A DNA stretch of 63,976 nucleotides, filler included. It is 4 parts of 4 records of this genome, joined end to end, with 100 filler letters (N's around TTAATTAATTAA, not from the genome) between each part and the next. Parts side by side here need not be neighbours in the genome. Positions count along the whole stretch, not along the records: positions 18,998 to 39,984 come from SRR20825006_454; 3 more parts are not named here. The stretch is one strand, 5' to 3'. Of the stretch, positions 1 to 63,976 are shown piece by piece; the stretch's first letter is position 1, and each line of letters begins with the position of its first letter. Under the pieces are notes generated by a model, which ran no database searches, had not been told where the DNA came from, and saw only the letters and a program-made list of their open reading frames with translations. A program made the translations under genes and the position numbers.

Positions 1-1066
<1,066 letters not shown>

Positions 1067-1082
1067 CGCAGCCGGTCATCTC

Positions 1083-2162
1083 CTAGCCCTGAAAATGTTG
1101 CAGAGTCTGCTGCAGTTTAGCGGGATCATAATCATCGCTTATCACTGCCTGGCCTATGCCTTTCAACAGGATCAGGCGAATAACACCATCCTGCACTTTT
1201 TTATCGACAGCCATTAAATCCATGTACTGCTGTGCGCTCATACCTTCCGGCCCGGTCACAGGCAGACCTGCACGTTTGAAGATAGATTTTATCCGGCTTA
1301 ACGCATCCTGTTCCAGCCAACCCAGTCTGGCAGACAGATCGGCAGCCATGACCATGCCGGTTGCAATGGCTTCACCATGCAGCCAGTTGCCGTAGCCCAT
1401 ACCGGTTTCAATCGCGTGACCGAAAGTATGGCCGAGATTCAGCAGGGCTCTGACGCCTTGTTCGGTCTCATCCTTGGCAACCACATCGGCCTTATCCTGA
1501 CAGGAACGTTCAATCGCGTAAGCCAGCGCTTGAGGCTGACGCGTTTTCAGCGCATCAATATTGGCTTCCAGCCACTCGAAAAACGCTTTGTCGTTAATAA
1601 GGCCATACTTGATGACCTCAGCAATGCCGGAAGCAAGCTGGCGGTCATCCAGCGTATTGAGCGTGCTGGTATCGGCAATCACGCATTGTGGCTGATAGAA
1701 GGCACCTATCATATTTTTACCCAGTGGATGATTGACCGCCGTTTTGCCACCAACCGAAGAGTCTACCTGTGAGAGCAGTGTCGTTGGCACCTGAATAAAC
1801 GGCACGCCACGTTGATAGCAGGCAGCGGCAAATCCGGCCATATCGCCAATTACGCCACCACCCAGTGCGATGATCGTCACCTGGCGTGAAAAGCGTTCGC
1901 TCAGCAGTTTATCGTAGACCTGGTTCAATACCTCCAGTGTCTTGAATTCCTCACCATCAGGCAGCACGACGGCATCGCAGTGATAGTCGGCCAGCAGACT
2001 TCTGAGCTTATCAAGATACAGTGGTGCAATAGTGTCGTTGGTGACAATCAACACTTCCTTGCGTTTAATGTGCTTTTGCAGCAACGCCGGCTGTGAGAGT
2101 AAGTCCTCACCTATATATATCGGATAGCTGCGATCTGCCAGGGCGACGTTAAGGGTTTTCAT
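1083..2162 (-). CDS. aroB: 3-dehydroquinate synthase
   Basis: [29 protein letters not shown] and [12 protein letters not shown] motifs; downstream of aroK. Confidence 0.97.
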
Positions 2163-2695
2163 GAGCTTGTTTTAGCTTTTCCTGTTTTTTTCAGTTTCTT
2201 AATCACATCATTCACGGTGTGCTGAATCGACTGATCACTGGTTTTTAACACAATATCGGCCACTTCACGATAGAGCGGATCACGCTTGGCCATCAGTTCC
2301 TCTATCTGCTTGCGGCGATCACCGGTTTGCAGCAGGGGGCGTTTCTTGTCCCGCGCGGTACGACGATAGAGTTGCTCGGCTGTGGCAGAGAGATAAATCA
2401 CATGCCCTCGCTGCTTGAGAAAGGCCCGGTTCTGCGCTGACAAGACAACACCACCACCGGTCGCCAGCACAATATTTTCCATACCGGTCAGTTCTTCTAT
2501 CGTTTTTGACTCACGTTCGCGGAAACCGGCTTCGCCTTCCATTTCAAAAATCCAGGAAATGGAAACACCGGTGCGCTGCTCGATGACCTTATCACTGTCA
2601 TAGAACTTGCGGTGCAACACCTTGGCCAGTTGTCTGCCAATGGTGGATTTCCCCGCGCCCATCGGTCCGACGAGGAATATATTACCTGATATCAA
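2159..2695 (-). CDS. aroK: Shikimate kinase (probable TTG start at 2695; ORF track extends to 2722)
   Basis: [10 protein letters not shown]-loop, ATGGG and RPLL motifs; overlaps aroB by 4 bp. Confidence 0.95.
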
Positions 2696-2722
2696 TGCCC
2701 TGCCCTTGAAATTATCTATCAT

Positions 2723-2753
2723 AAAAAAGCCGGATCAGACTGATCCGGCTTTT
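2723..2753 (-). terminator. Intrinsic terminator after pilQ
   Basis: GCCGGATCA-GAC-TGATCCGGC stem (2729-2749) flanked by A6 and T4; gives a U6 tract on the minus strand. Confidence 0.8.
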
Positions 2754-2780
2754 ATTATTAAAAACGATCTACAGGGGATT

Positions 2781-4916
2781 TTAATACTGCAAACCCTCTT
2801 TCACAATTTTTGGTGTGACAAAGACCAGTAATTCACGTTTCTGATCTGTTTTCTGTGTGTTTTTGAATAAGAAACCGACGTAAGGTAAGTCACCAAAGAA
2901 TGGCACCCTTTCAATGTTGTCTTGGGTATTCTGTTCATAAATCCCACCAAGCACGACTGTCTCACCATTATCAACCAGTACCTGTGTTTGTACACTTCGA
3001 GTATCAATACTCGGCACACCATTAAAGATCGAACCGACCTGATCCTGACTGACTTCTAGATCCATCACAATGCGATCATCAGGTGTGATCTGTGGCGTAA
3101 CATCCAGTTTCAAAACGGCTTCTTTGAATGACACACTGGTCGCACCACTTGAACTCGCTTCTTGGTATGGGATCTCAGTACCCTGTTCAATTGTGGCTTG
3201 TTGCTGGTTTGATGTAATGACTCTTGGTGAGGAAACAATCTCACCCCGGCCTTCGGCTTGCATAGCCGATAACTCAAGCTCGAGAATCATACCTAAAGGC
3301 AACTTAGCTAAGGCCAAACCAATGGACCCCGCAGGATTAGTGACGGGTAAATCAACATTCAAATCTGAACCAACTGTACTGTCAGCCCTTACTTGATCGT
3401 TATTATTACTGTTTAGGCTAAGTCCATCCAAAGATCCTGAAGCACCCGCGCCTAGTGTATTGCTTTGAGCAGAAGCTCCAAACCTGACCCCGAGCTCCTT
3501 ATTAAAGTCATTGTTTGCAATAACAATACGTGATTCGATCAACACTTGTCTCACTGGCTTATCGAGATGTTCTATGACCTGCTGAATTTCCTCGAGATGT
3601 TCAGCTGTATCGCGAATCAGTAATGAATTGGTTCTTTGATCAATCGTAATGCTGCCCCGCTTGGAGAGAAAGCCTCTATCTCCAGAAGATGATGCACCAC
3701 CACCTTGCGAGCCAGCGGTACTCAGGAGAGTGGCTAATTGGTCTGCTTTAGCAAATTTAACTTCCACAATTTCGGTATAGAGCGGCTCCAACTCTACCAA
3801 TTGTTTTTGAGCTTCCAGTTCCTGCTTTTCACGTGCTGCGATTTCAGCTGCAGGCGCGACCATCATCACATTGCCGCTTTGGCGCATCGCCAGGCCTTTG
3901 GATTTCAGGATAATATCCAAAGCCTGGTCCCAAGGCACATTTTTCAAGCGCAAAGTCAGATTACCGGTGACGGTATCACTGGTGACCAGGTTCATGCCGG
4001 TAAAGTCTGCCAGCAGTTGCAGCACCGCACGGACTTCAATGTTCTGAAAGTTAAGCGAGAGTTTTTCACCGGTGTAACCGAACTCATCTCTTGTACCGGC
4101 CTGTGGCTCATCAGGCAATGGTTTGACTTCGACAACCAATGTTCTCTCAGACTGGTAGGCCAGATGCTCATAGCGCCCTTCGGTCGTCAATGTCAGCTTG
4201 GTCGCATTCGCCATTGACTCAGCATCAATATATTTCACCGGTGTAGCAAAATCGACCACATCCAGACGACGGTTGAGCTTATCCGGCAAAGTAACGTTGG
4301 CCAGATCCACAACAATATTGCCGCGTTCTTCGCGCACATCCATCGCCGCATCATCACTGTCGAGTTGAACAATCAAGCGGGCTTCCCCGTTTTCACCACG
4401 ACGGAAATCGACATCGGTCACAGTAGTCGAATCGTCGCCTAAACCAGATCTGGCTGACACCGCCTGACGACCGCTTTCAATGGTAATCATCATCTGATTG
4501 CCATTCTGAGTAATGGTATAAGGGACTTTTTGCAGCAGGTTGATGACCATACGGGTCCGGTCACCGGCCTCAACTGCCGAAATACTCCGCGTGGCACCAA
4601 CATTGACCTGTCTGGTGCGTTCGGTCAGCTTATTCTGAACACCGGCAAAATCGATAACGATTCTGGCGGGGTCATCAGTGGCAAAACTATTGGGTTTGTC
4701 TACCGGCTCGGAGAACGTAAGCTGAATTTTTGCTTTATCCCCTGGCATAGCACTGTAATCAAGCGATCTGAGCTCAGCGGCATAGCTGTTGATTGAGAAC
4801 AACATAAGTCCGATAGCGAGCATGGCATGATGCATCAGAGAAATAAATCTCACTGAGCCTGTCACTGATGTCTGCTGTTGCATGTTCATTCCGTTTTTAT
4901 AGGTCATTTTTTTCAT
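2781..4916 (-). CDS. pilQ: Type IV pilus secretin
   Basis: AMIN domains, YTGEKLSLNFQNIEVRAVLQ, NVPWDQALD, secretin C-terminal VPFFGDLPYVGFLFK. Confidence 0.96.
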   Translation of the reverse strand: MKKMTYKNGMNMQQQTSVTGSVRFISLMHHAMLAIGLMLFSINSYAAELRSLDYSAMPGDKAKIQLTFSEPVDKPNSFATDDPARIVIDFAGVQNKLTERTRQVNVGATRSISAVEAGDRTRMVINLLQKVPYTITQNGNQMMITIESGRQAVSARSGLGDDSTTVTDVDFRRGENGEARLIVQLDSDDAAMDVREERGNIVVDLANVTLPDKLNRRLDVVDFATPVKYIDAESMANATKLTLTTEGRYEHLAYQSERTLVVEVKPLPDEPQAGTRDEFGYTGEKLSLNFQNIEVRAVLQLLADFTGMNLVTSDTVTGNLTLRLKNVPWDQALDIILKSKGLAMRQSGNVMMVAPAAEIAAREKQELEAQKQLVELEPLYTEIVEVKFAKADQLATLLSTAGSQGGGASSSGDRGFLSKRGSITIDQRTNSLLIRDTAEHLEEIQQVIEHLDKPVRQVLIESRIVIANNDFNKELGVRFGASAQSNTLGAGASGSLDGLSLNSNNNDQVRADSTVGSDLNVDLPVTNPAGSIGLALAKLPLGMILELELSAMQAEGRGEIVSSPRVITSNQQQATIEQGTEIPYQEASSSGATSVSFKEAVLKLDVTPQITPDDRIVMDLEVSQDQVGSIFNGVPSIDTRSVQTQVLVDNGETVVLGGIYEQNTQDNIERVPFFGDLPYVGFLFKNTQKTDQKRELLVFVTPKIVKEGLQY

Positions 4917-4918
4917 TA

Positions 4919-5500
4919 CTATTTCACCTCTACTGCCGGAACAGAGGTATCTCTCTCGATAAACCCACCACGCCCGTTAGGAACAATTTCTCTAAGCTGA
5001 ATTTCATTGCTCGTGATGGAAATAATCTTACCGTAATTACGTCCCATGTAATTACCCACCTGTACCCGATGAATCACACCATCTGGCCCTCGAACCAAGG
5101 CCCAGATTTGGTCCTGCTCCAGCGTCCCGACAAACTGTAATTCGGCAAGCTCAAAGGCTTCAAGTGCTTCCTTACGGCGGTTTTGGTCAGGCTTGATACC
5201 ATTATCAGCGACTGGTTCCGGCTCGGGTTCGGCCATATCTACTACTGTAGGCACAAATGGATCTCTAAGCTCAGAAGCAGTGTAGTCAAAATGCTCATAT
5301 GGCTTCATTACTGGGATAGGAGGAATGTCCGATTTTTGTTGGGTTTTGACCTGAGCAACATAAGTTTCGAGGTCTGCCTTCTCTTGCTGGCAAGCTGCCG
5401 TTAAACATAACACAAGAGCGATAGTCGGCAGTTTATAACGCTGCTTCATGGCTGCTTCCCTGTTCATCTTGAACTCATTGTGGTCAATTTTCGCCATCAT
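4919..5500 (-). CDS. pilP: Type IV pilus assembly lipoprotein (start may be ATG 5448)
   Basis: Lipobox LTAAC, LRDPF and RVQVGNYMGRNYGKI motifs. Confidence 0.93.
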   Translation of the reverse strand: MMAKIDHNEFKMNREAAMKQRYKLPTIALVLCLTAACQQEKADLETYVAQVKTQQKSDIPPIPVMKPYEHFDYTASELRDPFVPTVVDMAEPEPEPVADNGIKPDQNRRKEALEAFELAELQFVGTLEQDQIWALVRGPDGVIHRVQVGNYMGRNYGKIISITSNEIQLREIVPNGRGGFIERDTSVPAVEVK

Positions 5501-6074
5501 CGAAATACCGGTATGTTTTTGCTGTCAGATTCATGGTCATCTTACCCGTTTGTTGATTGAGGGGGCCCATGGAAAAATCATGCATGGTGACAATACGCGG
5601 CAGTGCAGCAAGACCACTGACAAATTCACCAAACTGATGATAGTTACCGGTCACTGTCATCTGAATCGGCAGTTCTGCGTAGAAGTCGATTGGTCTTTCA
5701 CCTTGCGGCTGGAATAACTCAAACTCAAGACCATTGATGAGGCCCGTACGCGTAACATCTACCAGCAACTCTGGAACCTCACTTTTCTTAGGCAGTTGCT
5801 CCAGCATCGATGAGAACATCACCCGCATTTCGGCTAATTGTTCTTTATAGGCCTCAAGATTTGCCGCTTTAGCTTGCTTGGTCTCAAATTCTTTTTTCAG
5901 TTGAACTTCTTTTTGTTCCAATGTCTTGAGTTGAGCCTGTTTATCCTTAATGATGAAATAATAACCGCCACCCCAAACAACGGCACAAATCAGTGCCACT
6001 GCAATAAATTTGACGATAACTGGCCATTCACCACTTTCGTTGAAATCCAGGTCAGTTAATGAAGACAGCTCCAT
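5484..6074 (-). CDS. pilO: Type IV pilus assembly protein
   Basis: GEWP + TM helix, QLPKKSEVPELL, FYAELPI motifs. Confidence 0.95.
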   Translation of the reverse strand: MELSSLTDLDFNESGEWPVIVKFIAVALICAVVWGGGYYFIIKDKQAQLKTLEQKEVQLKKEFETKQAKAANLEAYKEQLAEMRVMFSSMLEQLPKKSEVPELLVDVTRTGLINGLEFELFQPQGERPIDFYAELPIQMTVTGNYHQFGEFVSGLAALPRIVTMHDFSMGPLNQQTGKMTMNLTAKTYRYFDDGEN

Positions 6075-6634
6075 TATTCTGCGTCCTCTTTCTTGGTCTC
6101 AGCTTCATTCACTTCAACTGTGAAACTTCTAATCGAATCATCACGACTACTGGTACGTTTGATTACTTTGAGTCTTGATTCGCCATATTCTTCATTTTTA
6201 TCAAGCTGCTGCATAAAAACTGACACACGGGCGTTGGATTGCGCTACACCATCAAAATTGATTAAATTGCCCTTGCGTGTGACCTTCTGCATGTTCACAC
6301 CTTCAGGCACAACTCTGGGGAGAGAGTCAAAAACTTTGACAATTTTGGGCCGGCTATCCTGAAGCTCCTGAATCACCTGCATCCGCGCCAGCAATCGTTC
6401 GCGCTGCTTTTCCAGATCTTTTATTTCTCTGATTTTCTTGTCGACCTTGGCGATTTCCTGTTGCAGAAAGGCATTACGCTGGTTCTGATCTTCAATCAGA
6501 CTGTCAGCGAAGTTCATCACGAGGTAGAGAACCACCGCAGCAAACACCAGACCGGCCAGTAAAGACAGATAGAACTGCTTTTGCCTTTCTTCACGAAGCT
6601 CTTCACGCCACGGCAATAGATTGATATGAGCCAT
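6074..6634 (-). CDS. pilN: Type IV pilus assembly protein
   Basis: N-terminal INLLPWRE signature. Confidence 0.96.
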   Translation of the reverse strand: MAHINLLPWREELREERQKQFYLSLLAGLVFAAVVLYLVMNFADSLIEDQNQRNAFLQQEIAKVDKKIREIKDLEKQRERLLARMQVIQELQDSRPKIVKVFDSLPRVVPEGVNMQKVTRKGNLINFDGVAQSNARVSVFMQQLDKNEEYGESRLKVIKRTSSRDDSIRSFTVEVNEAETKKEDAE

Positions 6635-7692
6635 CAGTCAAAACTCCTCATTGCCAGGCCGCAGGCAATCATCATCGACGGCGCATCATTGCTGATTGCT
6701 TGAATTTTTACTCTCGATCCCAACACCATATCCGAGAACGGATTGGCGACCGAGGTGGAGGTCCCGGTTTCATTTTCAATCATTTCCGCTACACCCTTAA
6801 TCGACGCACAGCCACCGGCAAGAATAATATGGTCGATGGATTGATACTGGGTGGAGGCCGAGAAAAAGAACTGGAGCGCGCGAGTCACTGTCATTGTCAT
6901 TGCCCGTTTGAAAGGCTCCAGAACCTTGGGCGCATAATCGTCGGGCAAACTGCCGTCTTTCTTAGCTCTGCCCGCTTCCTGATACGACAAACCATAGTGA
7001 CGCTCGATATCCTCGGTCAGCATCCGGCCGCCAAAGGTTTGCTCACGGGTAAATACAATTTTACCGTCGACCAGCACATGTAATGTCGTGACGGTGGCAC
7101 CGACATCGGCAACAGCGACTGTCAGCCCTTGTCCATGGTGAGGCAACTGCCTGGCGATCAACTCGAAGGCATTCTCCATGGTGTAGGCTTCAACATCGAC
7201 CAGTTTGGGTTTGAGACCCGCTTTTTCGACAACTTCGGTTCGGGCATCGACATTTTCACGACGGGATGCCGCCAGCAAAACATCGACGGCTTCGACATCG
7301 GCAGCTGAGGTACCCAGAACTTCAAAATCGAGGCGAACTTCCTCAAGCGGGTAGGGAATATAGTTTTCTGCTTCCAGCAGAACATTTTCTTCCAGTTCGC
7401 GACCGGACAGGCCTGCAGGAAATGAAACGGTTTTGGTGATAGCGGAATTAGCCGAAACCGCAACGGCGGCTTCTTTGGCCTTGGTGCCGGAGCGCTTGAT
7501 TGCACGTCGGATGGCGCCAGCGACCTCATCGCGATTTTCGATACGGCTTTCAACCACAGCGTTGACGGGAAGCGGCTCTACAGCATAGGACTCGACTGTG
7601 TACTTATCCCCTTTTTTGTTGAGTTCCAGTATTTTTACTACTGATGAACTGATGTCTATCCCTAATAAAGGAGATTTTTTTCGTCCAAACAT
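6634..7692 (-). CDS. pilM: Type IV pilus assembly actin-like protein
   Basis: LGIDISSSVVKILEL and CGLAMR motifs; ATG 7692 has GAGG upstream (ORF track starts at TTG 7704). Confidence 0.95.
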   Translation of the reverse strand: MFGRKKSPLLGIDISSSVVKILELNKKGDKYTVESYAVEPLPVNAVVESRIENRDEVAGAIRRAIKRSGTKAKEAAVAVSANSAITKTVSFPAGLSGRELEENVLLEAENYIPYPLEEVRLDFEVLGTSAADVEAVDVLLAASRRENVDARTEVVEKAGLKPKLVDVEAYTMENAFELIARQLPHHGQGLTVAVADVGATVTTLHVLVDGKIVFTREQTFGGRMLTEDIERHYGLSYQEAGRAKKDGSLPDDYAPKVLEPFKRAMTMTVTRALQFFFSASTQYQSIDHIILAGGCASIKGVAEMIENETGTSTSVANPFSDMVLGSRVKIQAISNDAPSMMIACGLAMRSFD

Positions 7693-7754
7693 CTGTCGCC
7701 TCAATCCCAGTTGATCCTTGCGCGATTTGCTTACTTAGCACCACTACTTAAAGT

Positions 7755-7782
7755 AGTTTATTAAGATTAATCCGAATGTCAA
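7755..7782 (-). promoter_or_regulatory. sigma70-type promoter for pilMNOPQ
   Basis: Minus strand reads TTGACA-16 nt-TAAACT, about 60 nt upstream of the pilM ATG. Confidence 0.6.
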
Positions 7783-7883
7783 CATAAATCTCAATAAAAC
7801 AAGGGCTTTGAACTCAAGCACTGTTTTTATTCCCGCCTTTATATATACTCTACTGACTCATTGATTGCGAACTTTTCATCATA

Positions 7884-10265
7884 ATGCTCCGGATTTTCAG
7901 CACCCTTTTTAAGGTTTTTGCCGCGCTCTTCATACTTTCCCTGATTGCTGCAGCGGTAGTTTATTTCTTTCTCGCCCCGAAATTACCTGATACCCAGACA
8001 CTGAAACAAACCCAGTTTCAAATTCCGCTGCGTATCTACAGTTCTGAAGGTGAACTGATGGCCGAGTTCGGTGAAAAACGGCGTATTCCGGTCGAGTATC
8101 AGGAAATTCCAACGCAAATGATTGATGCTTTTCTGGCAGCGGAAGATGATCGCTTTTACCAGCATCCGGGCGTCGATTATCAGGGTATTATTCGCGCGGT
8201 CTATTCCCTTTTGATGACAGGCGAAAAAACCCAGGGTGGCAGTACGATTACGATGCAGGTTGCGCGCAACTTCTTCCTGACCAGTGAGAAGACTTATCTG
8301 CGCAAACTGAATGAAATCATTCTGGCCCTGGAAATGGAGCAGGTGCTGAGCAAGGAAGAGATCCTGGCGCTTTATCTGAACAAAATTTATCTCGGTAACC
8401 GCGCCTATGGTGTGGGCGCGGCGGCCAACGTTTACTACGGCAGACCGATCAGCGAACTGACGCTTCCGGAAATGGCGATGATCGCGGGCCTGCCCAAAGC
8501 GCCGTCCCGGTTTAACCCGATCGCTAATCCGAAACGCGCTCTAATCCGCCGTAATTATGTACTGAGAAGAATGTGGGATGTCGGCTATATCTCCGAGCAG
8601 GAATATCTTGAAGCCAGTAAGGCGCCGGTCAGCGCCACTTATCATGGTCGTGAGATAGAGGTTTATGCCCCTTATGTGGCCGAGATGGTACGCACCCGCC
8701 TTATCGACGAATACGATGAAGATATCTATACCAGTGGCTTCAATGTCTACACAACCATCCGGGGCGAACACCAAAAAGCCGCCAACCGTGCGCTGCAGAG
8801 TGCATTGCTGGAATATGACCGTCGCCATGGTTATCGCGGCCCGGTGGCAGAAATTGAACTGGAAGACGAGTTAAGCGAAACATCACTCACTGAAAAGCTG
8901 GCGCCCTACGATACTATCGGTCCACTCAAGCCTGCCATCGTCACCGCTATCAGCGACGAATCAGCAACCATCTATATCAAAAATCTGGGCTATGAAACGC
9001 TGACACTGGGCTCGATGAAATGGGCACAGAAAAAACTGAGCACAAACAGTCGCGGTGCCGTGCCCAAAAAGGTCGGTGATGTGATGCAGCCCGGTCACGT
9101 CATCCGGGTCGAAAACAGGAATAAAGAAAGCTGGCAACTGGCTCAACTGCCCGAAGCGGAAGGCGCGCTGGTAGCCCTCGCTCCGCATGATGGTGCTGTA
9201 ACAGCACTGAATGGCGGTTTTGATTATTTCAACAACAAATTTAACCGGGTCACTCAATCCCGACGCCAGCCCGGCTCAGGTTTCAAGCCGTTTATTTATT
9301 CCGCAGCGCTGGAAAAAGGATATACCCCCGCCAGTATCATCAATGATGCACCGGTCGTGTTTGATGATCCCGGCCTGGAAAATGTCTGGCGGCCAGAGAA
9401 TTACAGCGGTAAATTTTTTGGCCCTACCCGGCTTCGTGAAGCGCTGATCCATTCACGTAATCTGGTTTCGATACGTCTTCTGCGTGATATTGGCGCTGAT
9501 TATGCCGTGGAATATGCAAAGCGGTTTGGGTTTGACGACACCATGCTGCACAAAAACCTGTCACTGGCACTAGGCAGTGGCAATGCCGCCCCCTGGGACA
9601 TGGCCACTGCCTATGCGGCGCTGGCCAATGGTGGCTTCAAAATCGAACCATATCTGATTCAACGGGTGGAAAATGCCAACGGCGAAGTGGTTTTCCAGGC
9701 CTCACCGAAAACCGTCTGTGAAACCTGTCAACTGGCAGAAGTCAAAATGGATAATGCCAGCTTCAGTGTGGCTGAACGGGTCATGACGCCACAAAACAAT
9801 TACCTCATGAATACACTGCTGCGGGATGTCGTCCGTTACGGCACCGGCCGTAAAGCGATGAGCCTGGGACGGAATGATCTTGCCGGCAAGACCGGCACCA
9901 CCAACGATCAGCTGGACGCCTGGTTCAACGGTTTTCACCCGGAACTGGTGGCCGTCAGCTGGGTTGGCTTTGACCGGCCGCGCAGTCTCGGTCGTTACGA
10001 AACAGGTGGCCGCGCGGCTTTGCCGATGTGGATAGATTTTATGGAAGTGGCATTGCAGGGGCTGCCAGAAGCACCGCTTGAGCAGCCGGTGGATATGGTG
10101 ACAGTCAGGATCGACCCGGAGACGGGCCTGCTGGCACAACCCGGTGACACTGATGCTATCTATGAAACCTTCCGCGAAGATACCGTGCCCGAAGAGATGG
10201 CCCCCTCATCCGGCACCGGCTATGCCGGCGATAATGGCGGCGCGCCAGTCATTGATTTGTTCTGA
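7884..10265 (+). CDS. mrcA: Penicillin-binding protein 1A
   Basis: EDDRFYQHPG and GGSTITMQ glycosyltransferase motifs; SGFK, SRN and KTG transpeptidase motifs; divergent from pilM. Confidence 0.96.
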   Translation: MLRIFSTLFKVFAALFILSLIAAAVVYFFLAPKLPDTQTLKQTQFQIPLRIYSSEGELMAEFGEKRRIPVEYQEIPTQMIDAFLAAEDDRFYQHPGVDYQGIIRAVYSLLMTGEKTQGGSTITMQVARNFFLTSEKTYLRKLNEIILALEMEQVLSKEEILALYLNKIYLGNRAYGVGAAANVYYGRPISELTLPEMAMIAGLPKAPSRFNPIANPKRALIRRNYVLRRMWDVGYISEQEYLEASKAPVSATYHGREIEVYAPYVAEMVRTRLIDEYDEDIYTSGFNVYTTIRGEHQKAANRALQSALLEYDRRHGYRGPVAEIELEDELSETSLTEKLAPYDTIGPLKPAIVTAISDESATIYIKNLGYETLTLGSMKWAQKKLSTNSRGAVPKKVGDVMQPGHVIRVENRNKESWQLAQLPEAEGALVALAPHDGAVTALNGGFDYFNNKFNRVTQSRRQPGSGFKPFIYSAALEKGYTPASIINDAPVVFDDPGLENVWRPENYSGKFFGPTRLREALIHSRNLVSIRLLRDIGADYAVEYAKRFGFDDTMLHKNLSLALGSGNAAPWDMATAYAALANGGFKIEPYLIQRVENANGEVVFQASPKTVCETCQLAEVKMDNASFSVAERVMTPQNNYLMNTLLRDVVRYGTGRKAMSLGRNDLAGKTGTTNDQLDAWFNGFHPELVAVSWVGFDRPRSLGRYETGGRAALPMWIDFMEVALQGLPEAPLEQPVDMVTVRIDPETGLLAQPGDTDAIYETFREDTVPEEMAPSSGTGYAGDNGGAPVIDLF

Positions 10266-10292
10266 TCACTGATTTACGACCAAGTTTATAAG

Positions 10293-10315
10293 CCAGCCGG
10301 AATCAAACCGGCTGG
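10293..10315. terminator. Hairpin between convergent mrcA and M48 genes
   Basis: CCAGCCGG-AATCAAA-CCGGCTGG; no strong U tract. Confidence 0.5.
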
Positions 10316-10334
10316 ATGTCAGCCTGATAGCGCC

Positions 10335-11834
10335 TCAACGCACCTGCTTGGCCAATTGCCCGGGCTGCAGTTCCCCACCAGGGTAATCATCATTAAGCAA
10401 ACGCAGCTGCTGCAATGGACTGTTACTGATGCGGGAGTTGTTAGCCCACTTGGCGTAACTGTCACCGGCATCGACTTTCACGACCTGTAACTTAAGTTCA
10501 CGGGCCTTCTCAAACTCATCTTCTCTAAGGCTGTGCAAGCTGCTAATCGATGAGAGAAAACGCGCATCGTAGTCATTAAATTCGCGGCTGTTTTCGGTGG
10601 TACCGAAAAAGATAAAAGCCTGATCACGCAGATAAACCACCCCGATTCGTAGCGGTTTATTCTGGTGCACGGTAACCCCGGTATAGCCTTCGAGACCGTG
10701 ATTATTAATCACCTGGCCCGAGCGTAAATCATCCACTTTTAGCCTTTGCAGGATGAATTCCTGCGGAGTCAATCTGCGGTTAATATCGGTCGCACCCATT
10801 TCCATAAACGCCTTACCTTCGGGCGCAATCGCCTGCAGGCTATCCGGGTTATTGTTGATATGCCAACCTTGCGGGAATTCGAGCGAAAAACGCATCGGCA
10901 GATGATAGAACTGATTATCTGAGCGAATGCCCTGGGCTTCACTGTCACCGAAAGTCATCCCGTCGATACGCTGCAGATAGGCTTCCCGTTTTACATTGCC
11001 ACTGCGGGCATCAACATATTTGTCGGCTTCTGCCACAACCTGTTGCAGACGGGTATCGTTATCCGGATGACTGGCAAACAGACCATGATAGCCCTGAGAT
11101 TCACGGCCCTGTTTTTTCGCCTCGGCTTCGGCAAAAACCTGCTGGTTTTTCAGGACGCTGATGACATCGATCATCGCACCCGGTGTATAACCGGCTTTTG
11201 CCAGATATTCTGCCCCCAGCCGGTCCGATTCCAGTTCATGCTCACGGCCATAACCGCTGAGCAGCGCACCGCCCAGAATATTAAACACGTTCTGGGAGCC
11301 GGCACCGCGGAGTTCCGGTAACAGGATAGCACCGAGGGTATAACCCAGGTTCGCGGCCTGTGCCGCACTCTGCTGACGCACGCCGTGGCGGGCGGTGACG
11401 TGGCCAATTTCATGGCCCAGAACGGCAGCCAGTTCCGCTTCGGAGTTAAGGTAGGCCATCAGGCCACGAGTGATATAGATATAGCCGCCGGGCAAGGCGA
11501 ATGCGTTGATAACCGGGGAGTCGAGTACCGTAAAGCGGTAGACAAGATCGTCGCGGTGACTGACTGCAGCCAGCCTCTCGCCGATAGCCTGAACGTAAGC
11601 CTGGAGGGCTTCATCTTCATAGCGCCCGTATTCGGCAATGATTTTCGGGTGATTGGTCCGGCCAATTTCCAGTTCGGTATCTTCACCGAACATGACAAAG
11701 TTCTGATCGCCGGTCACCGGGTTAACAGCACAACCTGACAGCCCCATAAACAACAAAGCCCCTACCATCAGGCAGAGGCTCCGTATACTGTCGCGTGTTG
11801 TACTACCTTGTACTGACACTATATTCATAATCAA
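10335..11834 (-). CDS. M48 family zinc metalloprotease lipoprotein with a possible C-terminal LysM-like region (start uncertain)
   Basis: LSGC lipobox, NAFALPGG, HEIGH, ELESD and ASHP motifs. Confidence 0.85.
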   Translation of the reverse strand: MIMNIVSVQGSTTRDSIRSLCLMVGALLFMGLSGCAVNPVTGDQNFVMFGEDTELEIGRTNHPKIIAEYGRYEDEALQAYVQAIGERLAAVSHRDDLVYRFTVLDSPVINAFALPGGYIYITRGLMAYLNSEAELAAVLGHEIGHVTARHGVRQQSAAQAANLGYTLGAILLPELRGAGSQNVFNILGGALLSGYGREHELESDRLGAEYLAKAGYTPGAMIDVISVLKNQQVFAEAEAKKQGRESQGYHGLFASHPDNDTRLQQVVAEADKYVDARSGNVKREAYLQRIDGMTFGDSEAQGIRSDNQFYHLPMRFSLEFPQGWHINNNPDSLQAIAPEGKAFMEMGATDINRRLTPQEFILQRLKVDDLRSGQVINNHGLEGYTGVTVHQNKPLRIGVVYLRDQAFIFFGTTENSREFNDYDARFLSSISSLHSLREDEFEKARELKLQVVKVDAGDSYAKWANNSRISNSPLQQLRLLNDDYPGGELQPGQLAKQVR

Positions 11835-11860
11835 ACCATAAGCTTGATTCCGACAGAGAA

Positions 11861-12061
11861 TTATTTACCGTATTTCTGACGGAATTTGTCAACACGACCA
11901 GCCGTGTCCAGCATTTTCTGTTTGCCGGTGTAGAACGGGTGGCATTCTGAACACACATCCAGAGTCAAGTCTGAAGTGCGTGTTGAGCGAGTTTTAAAGG
12001 CATTACCGCAGCTGCAGGTAACGTTAATCTCGGTGTATTCTGGATGGATATCCGCTTTCAT
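11861..12061 (-). CDS. rpmE: 50S ribosomal protein L31, zinc-binding type
   Basis: MKADIHPEY...CSCG...[12 protein letters not shown]...GRVDKF; ATG at 12061. Confidence 0.97.
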
Positions 12062-12133
12062 ATCTGTACTCGTTAATGTGTGTTTGCTAAAAATCTCGCT
12101 CAAATCATCTAAGACGAGCTTCTGAACCGCATT

Positions 12134-12162
12134 ATTCTATAGATCATGATGCCGTCAGGCAA
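12134..12162 (-). promoter_or_regulatory. sigma70-type promoter for rpmE
   Basis: Minus strand reads TTGCCT-17 nt-TAGAAT. Confidence 0.6.
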
Positions 12163-12180
12163 GTCTGTTTAAAGCGGTTT

Positions 12181-12759
12181 TCAACGCGGCTTTTCAGCAA
12201 CCAGCATAGCCCGGTCCCGCCAGCCCTCGTTATGCTCTCCTAAAACCGATTCCTCTCGATACACTCGTACTTTGAGACCGGCGAACAAGGTCAGGAGTTC
12301 ATTATCTTTAAGAAGATAATCCGGGTTCGATGGTCCTTGCCCGGCAACTTTATCCCGGCAATAAGTCTGGTAAAACAACACACCGCCCGGTTTCAAAGCC
12401 GCTATCAGTGCCGGTACCAGTGCTCTGCTGAGAAAATGCGTAACAACCAGAACATCAAGACTCCGCGCCGGAGGCGGCTGCTGTTCGACATCAACCACTT
12501 CAGCGCTGATTGGCAGTCCTTGCTCAGCAGCCAGTCTGGAGAGCTGGTCGATCGCCACAGGCGAAATATCCCAACTCCGCACATGCAAGCCAGACTCAGC
12601 CAATAGCAAACTGTTTGCCCCCAGGCCGCAAGCCAAATCCATCGCCATACCGGATTGTGGCAGCAAGTGACGGTTATGTTTGAGCACCTCGGCTGCTTGA
12701 GATGCGTCCGCTCCGCGGTCGCGGTAAATGTGATCCCATTTTTGCTGATCCAGCGTCAT
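12181..12759 (-). CDS. Class I SAM-dependent methyltransferase, TehB-like
   Basis: MTLDQQKWD start coupled to the trkH stop (TAATG); DLACGLGAN and LKPGG motifs. Confidence 0.8.
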   Translation of the reverse strand: MTLDQQKWDHIYRDRGADASQAAEVLKHNRHLLPQSGMAMDLACGLGANSLLLAESGLHVRSWDISPVAIDQLSRLAAEQGLPISAEVVDVEQQPPPARSLDVLVVTHFLSRALVPALIAALKPGGVLFYQTYCRDKVAGQGPSNPDYLLKDNELLTLFAGLKVRVYREESVLGEHNEGWRDRAMLVAEKPR

Positions 12760-14210
12760 TAACGTCGCCAGAATGCCGGCGTCAATACCACCAGCAAGGT
12801 AAAGATTTCCAGCCGTCCCAGCAGCATTGCTATGCATAACACCCATTTCGACGGTGCATTGATATCGCCGAAGTTGGCGCCGACATCGCCGAGGCCCGGC
12901 CCCAGATTATTCAGACAGGCGGTCACCGCAGAGAAGGAAGTCACCACATCCAGCCCGGTCGACATCAAAAACAGATGCATGATACTGAAACAGAACACAT
13001 ACATCGCAAAGAAGCCCCACACCGCGCCGACCACCTTGGCCGGCAAGGCTTTGCCATTGACCTTGATAGCGAACACCGCATTGGGATGAATCAGACGCAG
13101 CACCTCACGATAGCCCTGCTTGAACAACAGCATAATACGTATCACCTTGATACCGCCGCCGGTGGAAAACGCACAGCCGCCGATGTAACTCGCCATCAAT
13201 AACAGAATCGGTAAGAAGCCGGGCCAGAGATAATAGTCAGTCGTGGTAAAGCCGGCCGTGGTGCCAATCGACACAGTCTGAAACACCCCCTGATGCACTG
13301 CGGTCCATAAGTCGTCAAATGTCTCGCTGAAATACAGATAGCTTGAGGTCACGACTGATATTACGGCCAGAATGGCGAGATAGGTACGCAACTCGGAGTC
13401 TTTCCAGTAATGCTTGATACTGCGATGACGCCAGGCGAGGAAATGCAGGGAAAAGTTCATGCCGGACACCAGCATGAAAGCCACTGTAATCATTTCAATC
13501 GTGGCGCTGTTAAAAAATCCCATACTGGCATCATGCGTCGAGAAACCACCGATGGCGACGGTAGAGAAACTGTGTCCCACCGCATCAAACCAACTCATGC
13601 CAGCCCAACGGAAAGCCAGCGCACAGGCGATAGTCAGGGACAGGTAGATATACCAGAGCGCCTTGGCCGTCTCGGTGATCCGGGGGGTCAGCTTGGCATC
13701 TTTCATCGGCCCCGGTGTTTCGGCGCGGTAGAGCTGCATACCACCGACGCCCAGCAGGGGCAGAATCGCGACAGCCAGGACCACGATCCCCATGCCACCC
13801 AACCATTGCAGAAACTGGCGATAGAACAAAACCGCCTTGGGCAAGGTATCCAAGCCGGTCAGTACCGTGGCCCCGGTCGTGGTCAGACCTGACATCGATT
13901 CAAACACCGCGTCGGTGAATGACATTTGAGGATATTCGGTCAAAAAGAACGGCAATGAACCTGACAGGCCCAGCGCAATCCAGAACATGACGACCACGAT
14001 AAAGCCGTCACGGATCTTGAGTTCTTTGCGGTGATGTCTTGCCGGCAGCCAGAAGCATAAACCGATGGTCAGCAGCATGATAAAGGCTGACAGGAAAGCC
14101 TGACTGGCCCCGTCACCAAAATACCAGGAAACCAGCACTGGTGGCAGCATGGTCATGCTGAATAAAGACAGCAGGATCCCGAGAATGCGCTGAATAGTCA
14201 GAAATTGCAT
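12759..14210 (-). CDS. trkH: Trk potassium uptake membrane protein
   Basis: ESMSGLTTTGAT, QWLGGMG, NNLGPG and GRLEIF motifs. Confidence 0.95.
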   Translation of the reverse strand: MQFLTIQRILGILLSLFSMTMLPPVLVSWYFGDGASQAFLSAFIMLLTIGLCFWLPARHHRKELKIRDGFIVVVMFWIALGLSGSLPFFLTEYPQMSFTDAVFESMSGLTTTGATVLTGLDTLPKAVLFYRQFLQWLGGMGIVVLAVAILPLLGVGGMQLYRAETPGPMKDAKLTPRITETAKALWYIYLSLTIACALAFRWAGMSWFDAVGHSFSTVAIGGFSTHDASMGFFNSATIEMITVAFMLVSGMNFSLHFLAWRHRSIKHYWKDSELRTYLAILAVISVVTSSYLYFSETFDDLWTAVHQGVFQTVSIGTTAGFTTTDYYLWPGFLPILLLMASYIGGCAFSTGGGIKVIRIMLLFKQGYREVLRLIHPNAVFAIKVNGKALPAKVVGAVWGFFAMYVFCFSIMHLFLMSTGLDVVTSFSAVTACLNNLGPGLGDVGANFGDINAPSKWVLCIAMLLGRLEIFTLLVVLTPAFWRR

Positions 14211-14219
14211 GGATTCGCT

Positions 14220-15698
14220 TTAGTCGGATTTTTTGTGACGATAATACGCCCACAGACACAACATCAACAACGACAGCAGCCAGATTGGCCAACGTTGCAG
14301 CGTAACGTAAGGTGTTTCGCCCTGTCTCGGCTGCACGGCCTGTGTCAGCGCAGCCTTTTCAAACTGTGGGGTTTGCGCCTGAATTTCCCCTTTGAAGTTT
14401 ACAAAAGCGGAAATTCCATTGGTGGTCGCCCGTACCAGTGGCCGGCCGGTTTCCAGCGCGCGGCTGCGGGAAATCTGCAAATGCTGATGCGGCGCGAAAG
14501 AATCACCGTACCAGGCATTATTGGTCGCATTCACCAGCAGGGTGGCCTCCGGCACAGTCTGCAGGACTTCGCTGGAGAAGACATCTTCATAGCAAATCGA
14601 TACGCCGACTTTCTGTCCTGCCGCTTCCAGTAAGGGCTGTTGCTGAGGACCGGGCACAAATGCCGACATCGGCAAGTCAAAAAAGGCAATCACACCACGC
14701 AACCACTCAAACGGCACATAATCACCGAAAGGAACCAGATGCCGTTTATGATAAAAGGCTTCATCCGAGCCCAGCGACATCATACTGTTGTAATAGCGAA
14801 TATTGTCGTCATCACTGACCGGCAGGCCCAGCAGAATATCGGTTTGATGCTGGCGTGCTTCCTCGCCCAGCGGCTTCAGATAAAAGTCTTGCAACTGATG
14901 ATAAAAGGCCGGCAGCGCGTTTTCCGGCCAGACCACCAGATCGGCACCCCAGTGCTGCTGGGTCATGGTCTGATAGAGCACCAGCGTATTGACCAGTTGC
15001 TCCGGTTGCCATTTGATCTGTTGCGGCACATTGCCCTGAATAATGGCAGTATCAATTGGCTCACCCACAGGATCAGTCCAGTCAATTTTGTTCAGAAAAG
15101 GACCTGCCGCCCAAACAGCCATGACCGGGAACAGCCACAACCATCGGCATTGCTTGATCACAACAAGCAAAGCACCGGCCGTCATTGCCAGTAATAATGA
15201 GGCACCGCTGATGCCGATTAAAGGTACATAGCCAGCCAGTGGACCTTCAATCTGGCTGACGCCGACTTCCAGCCAGGGGAAACCACTTAAAAACCAGCCT
15301 TTGAACAGTTCAAAGCCCAGCCAGCCGGCGGGCAGCAGGAGCAGACAATCAGAAACAGACCAGACTCCCGGGCTAAGCTTTTTAAGCACAAAGCCGAGAA
15401 CCGCAAGATAAAACGCGAGGAAAGCAACAAACAGGAAGGTCAGCAAGCCTGCCAGGATCATACCCGACTGGCCGAACACATGAATGGCAACAAAGATCCA
15501 GGAAACGCCGACACCGAACATGCCCAGACCGAACAGCCAGCCCCGCAGCGCCGCCTGTTTAGCGGTCGTGTCCCCCCAAGTCAGAAACAGCAACAACAGA
15601 CTGACCAGAGCCAGCGGATACAGAAAAAACGGCGCAAACGCCAGCGGCATCAACGCACCGGCCAGCAGTGCCAACCCATTACCTTTCCAGCCCTGCAT
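14220..15698 (-). CDS. lnt: Apolipoprotein N-acyltransferase
   Basis: QGNV, WPE, KRHLVPFGDY, ICYED and RATTNGIS motifs. Confidence 0.96.
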   Translation of the reverse strand: MQGWKGNGLALLAGALMPLAFAPFFLYPLALVSLLLLFLTWGDTTAKQAALRGWLFGLGMFGVGVSWIFVAIHVFGQSGMILAGLLTFLFVAFLAFYLAVLGFVLKKLSPGVWSVSDCLLLLPAGWLGFELFKGWFLSGFPWLEVGVSQIEGPLAGYVPLIGISGASLLLAMTAGALLVVIKQCRWLWLFPVMAVWAAGPFLNKIDWTDPVGEPIDTAIIQGNVPQQIKWQPEQLVNTLVLYQTMTQQHWGADLVVWPENALPAFYHQLQDFYLKPLGEEARQHQTDILLGLPVSDDDNIRYYNSMMSLGSDEAFYHKRHLVPFGDYVPFEWLRGVIAFFDLPMSAFVPGPQQQPLLEAAGQKVGVSICYEDVFSSEVLQTVPEATLLVNATNNAWYGDSFAPHQHLQISRSRALETGRPLVRATTNGISAFVNFKGEIQAQTPQFEKAALTQAVQPRQGETPYVTLQRWPIWLLSLLMLCLWAYYRHKKSD

Positions 15699-15717
15699 GC
15701 TTATGGCACTCCCTGTC

Positions 15718-16575
15718 TTATTCGTTATCGGATTCGGACTCTGGCTCAGGTGGCAGGATTTCCATCTTCATCAGGTAAAGCCGGCGGTTATCGGCCCGCA
15801 GCACCGTGAACAGGAACGAACCGATCGTGATTTGTTCACCACGCTGGGGCAGATGGCCGAACTGATTCATGACATAACCGCCGATGGTGTCAAAATCTTC
15901 ATCACTCCACTGACAGTTAAAGTGCTCATTGAACTCATCAACCGGTGTCAGCGCCTTGACGGTATAGGTGTTCTCATTGCGCTGCAGGATCGGCGTGTCA
16001 TCATCAAAGTCATGTTCATCTTCAATTTCACCGACGATTTGCTCGAGCACATTCTCAATCGTGACAATACCGGCGACACCACCATATTCATCGACCACGA
16101 TGGCCATATGATTACGACGGGCACGGAATTCCCGCAGCAGCACATTCAGGCGTTTACTTTCCGGGATAAATACCGCCGGACGCAGCAACTCGCGCAGTTC
16201 AAATTTGAAATCACCGCTGCTGACCACCGCTGACAGCAAGTCTTTGGCCAGCAGAATGCCGATCACATCGTCACGGTCATCATCAATGACCGGGAAGCGT
16301 GAATGTGCGGTTTCGGTGACCAGTTTGAGGGTTTCTTCCGCTGGCGCGTCACGGGAGACCATGACCACCTGCGAACGCGGGATCATGATATCGCGTGCCT
16401 GCATTTGCGAAACACTGAGCGCGCCTTCGACGATAGACAGCGCTTCAGAGTCGAGGATATGACGCTCGGATGCGGAGCGTATCAGCTCGATCAGTTGTTC
16501 CTGATCCTGAGGTTCCAGGAACAGGTTGCTTAATTTACGTACCCAGGATTGACTACTCGGTCGACCTTCACTCAT
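15718..16575 (-). CDS. corC: CBS/CorC magnesium-cobalt efflux family protein
   Basis: [14 protein letters not shown] and FDTIGG motifs; ATG 16575 overlaps the ybeY stop. Confidence 0.93.
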
Positions 16576-17039
16576 GCGTGTTGTTCTCCCAGCCATTGAT
16601 AGGGATTGGCAATATTCATGGCCTGCAGAATGTTTATTTCCAAAGCTTCCATTTCTTCAGCTTCATCATCTTCAATATGATCATAGCCCAGCAGGTGCAG
16701 ACAGCCATGCACCACCATATGGGCCCAGTGGTCGGCGACCACTTTGGTCTGTTCTTCAGCTTCCCGCTCGACCACCGGCGCACAAATCACCAGATCGCCC
16801 AGCAAGCGGGGGCTAAGTTCAACCGGGGATTCAAAGGGAAAAGACAGTACATTGGTTGGTCCCTGTTTGCCGCGGTACTGGCTGTTTAGGTCTGCACTTT
16901 CGTCTTCATCAACGAGGCGGATGCTGAGTTCACAATCTTCGTCCAGATTCGCCAGTGCGGCCTCGGCCCATCGCTGAAACTGTGCCGGCTGTGGTGTACT
17001 ACCGTGGTAAACGCGCTGGAAATCCACCGTGACGGTCAT
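16572..17039 (-). CDS. ybeY: rRNA maturation endoribonuclease
   Basis: TNVLSFP and [15 protein letters not shown] motifs. Confidence 0.96.
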
Positions 17040-18013
17040 GAGGGTTTATTCGCCTTATCGTAGGCCATAATAATTTTCTGTACCAGCTGATGACGCACAA
17101 CGTCCTTGGCCTGGAAGAAGGTGAAGCCGATACCGTCGACATCTTTCAGCACCTCAATGGCATGCCTGAGACCCGATTTCTGGTTGCCGGGTAAATCGAT
17201 CTGGGTGATATCACCGGTGATAACAGCGGTAGAGTTATAGCCCATCCGCGTCAGGAACATTTTCATCTGCTCGATAGTGGTGTTCTGCGCTTCATCGAGA
17301 ATAATGAAGGATTCATTCAGCGTCCGGCCACGCATATAGGCCAGTGGCGCGACTTCGATCACATTGCGTTCCATCAGCTTGGCGACACGTTCAAAGCCCA
17401 GCATTTCATAGAGCGCATCAAATAGGGGACGTAAGTAAGGATCGACTTTCTGCGCCAGATCACCGGGCAGGAAGCCCAGTCGCTCCCCTGCTTCCACCGC
17501 GGGCCTGACCAGCACGATACGACGGGCAAAGTCACGCTCTAACGCTTCCACCGCACAGGCCACTGCCAGATAGGTTTTACCGGTACCGGCCGGCCCAACC
17601 CCGAAGTTGATGTCATGGGTCATAATCCGGCGCAAATAGGTCTGCTGATTCTCACCGCGCGCCTTAATCAGGCCGCGCTTGGTTTTGATCACGACCTCTT
17701 TATCCGGCGCCATGTCAGGCGTCGTATCCTCGCCGCCGCTGTTACGAATGGCCAGATGAATCTGTTCCGGCATCAGCACCTGCTGTGCTGTGTCGGCATA
17801 CAAATCATGAATAACAGTCTGCACCAGCAGCAGGACATCGGCCGGGCCGATAACCTGAAACTTGATCCCGCGATTATTAATCTCGACACCAAAGCCACGC
17901 TCGAGCATTCTGATATGCTCATCCATATGGCCGCATAGGTTGGCGAGACGGGGATTATCGGCGGGACTCAGTTCGAAGCTGACGCTATCGAGCGTATGAG
18001 TAGAGTTGGTCAC
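17036..18013 (-). CDS. phoH: PhoH family ATPase (YbeZ-like)
   Basis: [25 protein letters not shown] and DEAQN motifs. Confidence 0.94.
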
Positions 18014-18030
18014 AATGGAATTCCAAATGC

Positions 18031-18897
18031 TTATGCTGTCACGCTATCAGTTAGCAATTCACCGCGCAAGGAGTTGCTGTGAGCCTCATTGATACGGACA
18101 TCGACGAATTGTCCGATGAGGGAGGGATCGCCCGGAAAGTTGACCACGCGGTTGTTTTCAGTGCGGCCGGCCATATCGCCACCACCACGGTGTGCCTCGC
18201 GTTCAACCAGAATTTTCTGGGTGGTGCCGACCATCGAGCGGGCATGCATATCTTCCAGTTCACGCAGCCGGTCCTGCATGATCTGCAGCCGTTGTTTTTT
18301 CACATCCTCAGGCACTGAGTCATGGAATGCCGCGGCTGGGGTGCCTGGACGGGCACTGTAGATAAAGCTGAAGGAATGGTCGAACTCAACGTCGTTGATC
18401 AAATCCATGGTGGCCTGGAAGTCTGCTTCGGTTTCATTAGGAAAACCGATAATAAAGTCGCTCGATAAACCGATATCGGGACGAATCGCCTTAATCCGCT
18501 GAATTTTTTCCAGGTACTCTTTTGCTGTATGGCCACGTTTCATCATCGCCAGAATGCGATCACTACCTGACTGTACCGGTAGATGCAGATGATTCACCAG
18601 TTCCGGCACTTCGGCAAAAGCCTCAATCAAACTGTCGGAAAACTCGACCGGATGCGAAGTGGTAAAGCGGATCCGCTCAATACCCTCAATCGCGGCAACA
18701 TAGTGAATCAGCAGTGCCAGATCAGCGGTTTCCTCGCCTTCAATGATGCCCTGATAGGCATTCACATTCTGACCCAGCAAATTAACTTCACGCACACCCT
18801 GCGCCGCCAGTTGGCGGATTTCCCTCAGGATTGGTCCCACCGGACGACTGACTTCCTCACCCCGGGTATAGGGCACCACGCAGAAGGTGCAGTATTT
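18031..18897 (-). CDS. miaB: tRNA-i6A37 methylthiotransferase; 5' end truncated at the linker
   Basis: ...[13 protein letters not shown] (part of the radical SAM motif), [17 protein letters not shown] and a C-terminal TRAM domain. Confidence 0.96.
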
Positions 18898-18997
18898 NNN
18901 NNNNNNNNNNNNNNNNNNNNNNNNNNNNNNNNNNNNNNNNNTTAATTAATTAANNNNNNNNNNNNNNNNNNNNNNNNNNNNNNNNNNNNNNNNNNNN
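18898..18997. other. Artificial contig linker
   Basis: N44-TTAATTAATTAA-N44; base composition and apparent taxon change across it. Confidence 0.98.
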
Positions 18998-19245
18998 AAG
19001 AATAAAGAGAAGAGAATATAGATTTTATGTTCTTATTCTTTTGAAAATCTTTAGTTTACCAGAAACAATAAAGAATTGGACAATTTACACAATCACAACT
19101 TTGTTACTTTGAGTTAAAAGTTACAAGGAAAAAAACTGACTAAAGCCTACATTTTACTGAACACTCCCGACTTCGGACTTTTTTATTTCCACATTTTCAA
19201 ATCATCATATTGACACATTTACAAATTTGAACCTTTGCCTCTACA
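18998..19245. repeat. Mosaic of degenerate 7-8 nt periodic repeats
   Basis: AAGAATA/AAGAGAA/GAGAATA at 18998; CACATTTT-CAAATCAT-CATATTGA-CACATTTA-CAAATTTG at 19190-19229; 19155-19181 matches 39694-39720 at 25/27. Confidence 0.65.
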
Positions 19246-19255
19246 ACCAACGGAA

Positions 19256-21703
19256 CTAATTAATCTTATAACAGATTATCGAGTTTTTATCGCCTACGGT
19301 AACCATTTCTAACTTTTTATCATTATCTATATCTGCTAAATCGATGGCAGAATCTCCATAGACAGGGAAGTTTTCCACTTGTTTTGCATTACTGTCAAAT
19401 AAATAAACCTTATGTGTTTGTTTGTCGGTTACGGTAACATAAATTTTATCGTTGATATAAAAGATTTCCGGTTTAGTGTAGATTCCAAAATCTAGCGTAG
19501 CTTTATTGTTTTTAATGGTTAAAATATTTTCAGAAATAGTAGCTAACGTATTAGCTGTTGCATCAATTAAATGGTTTTCTTTCAGTCCTAATTCAATTTT
19601 ATTTAATCCACCTTTTTGGTCTACCTGAATTAAATCTCCAGAAGAATTGGTAGTTGTAAACTTCTTATCATATAAATAAACTTCATTTCCAGAAAAATCT
19701 ATGGATCCTCTAACACGAATCCTTAAGTCTCCTGTGCGGTGAAGAATATCTAATTTTCCATCATTTTCTTGGAGGATAATGTAATCTTTATTTCCAATAC
19801 GAATATGTTTCGGACTATTAATAATAGTGTTTTCGGTTTCATCTAAAATAAAACCAGTAACCACTTTTCCGTAGCGGTCGTACATTTCTATTTTTTTACC
19901 CATTACCACCACAAAACGATAATCCTTATTATTGCTATAGTCAAAAACAGCTAGCGGTTGTGTAATGGTGTTTTTAAAATCTATAGGAAATGGAGAAACC
20001 TCATTCCCATTTCTATCTAGAATCATCATTTTATCGGTTGTATTAAAGGCAAGTTGTAAGCGTCCATTTCTGTATAAATCAACCTGAGATATTTCGCCAA
20101 TAATTTTACCGCTCAATTCTTTTTTCCATAAAACTTTTCCGTCTGTGTCAATTAGATAAAGGTTGTTTTTTACATCTTGCACAACAATTTCTTTCTTTTT
20201 GGTATGATGATTTATTGCAAACTGCGGATTCGTAGCAATATCTGCATCTAAAGTAGTACTATATAACTGTGTAATAATATTAGAACCAACGGTAGAGGTG
20301 TTTGCTTTTTTTAATAACGCATGGAAGTGTGCAAAATCTCCTTCAGCAATATATTGAAAGGCAATAAATTTATAATCTTTAAAAGATTTTTTAGCTACCG
20401 ATGCTTTAAAGTCCTCACTTAAAATAGCGCTGTCATTTTTTAGTTTTTCAAGATTCCCAATAATTAAAACAGAAGATTCATCTGCCAATTCGCTACGTAA
20501 ATTTTTATAAGATGGAAGTTGAGAAAGCGTAGCACTATTTTGATAATTTGAAATAATATCTTCTAATAGGTTTATCGACTCAGCAAAAACATAAAAGTCG
20601 TCCACTTTGGCAACATAATTTGTACTAACCCCTTTTGTAATTTTCGAAAAGTGAGTCTTAATTAAGTCTGTTTTATTTATTTCCCAAATATTATAATCTC
20701 TGTATGAAGTTTCTTCTTTTACAAATTTCTGAAGACGGTCTTCAAAATCAATATTATCTGAAGTTGTAAAAGCAAATATTTTTGTTTGCTGAAACCCAAT
20801 TTCTATCATTTCTGTAGCCTTATGAAAAAGAGAATCGCTCATTTGCTTCATTTCAGACTCATTTCCATTAATTGCAGGGTATGCTATAAAATAGGTAGCA
20901 TTTATAGGAACAATTTCTGAAGCAAAGCTAGTAGAGGGAGTTGTATGTTTAAAAGCATTTAAAGTGTTGTTGAGGGAGTCATTCGCTACAGCAATTCCGT
21001 TTAACTTGATATAATCTTGAGCAATGCTGGTATCAAAAGAAGTCCAATCGTTAAATTCCGTGAGATTGTTAGCTAGGCTTTTGGAAAGCACTCTTTTAAA
21101 AAAGCTAGTTCCTTTTTTATGATTAATAAAAATATTAGCAGGAACATTGTTTTGAGCTACTTGATATAATTTAGAAAGCTTTGGATTAGCTTTTAGGTGG
21201 TCTGAGTTTCTAATGATGTTTTCAATAATTAGACGAGAAGAAGAACCTATAAAGTGATTCCCAACATTGGTACTAAATAATTTCTTTCCTCCAATACTCA
21301 GTATTTTGATGGAAGCCCCTTCATAAGTAATGGTTTCTATTTTACGATTAACTGTAGAATCAATACTGAATAAGTTATTATGATTTTTACTTATAAAGGT
21401 GTAGTTAAACTCTTCTTTTCCAATTTCATTAAAAGCAAGAATAGAAGTGCCTTTAGGATTGATATATTTTAAGGTAGTTACTAAGGAGGCAGAATTCTTA
21501 TAAGAAGTACTTTCTTGAAGCAACTTGAGAAAGTCGTTATTAATTATTTCACTTTTAAAAGCTTGATAGTCGTTTATTTTAATAACAGCGGTAGCATGTC
21601 TTGGAGTATATGAAACTAAATCTTCCGTTTGAACGGTTTCTTTTTTTGCACAAGAAAGGGTTATAAGTAGCGATAAAAATAGAATCTTAACAACAAACTT
21701 CAT
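19256..21703 (-). CDS. Large Flavobacteriaceae-type lipoprotein with a probable C-terminal beta-propeller region
   Basis: 815-aa ORF; lipobox ITLSC; repeats such as LYLIDTDGKVLWK and DIDNDKKLE. Confidence 0.7.
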   Translation of the reverse strand: MKFVVKILFLSLLITLSCAKKETVQTEDLVSYTPRHATAVIKINDYQAFKSEIINNDFLKLLQESTSYKNSASLVTTLKYINPKGTSILAFNEIGKEEFNYTFISKNHNNLFSIDSTVNRKIETITYEGASIKILSIGGKKLFSTNVGNHFIGSSSRLIIENIIRNSDHLKANPKLSKLYQVAQNNVPANIFINHKKGTSFFKRVLSKSLANNLTEFNDWTSFDTSIAQDYIKLNGIAVANDSLNNTLNAFKHTTPSTSFASEIVPINATYFIAYPAINGNESEMKQMSDSLFHKATEMIEIGFQQTKIFAFTTSDNIDFEDRLQKFVKEETSYRDYNIWEINKTDLIKTHFSKITKGVSTNYVAKVDDFYVFAESINLLEDIISNYQNSATLSQLPSYKNLRSELADESSVLIIGNLEKLKNDSAILSEDFKASVAKKSFKDYKFIAFQYIAEGDFAHFHALLKKANTSTVGSNIITQLYSTTLDADIATNPQFAINHHTKKKEIVVQDVKNNLYLIDTDGKVLWKKELSGKIIGEISQVDLYRNGRLQLAFNTTDKMMILDRNGNEVSPFPIDFKNTITQPLAVFDYSNNKDYRFVVVMGKKIEMYDRYGKVVTGFILDETENTIINSPKHIRIGNKDYIILQENDGKLDILHRTGDLRIRVRGSIDFSGNEVYLYDKKFTTTNSSGDLIQVDQKGGLNKIELGLKENHLIDATANTLATISENILTIKNNKATLDFGIYTKPEIFYINDKIYVTVTDKQTHKVYLFDSNAKQVENFPVYGDSAIDLADIDNDKKLEMVTVGDKNSIICYKIN

Positions 21704-21979
21704 GGATACTTTAATTTTTTAGCAAAAATAGAGTTTAACGATAAAAAAAGTACAAAAATATGTTAAGACTTGATTTTTTGGATTTATAAAAAAAACTTTT
21801 TCTGACTAATTTTTTTGATAATCAGATACTATTGTAAGTTTTTTCTTTTAATAATGAAGAAATATGAATAATTGTGTTGTTTAAAATCTTTTAAATACGT
21901 AATATTTTATATGCATTTTTTTGTTTTTATTAAGAAAAAATTATGATATTGTAAGATGCTAAATTCAAATTAATTAAAT

Positions 21980-24900
21980 ATGAGATCAAAGTTTACTTGG
22001 ATGCTAACGTTTTTTATGGCGTTAGTTTTACAGTTCTCCTATGCGCAGGAGAAGACAATTACAGGTATGGTGACAGACCAAGATGGTTTGCCGTTACCTG
22101 GAGCAAATGTAACTGTTAAGGGTACGTCCACAGGTACTCAAACAGATTTTGATGGAAATTATTCAATTTCTACAGCTGTGGGGAGTAAATTAGTTTATTC
22201 GTATGTTGGTCAGAAAACTGTTGAGAAAACAGTTGGAGCAGCAAGTACAATCAACGTAGTTTTAGAGCAAGATGCTCAGGCACTAGATGAGGTAGTTGTA
22301 TTAGGATATGCTACTTCTAGTAAAGCCGAATTAACAGGATCAACTGTTCAAGTTGATGCTGCAGATATTGAGCAAGTTCCAGTAGCCTCTGTAGATCAGG
22401 TGTTACAAGGTAAAGTTGCTGGTTTAGTAATGAATAACTCTTCTGGTACACCGGGTTCTACTGCAGATATCCGTATTAGAGGTGTTAGTTCTATTACAGC
22501 AGGGAATAATCCTTTATATGTTATTGATGGGGTTCCTGTAGCAAATACAGATAATGCTGATAATCAAAATTCTGGTTCTTCATTGTCTCCTTTAGCAAGT
22601 ATTAGTAGTAACAATATTGAAAGTATTACAGTGCTTAAAGATGCTTCTGCTACTGCTGCTTATGGTGCACGTGGTGCTAATGGGGTTATTGTAATTACTA
22701 CTAAAAAAGGTAGAGAAGGAAAAACAGCTATTAGTTTTAACACTTCATATGGTTTTTCTAATGATGCTGTAGATGGACCAGACGTATTAACAGGGGCAGA
22801 AAGAGAAATGTTATTTTATGAGTCTTTATACAACTCTTATGGGGTTAGTGATGGTTTTTCTAGAGATGGAGCGAAACAACATTATGAAGATAATTTAGGA
22901 TTATATGGTTCTGCATACTATGATTGGAATCAAGCAGGGAGACCTGAAGCAAATTGGGACGAAGTAGTAACAAATAAAGATGCAGCTTTTAGAGAGTATA
23001 ACCTTTCAGCTAGTGGAGGTAATGAAAATCATAATTTCTATGCTTCATTAGGATATTTTAATCAAGAAGCAACTGTTATTGGTTCTGAATTTGAAAGAAT
23101 TTCTGGACAGTTAAATTTTCAGAAATCATTAAATAGCAAATTAAAGTTTTCAACAAACAATAGTGCATCACATTCTTATCAAGATGGATTGTTAGAAACG
23201 AGTTCATATTTCTCTTCGCCTAGAACAGTTAAGTTTTTCGCTCCTCCAATAGAGCAACCATATGATGAAGATGGAGAAATCAACTTAAATACAACATTGC
23301 CTAACCCGTTATGGATTGCGCAAGAAGACATTGATGATTCTCAGTTAGTTAGAATTTTATCTAATAACTCATTAGAATGGGAAACACCTATAGAGAATTT
23401 AAGATTTACTACACGTACAAATATTGATTATCAAGTATATAACTATAAACGTTACCGTAATAGAATTGATGGTGATGGAGCTAGTACAAATGGCTATGGT
23501 TGGCAATCTCATAGTAGTAGAGCTAACTATGTATTCCAGAACTATTTAGATTATACTTGGAATGTGTCAGATGAGCATTCTATTGACTTTAAAGCATTAC
23601 AAGAGTATCAAAAAAATAGATATTATTATTTAGAGGCAGATGGAGATTCATTCTCTGATGATGGATTAACTAATTTAAATTCATCTGGTAATCCAACTAC
23701 TGCTAATTCTTATTTTACAGATTGGTCAATTGCTTCATACATGGGACTTCTACACTATAGTGGTTTTAATGGACGTTATGTTTTTGATGCTACCTATAGA
23801 AGAGAAGGAAACTCTCGTTTCGCCGATGATAATAGATGGGGGAACTTCTGGTCTGTTGGTGGAGCTTGGAACATTCATAGAGAAGCTTTTCTTGCAGATA
23901 GTAATGTAATAAGTAATTTAAAATTAAGAGCTTCTTATGGAGTCACTGGTAATGCTAACATTGACTTGAATTTGTATCAATCGTTATTAAATTACGATTC
24001 AGATTATGCAGGTACTGGAGCATCTTATCCTGGAACTTTTGGGAATCAGAATCTTTCTTGGGAGACCTCTCATACTTATGATATAGGCGCGGATTTCGGT
24101 TTCTTTAACAATAGAATTACAGCTAATGTTGGTTATTACTATAGAGAGTCAAAAGATTTATTGCTTGAGGTTCCACTTTCTTTGACAACCAGTTTTGAAG
24201 AGCAAACACAGAATGTTGGTAGAATGGAGAATAAAGGTTTAGAGTTAGAAGTAAACTTTGATATTATCCGTTCACAAAACTTCAATTTATCTCTTGGAGG
24301 TAATATGGCAACTAACGAGAATAAAGTGTTAGAAACGGCAACAGATGGAACAGGAGAGCCAATTAATATAACTACAGGAACACGTAGAGTTGAGGCTGGA
24401 CATCCAGTTTATGGATGGTATATGGTTTCTTACGCAGGAGTTAATCCAGATACTGGAGTTGACGAGTGGTATACAGATGGAGAAGGGAGTGCTACTACTA
24501 CAACTTGGTCTCAAGCTAATCAAGTATGGCAAGGAGAAAGTGCTTTACCAACGCTTACGGCAGGTTTGAATTTGCATATTGATGCTTATGGTTTTTTCTT
24601 AGATGCTAATGGATATTATGCAGGTGGACACAAAGTATTTGAAGATTGGACACGTTATACCAATGGTACAGATAGATTTTCATTAGATCTTTACAATGGA
24701 GTAGATGCATTGCTTGACAGATGGCAAGAACCAGGAGATATAGCTAGATTTCCTAAAATGGAGTATACTGCAAAACCATGGCAAAACAGTAATAAGTTTT
24801 TATATGAAGGAGATTTTATTCGTCTAAGAAATTTAACTTTTGGTTATGACTTTAATCAAAAAATTACTGAAACTATTGGAATAGATGGATTAAGGTTATT

Positions 24901-25039
24901 CTTAAGAGGAACTAATCTTTACACATGGGTGAAAGATGATCGTTTAAAATACGATCCAGAGACAGCAGCAGATGGATTTACAAGTTTGACAACACCACCT
25001 GTTAAATCATTCATTTTTGGATTAAACGTTAAATTTTAA
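21980..25039 (+). CDS. SusC/RagA family TonB-dependent transporter (copy 1)
   Basis: GTQTDFDG N-terminal domain, LDEVVV TonB box, PLYVIDGVP, LKDASATAAYGARGANGVIVITTKKG, terminal Phe. Confidence 0.95.
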   Translation: MRSKFTWMLTFFMALVLQFSYAQEKTITGMVTDQDGLPLPGANVTVKGTSTGTQTDFDGNYSISTAVGSKLVYSYVGQKTVEKTVGAASTINVVLEQDAQALDEVVVLGYATSSKAELTGSTVQVDAADIEQVPVASVDQVLQGKVAGLVMNNSSGTPGSTADIRIRGVSSITAGNNPLYVIDGVPVANTDNADNQNSGSSLSPLASISSNNIESITVLKDASATAAYGARGANGVIVITTKKGREGKTAISFNTSYGFSNDAVDGPDVLTGAEREMLFYESLYNSYGVSDGFSRDGAKQHYEDNLGLYGSAYYDWNQAGRPEANWDEVVTNKDAAFREYNLSASGGNENHNFYASLGYFNQEATVIGSEFERISGQLNFQKSLNSKLKFSTNNSASHSYQDGLLETSSYFSSPRTVKFFAPPIEQPYDEDGEINLNTTLPNPLWIAQEDIDDSQLVRILSNNSLEWETPIENLRFTTRTNIDYQVYNYKRYRNRIDGDGASTNGYGWQSHSSRANYVFQNYLDYTWNVSDEHSIDFKALQEYQKNRYYYLEADGDSFSDDGLTNLNSSGNPTTANSYFTDWSIASYMGLLHYSGFNGRYVFDATYRREGNSRFADDNRWGNFWSVGGAWNIHREAFLADSNVISNLKLRASYGVTGNANIDLNLYQSLLNYDSDYAGTGASYPGTFGNQNLSWETSHTYDIGADFGFFNNRITANVGYYYRESKDLLLEVPLSLTTSFEEQTQNVGRMENKGLELEVNFDIIRSQNFNLSLGGNMATNENKVLETATDGTGEPINITTGTRRVEAGHPVYGWYMVSYAGVNPDTGVDEWYTDGEGSATTTTWSQANQVWQGESALPTLTAGLNLHIDAYGFFLDANGYYAGGHKVFEDWTRYTNGTDRFSLDLYNGVDALLDRWQEPGDIARFPKMEYTAKPWQNSNKFLYEGDFIRLRNLTFGYDFNQKITETIGIDGLRLFLRGTNLYTWVKDDRLKYDPETAADGFTSLTTPPVKSFIFGLNVKF

Positions 25040-25045
25040 AAAATT

Positions 25046-26446
25046 ATGAAGAGAATTAATTTTATATATAAAGTAGCATTTGTAGCGGTATCCCTAGTTG
25101 GGTTAAACTCGTGTACTACAGATGACTTAGATCCTTCTACCGAACAGAATAAACCTGTAGAAGGGGGAATAACTACGGTAAGTAACCTTGAAGGAATTAT
25201 TAAAGGAGCTTATAGCGCAATGACCTCAAGTGAATATTATGGTAGAGACTATATCATAACAAATGAGGTAAGAACAGATAACTGTTTTGCTAATGGTAGT
25301 TCTGGGCGTTTTACTACAGAAGCTCAAATGGCATATAATGAGAACAATGATTATATCTGGGATAATGCTTATGATGTGATAGCATCTGCAAATATTGTTA
25401 TTAATCAGGATGTTAGTGTGCTTGAAGGGGATTTAGATTATGCAAAACACCTTCAAGGTCAAGCATATACCCTTAGAGCTTTAGCGCATTTCGATTTGTT
25501 GAAGTCATATGGTCAAATGCATGCTGGAGGAACACTTGGAGTTCCATATGTAACTGAATTTAAAGGAGAGGATTTATTCCCTAGTAGAAATACAATTGAA
25601 GAAAACAAAACAGCAATTGCAGCAGACTTTCAAGCTGGATTTGATATGATGAGCACTGCTTATAATGATTCTTCAAAAGAATTCTTAAATAAATATGCTG
25701 CAAAAGCTTTACAATCTAGATTTAATGTATATTTTGGAATGTGGCCAGAAGCTAAGACCGCGGCAGAAGCTGTAATTAACTCAAAGTTATATTCAGTTTT
25801 ATCTGCTAGTGATTTTGTAGGATCTTGGACACAAGATGGATCTTCAAATTCAATCTTTGAATTAGCTTATAGTGCAACAGATAACCAAGGAATTAATGGA
25901 CTTGCTTATATCTATAGATTAGGTCCAGCAGGTAGTTATGGAGATATTCAGGTTATTGATGAGGTTGCAACCCTTTTTGAAGATACAGACGTTAGAGGAC
26001 TCTTACCAGATGACGATGATGAGCCAACAGGAATTTTAGGATATGAAGATAATATGTTGAGAAACATAGGGAAGTATCCAGACAATAGAGGGTATGATAA
26101 TGTTCCTGTAATTCGTTATGAAGAAGTAATCCTTAACTATGCTGAGGCATTATTAGAAACAGGTGGAGATGCTTTAACGCAATTAAATATGATTCCTTCA
26201 AACAGAGGAGCTACTCCTTATACTTCTGCAACAAAGGAAAACATCCTTTTGGAGAGAAGAAAAGAATTGATGTTTGAAGGTTTCCGTTTTGATGATTTTG
26301 TACGAAATGGAATGGGAGTGGAGAAAGTTTCACCTCAACAAAATTTATTAAGTACAGTTCCTTATGGGGATTATAGATTAGCATACCCTATCACAAATGC
26401 AGAAACAAATGCTAACTCTAATATTGTTCAAAATGACCAATATTAA
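25046..26446 (+). CDS. RagB/SusD family lipoprotein (copy 1)
   Basis: LNSC lipobox, LRALAHFDL, IRYEEVILNYAEA and ERRKELMFEGFRFDD motifs. Confidence 0.93.
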   Translation: MKRINFIYKVAFVAVSLVGLNSCTTDDLDPSTEQNKPVEGGITTVSNLEGIIKGAYSAMTSSEYYGRDYIITNEVRTDNCFANGSSGRFTTEAQMAYNENNDYIWDNAYDVIASANIVINQDVSVLEGDLDYAKHLQGQAYTLRALAHFDLLKSYGQMHAGGTLGVPYVTEFKGEDLFPSRNTIEENKTAIAADFQAGFDMMSTAYNDSSKEFLNKYAAKALQSRFNVYFGMWPEAKTAAEAVINSKLYSVLSASDFVGSWTQDGSSNSIFELAYSATDNQGINGLAYIYRLGPAGSYGDIQVIDEVATLFEDTDVRGLLPDDDDEPTGILGYEDNMLRNIGKYPDNRGYDNVPVIRYEEVILNYAEALLETGGDALTQLNMIPSNRGATPYTSATKENILLERRKELMFEGFRFDDFVRNGMGVEKVSPQQNLLSTVPYGDYRLAYPITNAETNANSNIVQNDQY

Positions 26447-26483
26447 ATAAACTTTTTATTTGAATTAATTGCTAATTAATTCC

Positions 26484-26515
26484 AAACCCACCAGATTCAC
26501 TGGTGGGTTTTTTTT
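26484..26515 (+). terminator. Intrinsic terminator after SusD copy 1
   Basis: AAACCCACCAG-ATTCA-CTGGTGGGTTT followed by a T run. Confidence 0.85.
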
Positions 26516-26691
26516 ACTTCTACTTTTTTTCTCTTCCCACAGTTTTGTAATCATTACTTCTAGGTAGGTGTAGTCTGTCTTATAATTTAAGTAAGTTGAT
26601 ATGTGTTATATTCTATATTTTGTAGAATATTTGTCTCTTTTTAAGAAATATTTCACATATTAGTGCACGCTAAATTCAAATTAATTAAAAT

Positions 26692-29502
26692 ATGAGATCA
26701 AAATTTACTTGGATGCTAACGCTATTTATTGCGTTAGTTTTACAGTTTTCCTATGCGCAGGAAAAAACTATTACAGGGGTGGTATCAGACCAAGATGGTT
26801 TGCCATTGCCTGGAGCAAATGTTACCGTTAAAGGTACAACCAACGGTACTCAAACAGATTTTGATGGCTATTATTCTATCGATGTTTCTGTAGGTAAGGT
26901 AGTAGTGTATTCTTTTATTGGACAAAAAACAGTTGAAAAAACTGTTGGTTCACAAAATGTTTTAAACATAACTTTAGAGCAGGATGCACAAGCATTGGAT
27001 GAGGTAATAGTGACTGGACAAGGTGCAGGGATACAAAGAAAGAGATTGTCTACAACAGTAGATGTTGTTGATGCAGAGACTATAGATCGTTTGCCTTCAG
27101 GTCAAATAGATCAAATCTTGCAATCTAATACGCCTAGTGCACAAATCAGAATTAGTTCGGGTCAACCAGGAACAGCAGCGATCATAAGAACTAGAGGTCC
27201 TATTAGTGCCGCATCTTCTTCAACACCAGTTGTTATTGTAGATGGAATCAGGGTAGATAATTTAAATTCAAATGCAGAGTTAGGTTTGGACACTGGTGGA
27301 GCTAATGTATCTGCCTTAGCAGATATACCTGTTGAGTCAATTGAAAAAATTGAATATATTAAAGGTGGTGCGGCAACAACATTATATGGAGCTGATGCTG
27401 CTAATGGGGTTATCCAGATAATTACAAAAAAAGGAAAAGCAGGAAAGTCAACGTTTTATTATGAGAATAGATTAGGAGTGATTTCTGGAACAAAAGATTA
27501 TCTTAAATATGATAGAACAGGGGAAGCGTTATTTAGTGAAGGATTGTCAATTGAACATAAAGTAGGTGTTTATGGAGGTACTGAAAAATTCACTTATAAT
27601 TTTACAGGAAGCTTATATGAAGATGATTCATTTACAGATGTAAACCAACAAGTTAAACGGAATTTAGCATTTGGGTTTAGCGCCCAAATTACTGATAAGC
27701 TTAAGTATCAAGGTTCTTTTTCTTATGTAGGCTTTGATTCTACACTGGATTATAATGCTAATACGTCTTTTGGAAGATTTTCAAATGCTGAAGGAGGCTC
27801 ATATGGTAATCTAGATGAGCTTCCTGAAGAAGAGTGGCAGTCTCGTTTGGAGAATTTAGATGAAATAGCACCACTTGTTGATATAACTAGGGTTATAAAT
27901 AGGTTTACTGCATCCAACAAGTTTACTTATGATATTACAAGCAAATTTCAAACAAATGCAACATTTGGTGTAGATCAACGAAGCTCCGTAGATCAAGCTA
28001 TTCAAAGTAATGAATTACAAATAGTTTTGGGAAGTAAAAATCCAGGAACTACAGATCAAGCGGAAATGGATAGATCATTGAGGTCTTCATTTACAGTTAC
28101 TGCGGATTTAAACTTTACGCATAAAGCGAATACAGAAAATTTTTCTTTTGTCACTATATTGGGGACTCAGTTTTTTAGATCATCAGATAAACAAAATTTA
28201 ATATCAGGTACTGGAGGTGTTGATGGAACTTCATCTATTAATAATTTTGCGACAAAAACAGCCGAGGACTTTGTGTTGGAGAATGCTAATTACGGATTGT
28301 ATTTTTTAGAAAATATTGGTGTATATAATGTTGCTTATTTAGAGTTCGGAGGTAGATTGGATAAAAATACATCAGCTGGAAAAAATACGAATGCAATCTT
28401 TTTGCCAAAAATTGGGCTGACTTATAACATCTCAGATCATGATTTTTATAGAAATAGCAGTATATCAAATGCTATATCTAATATAAAATTAAGAGCAAAT
28501 TATGGAGAGGCAACTAATTTTGCTGAGCCATTTTCTCAAGACAAGACTTTTGCATTAGAATCGTTTTTAAACGTACCGGCATTTAGATTTGATAATCCGG
28601 GGAATCCTTACCTAAAGTCCGAAATTGTTAAGACATATGAATTTGGATTGGAATTAGGTTTTTTAGACAATAGGATTAATATTGGAGCAACAAGATATGT
28701 AGCAAAAACAGAAGATGCTTTATTTACTCCTGGAGCACCGCCTTCTTCAGGGCAACTCAATCAAATACAGAACATAGGGGAAATAGAAAATAAAGGGTGG
28801 GAATTTGCATTAAACACAGCAATTCTAAAAAATGAGAATCACAAGTTAGATTTAAATCTTTCCTATAATTACAACCGAAATAAAGTGGTAAGTTCTGGTG
28901 GAAGTGCACCCTTTAATGTAGGAGGTTTTACTGTTGTTGGTTCTTGGATCGAAGAAGGTCAAAGCTTGGGTTATTTAAGAGGAAATGCAGCATATGAACA
29001 ATCAGATGGGACTTTTGAATTTGTAGCAAATGAGAATTTAGGAGATACTTTTGCTCCTAGCTTTGGATCAATGAGTTTGAATTATAGTTATAAAAATTTC
29101 AACTTCTTTGCTACCGGAGATTATCAATTTGGAGGGAAGATTGTAGACTTAAGTTTTTTATTAAGAGTATTAGGAGGAGTTGATTATGAAGGGATTCCAG
29201 ATGCTTTAGCTGGACAAACTAGCCCTTTTAATTATGTCAATTATGTAACTTTTGATAATGATTTCTTGAAGATAAGAAACATTGGTGCTTCATACAGGTT
29301 TGGAGAGCTCTTAAAGCCATTTTCTGATATGATCTTTGGTCTTTCAGTAACGAATCCATTTAATTGGACAGCTGGAAATTTTGACCCTGAAGTAACAGGA
29401 TCTGGTATTGGAGATCAAAATGCATTTTCTAGTGGGGGATTTGCTTATGGAACTGAGTCAGCACCAAGAATTTTTATGACATCACTTAAATTTCAATTCT
29501 AA
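26692..29502 (+). CDS. SusC/RagA family TonB-dependent transporter (copy 2, divergent body)
   Basis: Same N-terminal domain as copy 1, IEKIEYIKGGAATTLYGADAANGVIQIITKKG, DPEV, terminal Phe. Confidence 0.93.
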   Translation: MRSKFTWMLTLFIALVLQFSYAQEKTITGVVSDQDGLPLPGANVTVKGTTNGTQTDFDGYYSIDVSVGKVVVYSFIGQKTVEKTVGSQNVLNITLEQDAQALDEVIVTGQGAGIQRKRLSTTVDVVDAETIDRLPSGQIDQILQSNTPSAQIRISSGQPGTAAIIRTRGPISAASSSTPVVIVDGIRVDNLNSNAELGLDTGGANVSALADIPVESIEKIEYIKGGAATTLYGADAANGVIQIITKKGKAGKSTFYYENRLGVISGTKDYLKYDRTGEALFSEGLSIEHKVGVYGGTEKFTYNFTGSLYEDDSFTDVNQQVKRNLAFGFSAQITDKLKYQGSFSYVGFDSTLDYNANTSFGRFSNAEGGSYGNLDELPEEEWQSRLENLDEIAPLVDITRVINRFTASNKFTYDITSKFQTNATFGVDQRSSVDQAIQSNELQIVLGSKNPGTTDQAEMDRSLRSSFTVTADLNFTHKANTENFSFVTILGTQFFRSSDKQNLISGTGGVDGTSSINNFATKTAEDFVLENANYGLYFLENIGVYNVAYLEFGGRLDKNTSAGKNTNAIFLPKIGLTYNISDHDFYRNSSISNAISNIKLRANYGEATNFAEPFSQDKTFALESFLNVPAFRFDNPGNPYLKSEIVKTYEFGLELGFLDNRINIGATRYVAKTEDALFTPGAPPSSGQLNQIQNIGEIENKGWEFALNTAILKNENHKLDLNLSYNYNRNKVVSSGGSAPFNVGGFTVVGSWIEEGQSLGYLRGNAAYEQSDGTFEFVANENLGDTFAPSFGSMSLNYSYKNFNFFATGDYQFGGKIVDLSFLLRVLGGVDYEGIPDALAGQTSPFNYVNYVTFDNDFLKIRNIGASYRFGELLKPFSDMIFGLSVTNPFNWTAGNFDPEVTGSGIGDQNAFSSGGFAYGTESAPRIFMTSLKFQF

Positions 29503-29513
29503 ATAAAGATAAA

Positions 29514-30938
29514 ATGAAAAAAACAATATATATAGTTTTATTAATAGCTTTTACTTTGAGTAGTTGCTCAGATAATTTTAATGAGGCAGTAGATTTTACA
29601 GATATAGAAAATCCTAACCTTTCAGAAACCTCTATTGTGGGACAGCCTAATTCCTCAAAGATTTGGTTGACAGGACTGGAGAGAGAAACATCTCTTGCTT
29701 ATAACGAGATTATAATATTAGCTGAATTAGGATCAGATAATTATATAAATACAGAGACTTTTTTCAATCAATTTCTAGATAATATAGATATTAGAGTGGA
29801 AGATCCTGATATTAGAGATACACAATATAGAATTGCCAGATTAAGAGAATCTGCACTATTTGGTTTAGAAACTGTCGGTCCTGCGGATTCTGAATATGCA
29901 ACAATAACAGAAGCTGAATATAATTTCTATGAAGGTTTATCATATATGCTGGCTGGGATGTACTTTTCAGCTTTACCTCAAGAAGAATTAGGGGTTGCTG
30001 TTAGCTCGGTAGAAAATTATAATTCTGCAATTAATTCTTTCAATAAGGCAATTACTATAAATCCAGACATCCCATATTACTATATGGCTATGGCTAGAGT
30101 ATATTATTATCTAGGTAATAAATCAGCTGCTGTTGATGCAGCAAAAAAAGCTCTAACTCTTGATAATAGTTTTATTAAAGCGGCAAAATATGACCAAGAT
30201 GACGGGCCTTCTAATACTATGGAAAGTGCATTATTTGCTAGATCTACTTTTGATGACTTACAACCTTTACCAACACTGGATTTTTTAGATCCTAAATATT
30301 CTTTTTTGTCTAGTGGAGAAGATCCAGCAGTTAATTTTTTAAAAGCAGAAGAAGCCTATCTTATTCTAGCTGAGGCGAATTTATCTACAGATATTGGAAT
30401 GGCGAAACAAAACTTAAAAAATTTGTTGATGCTAATAGCTACAAGAGAGGTGAGAACTTTTAGCGATACTATTGAGGATCGAACACAAGATGAACCTGGC
30501 TCTAGACCAGATACAACCTCAGTAGTTGTAAATGGGAGAGAGGGGCTTGTTCTTTATCGTAAAGGAGAGCAAATCAGTGTGCCATCTGTATCAGGAACTT
30601 CTCTAACTGATGAAGAAATCAATATGGCGAGCACAGAAGATGAATTACTTAAATTGATATACAGAACAAGGCAGGAAGTTTTTATAGCTGAAGGGATACG
30701 TTTTGTTGATATGGGTGTGAAATTGGTTATACATGAAAATGAAATTTTACAAAACCCGAATATTAATGCTGGAGACCCTTCAACAGTTCCAGTAATTCCG
30801 TCATTCATATCTAGTGTAGTTAGTGATTTGGATGCCATTACTTATGACCGAACATCGGGTATGGCAATGACAGCTATAGATTTAAATGATATATTGGTTC
30901 AAAACAAAACATCTTCAGAGGTAATTCCTTTTTATTAA
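29514..30938 (+). CDS. Atypical SusD-like/TPR lipoprotein (copy 2)
   Basis: LSSC lipobox, TPR-like helices, EEAYLILAEA and RQEVFIAEGIRFVD motifs; follows the SusC gene. Confidence 0.8.
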   Translation: MKKTIYIVLLIAFTLSSCSDNFNEAVDFTDIENPNLSETSIVGQPNSSKIWLTGLERETSLAYNEIIILAELGSDNYINTETFFNQFLDNIDIRVEDPDIRDTQYRIARLRESALFGLETVGPADSEYATITEAEYNFYEGLSYMLAGMYFSALPQEELGVAVSSVENYNSAINSFNKAITINPDIPYYYMAMARVYYYLGNKSAAVDAAKKALTLDNSFIKAAKYDQDDGPSNTMESALFARSTFDDLQPLPTLDFLDPKYSFLSSGEDPAVNFLKAEEAYLILAEANLSTDIGMAKQNLKNLLMLIATREVRTFSDTIEDRTQDEPGSRPDTTSVVVNGREGLVLYRKGEQISVPSVSGTSLTDEEINMASTEDELLKLIYRTRQEVFIAEGIRFVDMGVKLVIHENEILQNPNINAGDPSTVPVIPSFISSVVSDLDAITYDRTSGMAMTAIDLNDILVQNKTSSEVIPFY

Positions 30939-30982
30939 AATACTAAAAAGAGAATTAATTTTTTGTTCAATAAATTCAATAC

Positions 30983-31010
30983 AAAAACCCACCAACTTAG
31001 GTGGGTTTTT
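30983..31010. terminator. Bidirectional terminator between SusD copy 2 and rnhB
   Basis: AAAAACCCACC-AACTTA-GGTGGGTTTTT. Confidence 0.85.
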
Positions 31011-31607
31011 TTATAAATCTAATTTTAGTTGTTCTGGTAATAATCTAAAAGAAAGACGATGGTATTTTGTAGTACCATATTTTTTTATGGCTTCTCGGTG
31101 CTCTTTAGTTGGATAACCTTTATTTTTTTTCCAATTGTACATCGGGTATTCTTCATGGATTTCTTCCATATAAGCATCGCGGTAAGTTTTTGCAAGGATG
31201 GAAGCTGCAGCAATACTTAAATATTTACTATCGCCTTTAATAATACATTCATATGGAATATCTTTAAAAGGTTTAAATCTATTTCCGTCTACAATAATAT
31301 GTTCAATCTCACTATTTAGTTTATCTAGTGCATTATGCATAGCCAAAATAGATGCATTTAAAATATTTATTTCATCAATTTTAATAGGATAAATATGAGC
31401 AACGCCAAAACAAGTAGCTCCTTCTTCAATTATTGGTTTTAAGATGCTCCGTTTTAATGCTGTTAATTGTTTGGAGTCGTTAATAATTTTATTTTTAAAA
31501 TTTTCAGGAAGAATAACTGCAGCTGCCGTTACTGGTCCTGCAAGGCATCCACGTCCAGCTTCGTCAGTTCCAGCTTCTAAAGAGAATTCACTATACGATT
31601 TATACAT
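31011..31607 (-). CDS. rnhB: Ribonuclease HII
   Basis: [26 protein letters not shown] and KGYPT motifs. Confidence 0.96.
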
Positions 31608-31652
31608 TTTAATCGTTATTTAGGAGCCTATATATGGCTAATTCAAAAAAGT

Positions 31653-31744
31653 CAAAGTTAAAAATAGATACGGTATTTTGTCTTTTTTCAGTGTAAAAAT
31701 AATAAATCCACTTATATGGATTTCGTTCAAATAATATACCTTTG
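31653..31744. promoter_or_regulatory. Divergent Bacteroidota -7 promoter elements for rnhB and the porin gene
   Basis: TAACTTTG on the minus strand (31653-31660) and TACCTTTG on the plus strand (31737-31744) match the TAnnTTTG consensus. Confidence 0.55.
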
Positions 31745-31761
31745 TTTTTAAATCAAAATGG

Positions 31762-33741
31762 ATGAGATATTTTAATTTTTTGTTTTTCTTTTTAGTATTA
31801 TGTCTTGGAGTGGCAAATGCTCAAGTTGAACAAGAATCTAATGTTGTTAAGGATACTACAATTGTTCTTACTAAAAAGGAAAATCCAACTAAAAAGAAAG
31901 GTGATGATTTTCCTATTGAAGATTATAAAATAATCTCCTATGCAAGAGATACTACCACTTTTGATACAACCCTAACCATTTATAAGGAATACAAATATAA
32001 TTACCTTAGAAAAGACGATTTTGAGTTGCTCCCTTTTGCAAATGTTGGTCAGACATACAATATATTAGGGGCAGCTACCAAGGAGAAGAGTTTCTATCCA
32101 AGAATGGGAGAAGAAGCTAAGCATAATAATTATATGGAAGTTAGTGATATTGATTATTACCGAGTGCCAACTCCTACTACAGAGCTTTTTTATAAAACAG
32201 TAATGGAGCAAGGGCAAATTCTAGATGCATTAATTACCTTAAATACCTCTCCACAGCTAAATATGTCTATTGCCTATAAAGGGATGCGCTCTTTAGGGAA
32301 ATATCAACATATTTTATCAAGTACTGGAAATTTTAGATTTACAACTAATTATCAAACTAAAAGTGGACGTTATTTATTGAGAGGCCATTATACTTCTCAA
32401 GATATTTTAAATGAAGAAAATGGCGGACTGGGAGTTCCAGAGCAGTTTACTTCTGGAGACGATGAGTTTACAGATCGTTCTAGAATTGATGTAAGATTTG
32501 AAGATGCAGAAAACTTCTTATTAGGGAAAAGATATTTTTTGGACCATGAGTTTTTTCTGTTTAAAGAAAAAGATTCTTTAAGAAATTACGGACTTTCCGT
32601 TGGACATCAATTAAATTATGAAACTAAAACGTACGAATTTAGACAGACTACAGCTAATTCATATTTTGGGGAATCTTACCAAGCATCTAATTTAGAGGAT
32701 AGAGCTAAGCTAAAAACTTTTAACAATCAGCTTAATTTAAATTATAATAATAAAATAATAGGGCAAGCAACTTTCCTAGTAAACTATTATAAATACAATT
32801 ATTATTTTAATAGTTTGGTGGTAAACGACAGCGCTACAATTACAAATCAACTACGAGATAATGAAATCTCCATTGGAGGAAAATTTAAAAAGCAAATTGG
32901 AGGTTTTTCTTTAGGGGGAGATTTTACGCAGAATATTGTAGGAGACTTAGGTGGAACTACATTTAATGCTGAAATGAATTACCAAATTACCGATGATATT
33001 GATGTAGATGCTAGTTTACATGCTTCGTCTCGTATGCCAAACTTTAATTTTTTATTGTATCAAAGTGATTATAAAGATTATAATTGGCAAAATACTGACA
33101 CTTTTGAAAAGCAAAAATTAAGCACCATTCAAGGAACTCTTAATTCTAAAAAGTGGGGAAGTCTTAGTGTTGCTTATACTGTAAGAGATAAATATGCCTA
33201 TTTTGAAGAAAATTTAGATACTGGAGATTCAATTTCTTCTGTTTTAGATGATGTACAAAGGGTTACGCCAACTCAATTTGATGGTTCTATAAATTCAATA
33301 AAAGTAAAATTGAGTAACGATTTACATTTTTTGCGTAAATGGGGACTAGCAAATACAATTATGTATCAAAATGTGAGTCAGAGTGAAGACATTATTAATG
33401 TACCGCAAATTGTAACGAGAAACACACTTTATTACTCAAATCATCTTTTCAAGAAAGCTCTTTATTTACAGGTAGGAGTTACTGCCAAATATTTTAGTGA
33501 ATATTATATGAATTCATACAGTCCTGTTCTTGGGGAATTATTAATTCAGAATAGAGAAAAAATAGGAGGGTATCCAATGATGGATTTCTTTATAAATGCA
33601 AAAGTTCGTCGTACTCGTATTTATTTAAAAGCAGAACATTTTAACTCTCCCTTTGGAGATAATAATTATTATACAGCGCCAAATTATCCGTATCGAGATT
33701 TTATCGTTCGTTTTGGAGTGGTTTGGAATTTCTTTACATAA
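31762..33741 (+). CDS. Putative porin (Bacteroidota outer-membrane beta-barrel)
   Basis: Signal peptide, ENGG motif, aromatic-rich beta strands, ends RFGVVWNFFT. Confidence 0.8.
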   Translation: MRYFNFLFFFLVLCLGVANAQVEQESNVVKDTTIVLTKKENPTKKKGDDFPIEDYKIISYARDTTTFDTTLTIYKEYKYNYLRKDDFELLPFANVGQTYNILGAATKEKSFYPRMGEEAKHNNYMEVSDIDYYRVPTPTTELFYKTVMEQGQILDALITLNTSPQLNMSIAYKGMRSLGKYQHILSSTGNFRFTTNYQTKSGRYLLRGHYTSQDILNEENGGLGVPEQFTSGDDEFTDRSRIDVRFEDAENFLLGKRYFLDHEFFLFKEKDSLRNYGLSVGHQLNYETKTYEFRQTTANSYFGESYQASNLEDRAKLKTFNNQLNLNYNNKIIGQATFLVNYYKYNYYFNSLVVNDSATITNQLRDNEISIGGKFKKQIGGFSLGGDFTQNIVGDLGGTTFNAEMNYQITDDIDVDASLHASSRMPNFNFLLYQSDYKDYNWQNTDTFEKQKLSTIQGTLNSKKWGSLSVAYTVRDKYAYFEENLDTGDSISSVLDDVQRVTPTQFDGSINSIKVKLSNDLHFLRKWGLANTIMYQNVSQSEDIINVPQIVTRNTLYYSNHLFKKALYLQVGVTAKYFSEYYMNSYSPVLGELLIQNREKIGGYPMMDFFINAKVRRTRIYLKAEHFNSPFGDNNYYTAPNYPYRDFIVRFGVVWNFFT

Positions 33742-33800
33742 AAGCTGTTTTTTAAGGAGACGCATAACTTTAGTGCGTATAACTTTTTAATTGAATTGAA

Positions 33801-34889
33801 ATGACGATAGATAATTTTTCAAAGGATTTTCCTTTAATTAGTCAATATACTTATGCTAATACGGCAGCTTCCGGACTTATGTATGAAAGTTTGATGGAAT
33901 GGCGACAAGGACATGATATTGATTTCCTTATTGGAGGGAGTAAGTTTAGAGAGTCTTTAGATGTTCAGCTTGCTGAAATTCGTACTGCAGTTGCCAGTTT
34001 TTTCGATTCAGAGTTTGAAAATACACTTTTAACACCAAATTTTTCTTTTGCACTAAAAGTATTTGTCAATGGAATTGATAAAGACAAAAGTGTATTGCTT
34101 TTGGAAGACGATTATCCCTCTGTAAATTGGCCTTTTAGTAGCAGTGGTTTTAAATCTGTTTCTTTTGCTGAAGTAAATCAGCATTTAGAGCAAAATATAA
34201 AAGAAGCATTTGCAAAGCAGCAACCAGATATTTTTGCATTTAGTATTGTTCAATATCTAAATGGAATCAAATTAGATTTAAATTTTATAAAAGATCTAAA
34301 GAAAGAATATCCTGATACTATTTTTGTTGCAGATGGAACTCAATATAGCGGTACCGAGAAATTTTCTTTTAAAGAATCTGGGATTGATGTTTTTGGTGGT
34401 AGCGGTTATAAATGGATGTTGTCAGGTTATGGAAATGGTTATATGCTCTTTAATAAAGAAATAGTTTCTCAACTATATCCTGTTTCAGTAGAATTTGAAC
34501 CGCAAAAAGAAGCTTTTCAGAAGGGGAAAAATCATTTAATGTGTCATTTTGAACCTGGACATATAGACACCTTAAACTTTGGAAGTTTATTATATTCTAT
34601 AGAACAATTTAATGAAATTGGAATGGATGCTATTGAAGCTCATTTAGCGTCATTGGCAAAACATGCTAAAGAAAAATTTACTGCTTTAGAGTTGCTTTCG
34701 GAAACAGTTACAGAGAGAAAAGAACATTCTACAATTTTTAATTTAAAGGTTACTCCTAAAATAATGGAGGCTTTAAAAGAGAGAAATGTGTTGTTTTCCT
34801 TACGTGGTTCTGGAATAAGAGTAAGTTTTCATATTTACAATACAATAAAGGATATTGATAAAATAGCAAACATCCTTAAACATAAATAG
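33801..34889 (+). CDS. Class V aminotransferase-fold PLP enzyme (cysteine desulfurase/C-S lyase-like)
   Basis: YANTAASG, DGTQ, GYKWML (PLP lysine) and IRVSFHIYN motifs. Confidence 0.85.
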   Translation: MTIDNFSKDFPLISQYTYANTAASGLMYESLMEWRQGHDIDFLIGGSKFRESLDVQLAEIRTAVASFFDSEFENTLLTPNFSFALKVFVNGIDKDKSVLLLEDDYPSVNWPFSSSGFKSVSFAEVNQHLEQNIKEAFAKQQPDIFAFSIVQYLNGIKLDLNFIKDLKKEYPDTIFVADGTQYSGTEKFSFKESGIDVFGGSGYKWMLSGYGNGYMLFNKEIVSQLYPVSVEFEPQKEAFQKGKNHLMCHFEPGHIDTLNFGSLLYSIEQFNEIGMDAIEAHLASLAKHAKEKFTALELLSETVTERKEHSTIFNLKVTPKIMEALKERNVLFSLRGSGIRVSFHIYNTIKDIDKIANILKHK

Positions 34890-35041
34890 TTCTTTTTCTT
34901 TATTTTTATAAAGTAAATTTTACATATTTCATTATTTCGTTAAGACTGTTTTATTAAAACGATAAATGTTTGGATGCTAGTTGTTTATTATGATTTAAAT
35001 GTATTCTTTTGATACAAATTAATCATTAAATTTTATCAACT

Positions 35042-35338
35042 ATGTCAATTTCAAAACAATATTTAAAGTCTAGACCAGTTTGTAAGGTAACTTTTGTAGT
35101 TTCTGCAGCAGAAGCAAATGAGGTGGTAGTTGTAGGAGATTTTAACGAATGGAATCCAGAAGCAACAGCCTTAAAAAAACTAAAAAACGGTAATTTTAAA
35201 GGTACATGTGAAATTCCAAAAGATAACTCCTACGAATTCCGATATATTATAGATGGAAATTACACAAACGAACAAGAAGCAGATGGATTTCAATGGAATG
35301 ATTTTGCTGGTACAGAAAACGCTATTTTATACGTATAA
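35042..35338 (+). CDS. Isoamylase early-set/CBM48-like glycogen-binding small protein
   Basis: VVGDFNEW and YEFRYIIDG motifs. Confidence 0.85.
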   Translation: MSISKQYLKSRPVCKVTFVVSAAEANEVVVVGDFNEWNPEATALKKLKNGNFKGTCEIPKDNSYEFRYIIDGNYTNEQEADGFQWNDFAGTENAILYV

Positions 35339-35501
35339 ATAAACTACCTTAAAATCCTGTCTAAGCAAAAGGCTCAAGTCAAAAAGTTGTGGGATTTTAA
35401 AGATTGGAGGGTAAACCCACAAAATAAATTTAATTCATTTGGAAGCAGTGTTCTTTAATGAGTAAGGATACTACTTAAGAGCTTGAAATCTCTTTGAAGA
35501 G

Positions 35502-36272
35502 TTAAATACGTTTTATTAGAATAGTACTAAAATCTATATAGAAATTTTCAATGGTGTTTAAATCGTAATTATCTTCCACGGAAATAATAGCACCATTCCA
35601 ATTTCCTAATACCCAATTCCCATTTTTTAAATTGGGTAATTGAGCGTAATTAATAGTGTTGTTGCTCCAAGCATACGCATAGTAATATGGAAGTTTGTTG
35701 ACCTCCGTATCTGCAATAGCGTATCCTAAACCTATACCTTTTTCTTTATCAATATTTATAAGCATTCCTGTGTCAAAATGGTGTGGCCAAACATATATTG
35801 TGGTGGCATTATTATAGTTACTTTTTAGTTTTTCTAAGGCACGCTGTGCTATATTGCGTTCTTCTATTAACTGAAAAATAATTTTTTCATCATCAGTATC
35901 TAAAGCAACAAACGTATCAAAGTCTGTTTCTAGTTTAAATCCTAAGTTATAATGGAAGTTACCTGCCGATAATCCGTAATCTGAAATAGTTTCGCGGATC
36001 CAAGAATCAATACCGCTGTGAGTAAGACCAAGTAAATCGAGTTCTTTATATTCACTTTCTCGATAGATTCTCAATACTATATCTTTGTAATTTAACTCAA
36101 TATAAAAATCTTTTACTTTTTGAGATTGGAGAGCACTTTTTTCAATGGACCATGTAAGTGCAGACTGACTATCATCTTCTTTTTTAGTAAGAAAACTGTT
36201 GGAAAAAGCAGCTAGGTATTGAGATAAATGATGAAATTTGTTTTGAATAGTATTTATGTGGAATTGATCCAT
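35502..36272 (-). CDS. Hypothetical protein, third gene of the egtB-egtD operon
   Basis: 256-aa ORF starting 4 bp after the egtD stop; WPHHFDTG and PYYYAYAW motifs. Confidence 0.75.
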   Translation of the reverse strand: MDQFHINTIQNKFHHLSQYLAAFSNSFLTKKEDDSQSALTWSIEKSALQSQKVKDFYIELNYKDIVLRIYRESEYKELDLLGLTHSGIDSWIRETISDYGLSAGNFHYNLGFKLETDFDTFVALDTDDEKIIFQLIEERNIAQRALEKLKSNYNNATTIYVWPHHFDTGMLINIDKEKGIGLGYAIADTEVNKLPYYYAYAWSNNTINYAQLPNLKNGNWVLGNWNGAIISVEDNYDLNTIENFYIDFSTILIKRI

Positions 36273-36276
36273 AGTT

Positions 36277-37236
36277 TTATGCTTTTATGGTTAGTAAGAA
36301 ATCTTTAAAAAGATTTTCAGAATCGACATATTTATCTATAACTTTTAAATTAGCTTGCTCGGCAAGCCAATTTACAGTAAGATCATCATATTTTTGAGAA
36401 ATCTCTGTATGGATGGTTTCCCATGCTTTAAAATTTATTTCTAAATCTATTTTCTGAAGCCTAACTTTTAAATCTTCTTTTGCAACTAAATAGCTTTTTG
36501 CAGTCCCAGTCTCAGGGTCGTAAGTTTCCCAATGTGAGAATTTATCAAGATCAAAATCAGCATTCATTTCTCTGTTTATCCGCAACAATAAATTCTTATT
36601 AAAAGCTTCAGTTATTCCAGTTTTATCACTGTAAGCATCTATAATTTGTTGAGGGTTTTTCTTCATATCAAACCCCATAAATAGCAAATCTCCTTTATTC
36701 ATGCTTGCTTGAATATTTTGTAAGAATTCAATAGCTTTTTCATGTACCAAGTTCCCAATGTTTGATCCTAAAACTAAAATCACTTTTTTACGACTCTTAT
36801 ATTCAGCTAAACGATTTAAAACTTTAAAATACATTCCTTCTTGTGGAATTACTTTTAAATTTGGGAGTTCATTTTCTAGAGATTCTTTTAATTCTTTTAA
36901 CGCATACTTGCTAATATCAATGGGTTGATAAGAGAAATTAAATTTATTTTCATTTAAATAACGTAACAGAACTTTTGTTTTTTTGCCATCTCCAGCTCCT
37001 AATTCTATTATATCAAAACCATTTTCATCATTAAAAGCTGCGGCTATTTTTTCAGTATAACTTTCAATAATACTGTATTCTGCATCTGTTAAATAATATT
37101 CTGGCATATTCATTATCTGCTGAAATATTTTATCCCCTTTTTCATCATAAAAATATTTAGAAGATAACTTTTTAGGATATGAGGTTAGACCCTTGTAAAC
37201 GTCTTCTTCAAAGGCATTTGTATATATTGTTGGCAT
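36277..37236 (-). CDS. egtD: L-histidine N(alpha)-trimethyltransferase
   Basis: KYFYDEKG, PEYYLT, ELGAGDGKKT, GSNIGN and IHTEISQKY motifs. Confidence 0.93.
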   Translation of the reverse strand: MPTIYTNAFEEDVYKGLTSYPKKLSSKYFYDEKGDKIFQQIMNMPEYYLTDAEYSIIESYTEKIAAAFNDENGFDIIELGAGDGKKTKVLLRYLNENKFNFSYQPIDISKYALKELKESLENELPNLKVIPQEGMYFKVLNRLAEYKSRKKVILVLGSNIGNLVHEKAIEFLQNIQASMNKGDLLFMGFDMKKNPQQIIDAYSDKTGITEAFNKNLLLRINREMNADFDLDKFSHWETYDPETGTAKSYLVAKEDLKVRLQKIDLEINFKAWETIHTEISQKYDDLTVNWLAEQANLKVIDKYVDSENLFKDFLLTIKA

Positions 37237-37254
37237 AGTTTTTCTAGATATAGT

Positions 37255-38418
37255 TTATCTTTTGGCAAGTCTAATTCCAGTAAATTGCCATCTTAAATGC
37301 GGATGAAAAAAGTTTCGATATGTATAACGAGTATGATCTTTGGAAGTTACCACAGATCCACCTCTAAGTACTTTTTGATTTACCATAAACTTGCCATTAT
37401 ACTCGCCTAAAGCTCCTGCTGCTTTTTTGTAGTAAGGATAGGGGAGGTAGGCACTTTCTGTCCACTCCCATCGTTTCCCCCAGTCAAAATAATCTTGAGC
37501 AACCTCCCATTCAAATTCTGTTGGCAAGCGTAATCCTCTCCATTCAGCATATGCAAAAGCTTCATAGTAAGAAACGTGTGTTATGGGAGCTTCAAGGTTA
37601 ATTGGTTTTAATCCTTTAAAGGTGTATTGATGCCATTCGTTATCAATTTTATGCCAATATAGAGGTGCTTTTATAGTGTTAGCTCGAATCCAATCCCAGC
37701 CTTCGGCATGCCAAAAATTAAAGTTGTTATAGCCACCATCATTTATAAATTCAAGGTATTCTTCGTTGGTAATAAGTTTGTTTGAGATTTTATAGTTATG
37801 GAGAAAAACCTTATGTTTTCCTAATTCATTATCAAAACAAAAATCGTTTGTAGCGTGACCAATTTCATAAGTGCCTTCTGGAATTTTAATCCACTTAGAT
37901 TTCTGTTTTTCAATTAGATTTTCTTCAAAAGTTTCAGAATAATGTGGTAAAAGCGGATTGTTTCCTAAAATATACTTTATATCTGTAAACAGTAATTCCT
38001 GATGTTGTTTTTCATGATGAATTCCTATGGTTACCAAACTGCTAATCTCTTCTGTTAGATTATCATCTAAAAATTCAGAGAGACAATTGGTAACATAATC
38101 TCGATATTTATAAACCTCTTCTACAGATGGACGTGTAAGATTGCCACGGTCTGTTCTTAAAATTTTATCACCTACACTTTCGTAATAGCTGTTAAATATA
38201 TAGCTAAATTGCGAATCAAATTCTTTATAATCAGGATTGTATTGTTTTAAAATAAACTCTTCAAAAAACCATGTTGTATGTCCTAAATGCCATTTTGGAG
38301 GAGATACATTTTCAATAGGTTGCACAACATAATCTTCTTGAGTTAATGGTGCACAAATTTCTTCCGTAGCGATTCTTGTTTGAAGAAAATTGCTAATAAT
38401 TTCATTGGTTATTAACAT
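37255..38418 (-). CDS. egtB: Ergothioneine biosynthesis sulfoxide synthase
   Basis: SPPKWHLGHTTWFFE, FNSYY, HEKQHQEL iron ligands, FGE-sulfatase domain RLPTEFEWE, EYNGKFM. Confidence 0.93.
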   Translation of the reverse strand: MLITNEIISNFLQTRIATEEICAPLTQEDYVVQPIENVSPPKWHLGHTTWFFEEFILKQYNPDYKEFDSQFSYIFNSYYESVGDKILRTDRGNLTRPSVEEVYKYRDYVTNCLSEFLDDNLTEEISSLVTIGIHHEKQHQELLFTDIKYILGNNPLLPHYSETFEENLIEKQKSKWIKIPEGTYEIGHATNDFCFDNELGKHKVFLHNYKISNKLITNEEYLEFINDGGYNNFNFWHAEGWDWIRANTIKAPLYWHKIDNEWHQYTFKGLKPINLEAPITHVSYYEAFAYAEWRGLRLPTEFEWEVAQDYFDWGKRWEWTESAYLPYPYYKKAAGALGEYNGKFMVNQKVLRGGSVVTSKDHTRYTYRNFFHPHLRWQFTGIRLAKR

Positions 38419-38541
38419 TTAGTAACTTTTTCCTTTGTTTTTTTATTAAAAATAAGGATTTTAACGTATGCATTGCAAGATGCTTAGTTAAAAGTTGTTA
38501 AAAACCAATTTAACGATTAAAAAATGAATGTAATTTAAGAA

Positions 38542-39366
38542 TTACACCGCAACAGCTCCTTTAATATGCGGATGGTGCTCGTAATTTTCTAAAGTAAAAT
38601 CTTCAAACTTAAAGCTAAAAATATCTTTTACTTCGGGGTTAAGCTTCATTGTAGGCAAGGGTTTTGGCTCTCTAGATAGCTGTAATTCCAATTGCTCTAA
38701 ATGGTTGTTGTAGATATGAGCATCTCCAAAAGTATGGATAAAATCGCCAGCTTTATAACCACAAACTTGTGCCATCATCATTGTAAATAAAGCATAAGAA
38801 GCTATGTTGAAGGGCACCCCTAAAAAGATATCGGCACTTCGTTGGTATAATTGGCAAGAAAGTTTTCCATCGGCAACATAAAACTGAAAAAAAGCATGGC
38901 AGGGAGGTAAAGCCGCCTTTCCATTAGCAACATTTTCAGAAAACGAAACAGAAGTATCTGGCAAAACACTTGGGTTCCAAGCGGAAACTAACATCCTTCT
39001 ACTATTTGGATTGTTTTTTAAAGTCTCCACAACCTCCTTTATTTGGTCTATTTCTTCACTGTTCCAATTTCTCCATTGATGACCGTAAACGGGACCTAAA
39101 TCTCCATTTTCGTCTGCCCATTCGTTCCAAATACGTACCCCATTATCTTGTAAGTATTTTACATTTGTATCGCCATTTAGAAACCATAACAGTTCATAAA
39201 TAATAGATTTTAAATGCAGTTTTTTGGTTGTTACCATAGGGAAACCTTCACTTAAATCGAAACGCATTTGGTAGCCAAAAACACTTTTGGTTCCCGTTCC
39301 TGTTCTATCTCCTTTTTCATTTCCGTTTGCTAATACGTGCTTAACAAGGTCGTGGTACTGCTTCAT
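38542..39366 (-). CDS. thyA: Thymidylate synthase
   Basis: DRTGTGT, LPPCH and [18 protein letters not shown] motifs. Confidence 0.98.
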
Positions 39367-39394
39367 TTGTTATATAATCTAAGTGAGAATTTTC

Positions 39395-39467
39395 TGGGCG
39401 TTCCCCAACAAAAAGGTTGGGGCGGGCTTTTCGCGGTACACGGTACCTTGCTTCAATCCCTAACGCA
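39395..39467 (+). ncRNA. Flavo-1-like structured RNA/repeat element
   Basis: GGGCGTT-CCCCAAC/GTTGGGG hairpin-CGGGCTTTTCGC-GGTAC/GTACC hairpin-CAATCCCTAACGC; resembles the Flavobacteria Flavo-1 motif as recalled, not searched. Confidence 0.6.
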
Positions 39468-39589
39468 AACTTTTACGAAAATAGAAAAAGCCTCTCAATA
39501 ATTAATGTAGGAACTTCTTAATTTATTAAAAGGTTATTAACGGTTTTGGGTCTTGAGATTAATGAGCCAGAAGTCGGTCCTGAGTTTTT

Positions 39590-39835
39590 TCGTACTTTGG
39601 ACTTTGCAGCTCTACAAATTCGCAATTTCGCCTCTTAAAGAGTTACGATTTTACAAGGTTACGTTGTTACGAAGAAAGAAATCGCTAACTGAGTACTGAA
39701 CACTCCTGACTTAGGACTTTGCAACTCTACAAATTCGCAATTTCACTTCTTAAAAAAGCTATGAAGTTACGTTGTCATGAAGAAGTATACAGAGCACTAC
39801 CTACTGAATTTGCCTCTTTACCTCTTTACAACACA
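39590..39835. repeat. Imperfect tandem duplication (unit about 108-115 nt) built from 7-8 nt periodic repeats
   Basis: 39599-39639 vs 39714-39754 match at 38/41; GTTACGTTGTYAYGAAGAA and TACTGAA also recur. Confidence 0.85.
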
Positions 39836-39842
39836 TTTGGAC

Positions 39843-39984
39843 TTACCCAATAATCATTCCTGCAATTGTGGCCGATAATAATGAGGCTATAGAACCTCCA
39901 ATAACGGCTTTCATTCCAAATTCTGATAAATTTTTACGTTGCCCTGGTGCTAATGAACCAATTCCGCCAATTTGAATTCCAATA
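39843..39984 (-). CDS. nupC: NupC/CNT family nucleoside transporter, C-terminal fragment
   Basis: Hand translation gives IGIQIGGIGSLAPGQRKNLSEFGMKAVIGGSIASLLSATIAGMIIG*. Confidence 0.88.
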
Positions 39985-40084
39985 NNNNNNNNNNNNNNNN
40001 NNNNNNNNNNNNNNNNNNNNNNNNNNNNTTAATTAATTAANNNNNNNNNNNNNNNNNNNNNNNNNNNNNNNNNNNNNNNNNNNN
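39985..40084. other. Artificial contig linker
   Basis: N-run with TTAATTAATTAA, 100 bp. Confidence 0.98.
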
Positions 40085-40113
40085 CTGCTCCGTTACCACT
40101 CCGGCACCTCTCC
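40085..40113 (-). tRNA. 5' part of a tRNA, probably tRNA-Ser(GCT), truncated before the anticodon
   Basis: Minus strand GGAGAGGTGCCGGAGTGGTAACGGAGCAG gives an acceptor strand, a D-arm with TGG and the start of the anticodon stem. Confidence 0.75.
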
Positions 40114-40150
40114 AGTTTTTTTATGAACTTAACATCCTAAAATGCGGTTG

Positions 40151-40182
40151 CAAATGTAAGTCTTCAGATGGAATATCGCAAA
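40151..40182 (-). promoter_or_regulatory. Bacteroidota housekeeping promoter for the tRNA
   Basis: Minus strand reads TTTG-20 nt-TACATTTG. Confidence 0.7.
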
Positions 40183-40260
40183 CAAAAATCACGCTTTTTT
40201 TAATAAAAATTTTAAACCTGTTTAAATCAAGCAAATGGTTTTTAAAAATAATTGAAAAAA

Positions 40261-41430
40261 TTACAATTTAGAACAGATTAACATCACTTTTTTGTCTTCT
40301 AAACTCCTTATAAAGAACAAATAAATAGCACCACCATCAGCAATTTTCCATTTTTTGCGAAGTGTTTCTACAGACTCGGTAAAATTTCGAATAGTAATAT
40401 TAGCTTTTTTAAAAGTAATTGCAGCCCGAATTTCAGATTTTGTATATGGAACTACTTTTTCAATGAGAAATCTTCTACCAGGAAAGTCAATTAGCGTTTC
40501 ATTAGTATAAAGATGTGTGTTTTTATGAAGCTTCTCTACTTTTAATTTTTCTGATAATAAATTGAAAGCACCACTTTTTAATATTGCAGCATTGGGTTCA
40601 TAAAGATATTTTTGAGGTAAACTGTATGTTGTTTCCAGAGTTTCGTTCCAGTGAAAATTAAATGCTTCAATTTCAGGTTTTGTAAAATTTATAGTTTTAA
40701 TTTTTGGATTGGAGACAACATCGTTTTTTAATAGCCAAAGCAATTCTTTTACTTCATTGTTAACCGCTACAATGTGAATTTCAGAAACATTTTTTAATTC
40801 GTTTAATCCTACCGAAATATCCAGCATCGGTGAAGTTTTTATAAGCAAAACCTTACAATTTTTTAATAGTGTATGAATGTTTTCTGGAATGTTAGGCTCA
40901 CAATCATTTAGAAAAAACACTTTTCCTTTGCTTTCATGTCGGCGGGAAGGGTCTATGTAGATAACATCATATTTTGTGTTTAAAACAGCAATCATTCCAT
41001 CACTAGCAAAGCATTCAACAGTTTCTTTACCGAATACCTTAAAATTATTTTTTGCTATTTCTGAAAGCGCTGTATTGATTTCAAAATGATGAATTTTTGC
41101 AATTTTTTCTGAAAAGTAAAAGCTATCCACACCAAAACCACCAGTTACATCTGCCAAAGAATTTCCTGAAACGAGAGAAGCTTTATATTTTGCGGTTATT
41201 TCAGAAGAAGTTTGTTCAAGATTTAGTTTAGGCGGAAAAAAAATATTTAAAGTTTTAAACCAGGTAGGAAGTTTTTTTTCAATCTTTTTTCTGCTTTCTA
41301 TTTGCTGAATTAGTTCTTGAACTAAAATAGTTTCAAAAGGGCTTCCAGCGAAAGCTAGTTTTGAAACTTCGGTGTTGTAATTTCGAATAAAATTTTGGAC
41401 TTCGTTATTTAAAAGTTCTTTATTGTACAA
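40261..41430 (-). CDS. Class I SAM-dependent methyltransferase with a THUMP-like C-terminus
   Basis: LEQTSSE, DVTGGFGVD, YIDPSRR, KTSPMLD and YEPNAAILK motifs. Confidence 0.85.
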   Translation of the reverse strand: MYNKELLNNEVQNFIRNYNTEVSKLAFAGSPFETILVQELIQQIESRKKIEKKLPTWFKTLNIFFPPKLNLEQTSSEITAKYKASLVSGNSLADVTGGFGVDSFYFSEKIAKIHHFEINTALSEIAKNNFKVFGKETVECFASDGMIAVLNTKYDVIYIDPSRRHESKGKVFFLNDCEPNIPENIHTLLKNCKVLLIKTSPMLDISVGLNELKNVSEIHIVAVNNEVKELLWLLKNDVVSNPKIKTINFTKPEIEAFNFHWNETLETTYSLPQKYLYEPNAAILKSGAFNLLSEKLKVEKLHKNTHLYTNETLIDFPGRRFLIEKVVPYTKSEIRAAITFKKANITIRNFTESVETLRKKWKIADGGAIYLFFIRSLEDKKVMLICSKL

Positions 41431-41433
41431 GGA

Positions 41434-42528
41434 TTACATATTTCGTGTGAGACGTTTTACAACTTTATATTCAGAAAGAAATTCTTTTGCAATTACTTTT
41501 AAAGCTGTATAGGTAGGGACAGCAAGGATCATCCCAGGAATGCTAAAAACAAAACCGCCAATTAAAATAACCATAAAAATTTCTAAAGGGTGGGAGCGAA
41601 CACTATGTCCAAAAATAACAGGTTGTGATATAAAATTATCAAAAATTTGCGCAATAGAATAACCCGCAGTTGCTATTAAAAGTAAAGGAAGTAGCCCAGA
41701 TGAAAAATCTGCTCCTAAATTATTTGAAACTACAACAAGTAATACCAAAACCCAGCCAATAACAGGGCCTAAATACGGGACTATATTTAAAAATGCACAA
41801 ATTAATGCAACTGCTACAGCATCATTTATATCTAAATAAAGTAATAAAACCGAATAAAATAATGAGAGAATAAAAATTTGCACTAATAGCCCAATAAAAT
41901 AACGAGATAGTAACTCTTTAATTTTAATTAGAATTCTTTTAAATCTTTCTTCATCACCAGTTTTGGCAAAAGCGAGTACCGAACGGGCGATAAGGCTTTC
42001 ATCTTTCAAAAGAAAAAAGGAAATAAATAATACCGAGAAAATTCCAATAATAGTACTAGCAAGGTTTCCGAAGAAAATATCTATAAAACTTGGAATTATT
42101 TCAGCATTTAGATTTTGAATATAGGTAGTTCTTTTTATGGCTTCAACCAACTGAAAATGTTCAACGCCAAGATAATCACTAGCTTGGATGTTTAGTTCAT
42201 TAAGATCTTGTTTAACCTGCTCAAAATCTATTTGAGAGATGTGCTTTCCTTGTTCGATAATTATGGGAACAAAAATGCTAAGTAGTAAACTAAAAGTACC
42301 AATTATCATTAAAAGGGTTACCACTGAAGCAAAAGTGTTTCTAAACTTCAGTCTTCTTTTCAAAAATAACACAACGGGTCGTCCGATTAGGGATAAAACA
42401 ACTGCAAGACCAATGTAGAGAATAAGTGCTTGGATTTCGAAAAGAAACCATATAAAAATAAAAACAGCCGCTAAAACAGCGAGTGCTTTTAATATACCGA
42501 TAGTTATAGCTTTTGCGGTGGTTTTCAC
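41434..42528 (-). CDS. AI-2E family transporter
   Basis: Multiple TM helices; NIVPYLGP, QIFDNFISQP, HPLEI and GMILAVP motifs. Confidence 0.9.
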   Translation of the reverse strand: MKTTAKAITIGILKALAVLAAVFIFIWFLFEIQALILYIGLAVVLSLIGRPVVLFLKRRLKFRNTFASVVTLLMIIGTFSLLLSIFVPIIIEQGKHISQIDFEQVKQDLNELNIQASDYLGVEHFQLVEAIKRTTYIQNLNAEIIPSFIDIFFGNLASTIIGIFSVLFISFFLLKDESLIARSVLAFAKTGDEERFKRILIKIKELLSRYFIGLLVQIFILSLFYSVLLLYLDINDAVAVALICAFLNIVPYLGPVIGWVLVLLVVVSNNLGADFSSGLLPLLLIATAGYSIAQIFDNFISQPVIFGHSVRSHPLEIFMVILIGGFVFSIPGMILAVPTYTALKVIAKEFLSEYKVVKRLTRNM

Positions 42529-42607
42529 AAAGTAAATATACTATTTTCCAATGTAGGAAAAATCAAAGTTATGTTAAGGAATGAAAAGCTAATGTTTAAA
42601 AATCGAG

Positions 42608-42946
42608 TTATTTTTTTCTTGGAATCATTATTTTATTAAAGTCACTAGCTTTTTTATAAGCGTCAAAGTAAATCCAGATTGGGATAGTGACTGTTAGAGT
42701 AGCTATAAAGCCAAAGACAAAAATAGTTCCTGTAAGTAATATTGCTAAAATAAGTGAAATTAAACCTACACGTTTTGAAGGTTCAGCAAAGATTCGGTTG
42801 ATGTGTTTTTTTTCTAAAATACCGCAGTTGGAGCATCGATTATTAATTTCATCGCCAAATTCCATTTGAAGTTCAAACCTGTTTTTGGCAGTTGTTTTTA
42901 TGAAATTTTTCTTCTTACAAGATCTACAATAATAACTAAGCTTCAT
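42608..42946 (-). CDS. Small hypothetical protein with a Zn-ribbon and a TM hairpin
   Basis: CRSC...CSNC followed by a hydrophobic stretch. Confidence 0.7.
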   Translation of the reverse strand: MKLSYYCRSCKKKNFIKTTAKNRFELQMEFGDEINNRCSNCGILEKKHINRIFAEPSKRVGLISLILAILLTGTIFVFGFIATLTVTIPIWIYFDAYKKASDFNKIMIPRKK

Positions 42947-42949
42947 TTA

Positions 42950-43594
42950 TTAGTTTTCAAACACATATTTAATAATATTGGCGCCCATTTGGAGTGCTTT
43001 TAATCTAACATCTTGTGGGTCGTTATGAACTTCTGGGTTTTCCCAGCCATCGCCAAGATCGGTTTCAAAAGTATATAGAAGCACCAATCGCTCTTCCACA
43101 AAAATGCCAAAAGCTTGTGGACGCGCGCCATCATGTTCGTGAATTTTTGGTATTCCTTGCGGAAATTTATAAAAATAACTAAATAAAGGATGGTTTGCGG
43201 GAAGCTCTTTTAATTCTGCACTTGGAAAAATTTTCACAATTTCTTTTCGGATATATTGGTCAATTCCATAATTATCATCAATATGAAGAAAACCACCGCT
43301 TATTAAGTAATTTCGAAGGTTTTGAGCTTCTTCAGCTGAAAAGAAAACATTTCCATGCCCCGTCATATGTACAAACGGATAGTCAAAAATATCTACACTT
43401 CCAGGAGTAACAGTTTTTGTTTTTTCCTTTATTGCAGTATCTATAGTTTCATTGCAAAATTTTGCAAGATTGGGAAGAGATGTTGGGTTTGAATACCAAT
43501 CGCCACCGCCGCCATATTGCAATAATGCTATTTCCTGAGCGGAAATATTTCCGATGAAAAATGAAAAGAAAACTAAGTAAAGTGTGATTCGCAT
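42950..43594 (-). CDS. DUF4159-like exported protein
   Basis: GGGDWY, HMTGHGN, GGFLHIDDNYG and DLGDGWE motifs. Confidence 0.8.
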   Translation of the reverse strand: MRITLYLVFFSFFIGNISAQEIALLQYGGGGDWYSNPTSLPNLAKFCNETIDTAIKEKTKTVTPGSVDIFDYPFVHMTGHGNVFFSAEEAQNLRNYLISGGFLHIDDNYGIDQYIRKEIVKIFPSAELKELPANHPLFSYFYKFPQGIPKIHEHDGARPQAFGIFVEERLVLLYTFETDLGDGWENPEVHNDPQDVRLKALQMGANIIKYVFEN

Positions 43595-43643
43595 AACTTC
43601 AAAAGTACAATTTCAAAAAAGAATAATTAATACGATTTGCTTT

Positions 43644-44354
43644 TTATTCATTCATAAAAGCAACGCTATGGCAAGCAACAACAGCAGCGGTTTCAGTGCG
43701 CAAACGACTTTCACCCAAAGTAACTGGAATAAAACCTGCTTTTTTTGCGATTTCAATTTCATTAGAAGAAAAATCACCTTCAGGACCAATAAGAATAGTA
43801 ACTTTCTGGTTTTGGGATAAAACAGATTTTAATGATCTTTTATCGGTTTCCTCGCAATGTGCAATGCATTTTAAACCTTCGGAAGTGTTTTTTGCATTCA
43901 TAAAATCTTTAAACGAAATAGCTTCATTTAAAATAGGTAGATATGCTTTTAAAGATTGCTTCATCGCACTTTGAAGTATTTTTTCGTACCGTTCTGGTTT
44001 TATGACTTTTCGCTCGCTATGGTCGCAAATTATTGGGGTTATTTGAGTTATTCCTATTTCAGTTGCTTTTTCTAAAAACCATTCATAACGATCGTTCAAT
44101 TTTGTGGGTGCAACAACCAAATGCAGTTGATAGGACAGTGGCGATTGTTTTTCCTCAGAAAGAATTTTCACTAAGCACCCTTTTGGGTTTGCATTGGTAA
44201 TTTCCGCATCAAAAAAAGAACCTTTACCGTTTGTAATTTTAAAAGTATCGCCTTGATTCATCCGTAAAACCTTGATAATATGACGGCTTTCTTCCTTATC
44301 GAAAGTAATTTCATTAGCAATTTCTGAAATATTTGGATTATAGAAAAGTTGCAT
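43644..44354 (-). CDS. rsmE: 16S rRNA m3U1498 methyltransferase
   Basis: HIIKVLR, EKATEIG, IGPEGDF and LRTETA motifs. Confidence 0.95.
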   Translation of the reverse strand: MQLFYNPNISEIANEITFDKEESRHIIKVLRMNQGDTFKITNGKGSFFDAEITNANPKGCLVKILSEEKQSPLSYQLHLVVAPTKLNDRYEWFLEKATEIGITQITPIICDHSERKVIKPERYEKILQSAMKQSLKAYLPILNEAISFKDFMNAKNTSEGLKCIAHCEETDKRSLKSVLSQNQKVTILIGPEGDFSSNEIEIAKKAGFIPVTLGESRLRTETAAVVACHSVAFMNE

Positions 44355-44394
44355 TCGGTATCGCTTTTTTTAATAAATGAGCTTGATGTATTTC

Positions 44395-45273
44395 TTAATT
44401 AGACACCACTTCTGGTCTTTTTCCAAGTTGCCACATTAAAATGCCACCTGTTATAAACATCCAAATAGCGTATGCTGCAGTTGGAATTCCCATCTCAACA
44501 TTGTTTAAAATGGTAGTTGCAATTACAATTGCTAAGGTTCCGTTTTGTATACCGCTTTCAACAGTGATGGAAATTGCACTTTTAAAATTCAATTTAAATA
44601 ACCTAGCCGTTAAATACCCCAAGCCCATAGTTAGTATATTTAATAGCAAAGTAACCAATCCAACTTCTTTCATAGCTTTCCCAATAATATTGAAATTTGC
44701 AGTAACCACTGCTACGAAAACTAAAATAAATATAACTGTTGAAGCAATTCGCATTGGCTTTTCCATTCGTTTTGCAAAGGTTGTTTTGAATTTGCGAATG
44801 CTCATTCCAATAGCAATAGGAATGATTGTGATTACCATTATTTGAAGAATTGTATCTAAAATGGGTAATTTGATGGTGACATTGGTAGCTGCGCCAAAAA
44901 ATTGTAATGTGTATGATAAAATAAACGGTATTGTAAGCACACTAACAATACTAGCAATTGCAGTTAGGGTGACGGACAACGCGATATTTCCTCTGCATAT
45001 TTGGGTTATTAAGTTACTCGTTGGGCCTCCAGGACAAGAAGCTAAAATCATTAATCCAACGGCCATTATTGGTTCTAAATTAAATATTATTGCTAATGAA
45101 AAACCAATGATTGGCAAAAATAAAAGTTGATTGGTTAGTCCAATTATAATGGTTTTTGGGTTTTTTAGAATTCTAGTAAAATCGGAAGTTAATAAAGTCA
45201 TTCCCATGCCAAGCATAATAATAGCAAGCGATATGGGTAAAAATACTTTGCCTATTAGTTCAGCTGTTGTCAT
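44395..45273 (-). CDS. Bile acid:sodium symporter family protein
   Basis: MLGMG, CPGGPTSN and ESGIQNG motifs. Confidence 0.9.
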   Translation of the reverse strand: MTTAELIGKVFLPISLAIIMLGMGMTLLTSDFTRILKNPKTIIIGLTNQLLFLPIIGFSLAIIFNLEPIMAVGLMILASCPGGPTSNLITQICRGNIALSVTLTAIASIVSVLTIPFILSYTLQFFGAATNVTIKLPILDTILQIMVITIIPIAIGMSIRKFKTTFAKRMEKPMRIASTVIFILVFVAVVTANFNIIGKAMKEVGLVTLLLNILTMGLGYLTARLFKLNFKSAISITVESGIQNGTLAIVIATTILNNVEMGIPTAAYAIWMFITGGILMWQLGKRPEVVSN

Positions 45274-45328
45274 AGGATGATTGATTAGTTAGTTGAAATA
45301 TATAAATTTTATTTTCAATCATAATTTT

Positions 45329-46351
45329 TTAAAACTTCATCCGCGCTGAAGCAATCACATTATTTTCAGCAAAAGTATTGGTTTTGTATTTTAATTCGCC
45401 CACAATGGCAATCATGGCAGCATTGTCTGTGCAAAATTCAAATTTTGGAATATGAGTTTTCCAGCCATATTTTTTTTCAGCTTCCTGAAGGGCTTTTCTA
45501 ATGCCACTATTTGCTGAAACACCACCACCAATAGCAATTTCATTAATTCCCGTTTTTTTTACGGCGTTTTTCAATTTATCCATCAAATAATCTACGATTG
45601 TAAACTGCAGGCTGGCACAAATATCTTCTATGTTTTCTGAAATAAAATTTGGGTTTTGTTCAACTTCCTTTTGAACGAAATAAAGCACAGAGGTTTTCAG
45701 ACCGCTAAAACTAAAATCAAGTGGATTTACTTTGGGTTTTGGAAAATTAAAGGCTTTTGGGTTTCCTTGTTGTGCATATTTATCAACCAAAGGTCCACCA
45801 GGATAAGGGAGTCCGAGTATTTTTGCACTTTTATCGAATGCTTCACCAACGGCATCATCGATGGTTTGACCAATAATTTCCATTTCAAAATAATCAGTCA
45901 CTTTTACTATTTGCGTATGGCCTCCACTAATTGTCATAGCCAAAAAAGGAAACTTTGGTGTTGTTTGACCTTCCGCCTTTATAAAATGTGCTAAAATATG
46001 TGCTTGCATATGGTTAACATCTATCAACGGAATGTTTAGCCCCATGGCCAAAGATTTTGAAAATGAGGTGCCTACAAGTAACGAACCCATTAAGCCAGGA
46101 CCGCGTGTAAAAGCAATGGCGGATAACTGATTTTTGTCGATATTTGCTATGCGTAATGCTTGATGAACTACAGGAACAATATTTTGTTGATGTGCACGTG
46201 AGGCAAGTTCAGGCACTACGCCGCCGTATTGTTCATGAATAGCCTGTGTGGCAACAACATTGCTAAGTATAGTGCCGTTGTTGATTACAGCAGCTGCAGT
46301 ATCGTCGCAGGAAGATTCAATGCCAAGTATGTAACAGTTTTTTTGTGTCAA
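45329..46351 (-). CDS. tsaD: tRNA t6A37 threonylcarbamoyltransferase
   Basis: GIESSCDDT, GGVVPELASRAH, HMQAH, SGGHT and DNAAMI motifs. Confidence 0.97.
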   Translation of the reverse strand: MTQKNCYILGIESSCDDTAAAVINNGTILSNVVATQAIHEQYGGVVPELASRAHQQNIVPVVHQALRIANIDKNQLSAIAFTRGPGLMGSLLVGTSFSKSLAMGLNIPLIDVNHMQAHILAHFIKAEGQTTPKFPFLAMTISGGHTQIVKVTDYFEMEIIGQTIDDAVGEAFDKSAKILGLPYPGGPLVDKYAQQGNPKAFNFPKPKVNPLDFSFSGLKTSVLYFVQKEVEQNPNFISENIEDICASLQFTIVDYLMDKLKNAVKKTGINEIAIGGGVSANSGIRKALQEAEKKYGWKTHIPKFEFCTDNAAMIAIVGELKYKTNTFAENNVIASARMKF

Positions 46352-46400
46352 AGCAAAAAGGGTATATTTATTGACTGTAAAATTAAAACTTTAAAAGCGT

Positions 46401-49400
46401 ATCAAAAAACTTCGGAAAATAATAGTTCGCACCTTTGTAATCATTGTATTGCTTCTTGTGCTCATCATCATTATTTTTTCTATTCCTGCGGTGCAAACAT
46501 GGGCAGCAAAGAAAGTTACAGCCAATATTAACGAAACTTACGGTACCGATATTCAAATTAATCGTTTAGGGCTTAACTGGAAAGGGGAAGTGGATATTCG
46601 AGAGGTTTTTATTGCCGATCATCACCAAGATACTTTAATTTATAGCAAAGAGCTGCAAACTAACATTGTTAGTATTAAAAATTTGATACAAGGCGATTTG
46701 GGTTTTGGTAACATCGCTCTAAATTATGCCAAATTGTATGTTAAAACATATAAAGACGAAGACACGGATAACCTATCCATTTTTGCTGAAAAGTTTGACA
46801 CAGGAAAACCTAGTACTTCTCCTTTTACCATGAATAGCGATGAAGTAAGTTTAGCCAATAGTCGTGTGAAAATTATTGATGAAAACCTTGAAAACTCTGA
46901 AGTTTTTGTTCTTGATAATGTAACAATTGATGCTTCAAATTTAAAAATTATCGGTCCAGATGTTACAACGAATATTGAAAGTCTGTCATTAATTGCTGCT
47001 CGAGGTCTTGAAATTAAAGACCTGCAGGCAGATTTTTCATACACTTCAACAAATATTACTTTCAAAAATTTAAATCTTGAAACTACTGAATCTCAAATTG
47101 TTGGTGCTATAGATTTAGATTACTCAAAAAATGGAATGGCAGATTTTGTTAACGATGTTTTGATTACTGCCAATTTTAATGACTCCAAAATTTCAACAAA
47201 TGATCTAAATAGTTTTTACAATGAGTTTGGGCCAAATCAAATAATTATTTTTGAATCTGAATTTAATGGAACTTTAAACAACTTTAAAGCAGATAATTTA
47301 AAGCTTGCAACTGGAGATACCAATATACAAGGTGATTTTGCTTTTCAGAATATTTTAGATGCTGATAAAGAATATGCTATAACCGCTTCAAACCATACTA
47401 TTGGAACAAATTATTATGATTTACGAAGGTTTATGCCACGAGTTTTAGGCGAAGTTATACCTGAAGAATTAAAGGAATTAAGCAATTTTAATCTCAGTGG
47501 TACTACATCAATAATTGGTAGTGAACTCAAAACAAAAAGTGTTTTAAAAAGTGGAATAGGACAGGCAAATATTGACCTTAATATGGGCAATATTACAGAT
47601 ATCGACAATGCGTATTATAAAGGTAATATTGTACTCAAGGATTTTAACCTTGGGAAAATTTCAAAAACAACTTCACTTGGCAAAATGACGGCCAACCTTG
47701 ACTTTGATGGCCGTGGATTAAATAAAAATACCGTAAATGCAGAAATTTCAGGCGCGGTTTCTTCTTTTAATTTTGAAGGATATAACTATCAAAACATAGA
47801 GGTCTCAGGGGTTTTAAAAAACCCTCTTTTTAATGGAGAACTTTCTATAAATGACCCAAATTTAAAACTAAATTTTAAAGGTTTAATAAATGCTTCCACA
47901 GATACAAATCAATTAGATTTTGAAGCAGATGTAGAATATGCTGAACTTAATAAGTTAAACCTTATAACACGTGATAGCATATCAGTTTTTACTGGAAAAG
48001 TTGTTGTTGATATGGAAGGGAAAACGATTGATGATGTTGTGGGAACAATTAATTTCAACCAAACTTTCTATCAAAACGAACGGGATTACTATTATTTTGA
48101 TGATTTTACAGTTACTTCATCTTTTAACGGGCCTGTACGAACCATAGATATAAATTCTCCAGACATAATAAATGGTGCAATTTCAGGCGAGTTTTTAATT
48201 GCAGATATCCCCAATCTTTTTCAGAATGGAATAGCTAGTATTTATGCGAATTATATTCCGCAGGAGGTAACTACAAACCAGTATATAGATTATGAATTTG
48301 TAGTTTATAACAAAATTGTTGATGTTTTCGTACCTCAATTAAAACTTGGTGATAATACTCGAATTAAAGGGTCGGTTTCTTCTGATGAATCTAAGTTTGA
48401 ATTAGATTTTCGTTCCCCAGAAATATTGCTTTTTGATAATTATATAAGTAAACTAAATGTTCAGGTAGACAATGATAATCCATTATATAACACCTATATA
48501 GCTGCAGATTCTGTGTACACTGGTTTTTATAATTTAATAGATCTTAACGTAATAAATAAAACATTAAACGATACAATGTATGTACGTTCAGAATTTAAGG
48601 GAGGTACAAAAAAAGAAGACCTATTTAACCTTTCTCTTTACCATACAATTAACCCTGCGGGGAAATCTGTTATCGGGGTAAAAAAGTCTGATATTAACTA
48701 TAAAGGTAATGTTTGGTACTTAAATGAAACCAACAACCGTTTGAATAAAGTTGTTTTTGATGATAATTTTAATGAAGTTAGAATCGACTCATTGGTACTA
48801 AGTCATAATGAGGAATTAATACAAATGGCTGGAGTAATCCGTGATTCCACATATAAAGATTTAAAAGTTCGTTTTAAAGATGTAAATATTGGAAATATAA
48901 CTCCCGAAATTGATAGTCTTCGCCTTAAAGGAAATGTGAACGGTAAGTTTGATTTTATGCAAAAAAACGGTGCGTATTATCCAAATAGTGCCGTGACTAT
49001 TGATAAAGTGATGATTAATGAAATTCCATTTGGAGATTTAAAATTAAACATAAATGGTAACGAAGATTTAACCAAATATCAAATCAACACCTCATTAACT
49101 AATAACGAGGTAAAATCTATTAATGCCGTTGGTGAAATCGATGTTTCTCCTCAAAATCCACAAATATTATTAAATGTAGCACTTAATCAATTTAATATGC
49201 AAGCATTTAGCCCATTTGGAGCCGATGTTATTACAGACATTCGTGGGTTAATTTCTGGTAGTGCTAAAGTTTCAGGAAGCTATAAATCGCCTGATATTTT
49301 GGGGCGTTTCACTTTGGAAAACAGTGGATTAAAAATTCCGTATTTAAATACAGATTTTGATATTGAAAATAATGCACAAATTATTGTTACAAAGAATAAA

Positions 49401-50840
49401 TTTCAAATAGGCTACACACAAATTATAGATACAAAACACAAAACAGAAGGATTACTTTCGGGTAATGCAACGCATACTAATTTCGGCGATTGGGCGCTAA
49501 ACTTGGTAATAGACGCTCCAGAAAGATTATTAGTTTTAGACACCCCCCCAGATGAAGATGCACTTTATTACGGGACTGCTTTTATAAGCGGAAGCGCCAA
49601 AATTAATGGACCTATTGATGAGTTAGAGATAAATGTAGATGCCACCACTGAAAAAGGAACGAGTTTTAAAATACCAATTAGTGAAACGGAATCAATTAGT
49701 GATGATTCATTTGTGCATTTTCTTTCACCTAAAGAAAAAGAAGCGCGTATTAACGGCGAGTCTATAGTTGAAGAAGAAGCAAAAGGACTGACACTTAATT
49801 TTGACTTAAACATAAACAAAAACGCTGAAGTTGAAGTTGTTGTAGATAAAGTGAACAACTCTACATTAAAAGGTCGTGGTGCAGGAATTCTTTTGATTGA
49901 AATAAATACTAATGGAAAATTTCAGATGTATGGTGATTTTCAAGTGTTTGAAGGTCAGTACGATTTTCGTTATGGAGGTATTATTCAACGAAATATTGAA
50001 GTGGTGCCCGGAGGAAATATAACGTGGGATGGTGCTCCTGAAAAAGCGAATCTTAATTTGAGCGCAATGTATAAAACTAAAGCAAATCCTTCAGTTTTAT
50101 TAGACAATCCTTCTGCAAATGCTAAAATAGATGTTGATGTTTCTGTAGGATTAAAAGGGGAGCTTGCGCAACCAGAGTTGTCATTTAATATAGATTTTCC
50201 TTCTGCAAGTTCTACATTAAAAAGTGAGTTGCAATACAAGCTTCAAAACCAAGAGCAGATGCAAAATCAAGCACTTTTCCTTTTGGCTTCAAACTCTTTT
50301 GTAAATGATAATTATGCCGGTTCTAATGCGTTTGCAGGAACTTTGGCAGATAGAGTTTCTGGCTTGGTAAATGATCTTTTCTCAGATCAAGATGGAAAAT
50401 TTAGTGTAGGTTTAGATTACTCTGTGGGCGATAGAACACCAAATCAAGAAACAGCAGACCGTTTAGGGATTACACTTTCTACACAGATTAACGAACGAAT
50501 TCTAATTAATGGAAAGGTTGGGGTGCCAGTTGGTGGTGCTAATGAAACTGCCGTGGCGGGAGATATTGAAGTGCAATGGCTAATTAATGAAGATGGCAGC
50601 TTGCGAATGAAATTCTTCAACCGTCAAGCAGATATACAATTTATTGGGGAAGATCAAATTTTTGAACAAGGCGCAGGTATCTCATATTCTGTAGATTTCA
50701 ATACTTTTCGCGAACTGTATCAAAAGCTATTTAATAAGAAATTGACCTTGGAGTCTGAACAACCAATCATTCCACCTGACAATGATTTTCCTGTTGATTT
50801 TAAACCACAGGGAACTAAAAGTGAAGAAGATGGAGAATAA
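46401..50840 (+). CDS. tamB: Translocation/assembly module TamB-like protein (ORF track start TTG 46449; ATC 46401 proposed)
   Basis: N-terminal membrane anchor followed by PAVQT, long beta-rich body, C-terminal NERILINGKVG and QGAGISYSVDF. Confidence 0.85.
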   Translation: MKKLRKIIVRTFVIIVLLLVLIIIIFSIPAVQTWAAKKVTANINETYGTDIQINRLGLNWKGEVDIREVFIADHHQDTLIYSKELQTNIVSIKNLIQGDLGFGNIALNYAKLYVKTYKDEDTDNLSIFAEKFDTGKPSTSPFTMNSDEVSLANSRVKIIDENLENSEVFVLDNVTIDASNLKIIGPDVTTNIESLSLIAARGLEIKDLQADFSYTSTNITFKNLNLETTESQIVGAIDLDYSKNGMADFVNDVLITANFNDSKISTNDLNSFYNEFGPNQIIIFESEFNGTLNNFKADNLKLATGDTNIQGDFAFQNILDADKEYAITASNHTIGTNYYDLRRFMPRVLGEVIPEELKELSNFNLSGTTSIIGSELKTKSVLKSGIGQANIDLNMGNITDIDNAYYKGNIVLKDFNLGKISKTTSLGKMTANLDFDGRGLNKNTVNAEISGAVSSFNFEGYNYQNIEVSGVLKNPLFNGELSINDPNLKLNFKGLINASTDTNQLDFEADVEYAELNKLNLITRDSISVFTGKVVVDMEGKTIDDVVGTINFNQTFYQNERDYYYFDDFTVTSSFNGPVRTIDINSPDIINGAISGEFLIADIPNLFQNGIASIYANYIPQEVTTNQYIDYEFVVYNKIVDVFVPQLKLGDNTRIKGSVSSDESKFELDFRSPEILLFDNYISKLNVQVDNDNPLYNTYIAADSVYTGFYNLIDLNVINKTLNDTMYVRSEFKGGTKKEDLFNLSLYHTINPAGKSVIGVKKSDINYKGNVWYLNETNNRLNKVVFDDNFNEVRIDSLVLSHNEELIQMAGVIRDSTYKDLKVRFKDVNIGNITPEIDSLRLKGNVNGKFDFMQKNGAYYPNSAVTIDKVMINEIPFGDLKLNINGNEDLTKYQINTSLTNNEVKSINAVGEIDVSPQNPQILLNVALNQFNMQAFSPFGADVITDIRGLISGSAKVSGSYKSPDILGRFTLENSGLKIPYLNTDFDIENNAQIIVTKNKFQIGYTQIIDTKHKTEGLLSGNATHTNFGDWALNLVIDAPERLLVLDTPPDEDALYYGTAFISGSAKINGPIDELEINVDATTEKGTSFKIPISETESISDDSFVHFLSPKEKEARINGESIVEEEAKGLTLNFDLNINKNAEVEVVVDKVNNSTLKGRGAGILLIEINTNGKFQMYGDFQVFEGQYDFRYGGIIQRNIEVVPGGNITWDGAPEKANLNLSAMYKTKANPSVLLDNPSANAKIDVDVSVGLKGELAQPELSFNIDFPSASSTLKSELQYKLQNQEQMQNQALFLLASNSFVNDNYAGSNAFAGTLADRVSGLVNDLFSDQDGKFSVGLDYSVGDRTPNQETADRLGITLSTQINERILINGKVGVPVGGANETAVAGDIEVQWLINEDGSLRMKFFNRQADIQFIGEDQIFEQGAGISYSVDFNTFRELYQKLFNKKLTLESEQPIIPPDNDFPVDFKPQGTKSEEDGE

Positions 50841-50862
50841 TAAAATTTATAAGTTAAGCTTC

Positions 50863-51243
50863 TTATATTGAAGCAATAACGGAGATTTCAACATTTACAA
50901 ATTTCGGTAAGTTTGCTACTTCAACGGTTTCACGGGCTGGGGCAGTAGCTTCATCAAAATAAGTGCTATATACTTCATTTATAGCCGCAAAATTGTGCAT
51001 ATCACTAATAAAAATTGTGCTTTTCAATACGTTTTCAAAAGTCATTCCTGCTTCAGTTAGTATTGCTTTTAAATTCTCCATTACCAATTTTGTTTCAGTT
51101 TTGATGTCATCGATAACTAATTCTCCAGTTTTTGGATCAATGGCTATTTGCCCAGAAGTGTAAAGCATTGTTCCATTAAGTATCGCTTGATTGTATGGCC
51201 CAATTGGTGCTGGAGCATTTGGAGTAGTAATTATTTTTTTCAT
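50863..51243 (-). CDS. ridA: RidA/YjgF family enamine-imine deaminase
   Basis: APAPIGPYNQA, SGQI, PARET and VEI motifs; ATG at 51243. Confidence 0.92.
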   Translation of the reverse strand: MKKIITTPNAPAPIGPYNQAILNGTMLYTSGQIAIDPKTGELVIDDIKTETKLVMENLKAILTEAGMTFENVLKSTIFISDMHNFAAINEVYSTYFDEATAPARETVEVANLPKFVNVEISVIASI

Positions 51244-51291
51244 ATTCTTCAATAATTGATTTCTTTTTTTAAATTCTCATCATTCAAAAAA

Positions 51292-54054
51292 CTATAATCT
51301 CTTGTCGCTTTCTCTACGTTTATCGTATTTAATATCGCTAAGCACTGACGATTTTATTCCAACAAAGAAATACCAAGCCGTATTGATGCTGCCAATTGGC
51401 GTCCAATTAAAGCTCATTTGCCAGCTTTCTAAATCTCGCTGAAAACGAAATTGTGTTAATGTAACACCTTTATTTTTAAAATCATACCCAGAAGAAACAC
51501 CTACTGTCCATCGTGGTGCAAGCTCAAGGTTGGTGCTCATCATAAACGATTGACTTGAAATTTCATTTTGACGTTGGTTGTTACCATACGTAATGGTATA
51601 GGCAAAACGTACATCCCACGGAATGGTGTAATTATACCATTCTACATCCGTTTTATCCTTGTCATCCTCATCGTCCTCTTTATAGATTCGACCGTCATAA
51701 ATGTCTGAAGATTCACCAAATAAATCATCGGGTCTACCACCATTTCGGAAGGTTTCATTATCTACACCAGTATCTTTTCCAGAGCTTTCAAGGTCTTTAC
51801 TTGAAAAAGAGTAGTTGATGCTCACATTTGCATTTGTTAATCTGAAAAGACTTCCGCCGTTGTCAATATTAAACACATCGATTTTTTTATTAGTATTATC
51901 CAGCGCATACGGGTCTAATGTTCCACTGAAATTAAAATCGAGTTTATTTACAATAGGAATACTTCCAGTAAAGCGCAATGGGCTCCAGTTTAACGAATCA
52001 CCCGCTAAGTTATAGGCTGTTGAAAAGTTTAAATTATTTAGTAGAATTACCTTTTTAGGCTCTTTAGCAAGCGTATCACGATCGCGTACTTTGGCTTCAA
52101 AAGTATTGCTTAGGGAAAAACCTACATTGCTAGAATACACTTTCCCAGGCGCTCCGTACAGCGTGTTTTCAAAACGAGAATACGAAACAGTTTCACCAGC
52201 AGATTCTTCAGCTGTTAACGGAATTTGAAATTCGTCGTAATACCTATCAAAAGCAGGGTTGATGTTGTAGCTTATGGATGGGCGAACCACATGGCGAATG
52301 GCTTGTATTTTCTTCTCTTTTCCGAAGTTAAAAAGTCCGTAAAGTGTAGTTCCTAAGCTAGTTGAAAAATTATAAGTCCGGTAGCTTTCAAAACCAGAAA
52401 CAGTATCCTGAACAACGCCTCCAATTCCATCTAAAGCAGTTTCATCATAACGTTTTCGTGTGCTTTTAAGCACCCATGTTTCCTTAAAATTTGTTCCAGC
52501 GGAAGCGCTTAAATATTTTAGTACTTTGAAGTTTGTTGTAATGGGTATATTGTGTTGCGCGCCAATCTGTGCGTCATTAAACATTTCCGACTTAAAGAAA
52601 AGTGAATCGGTGGTTTCAATTCTATTTTCCGCAGCTACGTCATATTGAAAGTTTATATTCTGAAAAATACCTTTTTTAATTCCGTTTTTTGGAGCAAATG
52701 GATAAATTCTTGAAACACTTACATTCATATTTGGCAAGGACATTGAAATAGCATTTGTTTGCGTATTCTGTCTGTGTGTAGCAGCAAGTGTAAGGTTTAT
52801 TTGGGGATCGCCTTCAAAGGTTTTGGCATATGAAATTGATGAACTTAAGGTGTTTACTAGCGCACTCGCGTTATTTGTTTGGTTAATAGATTCATTAAAA
52901 TATTGACTACTTCCTAAGTTTACAGAAGCAGAAAAGCGTGAATTTGGATTGCTTTTTGGATCTTGTGTATGTGTCCATCGAATGTTATAAACACTACTTT
53001 CACTAAAACCAGGAAAACCTCTTTCTTCCTCTACAAGGCTTTCAAACCGCGCACTTATATTTCCTCTAAATTTATATTTTAAAACATAAGCAGATTCTCC
53101 ACGAAGTGCATAACTACCATTGGTGTAATAATCGCCCAAAAGTGTTAAATCTAAATAATCATTAATAGCGAAATAATATCCGCCATTCTGAAAGAAAAAC
53201 CCACGATTATTATTCTGTCCAAAAGAAGGTATAATAAACCCTGAAGTGCGTTCTTCAGTTAAAGGAAAATAGGCAAACGGCAATCCAATTGGAGTGGGTA
53301 CATCGGCAATATACATATTTGTAAGCCCTGTAACGATTTTCTTTTTAGGCACAAACTTGGCTTTTCGTGTATAAAAATAGTATTCAGGATCGTCTATGTT
53401 TTTTGAAGTAGTAAACTTTACATTTCGAAGATAAACAACGGAGTCGTTTACTTTTTTAGTTACTTCAGCAATCACATTAAAGCCATTTTGTTCTGTTCGG
53501 CTATTAAAAACCAAGGCTTTTTCTGAATCAAAATTATACCGAATGGAATCAGGTTCTACTTTGTTGGTGCCTTGCACAAAAATAGGGCGTTGGCTATAGG
53601 TTCCTGCGCTGTCAATTCCTTTAGCGTAGACTTCGTTTTTATTGTAATCTAAAATTATCAAACCTGCGTCAATACGCATATCTTCATAAATAATATATGC
53701 ATTATTATACATATATACTTTGTTTTCTTTTCTATTGAGAAGCACATAATCTTCTCCATAATAATCCACAATATTTGTTAGTGTTTCCTTGGGTGGTTTT
53801 ATGGAATCAGATTTTATAGTGTCTTGGTTTTTTTCATTAATTTCTTCAACAATAGGTTTTAGGTTTACAGAAAGCGTATCATCTTTTGTAGTTTTTAAAA
53901 TAGTGGCTTCATTTTTTGGAGGAATGTCCTGTGCGTGCAAAACACCACCGCTAATAAGCAGGAATGTTAAGAAAATTGTTAAGTAATGCCTATGTGTCTG
54001 CAATGCTACGATGCTATTATTTTGTAGATTTGGCTCAATATTTGAAACGGTCAA
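51292..54054 (-). CDS. lptD: Putative LPS assembly protein LptD, Bacteroidota type
   Basis: FTT, IADVPTP, SGFIIPSFG, NGGYY and RDLESWQMSFNW motifs; divergent from the amidase. Confidence 0.85.
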   Translation of the reverse strand: MTVSNIEPNLQNNSIVALQTHRHYLTIFLTFLLISGGVLHAQDIPPKNEATILKTTKDDTLSVNLKPIVEEINEKNQDTIKSDSIKPPKETLTNIVDYYGEDYVLLNRKENKVYMYNNAYIIYEDMRIDAGLIILDYNKNEVYAKGIDSAGTYSQRPIFVQGTNKVEPDSIRYNFDSEKALVFNSRTEQNGFNVIAEVTKKVNDSVVYLRNVKFTTSKNIDDPEYYFYTRKAKFVPKKKIVTGLTNMYIADVPTPIGLPFAYFPLTEERTSGFIIPSFGQNNNRGFFFQNGGYYFAINDYLDLTLLGDYYTNGSYALRGESAYVLKYKFRGNISARFESLVEEERGFPGFSESSVYNIRWTHTQDPKSNPNSRFSASVNLGSSQYFNESINQTNNASALVNTLSSSISYAKTFEGDPQINLTLAATHRQNTQTNAISMSLPNMNVSVSRIYPFAPKNGIKKGIFQNINFQYDVAAENRIETTDSLFFKSEMFNDAQIGAQHNIPITTNFKVLKYLSASAGTNFKETWVLKSTRKRYDETALDGIGGVVQDTVSGFESYRTYNFSTSLGTTLYGLFNFGKEKKIQAIRHVVRPSISYNINPAFDRYYDEFQIPLTAEESAGETVSYSRFENTLYGAPGKVYSSNVGFSLSNTFEAKVRDRDTLAKEPKKVILLNNLNFSTAYNLAGDSLNWSPLRFTGSIPIVNKLDFNFSGTLDPYALDNTNKKIDVFNIDNGGSLFRLTNANVSINYSFSSKDLESSGKDTGVDNETFRNGGRPDDLFGESSDIYDGRIYKEDDEDDKDKTDVEWYNYTIPWDVRFAYTITYGNNQRQNEISSQSFMMSTNLELAPRWTVGVSSGYDFKNKGVTLTQFRFQRDLESWQMSFNWTPIGSINTAWYFFVGIKSSVLSDIKYDKRRESDKRL

Positions 54055-54133
54055 AAATAAACATATTTTTTCGGGTACGTTTTTTTAAATCATTTTTTTG
54101 AAACATCAAATTTTATTAATCATTATAAGATAT

Positions 54134-55255
54134 ATGAAAACGAATATTTTTTCTTCTTTCGTATTAATAATTAGTCTTTTACTAGCTACAAGTATTTCCA
54201 TAGCTGCTGAAAAACCTACAAAACCTTTTGTTGTTGTTTTAGATGCAGGGCACGGAGGCCATGACCACGGTAACAAAGGTAATGGCTATAAAGAATCAGA
54301 AATAGCTCTTAACATAGTTTTAAAGGTAGGCGCCGAACTTGAGAAACTTCCAAATATAAAAGTTATATACACACGTAAAACGGATGTTTTTATCGAATTG
54401 CGTGAACGTGCCGCAATTGCAAATAAGGCAGATGCCGATCTTTTTGTATCGGTACATTGTAATGCGCACCACTCCGATGCTTACGGCGCGGAAACTTTTG
54501 TGCTTGGGTTGCATAAAAGTCAAGCGAACTTTGAGGTTGCTAAAAAAGAAAATGAAGTAATCTATCTGGAAGAAAACTATCAAGAAAAGTATGGTGGGTT
54601 CGATCCTAATGCTCCAGAATCGTTGATAGGCATGGTGTTAATGCAAGAAGAATACTTAGATCAGAGTATTTTATTAGCCAGTTTGGTACAGAATAATGTA
54701 ATAAATAACTTAAAACGTAAAGACAGAAGCGTTAAACAAGCAGGTTTTTGGGTACTTCACAATACGTATATGCCGAGTGTTTTAATTGAAACTGGTTTTT
54801 TAACTAATAAAAGTGAAGGAGCTTATTTAAATTCTGCCAAAGGACAAACGGAAATGGCTCGCGAAATAGAAAATGCGATTGAAAGTTATATTAAAAGTAT
54901 TTCGGTAAGCATTGAAAAACTAAAAGATCCAGAGATTGAGCATATTCAGGTTGAAAAAGTAATAGAAACTACCAAAGAAAATGTTTTTGATGGCGTAATT
55001 TTTAAGGTGCAATTAGCTGCTAGCAGTAGAAAGTTAGACCCTAAACCAAGTAATTTCAAAGGTTTAAAAGAAGTTACACGAGATAAAGAAGATGGACTTT
55101 TTAAATATTATTACGGGGAAACATCCGATTATAATAAAATTCAAGTAATGAAAACTTTTGTTCAGCAAAAAGGCTATCCATCTGCTTACATAGTTGCATT
55201 TAAAAAAGGAAAAAAAGTTAATCTTCCTGAAGTGTTAAAATCGAAAGGCATTTAA
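54134..55255 (+). CDS. N-acetylmuramoyl-L-alanine amidase (Amidase_3) with a SPOR-like tail
   Basis: LDAGHGG, FVSVHCNA and PSVLIETGF motifs; ATG 54134 preferred over TTG 54098. Confidence 0.92.
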   Translation: MKTNIFSSFVLIISLLLATSISIAAEKPTKPFVVVLDAGHGGHDHGNKGNGYKESEIALNIVLKVGAELEKLPNIKVIYTRKTDVFIELRERAAIANKADADLFVSVHCNAHHSDAYGAETFVLGLHKSQANFEVAKKENEVIYLEENYQEKYGGFDPNAPESLIGMVLMQEEYLDQSILLASLVQNNVINNLKRKDRSVKQAGFWVLHNTYMPSVLIETGFLTNKSEGAYLNSAKGQTEMAREIENAIESYIKSISVSIEKLKDPEIEHIQVEKVIETTKENVFDGVIFKVQLAASSRKLDPKPSNFKGLKEVTRDKEDGLFKYYYGETSDYNKIQVMKTFVQQKGYPSAYIVAFKKGKKVNLPEVLKSKGI

Positions 55256-55310
55256 TGTGCTTTCTTTATATTTATCATTTAAATTTGTTTAAAAATCTAA
55301 AACCACACAC

Positions 55311-56261
55311 TTGAAACTATCAAAGGAAGTAAAAACTGGGATTCTTGCTATTGGAGCCATATTATTATTAATTTTTGGCTACAGTTTTTTGAAAGGCACG
55401 AATTTATTAGACAAAAATCGTGAGTTTTTTGTGAAATACGATAACGTTGAAGGATTGGCACAAGCTGCTCCTGTAACTATTAACGGACTTACAGTAGGGA
55501 AGGTTCAGGAAATTTCATTTGCTAATTCTAAAGGGGGATTAATTGTGAAGTTTTCAGTAGAAAAAGATTTCGATTTTTCAAAAAATAGTGTAGTAAGAAT
55601 ATACAGCACAGGACTTATTGGTGGAAAATCATTAGGAATTTTTCCAGAATACGATATAAATAATATTGCTAAAAATGGCGATACACTTCGTGGCGATGTT
55701 GAAGATGGAATGTTAACTGCCGTAACAAAAGCTCTTGGCCCATTAGAAAAGAAAGTAAACAATACCTTAGCTACAGTTGATACACTTCTATTAAGTGTAA
55801 ACGCTATTGTTGATGAAAAAACACGTCAAAATTTAAAAGAAGCGATAGAAAATCTCAATAAAACCTTGAATTCATTTTCAGGAGTTTCTGAAAATCTAAA
55901 CCATATTCTTGCTACAAATACAGGGAAATTAGATAATACTTTTACAAATTTAGACAAGACCGCAGGAAATCTTTCTAAACTTACAGATTCCTTAGCACAG
56001 CTTGAAACAGGGAAATTGGTTACAAACCTTCAAAGCGTTGTCGATAAAATGGACAATATTGTTTCAGGTATTGATAATGGTGACGGTTCCATAGGAAAGC
56101 TTTTAAAGGACGATAAACTTTATGAAAATTTAGAAGGAGCTTCAAGACAATTAGAACAGCTTCTTCAAGATGTTAAGCTAAACCCGAAACGATACGTTCA
56201 CATTTCTGTTTTTGGTAAAAAAAATAAAGAATACGAAACTCCAGACAACCCAGAAAAATAG
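55311..56261 (+). CDS. MlaD/MCE family protein
   Basis: KEVKTG + TM helix, GLAQAAPVTINGLTVGKV, GLIGGK, DVKLNPKRYV. Confidence 0.9.
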   Translation: MKLSKEVKTGILAIGAILLLIFGYSFLKGTNLLDKNREFFVKYDNVEGLAQAAPVTINGLTVGKVQEISFANSKGGLIVKFSVEKDFDFSKNSVVRIYSTGLIGGKSLGIFPEYDINNIAKNGDTLRGDVEDGMLTAVTKALGPLEKKVNNTLATVDTLLLSVNAIVDEKTRQNLKEAIENLNKTLNSFSGVSENLNHILATNTGKLDNTFTNLDKTAGNLSKLTDSLAQLETGKLVTNLQSVVDKMDNIVSGIDNGDGSIGKLLKDDKLYENLEGASRQLEQLLQDVKLNPKRYVHISVFGKKNKEYETPDNPEK

Positions 56262-56264
56262 ACC

Positions 56265-57478
56265 ATGCAGTACATCCCGAATTTACTTTTTATAATAGCA
56301 CTTGCAGCGGGTATTGGTTATTTTACCAGCAACATCCGAAAAATAATTCGCAACATTAAGTTAGGGCAGGAAGTGGATGCTTCCGATAATGTAGTCCAAA
56401 GGTGGAAAAATGTAGCGCTTATAGCCCTTGGACAATCAAAAATGGTTGTAAGACCCATACCTGGTTTATTACATATTATAGTATATCTTGGGTTTGTAAT
56501 AATCAATATTGAAGTAATCGAAATTATTATCGATGGAATTTTCGGTACACACCGCGTTCTTTCTGGAATACTTCCTGTTGGAGTATACAACTTTTTAATA
56601 GCATCCTTCGAAATATTAGCATTGCTTGTTTTACTAGGAGTAATCGTTTTTTGGACACGAAGAAATATTCAAAAATTAAAACGATTTTGGGCAAACGAAA
56701 TGAAAGGTTGGCCAAAAAGCGACGGAAATATTATTTTATATTTTGAAATGGTCTTAATGATTTTATTTCTTACAATGAATGCTGCCGACCAATCTTTACA
56801 AGCCATGGGTGCCGCACATTATGTGGAAGCTGGATCATTTCCTATAAGTCAATATATAGTACCATTTTTTAGTAATTTTTCAGAAGGAACATTAATTATT
56901 ATTGAACGTAGCGCATGGTGGCTTCATATATTGGGGATACTGGCTTTTCTTAATTATTTGTATTTTTCAAAACACCTTCATATTATGTTGGCTTTTCCAA
57001 ATGTTTACTTCGGAAAAGTGGTTCCAAAAGGGCAATTCAAAAACCTTGATTCTGTTACAAATGAAGTGAAAATGATGATGGATCCAAGTATAGATCCGTT
57101 TGCAGCTCCTGCTGAAGACGCTACAGCAGCCCCAGCAAAATTTGGAGCAAGCGATGTAATGGATTTAAATAGAATTCAATTACTAAATGCATATACCTGT
57201 ACTGAATGTGGTCGTTGTACCAGTGAATGCCCAGCAAACATTACAGGTAAGAAACTTTCACCTAGAAAAATAATGATGGATACTCGCGACCGTTTGGAAG
57301 AAGTTGGGAATAACATCAATAAAAATGGGGGGTTTAAACCAGACGGAAAACAACTTTTAGACGATTATATAACGCGGGAAGAACTTTGGGCGTGTACAAG
57401 CTGTAACGCCTGTGTAGAAGCTTGCCCTGTGAGTATTGACCCGTTGAGTATTATTATGGATATGCGTCAGTATTTAGT
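56265..57478 (+). CDS. Membrane Fe-S oxidoreductase (FadF/HdrC-like); 3' end truncated
   Basis: TM domain, SKHLH, and CTECGRCTSECP and CTSCNACVEACP ferredoxin motifs. Confidence 0.88.
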
Positions 57479-57578
57479 NNNNNNNNNNNNNNNNNNNNNN
57501 NNNNNNNNNNNNNNNNNNNNNNTTAATTAATTAANNNNNNNNNNNNNNNNNNNNNNNNNNNNNNNNNNNNNNNNNNNN
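57479..57578. other. Artificial contig linker
   Basis: N-run with TTAATTAATTAA, 100 bp. Confidence 0.98.
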
Positions 57579-58187
57579 GGCACCTATTTCCTGTTGTTCA
57601 AAAAGGAGCTCCTGTCCTTAAAGGCGGAGTCGAAGAGTGGTAAACAGTCTGAAGAGCCTATTCCAGCATGGGTGACTCTTGTTCATCTCTTGTTTCTTGG
57701 TTTCACCGTAGCGATGGCCCATCATCCCGCCTTGGTGATCGGAGGCTTTTTATTCTTCATAGCCTTTGCTCAGGCAACGGGTCATCACCAAAGCAAGGTA
57801 GATTTGCGCATGCCGATGCTGGTGGGATTTTTCCTGGCGGGTTTGGTGATTCACGGGGGATTGCAGGGCTGGTGGATCGAACCGGTGCTCGGTTCGCTCG
57901 GTCGGGTCCCTCTCTTTGTCGGAGCCACGGTTTTGACTGCCTTCAACGACAACGCGTTGATCACTTATCTGGCGACCTTGGTGCCAGAGTTTAGCGATGA
58001 ATTGAAATTGGCGGTGGTCAAAGGTGCGGTGACCGGTGGTGGCCTGACCGTCATCGCGAATGCGCCCAACCCCGCTGGTCAATCAATTTTGCAGCGCCAC
58101 TTCGAAGACGGAGTGTCCCCGCTGGGATTGTTGTTCGGCGCCATTGTTCCGACGATTATAGTCGGTGCGGTTTTCCTCTGCTTGTGA
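57579..58187 (+). CDS. Putative Na+/H+ antiporter (DUF1504-like); 5' end truncated
   Basis: Frame open from the contig edge; LTAFNDNALITYL and GGGLTVIANAPNPAG motifs. Confidence 0.8.
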   Translation, partial: GTYFLLFKKELLSLKAESKSGKQSEEPIPAWVTLVHLLFLGFTVAMAHHPALVIGGFLFFIAFAQATGHHQSKVDLRMPMLVGFFLAGLVIHGGLQGWWIEPVLGSLGRVPLFVGATVLTAFNDNALITYLATLVPEFSDELKLAVVKGAVTGGGLTVIANAPNPAGQSILQRHFEDGVSPLGLLFGAIVPTIIVGAVFLCL

Positions 58188-58192
58188 GTGTG

Positions 58193-59227
58193 CTAGTTCC
58201 GAACCAAGGCGCGTAATTCCGCCGAGGATAGGAGACAGTCAATCAGGTAGGCGCGACTGACGTTTTGCGAGAGCTGACGTAAGTAGAATTCGCGTCCTTC
58301 CTGATCGGGCTCACGATTCAGAATCGTGCGAAAAGCGGAAGTCACAAACTCCTCGGGGGATTTGTCGCGAGTGGCTTGGTGAAAGTTTCGGGTATGATCA
58401 TGCAGGCAACACGTGCCGTCGATGATCGCATCGAGGTCAGCCTGATCGGTCGCCGATGAGAGGCGCGTGAGCAGGGCTTGGGTTCCCTCGCGGTTCCACG
58501 CCGGTGGACGGGGGCTGACCAGTGCGGTGGGCTTAACCGAATCGAGCTGCGCGGTCAGCCAATAATACTGGGTCGCTTCGCCCCAGGTATCGATGATTCT
58601 GAAGCCTGCTTCGGTGAGAATCCGGCGGATTTCAGCCGGTTTAAACCACACTCCTAGCCAGGTATCGCTGCCTTTCCAAAACGGCCGGGCGCGGCCATCG
58701 ACTTGAAACTTGAAAATGCCGCCGGGCTTCAGAGCACGTGCGACTTCCCGGATGTAGCGGATGATCGCCTGCTTGGAGGGGATGTGTTGAAAGACCACAA
58801 ACGAGAAAGCGAAATCGAGCGAATCGTCGTCCAGCATCGCGAGTGAACCGTCGGTCGTATCGAGTTGCACATTCGAGAGATCAGCGAGCAGGTCGCGTCC
58901 GCGGGAAATCATGCCCGGTGCAATATCCACTCCATGGGCTTGCGCGACCCGGGACGCGAGCGGGCGAACGATTCGGCCGACGCCGCAGCCGATTTCCAGA
59001 GCGGTGGCTTCAGGTTGCAGGTCGATGTCGCAGAGAATGAGTTGGGCGAGATCGGTTTCTCCGGAAGCCCAAAAGAGGGTATCCGATTCCGCGTAGCCAC
59101 GACCGATGTAGCCGTAGGCATCGCTTTGTGCACGCTGTTCCCACTCGCGTTGCATCCGCGTAGTGGGTTGCCACCACCTGCTAACAAGCCTGCGCCAAAA
59201 TCGTGGTCCGCCAATGGGTGATTGCAT
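58193..59227 (-). CDS. Class I SAM methyltransferase with a C-terminal DUF4214-like domain
   Basis: LEIGCGVGR, VFQHIP and LKPGG motifs; tail ILNREPDQEGREFYL...LLSSAE. Confidence 0.8.
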   Translation of the reverse strand: MQSPIGGPRFWRRLVSRWWQPTTRMQREWEQRAQSDAYGYIGRGYAESDTLFWASGETDLAQLILCDIDLQPEATALEIGCGVGRIVRPLASRVAQAHGVDIAPGMISRGRDLLADLSNVQLDTTDGSLAMLDDDSLDFAFSFVVFQHIPSKQAIIRYIREVARALKPGGIFKFQVDGRARPFWKGSDTWLGVWFKPAEIRRILTEAGFRIIDTWGEATQYYWLTAQLDSVKPTALVSPRPPAWNREGTQALLTRLSSATDQADLDAIIDGTCCLHDHTRNFHQATRDKSPEEFVTSAFRTILNREPDQEGREFYLRQLSQNVSRAYLIDCLLSSAELRALVRN

Positions 59228-59269
59228 GAGGCGAAGAGCAGAAAGAAACCCTTCGTCGGGGGCAAGGCA

Positions 59270-60544
59270 TCAGGGGAATAAGCCGCGACTTTCTTTGGCC
59301 GTGGCCACGCGTTCAATCCCGAGAGTCAGGGCCGCGAGGCGTCGGCTAAACTTGAATTTACGCTTTTGAAATTCCACGGAGTCCTTCGCTTTATCGAGGA
59401 TTACAAAGAGTTTTTTGAGCACTTCGTCGCGATCCCAGTAATAATTCTGCAGATTTTGGAGCCACTCAAAATAGGAGACGACCACGCCGCCGGCATTGCA
59501 GAGCACGTCAGGGATGACTTCGATGTCACCCCGCGCATCGATTACCTTATCGGCTGCATTGCTGGTGGGCCCGTTGGCGGCTTCGGCGAGGAGACGGCAT
59601 TTCAATCTGGAGGCATTCTCCTTGGTAATCACGCGTTCGAGAGCAGCGGGCACGAGAACGGTGCATTCCAATTCGAGGAGCTGCTCGTTGGTGATGTGTT
59701 CCCCGAGGTGATAATCTTCGAGGGTTCGCGCGTAACGGAGGTAGGCGAGGGCCTTTTCGATATCGATTCCGTTGGCGTCGTAGATGGCTCCGGTGTAATC
59801 AGAAATGGCGATGATCTTTGCTCCATAGCCCGCCATTGCCCGGGCCGTTTCACTGCCGACATTGCCGAAGCCCTGGATCGCGACGGTCGCCTGTCCAATC
59901 GGGATTTTCATGTCCTCGAGATACTTCTTAATGAGATAAGCGACACCCGCTCCGGTCGCTTCGCGTCGGCCTTGGGAACCGCCGAGGGCGATGGGTTTAC
60001 CTGTCACAACGCCGGGTTCGTTATGGCCGACATGATTGGAATAAGTGTCCATCATCCAGCCCATGATTTGCTCGTTGGTGCCCAGATCAGGAGCCGGGAT
60101 ATCAATCTGCGGACCAAAGAAATTGATCATCTCCTGCATGTAACGTCGGGACAGCCGTTCCAATTCCTTGAGGGAAAGTTGCGAAGGATTCACAATCACG
60201 CCACCCTTCGCGCCACCGTAGGGCAGGCCCACGAGGGAACACTTCCAGCTCATCCACATGGAGAGAGCGGCGACTTCACCGATCGTCACATCCTGGTGGA
60301 ATCGAATACCGCCTTTGGAGGGACCGGTGGAAAGGTTATGCTGCACCCGGTAGCCTTCATAAACGGTTACCGAACCATCGTCGCGGCTGATGGGGAGTGC
60401 GACGGCCATGCAGCGGCGGGGATATTTGGTGCGATCCCGTATCGATTCGGGAAGGTTGATGGCATCGGCAGCGGTGTCGAATTGGCGGCAGGCCATTTTG
60501 AAAACCGCTGAATCGTAGAGAGAGGAAACAATGACTTTGGACAT
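59270..60544 (-). CDS. gdhA: Glu/Leu/Phe/Val dehydrogenase (glutamate dehydrogenase)
   Basis: GPSKGGIRF, GGAKGG, VTGKP, QGFGNVG, EAANGP and NAGGVVVSYFEW motifs. Confidence 0.93.
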   Translation of the reverse strand: MSKVIVSSLYDSAVFKMACRQFDTAADAINLPESIRDRTKYPRRCMAVALPISRDDGSVTVYEGYRVQHNLSTGPSKGGIRFHQDVTIGEVAALSMWMSWKCSLVGLPYGGAKGGVIVNPSQLSLKELERLSRRYMQEMINFFGPQIDIPAPDLGTNEQIMGWMMDTYSNHVGHNEPGVVTGKPIALGGSQGRREATGAGVAYLIKKYLEDMKIPIGQATVAIQGFGNVGSETARAMAGYGAKIIAISDYTGAIYDANGIDIEKALAYLRYARTLEDYHLGEHITNEQLLELECTVLVPAALERVITKENASRLKCRLLAEAANGPTSNAADKVIDARGDIEVIPDVLCNAGGVVVSYFEWLQNLQNYYWDRDEVLKKLFVILDKAKDSVEFQKRKFKFSRRLAALTLGIERVATAKESRGLFP

Positions 60545-60694
60545 GAGGAAACCCGGGGGATTGAGGCTCAGAGCGGGGAACTCCGTGTTGGTATGGAGGT
60601 CACGATGGAGAGACTTGTGTGATTAGCAATTGGCATTGCCCGACGGTTTGCTTCCATCAACTGACGTTCCGGCCTCATAAGAATCGGTGAAACC

Positions 60695-62104
60695 ATGTTA
60701 TCCCTATTGAAATTTCTGCGTTGGCTTTTCCAAAAAACGGCCACGGTTCTTTTAATTGGTGTGCTGGCATTGGCGGCTTACGGCCTGTGGATGTTTTTGC
60801 GGGATAACGTGGATTTTGATCTCCAACGAAACGAGATCGTGCGCGCGTTGACCGGTGAACGCGCGAAGATCAACCTCGCGATCAATGATGTGGATCAGCG
60901 GCTGGAATCACTCACGCTCCAGATGGAATCGGAGCGGGAGCGGGTGGCAAAGACGGACGCAATTATCGCGAAACTGACCTCGTTGGAAAGCACTTGGGAT
61001 CGTCTGATCGGTAATCCGGAGCAACAGGCCGCCAATCAGAAGCAGAAAGCCCGCATGATGCAGTTAAAGGCTGAGGCTGAAGGCAAAGTCGCTGCTTTGC
61101 AGGAGAAATATGATCGAACCACGTGGGAACGGGACGGTCTGGAGATTGCACTTGGTCGCACCGAGGCGCGGCTCGTGGCGATTGAGGAACAAAAATCGAA
61201 AGTGCTCCATTATGCCGAGGCGGCCTGGATGAAAATACGTTGGTGGTTACTGGGCGCAGTCGCGCTGTATTTGTTTGGGCCGACTCTGGGGAAAAGTTTT
61301 CTTTACTACGGCATCGCGCCGACGATCATCCGGGGACGTCCGGTGTGTTTGTCGCAGGAGCGCGGAGAAATGCCCGATATCAGCCCGAGTCAGGTCTCCT
61401 TGGATATTCCGCTGCAAGCCGGCGATAAGTTATGGATTCGGGAGAGATTTTTGCAGGCGTCGGATGAGGGGCTGCAAAAAAAGACGCGCTTACTCTTTGA
61501 TTGGAAGATGCCGTTTACCTGTTTAGCGAGCGGCCTCACGGAGTTGGTGGAACTGAAACCGGCGGAAGGTGAAGCCACGCAGCGCGTGACGTTGTCGAAT
61601 CATGCGAATCCGCATATCGAACTCGCGATGATTACCTTGAGCGAGGGTGCCTCATTGATCTTGCGACCGAGTTTTCTGGCGGGAGCAATCGCAACCGAAG
61701 GGAAGCGCTTGAAAATCCGCCGTCGCTGGCAGTTATTCCGGTGGCAGTCCTGGGTGACGTTGCAGTTTCGGTTTTTTGAATTTGTGGGACCGTGTCGGCT
61801 CATCGTCGCGGGCAGCCGTGGGGTGCGTCCGGAAGTTTTGACAAGGGGGCATGAGACCAAACCGATCGCTCGACGCGCCAATCAAAATGCGATTATCGGA
61901 TTTACTCCCAATCTCGATTATAAGCCGGTGAGAGCGGAAACCTTTTGGGGCTATTGTCGGGGCATGAATCCTTTGTTTGACGATCTGTTTGCCGGCGAAG
62001 GCGTGTTTATTTGCCAACAAGTCCCGATGGATGGCGAGGGTGGACAAATTCAGAAGTTCTGGGCTGGCCTCTGGAGTGGTGTGCTCAAAGTCTTTGGTTT
62101 GTGA
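60695..62104 (+). CDS. Hypothetical membrane protein: TM, coiled coil, TM, then a beta-rich (possibly AIM24-like) domain
   Basis: 469-aa ORF; hydrophobic segments near residues 16-34 and 183-208 flank a heptad-rich region. Confidence 0.75.
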   Translation: MLSLLKFLRWLFQKTATVLLIGVLALAAYGLWMFLRDNVDFDLQRNEIVRALTGERAKINLAINDVDQRLESLTLQMESERERVAKTDAIIAKLTSLESTWDRLIGNPEQQAANQKQKARMMQLKAEAEGKVAALQEKYDRTTWERDGLEIALGRTEARLVAIEEQKSKVLHYAEAAWMKIRWWLLGAVALYLFGPTLGKSFLYYGIAPTIIRGRPVCLSQERGEMPDISPSQVSLDIPLQAGDKLWIRERFLQASDEGLQKKTRLLFDWKMPFTCLASGLTELVELKPAEGEATQRVTLSNHANPHIELAMITLSEGASLILRPSFLAGAIATEGKRLKIRRRWQLFRWQSWVTLQFRFFEFVGPCRLIVAGSRGVRPEVLTRGHETKPIARRANQNAIIGFTPNLDYKPVRAETFWGYCRGMNPLFDDLFAGEGVFICQQVPMDGEGGQIQKFWAGLWSGVLKVFGL

Positions 62105-62772
62105 GTCACACAACAACATCACTCGGAATCATTTTTGATTGGGACGGGGTTATCATCGATTCCTCCCGGCAGCATGAAGAGAGCTGGGAGCGTCTCGCGG
62201 AGGAGGAGGGCAAGACGTTGCCGTCGGATCACTTCACGGTGGGCTTTGGTCGCAAAAACGAGTGGATCATTCCCTCGCTGCTGAAATGGACTACCGATCC
62301 CGCTGCGATTCATAAACTCTCGCTGAGGAAAGAGGCGCTTTATCGCGAAGTCGTGGTGGAGAAAGGCCTTGAAGCTTTGCCGGGGGTAGCGGAATTTCTC
62401 CACCGGTTAAAGGAGGCGGGGATCCCCACATGCGTGGGCTCCTCCACGCATCGTGAGAACATCGATACGATTATGGGTGTGCTTGGATTTGAGGGCATGT
62501 TCGGAGGGATTATCACGGCCGAAGACGTCTCTCATGGGAAACCTGATCCGGAAGTCTTTTTAAAGGCGGCAGCGAAGACCGGTTGTGCTCCGGAAAACTG
62601 TGTGGTTTTTGAAGATGCGCTGGCGGGAATCGAAGCCGCACGGGCTGGCGGCATGAAGGTCGTCGGCGTGGCAACCACTCATCCTGCTGATGAACTCGGT
62701 ATGACCGATCGGGTTGTCTCTCGTTTGGATGAACTTGAAATTGCGGATTTAGTGGCTCTGGTTTCGGGCTAA
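62101..62772 (+). CDS. HAD family phosphatase (beta-phosphoglucomutase-like)
   Basis: [18 protein letters not shown] and VFED motifs; GTG 62101 overlaps the upstream TGA. Confidence 0.9.
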
Positions 62773-62782
62773 TATCGTCGCC

Positions 62783-63976
62783 ATGCCGCCACTTTTTAAC
62801 CTCAAGTCCGACTATGAACCGACCGGCGATCAGCCGCAGGCGATCAAGGATTTGGTGGCTTCAATTCAGGCGGGAAATCGTGATCAGACCTTGCTCGGGG
62901 TGACCGGCTCCGGAAAGACCTTCACGATGGCCAACGTGATTGCGCAGTGCAATCGCCCGACGCTCATTATGTCGCACAACAAGACTCTGGCGGCACAGCT
63001 TTACTCCGAGTTCAAGGGGTTTTTCCCGGATAATGCCGTCGAGTATTTCGTGAGTTACTACGATTACTATCAGCCCGAGGCATACATCGCTTCGAGCGAC
63101 ACGTTTATTGAGAAGGATTCCTCGATCAACGAGGAGATCGAGCGACTGAGAATTGCGACGACAAGTTCGCTGGTCTCGCGGCGCGACGTGATTGTGGTGG
63201 CGAGTGTTTCCTGTATCTACGGTCTCGGCTCTCCGGAGGATTTTACCGAATTAAGAATCGCGATCCGCAAGGGCGAGACCCTCGGCCGGAATGTGCTGCT
63301 CGAAAAACTCGTGGATAATATTTACGAGCGGAACGACTACGAGTTGAAGCGCGGTTGTTTTCGCGTGCGGGGCGACGTTGTGGATATCATGCCAGCCTAT
63401 TCCGAACAGGGGCTGCGGGTAGAGTTTTTTGGCGATGAAGTGGAGGCGATCAGCGAATTTGAACCGATCAGTGGAAAGGTGATTCGCACGCTGGAGCAGT
63501 TCGATCTCTATCCGGCCAATCAATACGTGACGACGCGCGGAAAGATCGAACCGGCCATAGCGAATATCAAGGCGGAACTCGACGAACGGGTCGCATTTTT
63601 CGAAAAGCAGGGGCAACTCCTCGAGGCTCAGCGTGTGCGTATGCGGACGAATTACGATCTGGAGATGCTGCAAGAGATGGGGTTTTGCAACGGGATCGAA
63701 AACTATTCGCGGCATCTGAGCGGTCGTCGTCCCGGTGAGCGGCCCACCTGTCTGATCGATTTCTTCCCGGATGATTTTCTCGTAATGCTCGATGAAAGTC
63801 ACGCGACGGTGCCGCAGATTGGCGGCATGTCGAATGGCGACAAGGCACGGAAACAGAACCTGGTGGATTTCGGGTTCCGATTGCCATCGGCGTTGGATAA
63901 TCGACCGCAACGCTTCGAAGAGTTTCGGCAAATCACGGGACAGACCCTCTACGTGTCGGCGACCCCGGCGAAATAT
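62783..63976 (+). CDS. uvrB: Excinuclease ABC subunit B; 3' end truncated
   Basis: Not in the ORF track. Hand translation gives [53 protein letters not shown]. Confidence 0.97.

Follow-up and report, generated by a model that had tools for sequence, protein, structure and literature searches.

Bacteroidota take up nutrients mainly through SusC/SusD pairs, whose repertoires vary greatly between strains. How hosts acquire new SusCD specificities and wire them in is a poorly understood question, and the locus described here raises it in the form of a clean natural example. The window (the whole stretch of DNA analysed, 63,976 nucleotides) consists of four contigs joined, and the site studied lies within one of them (SRR20825006_454, window positions 18,998-39,984). 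Two SusC/SusD-type modules lie there between a lipoprotein gene and rnhB. A reading of the sequence alone had seen in their matching ends and divergent bodies a possible cassette-exchange locus, with the conserved head and tail acting as homology arms. We find that this is a chromosomal site of marine Galbibacter occupied by transporter gene pairs with a common short front and unrelated bodies, whose content varies between strains and species. In our judgement it is likely that Galbibacter/Joostella chromosomes have, between the gene for the DUF3352 lipoprotein and rnhB, a cassette site with a resident head for modules of the SusC/SusD type. The comparison across genomes covered ten Galbibacter/Joostella genomes (G001-G010). 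The nearest to the window, and of the same species, is G001, in which the genome-wide survey of SusC genes was made; G001 and one metagenome contig provide the two same-species comparisons.

Anatomy of the site and its two modules

Features of the lipoprotein-rnhB interval, in window coordinates
Feature	Position	Strand	Basis and remarks
DUF3352-type lipoprotein gene, 815 aa	19256..21703	-	Pfam PF11832; left anchor, conserved
Leader 1, ~50 nt before ATG of susC1	21930..21979	+	Conserved block
Head 1: signal peptide, NTE (CarbopepD_reg_2), TonB box LDEVVV	21980..22300	+	PF13715 residues 27-107
9-bp stem-loop (RNA or DNA) in signal-peptide coding part, susC1	22003..22026	+	RNAalifold, pair counts
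Body 1 (type 1): plug and 22-strand-type barrel, susC1	22301..25039	+	Pfam Plug, TonB_dep_Rec_b-barrel; TIGR04056
susD1, 466 aa	25046..26446	+	Pfam SusD-like_3, SusD_RagB
Terminator T1, tail of module 1	26484..26510	+	Stem AAACCCACC...GGTGGGTTT
Leader 2, before ATG of susC2	26641..26691	+	Conserved block
Head 2, up to left swap junction 27014 inside DEVIVT codons	26692..27014	+	G001 alignment
Stem-loop in signal-peptide coding part, susC2	26715..26738	+	RNAalifold, pair counts
Body 2 (type 2): divergent TonB-dependent barrel, susC2	27015..29502	+	Pfam, TIGR04056 357.6 bits
Module-2 partner lipoprotein, 474 aa, TPR-containing	29514..30938	+	Pfam: TPR alone
Module-2 tail: right swap junction 30968 and bidirectional terminator T2 (30985-31008)	30968..31008	+	G001 alignment
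rnhB (RNase HII)	31011..31607	-	Pfam PF01351; right anchor, conserved

The leader block TTAAGAAA-N8-ATATT-N7-GCTAAATTCAAATTAATTAAA precedes the ATG of both susC genes, as the sequence-only reading had described. With up to three mismatches allowed, the window contains exactly two copies of its 21-mer, against an expectation of 0.03, and conservation among ten aligned leaders starts ~50 nt 5′ of the ATG. Judged by its sequence, the leader is probably a core promoter followed by a short A/U-rich 5′ UTR. A sigma-70 promoter scan found 62 sites against 62.1 in shuffled sequences, the sigma-70 model being uninformative for Bacteroidota, and an Rfam scan of 18800-32000 gave terminator-like chance matches alone, all of them below threshold.

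Both genes have the SusC-type architecture, with PF13715 at residues 27-107, the TonB box LDEV(V/I)V at 100-106 and the Plug domain from ~115; the NTE is defined here as in the relevant passage of PMC7782687. The heads are 79% identical in amino acid sequence over residues 1-107, and a recount of about 84-85 identical positions bears out the earlier hand count of about 84. In 30-nt windows the nucleotide identity of susC1 and susC2 is 0.77-0.93 from -34 to +174 and 0.60-0.77 from +175 to +324, then falls to 0.37-0.60. The drop, which had been placed correctly, comes directly after the TonB box, and the bodies beyond it share 28% amino acid identity. The stem-loop within the signal-peptide coding part has double changes at seven of its nine pairs among 21 sequences, and the 9-bp inverted repeat that forms it is conserved in every head at the locus.

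The two bodies belong to different types. The susC1 product scores 773.4 bits on TIGR04056 (SusC/RagA TonB-linked outer membrane protein), where the cut-off is 368.25 bits, and its body has an orthologue in G009 with 93% identity; the SusC of module 2 in G001 scores 603 bits. The susC2 product lies below the cut-offs both of TIGR04056 (357.6 bits) and of the TIGR04057 signature (32.7 against 46.2 bits), but nonetheless has NTE (PF13715), Plug and barrel domains in Pfam, and on these sequence matches the most fitting name for it is divergent SusC-like transporter. Orthologues of its body are 78% identical in G004 and 68-69% identical in other genera.

The partner lipoproteins are nearly unrelated, as had been noted: BLASTP gives no significant match between them (E=1.2), and their global identity is 23%. 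SusD1 passes the gathering scores of two SusD families (PF14322, 70 bits; PF07980, 60 bits). The SusD of module 2 in G001 matches PF12771 with 55 bits, and the partners in G007 and G002 also match SusD Pfam families. For the module-2 partner of the window, Pfam and a PDB sequence search match TPR families or proteins only, and an AlphaFold2 model from a five-sequence alignment has a pLDDT of 49. An Atlas feature search places it near a 'SusD family protein' cluster (0.98), which we take as a lead. Its position and lipoprotein-type N-terminus are as expected for a lid, and it is probably a very divergent SusD-like lid.

In the window both modules end in the same stem, AAACCCACC...GGTGGGTTT, beginning at 26484 and at 30985, with loops of 9 and 6 nt; the window has five copies of the stem 9-mer, where 0.38 would be expected. 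This much of the claim of a common terminator stands, but it does not extend to the whole site across species. The common tail is short, comprising the 9-nt stem and about 20-40 nt, and is missing in some species. Four of the eleven tails read at the site carry other stems (after G002_D1, G002_D2, G004_D1 and G007_D2), and behind G007_D1 the next gene follows directly, with no terminator between them.

The lipoprotein gene and rnhB adjoin the site in all ten genomes, and its neighbours further include a Porin_10 gene, an aminotransferase gene and ergothioneine-type genes. Among neighbouring ORFs searched with Pfam, none next to the modules encodes a carbohydrate-active enzyme or a regulator, which places the modules outside the canonical definition of a polysaccharide utilisation locus. 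The sole carbohydrate-related match near the modules is a 98-aa CBM48-like ORF 4 kb away. An IS1182 transposase is present inside the site in G002 only.

Exchange between strains and content across the genus

Alignment with G001 places the boundaries of an exchange within a single species. The window and G001 are 99.3% identical over 18998-27014 and 99.7% identical over 30968-33000. In place of the 3.95 kb of the window between these junctions, G001 has 4.2 kb that codes for a SusC body of 1070 aa, unrelated to that of the window, and for a SusD of 438 aa. The left junction lies in the codons of the TonB box and the right one 17 nt upstream of the terminator stem, with SNPs clustered beside both (six in 26602-26826 and six in 30999-31053). 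The module-2 heads of the two strains differ at two of 323 nucleotides (26786 and 26826) and one amino acid; the bodies are 29% and the SusD proteins 21% identical. Module 2 thus has the form of a ragAB-like allelic locus, with a near-identical 5′ segment and a SusD that is divergent throughout. The body type in G001 (type 4) has no relative at the site in the other genomes of the genus, and the nearest among 151 family genomes sampled is in another genus (SusD 57%, SusC body 64% identical).

The same-species metagenome contig has the arrangement of the window, with a mosaic of ~10%-diverged patches in susC1 amounting to 100 synonymous and 29 non-synonymous codon differences; judging by this mosaic, recombination is apparently active at the site. 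A scan of metagenomes with the leader pattern brought no new allele: two overlapping loci of one contig had the window arrangement, and a third locus was an unrelated contig of 1.5 kb.

Across the ten genomes the interval holds zero, one or two modules, drawn from at least six body types, and its content differs even between the window and G001. The site is empty in G003, G008 and G010, and in G005 there is a scar alone, consisting of the leader, 40 head codons and the terminator. Single modules are found in G009 (type 1), G004 (type 2) and G006 (type 3), and two modules in G001, G002 and G007, as in the window. Three or more modules were found in none of the ten genomes, nor in the window or the one metagenome contig. 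The heads at the locus are 64-93% identical across species and 99-100% identical between the window and G001, and bodies outside orthologue groups are 25-34% identical. Locus-specific heads over unrelated bodies occur in seven of seven tandem pairs (three at the site, three elsewhere in G001 and one in another genus), with identities of 52-88% for heads and 25-37% for bodies. A literature search found no paper stating that tandem SusC partners have locus-specific heads over unrelated bodies.

Heads and bodies have different histories

The trees of head and body are incongruent. In the head tree all eleven heads of the locus form a single clade (97/96), the two heads of G002 (99/97) and of G007 (92/89) are sister pairs, and the branching order agrees with that of the flanking lipoprotein gene, whose tree gives the species order. 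In the body trees (a quick PMSF tree and an LG+G4 tree) the bodies of the locus interleave with paralogues from other loci. AU tests on the body data, with groups chosen after the trees were seen, reject a single locus clade (p=8e-77) and the G002 pair (p=1e-10). For the head data, where five tests were made on groups chosen in the same way, two body-based clades are rejected marginally (p=0.048 each) and one is not rejected (p=0.16).

In true orthologues from other genera the pattern is reversed, with bodies 64-71% and heads 49-59% identical, and therefore the head is not simply slow-evolving. Synonymous divergence, calculated on head codons 1-55 and so based on 55 codons, is 0.15, 0.52 and 0.78 between the heads within G002, the window and G007, respectively. 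It is 1.27-1.34 for heads of orthologous bodies and about 1.3-1.4 for those of paralogous bodies. Between some species the head dS is low (0.39-0.51) where the flanking genes are saturated (dS at least 1.5), so that part of the nucleotide conservation may reflect constraint, for instance from the stem-loop or the translation start, rather than conversion.

The likeness of the heads belongs to the locus, and other SusC genes of the genome have neither this head nor this leader. Among the 62 matches to head 1 in G001, the two at the locus are 100 and 79% identical, followed by 70, 69, 64, 61 and 59%, with the rest at 57% or less; exact copies of the leader are confined to the locus. Homogenisation of all heads within a genome was considered and rejected, as only linked or subfamily heads are alike in G001.

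Origin of the arrangement and related systems

If the interval is a cassette site, as we think likely, the resident head, which every susC of the site carries, would comprise the ~50-nt leader, the signal peptide with its stem-loop, the NTE and the TonB box, and would be inherited with the locus, tracking the species tree. The exchangeable part would be everything past the TonB box, that is, plug, barrel and lid lipoprotein, in at least six unrelated types. Recombination would replace, add or delete bodies, with the left end of each event in the head or at its end, and the right end in the short tail near the terminator or in the rnhB flank. Gene conversion would keep tandem heads within a genome alike. 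The anatomy of the site, the exchange between strains with its junctions, the variable content, the scar and the conflict of the trees are shown. As the mechanism we infer general homologous recombination of the RecA type, acting on head and tail; keeping the head would preserve local expression and the compatibility of NTE and TonB box with the host. Exchange of cassettes, as the sequence-only reading proposed, is supported: of the three outcomes that it had named as refuting (congruent trees for N-domain and barrel, identical content across strains, one head and leader throughout the SusC genes of the genome) none was obtained. Its arms are deduced from junctions and phylogeny, and the tail is a weak one. 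Since the tail is short and not common to all species, the right arm may instead be the rnhB flank. The lone terminator of G009 can be aligned to the sequence flanking T1 on its upstream side and to that flanking T2 on its downstream side, as expected from duplication of the tail at the entry of module 2.

The bodies might alternatively have been lost differentially rather than imported. An ancestral longer tandem array with the same heads would then have suffered deletions between repeated heads and tails, and a recent ancestor with three modules would have given rise, through reciprocal deletions, to both the window (types 1+2) and G001 (types 1+4). The scar in G005 demonstrates that head-tail deletions occur, deletion between direct-repeat heads would join the resident head to the next body, and types 2 and 3, though patchy, have diverged about as much as the flanks (body pN 0.15 and 0.13, lipoprotein pN 0.11-0.20). 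Yet no array of the required length is seen among the genomes and contigs compared, and type 4 is without a relative at the site in the genus; we regard this history as possible but doubtful. Like the cassette site, it relies on recombination at head and tail, and it differs only in where the bodies come from. Ordinary paralogy is improbable. It would have the NTE and TonB box held under strong purifying selection through contact with a common periplasmic partner, and strain differences arising by replacement of the whole region via conserved flanking genes. Among SusC paralogues the NTE is generally more conserved than the barrel (unlinked heads in G001 are 40-57% identical to head 1, and bodies ~27%), and in the available sections of PMC11817032 the conserved 5′ end of Porphyromonas gingivalis ragA is called 'essential'. 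However, the swap has its left boundary within susC2 and not in a flanking gene, with module 1 upstream untouched; the non-coding leader and synonymous sites are common to both modules too; and the head tree tracks species rather than body type. With the reversed conservation in other genera, these observations already disfavour it.

We think it very improbable that the site is a programmed shufflon, with frequent exchange of susC 5′ ends by a site-specific recombinase whose gene lies elsewhere, in the manner of Bacteroides thetaiotaomicron BT1040/1042/1046 with BT1041. The logic of one expressed 5′ end with alternative bodies is similar (10.1101/521070, in the part available), and the inverted repeat in every head could in principle be a recombinase site. 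But the modules are directly repeated, not inverted, and both susC genes are full-length, each with its own leader. As the sequence-only reading had remarked, no recombinase is encoded nearby: no recombinase, integrase or transposase domain is found in the ORFs of the 21-kb contig, nor in the upstream ORFs of G001 (three of at least 120 aa scanned, in an 18-kb stretch). The arrangement is moreover stable; contigs from two independent metagenome runs span it, as does the one metagenome contig. Programmed or ongoing switching was not seen in contigs of four metagenome runs (X6, X7, X11 and X14), which cannot show rare variants. The head-to-head junctions that had been suggested as a check did not appear there as any credible joint; what these contigs gave was limited to joints with short sides (21-27 nt) and to loose ends within the conserved NTE part, which probably stem from other SusC genes.

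The closest known case is the rag locus of P. gingivalis, a single site with alternative SusC/SusD-type alleles and a near-identical 5′ end. According to the available sections of PMC11817032, rag-1 to rag-4 have nearly the same sequence over the first 450 nt of ragA (150 aa, covering signal peptide, NTE and TonB box), and the rest of ragA and all of ragB differ; those sections read the 5′ end as functionally essential and not as a recombination boundary. The Galbibacter bodies are far more divergent (25-34% amino acid identity, compared with 58-64% for RagA types), and their SusD partners belong to different Pfam families. The Galbibacter site also has zero to two tandem modules, with empty and scar states, in several species, and a head that tracks the species tree. 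SusC shufflons likewise place alternative susC bodies behind one 5′ end, with the recombination site within the susC 5′ coding ends. As described in the parts of 10.1101/521070 and 10.1101/2025.06.24.661248 available, they include BT1040/BT1042/BT1046 of B. thetaiotaomicron, with the tyrosine recombinase BT1041, a proposed BT2260/2262/2268 system and examples in B. fragilis, and depend on a site-specific recombinase encoded next to them and on rearrangement that is reversible inside a clone, with copies that are incomplete and lack a promoter. The Galbibacter site, in contrast, has no nearby recombinase and complete direct-repeat copies with their own leaders, and all the variation seen in it is from strain to strain or from species to species. 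Polysaccharide utilisation loci of Flavobacteriia and Bacteroides also contain tandem susC/susD pairs, two adjacent SusCD pairs being under apparently common control, but the Galbibacter modules differ from these in lacking the adjoining enzyme and regulator genes.

That the resident part gives way to the exchangeable part exactly at the TonB box points to a rule by which foreign barrels are made functional. Extending this, we tentatively propose that the head might be a self-contained, host-resident adaptor, made up of promoter and 5′ UTR, mRNA stem-loop, signal peptide, NTE and TonB box, onto which a SusC barrel and lid that come in horizontally need to be grafted to be expressed and energised in their new host. 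The evolution of SusCD in Bacteroidota might then be generally modular, with barrels and lids moving as cassettes, heads staying with genome and locus and being homogenised between neighbours, and the NTE serving as a host- or locus-specific coupling element. The locus gives genetic access to what the NTE domain does, and points to a practical design for transplanting SusCD specificity, in which the host head is kept and the part past the TonB box is swapped. Genes annotated as paralogues can, moreover, be mosaics whose parts have different histories, which matters for phylogenies of TonB-dependent transporters.

Two transporter modules at one site

The window is not one molecule but a series of four contigs, with N-runs carrying a ttaattaattaa linker at the three joints (18898-18997, 39985-40084 and 57479-57578). 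Contigs A and D lie mostly at about 53-57% GC, and contig A carries genes in the order pilMNOPQ-aroK-aroB, mrcA and lnt-corC-ybeY-phoH-miaB', an arrangement typical of Gammaproteobacteria. Contigs B and C are Flavobacteriaceae of different genera. From these contrasts in GC content and gene order, and in identity to G001, the nearest genome compared and one of the same species as contig B, we conclude that the assembly is a mixed bin or co-culture. The whole of the cassette-site finding is confined to contig B. Among named genome records searched by pattern, only those of Galbibacter and Joostella carry this locus (G. orientalis DSM 19592, G. mesophilus Mok-17, Galbibacter sp. EGI 63066, Joostella atrarenae M1-2 and Joostella sp. 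CR20), and contig B can thus be assigned to a strain like Galbibacter orientalis. The contig starts (18998-19123) inside a dispersed intergenic repeat family with 36 matches in G001, where the repeat is present upstream of the lipoprotein gene as a 205-nt tandem array of 2.6 copies (L009 2129-2657); this repeat probably explains the contig break.

Contigs of the window and features of the cassette site
Feature	Position	Strand	Details
Contig A	1-18897		~53% GC for the most part, dipping to 47% over 2-8 kb
Contig B	18998-39984		~32% GC; 99% identical to G001, nearest genome compared
DUF3352 lipoprotein gene	19256-21703	minus	
susC1	21980-25039		1019 aa
Predicted stem-loop in susC1	22003-22026		
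susD1	25046-26446		
Terminator T1	26484-26510		
susC2	26692-29502		936 aa
Predicted stem-loop in susC2	26715-26738		
Module-2 partner lipoprotein gene	29514-30938		474 aa
Terminator T2	30985-31008		
rnhB	31011-31607	minus	
Contig C	40085-57478		~32% GC; 65-74% identity to G001
Contig D	57579-63976		~55% GC

The sequence-only reading had described two SusCD modules with matching ends and divergent bodies between the lipoprotein gene and rnhB, and that description is borne out. The common upstream block contains a 21-mer leader that occurs exactly twice in the window, with no other copy within 3 mismatches (0.03 expected). Residues 1-107 of the two SusC proteins, the head, are 79% identical, and the remainder, the body, falls to 28%. 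At the nucleotide level identity ranges over 0.77-0.93 between -34 and +174, lies at 0.60-0.77 as far as +324 and then drops to background. The conserved part comprises the signal peptide, the NTE domain (PF13715, residues 27-107) and the TonB box LDEV(V/I)V, in agreement with the SusC N-terminus layout published in PMC7782687. The two partner lipoproteins have no significant similarity, and both terminators are built on the stem AAACCCACC/GGTGGGTTT.

Differing bodies at the site

Comparison with G001 reveals another module-2 body in a strain of the same species. The two sequences are 99.3% identical over 18998-27014 and 99.7% over 30968-33000, with an unalignable stretch in between. There G001 encodes a 1070-aa SusC and a 438-aa SusD, which are 29% and 21% identical to the module-2 proteins of the window, while the heads are one residue apart. 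The left junction lies inside the DEVIVT codons of the TonB box, and the right junction 17 nt 5' of the terminator stem. SNPs, at ~1 per 200-300 nt in the flanks, are dense beside both junctions (six in 26602-26826 and six in 30999-31053). Module 1, immediately 5' of the swapped module, is unaltered. Head 1 cannot have served to restore head 2 after replacement of the whole gene, as the two are only 79% alike; the crossover must therefore have occurred where head 2 ends.

The site is flanked by the lipoprotein gene and rnhB in all ten genus genomes, and its occupancy and body types differ among them, as the proposed exchange of cassettes had anticipated. It is empty in G003, G008 and G010 (380-530 nt, no head remnant by blastn). 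G005 has a scar (L015, about 3017-3250) in which the leader and the first 40 head codons are followed by ~30 nt, a degenerate terminator and then rnhB; the match spans 143 nt at 80% (E 9e-33). There is one module in G009 (an orthologue of module 1, 93% aa), in G004 (an orthologue of module 2, body 78% aa) and in G006 (a third body type, with an FG-GAP/ASPIC gene). G002 has two modules and an IS1182 transposase gene, and G007 has two modules of two further types, with an extra 280-aa lipoprotein gene after one. This gives six body types at the site, with G002_C1 (49% to type 1) counted as type 1. The same leader and head open all 11 susC genes there, the heads being 64-93% identical across species, and no exact copy of the leader was found outside the site in five genus genomes or elsewhere in the species-representative genome collection. 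In G080 (L040), from another genus, the lipoprotein gene directly adjoins rnhB and a type-2 module lies beyond rnhB on the opposite side; the link of this module with rnhB therefore predates the genus.

The tail marks the boundary less strongly and less generally than the head does, as four of the 11 tails read have other stems (after G002_D1, G002_D2, G004_D1 and G007_D2) and G007_D1 runs without a terminator directly into the next gene. The single terminator of G009 aligns on its upstream side with the T1 flank, and on its downstream side with the T2 flank and the rnhB end, and the type-3 module of G006 closes with a similar ~45-nt tail. These matches fit one ancestral tail, duplicated when a second module was added.

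Separate histories of head and body

Separate trees for the N-terminal domain and the barrel, the check proposed at the outset, are in conflict. The head nucleotide tree, which also includes six paralogues from three other G001 loci, unites the 11 locus heads in one clade (97/96), within which the G002 heads are sisters (99/97), as are those of G007 (92/89). Their branching order is that of the flanking lipoprotein tree: (G003, G008, G010); G007 and G005; (G004, G006); (G009, (G002, (window, G001))). The locus bodies are dispersed among paralogues; type 3, for example, has as its sister a G001 gene from a different locus. AU tests were made on groups chosen once the trees had been seen. The body data reject a single clade of all 11 locus bodies (p = 8e-77, lnL difference 615) and the G002 pair (p = 1e-10). 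The head data reject body-based clades 1 (p = 0.001), 2 (p = 0.002), and 3 and 4 (p = 0.048 each), and do not reject clade 5 (p = 0.16).

Might the head be merely a slow-evolving domain? For orthologues of the type-2 body from three other genera, body identity is 68-69% and head identity only 49-59%; for a type-4 orthologue the values are 64% and 50%. The head thus evolves faster than the body in vertical descent, which argues against that explanation, and neighbours at the site have the reverse pattern. The same is seen elsewhere. Three more tandem SusCD pairs in G001 (L026, L027 and L028) and one in G067, of another genus (L041), have locus-specific common leaders, signal peptides and NTE domains, with heads 52-74% and bodies 25-37% identical (aa). 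With the three tandem pairs of the site (heads 73-88%), alike heads stand over divergent bodies in all seven pairs compared. Unlinked G001 paralogues have only 40-57% identity to head 1.

Synonymous divergence (NG86, head codons 1-55, and rough for so few codons) between heads within a genome is 0.15 in G002, 0.52 in the window and 0.78 in G007, compared with 1.27-1.34 for the heads of orthologous bodies in different species and about 1.3-1.4 for paralogous bodies. Low dS (0.39-0.51) is also seen for some head pairs between species, in spite of saturation (dS 1.5 or more) in the flanking genes, so that constraint at the nucleotide level probably adds to conversion. A candidate for such constraint is a 9-bp stem-loop predicted by RNAalifold at +24 to +47 of each susC, within the signal-peptide coding part. 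Pairing occurs in 96.7% of cells for 10 locus sequences, and in 83.6% when six paralogues and five genes from other genera are added (n = 21), against 22-55% with the partner slid. Seven of the nine stem pairs have double-sided changes in the 21 sequences. There are 17 double-change cells against 5.8 +/- 1.9 in shuffles, none of 500 being as high, a control that overstates the support as the sequences are related. Given the slid controls and the differing stem sequences in paralogues, the predicted structure is credible.

Probable mode of exchange and precedents

This is a real, well-bounded cassette site with a resident head. A scan of contig B and of three upstream ORFs of G001 found no recombinase gene, and the modules are direct repeats, each complete; general homologous recombination is therefore the best-supported reading of body exchange. 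The head (about 370 nt) would provide the left arm and the tail or rnhB flank the right arm, with gene conversion between neighbouring heads adding to recombination at the arms. New bodies may have been imported and grafted onto the resident head, or they may be what deletions between repeated heads left of an ancestral array that was longer; both routes would use identical boundaries, and the two same-species comparisons fit either. The window's arrangement recurs, at 98.4% identity, in a metagenome contig (L042/L043) whose susC1 body (window 22500-25000) contains patches ~10% diverged, mostly at synonymous sites (100 synonymous against 29 non-synonymous codon differences). These patches are mosaic imports through homologous recombination.

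The closest precedent is ragAB of P. gingivalis, where, according to PMC11817032, the first 450 nt of ragA are near-identical in all four types and ragB differs throughout; a conserved 5' segment with a divergent partner is what we find here. The susC shufflons of Bacteroides also recombine inside susC 5' ends but, according to 10.1101/521070 and 10.1101/2025.06.24.661248, do so by an adjacent tyrosine recombinase, unlike contig B, where none was found. Literature outside subscription journals yielded nothing on SusC concerted evolution or head/body mosaicism. The site is a variant of a ragAB-type allelic transporter locus, with unusually clear evidence for the TonB box as the seam. It implies no new kind of machinery, and bears on the evolution of SusCD transporters and on the unexplained NTE domain.

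Eighteen public runs (13 studies) contain 50% or more of the words sampled from window 26400-31100. Contigs from two of four runs examined bridge susD1, module 2 and rnhB as in the window, and no credible alternative joint at the site was seen in contigs of the four. The module-2 stretch is present at 100% of sampled words in small runs labelled as five different organisms and in several marine metagenomes; the run of one of these five may represent the source sample. Other cultures may often carry this Galbibacter as a companion or a contaminant. Elsewhere in contig B (36277-38418), a gene for an EgtD-like histidine methyltransferase (PF10017) adjoins one for an EgtB-like FGE-sulfatase/DinB_2 protein, a pair that points to a pathway of the ergothioneine type in this Flavobacteriaceae contig.
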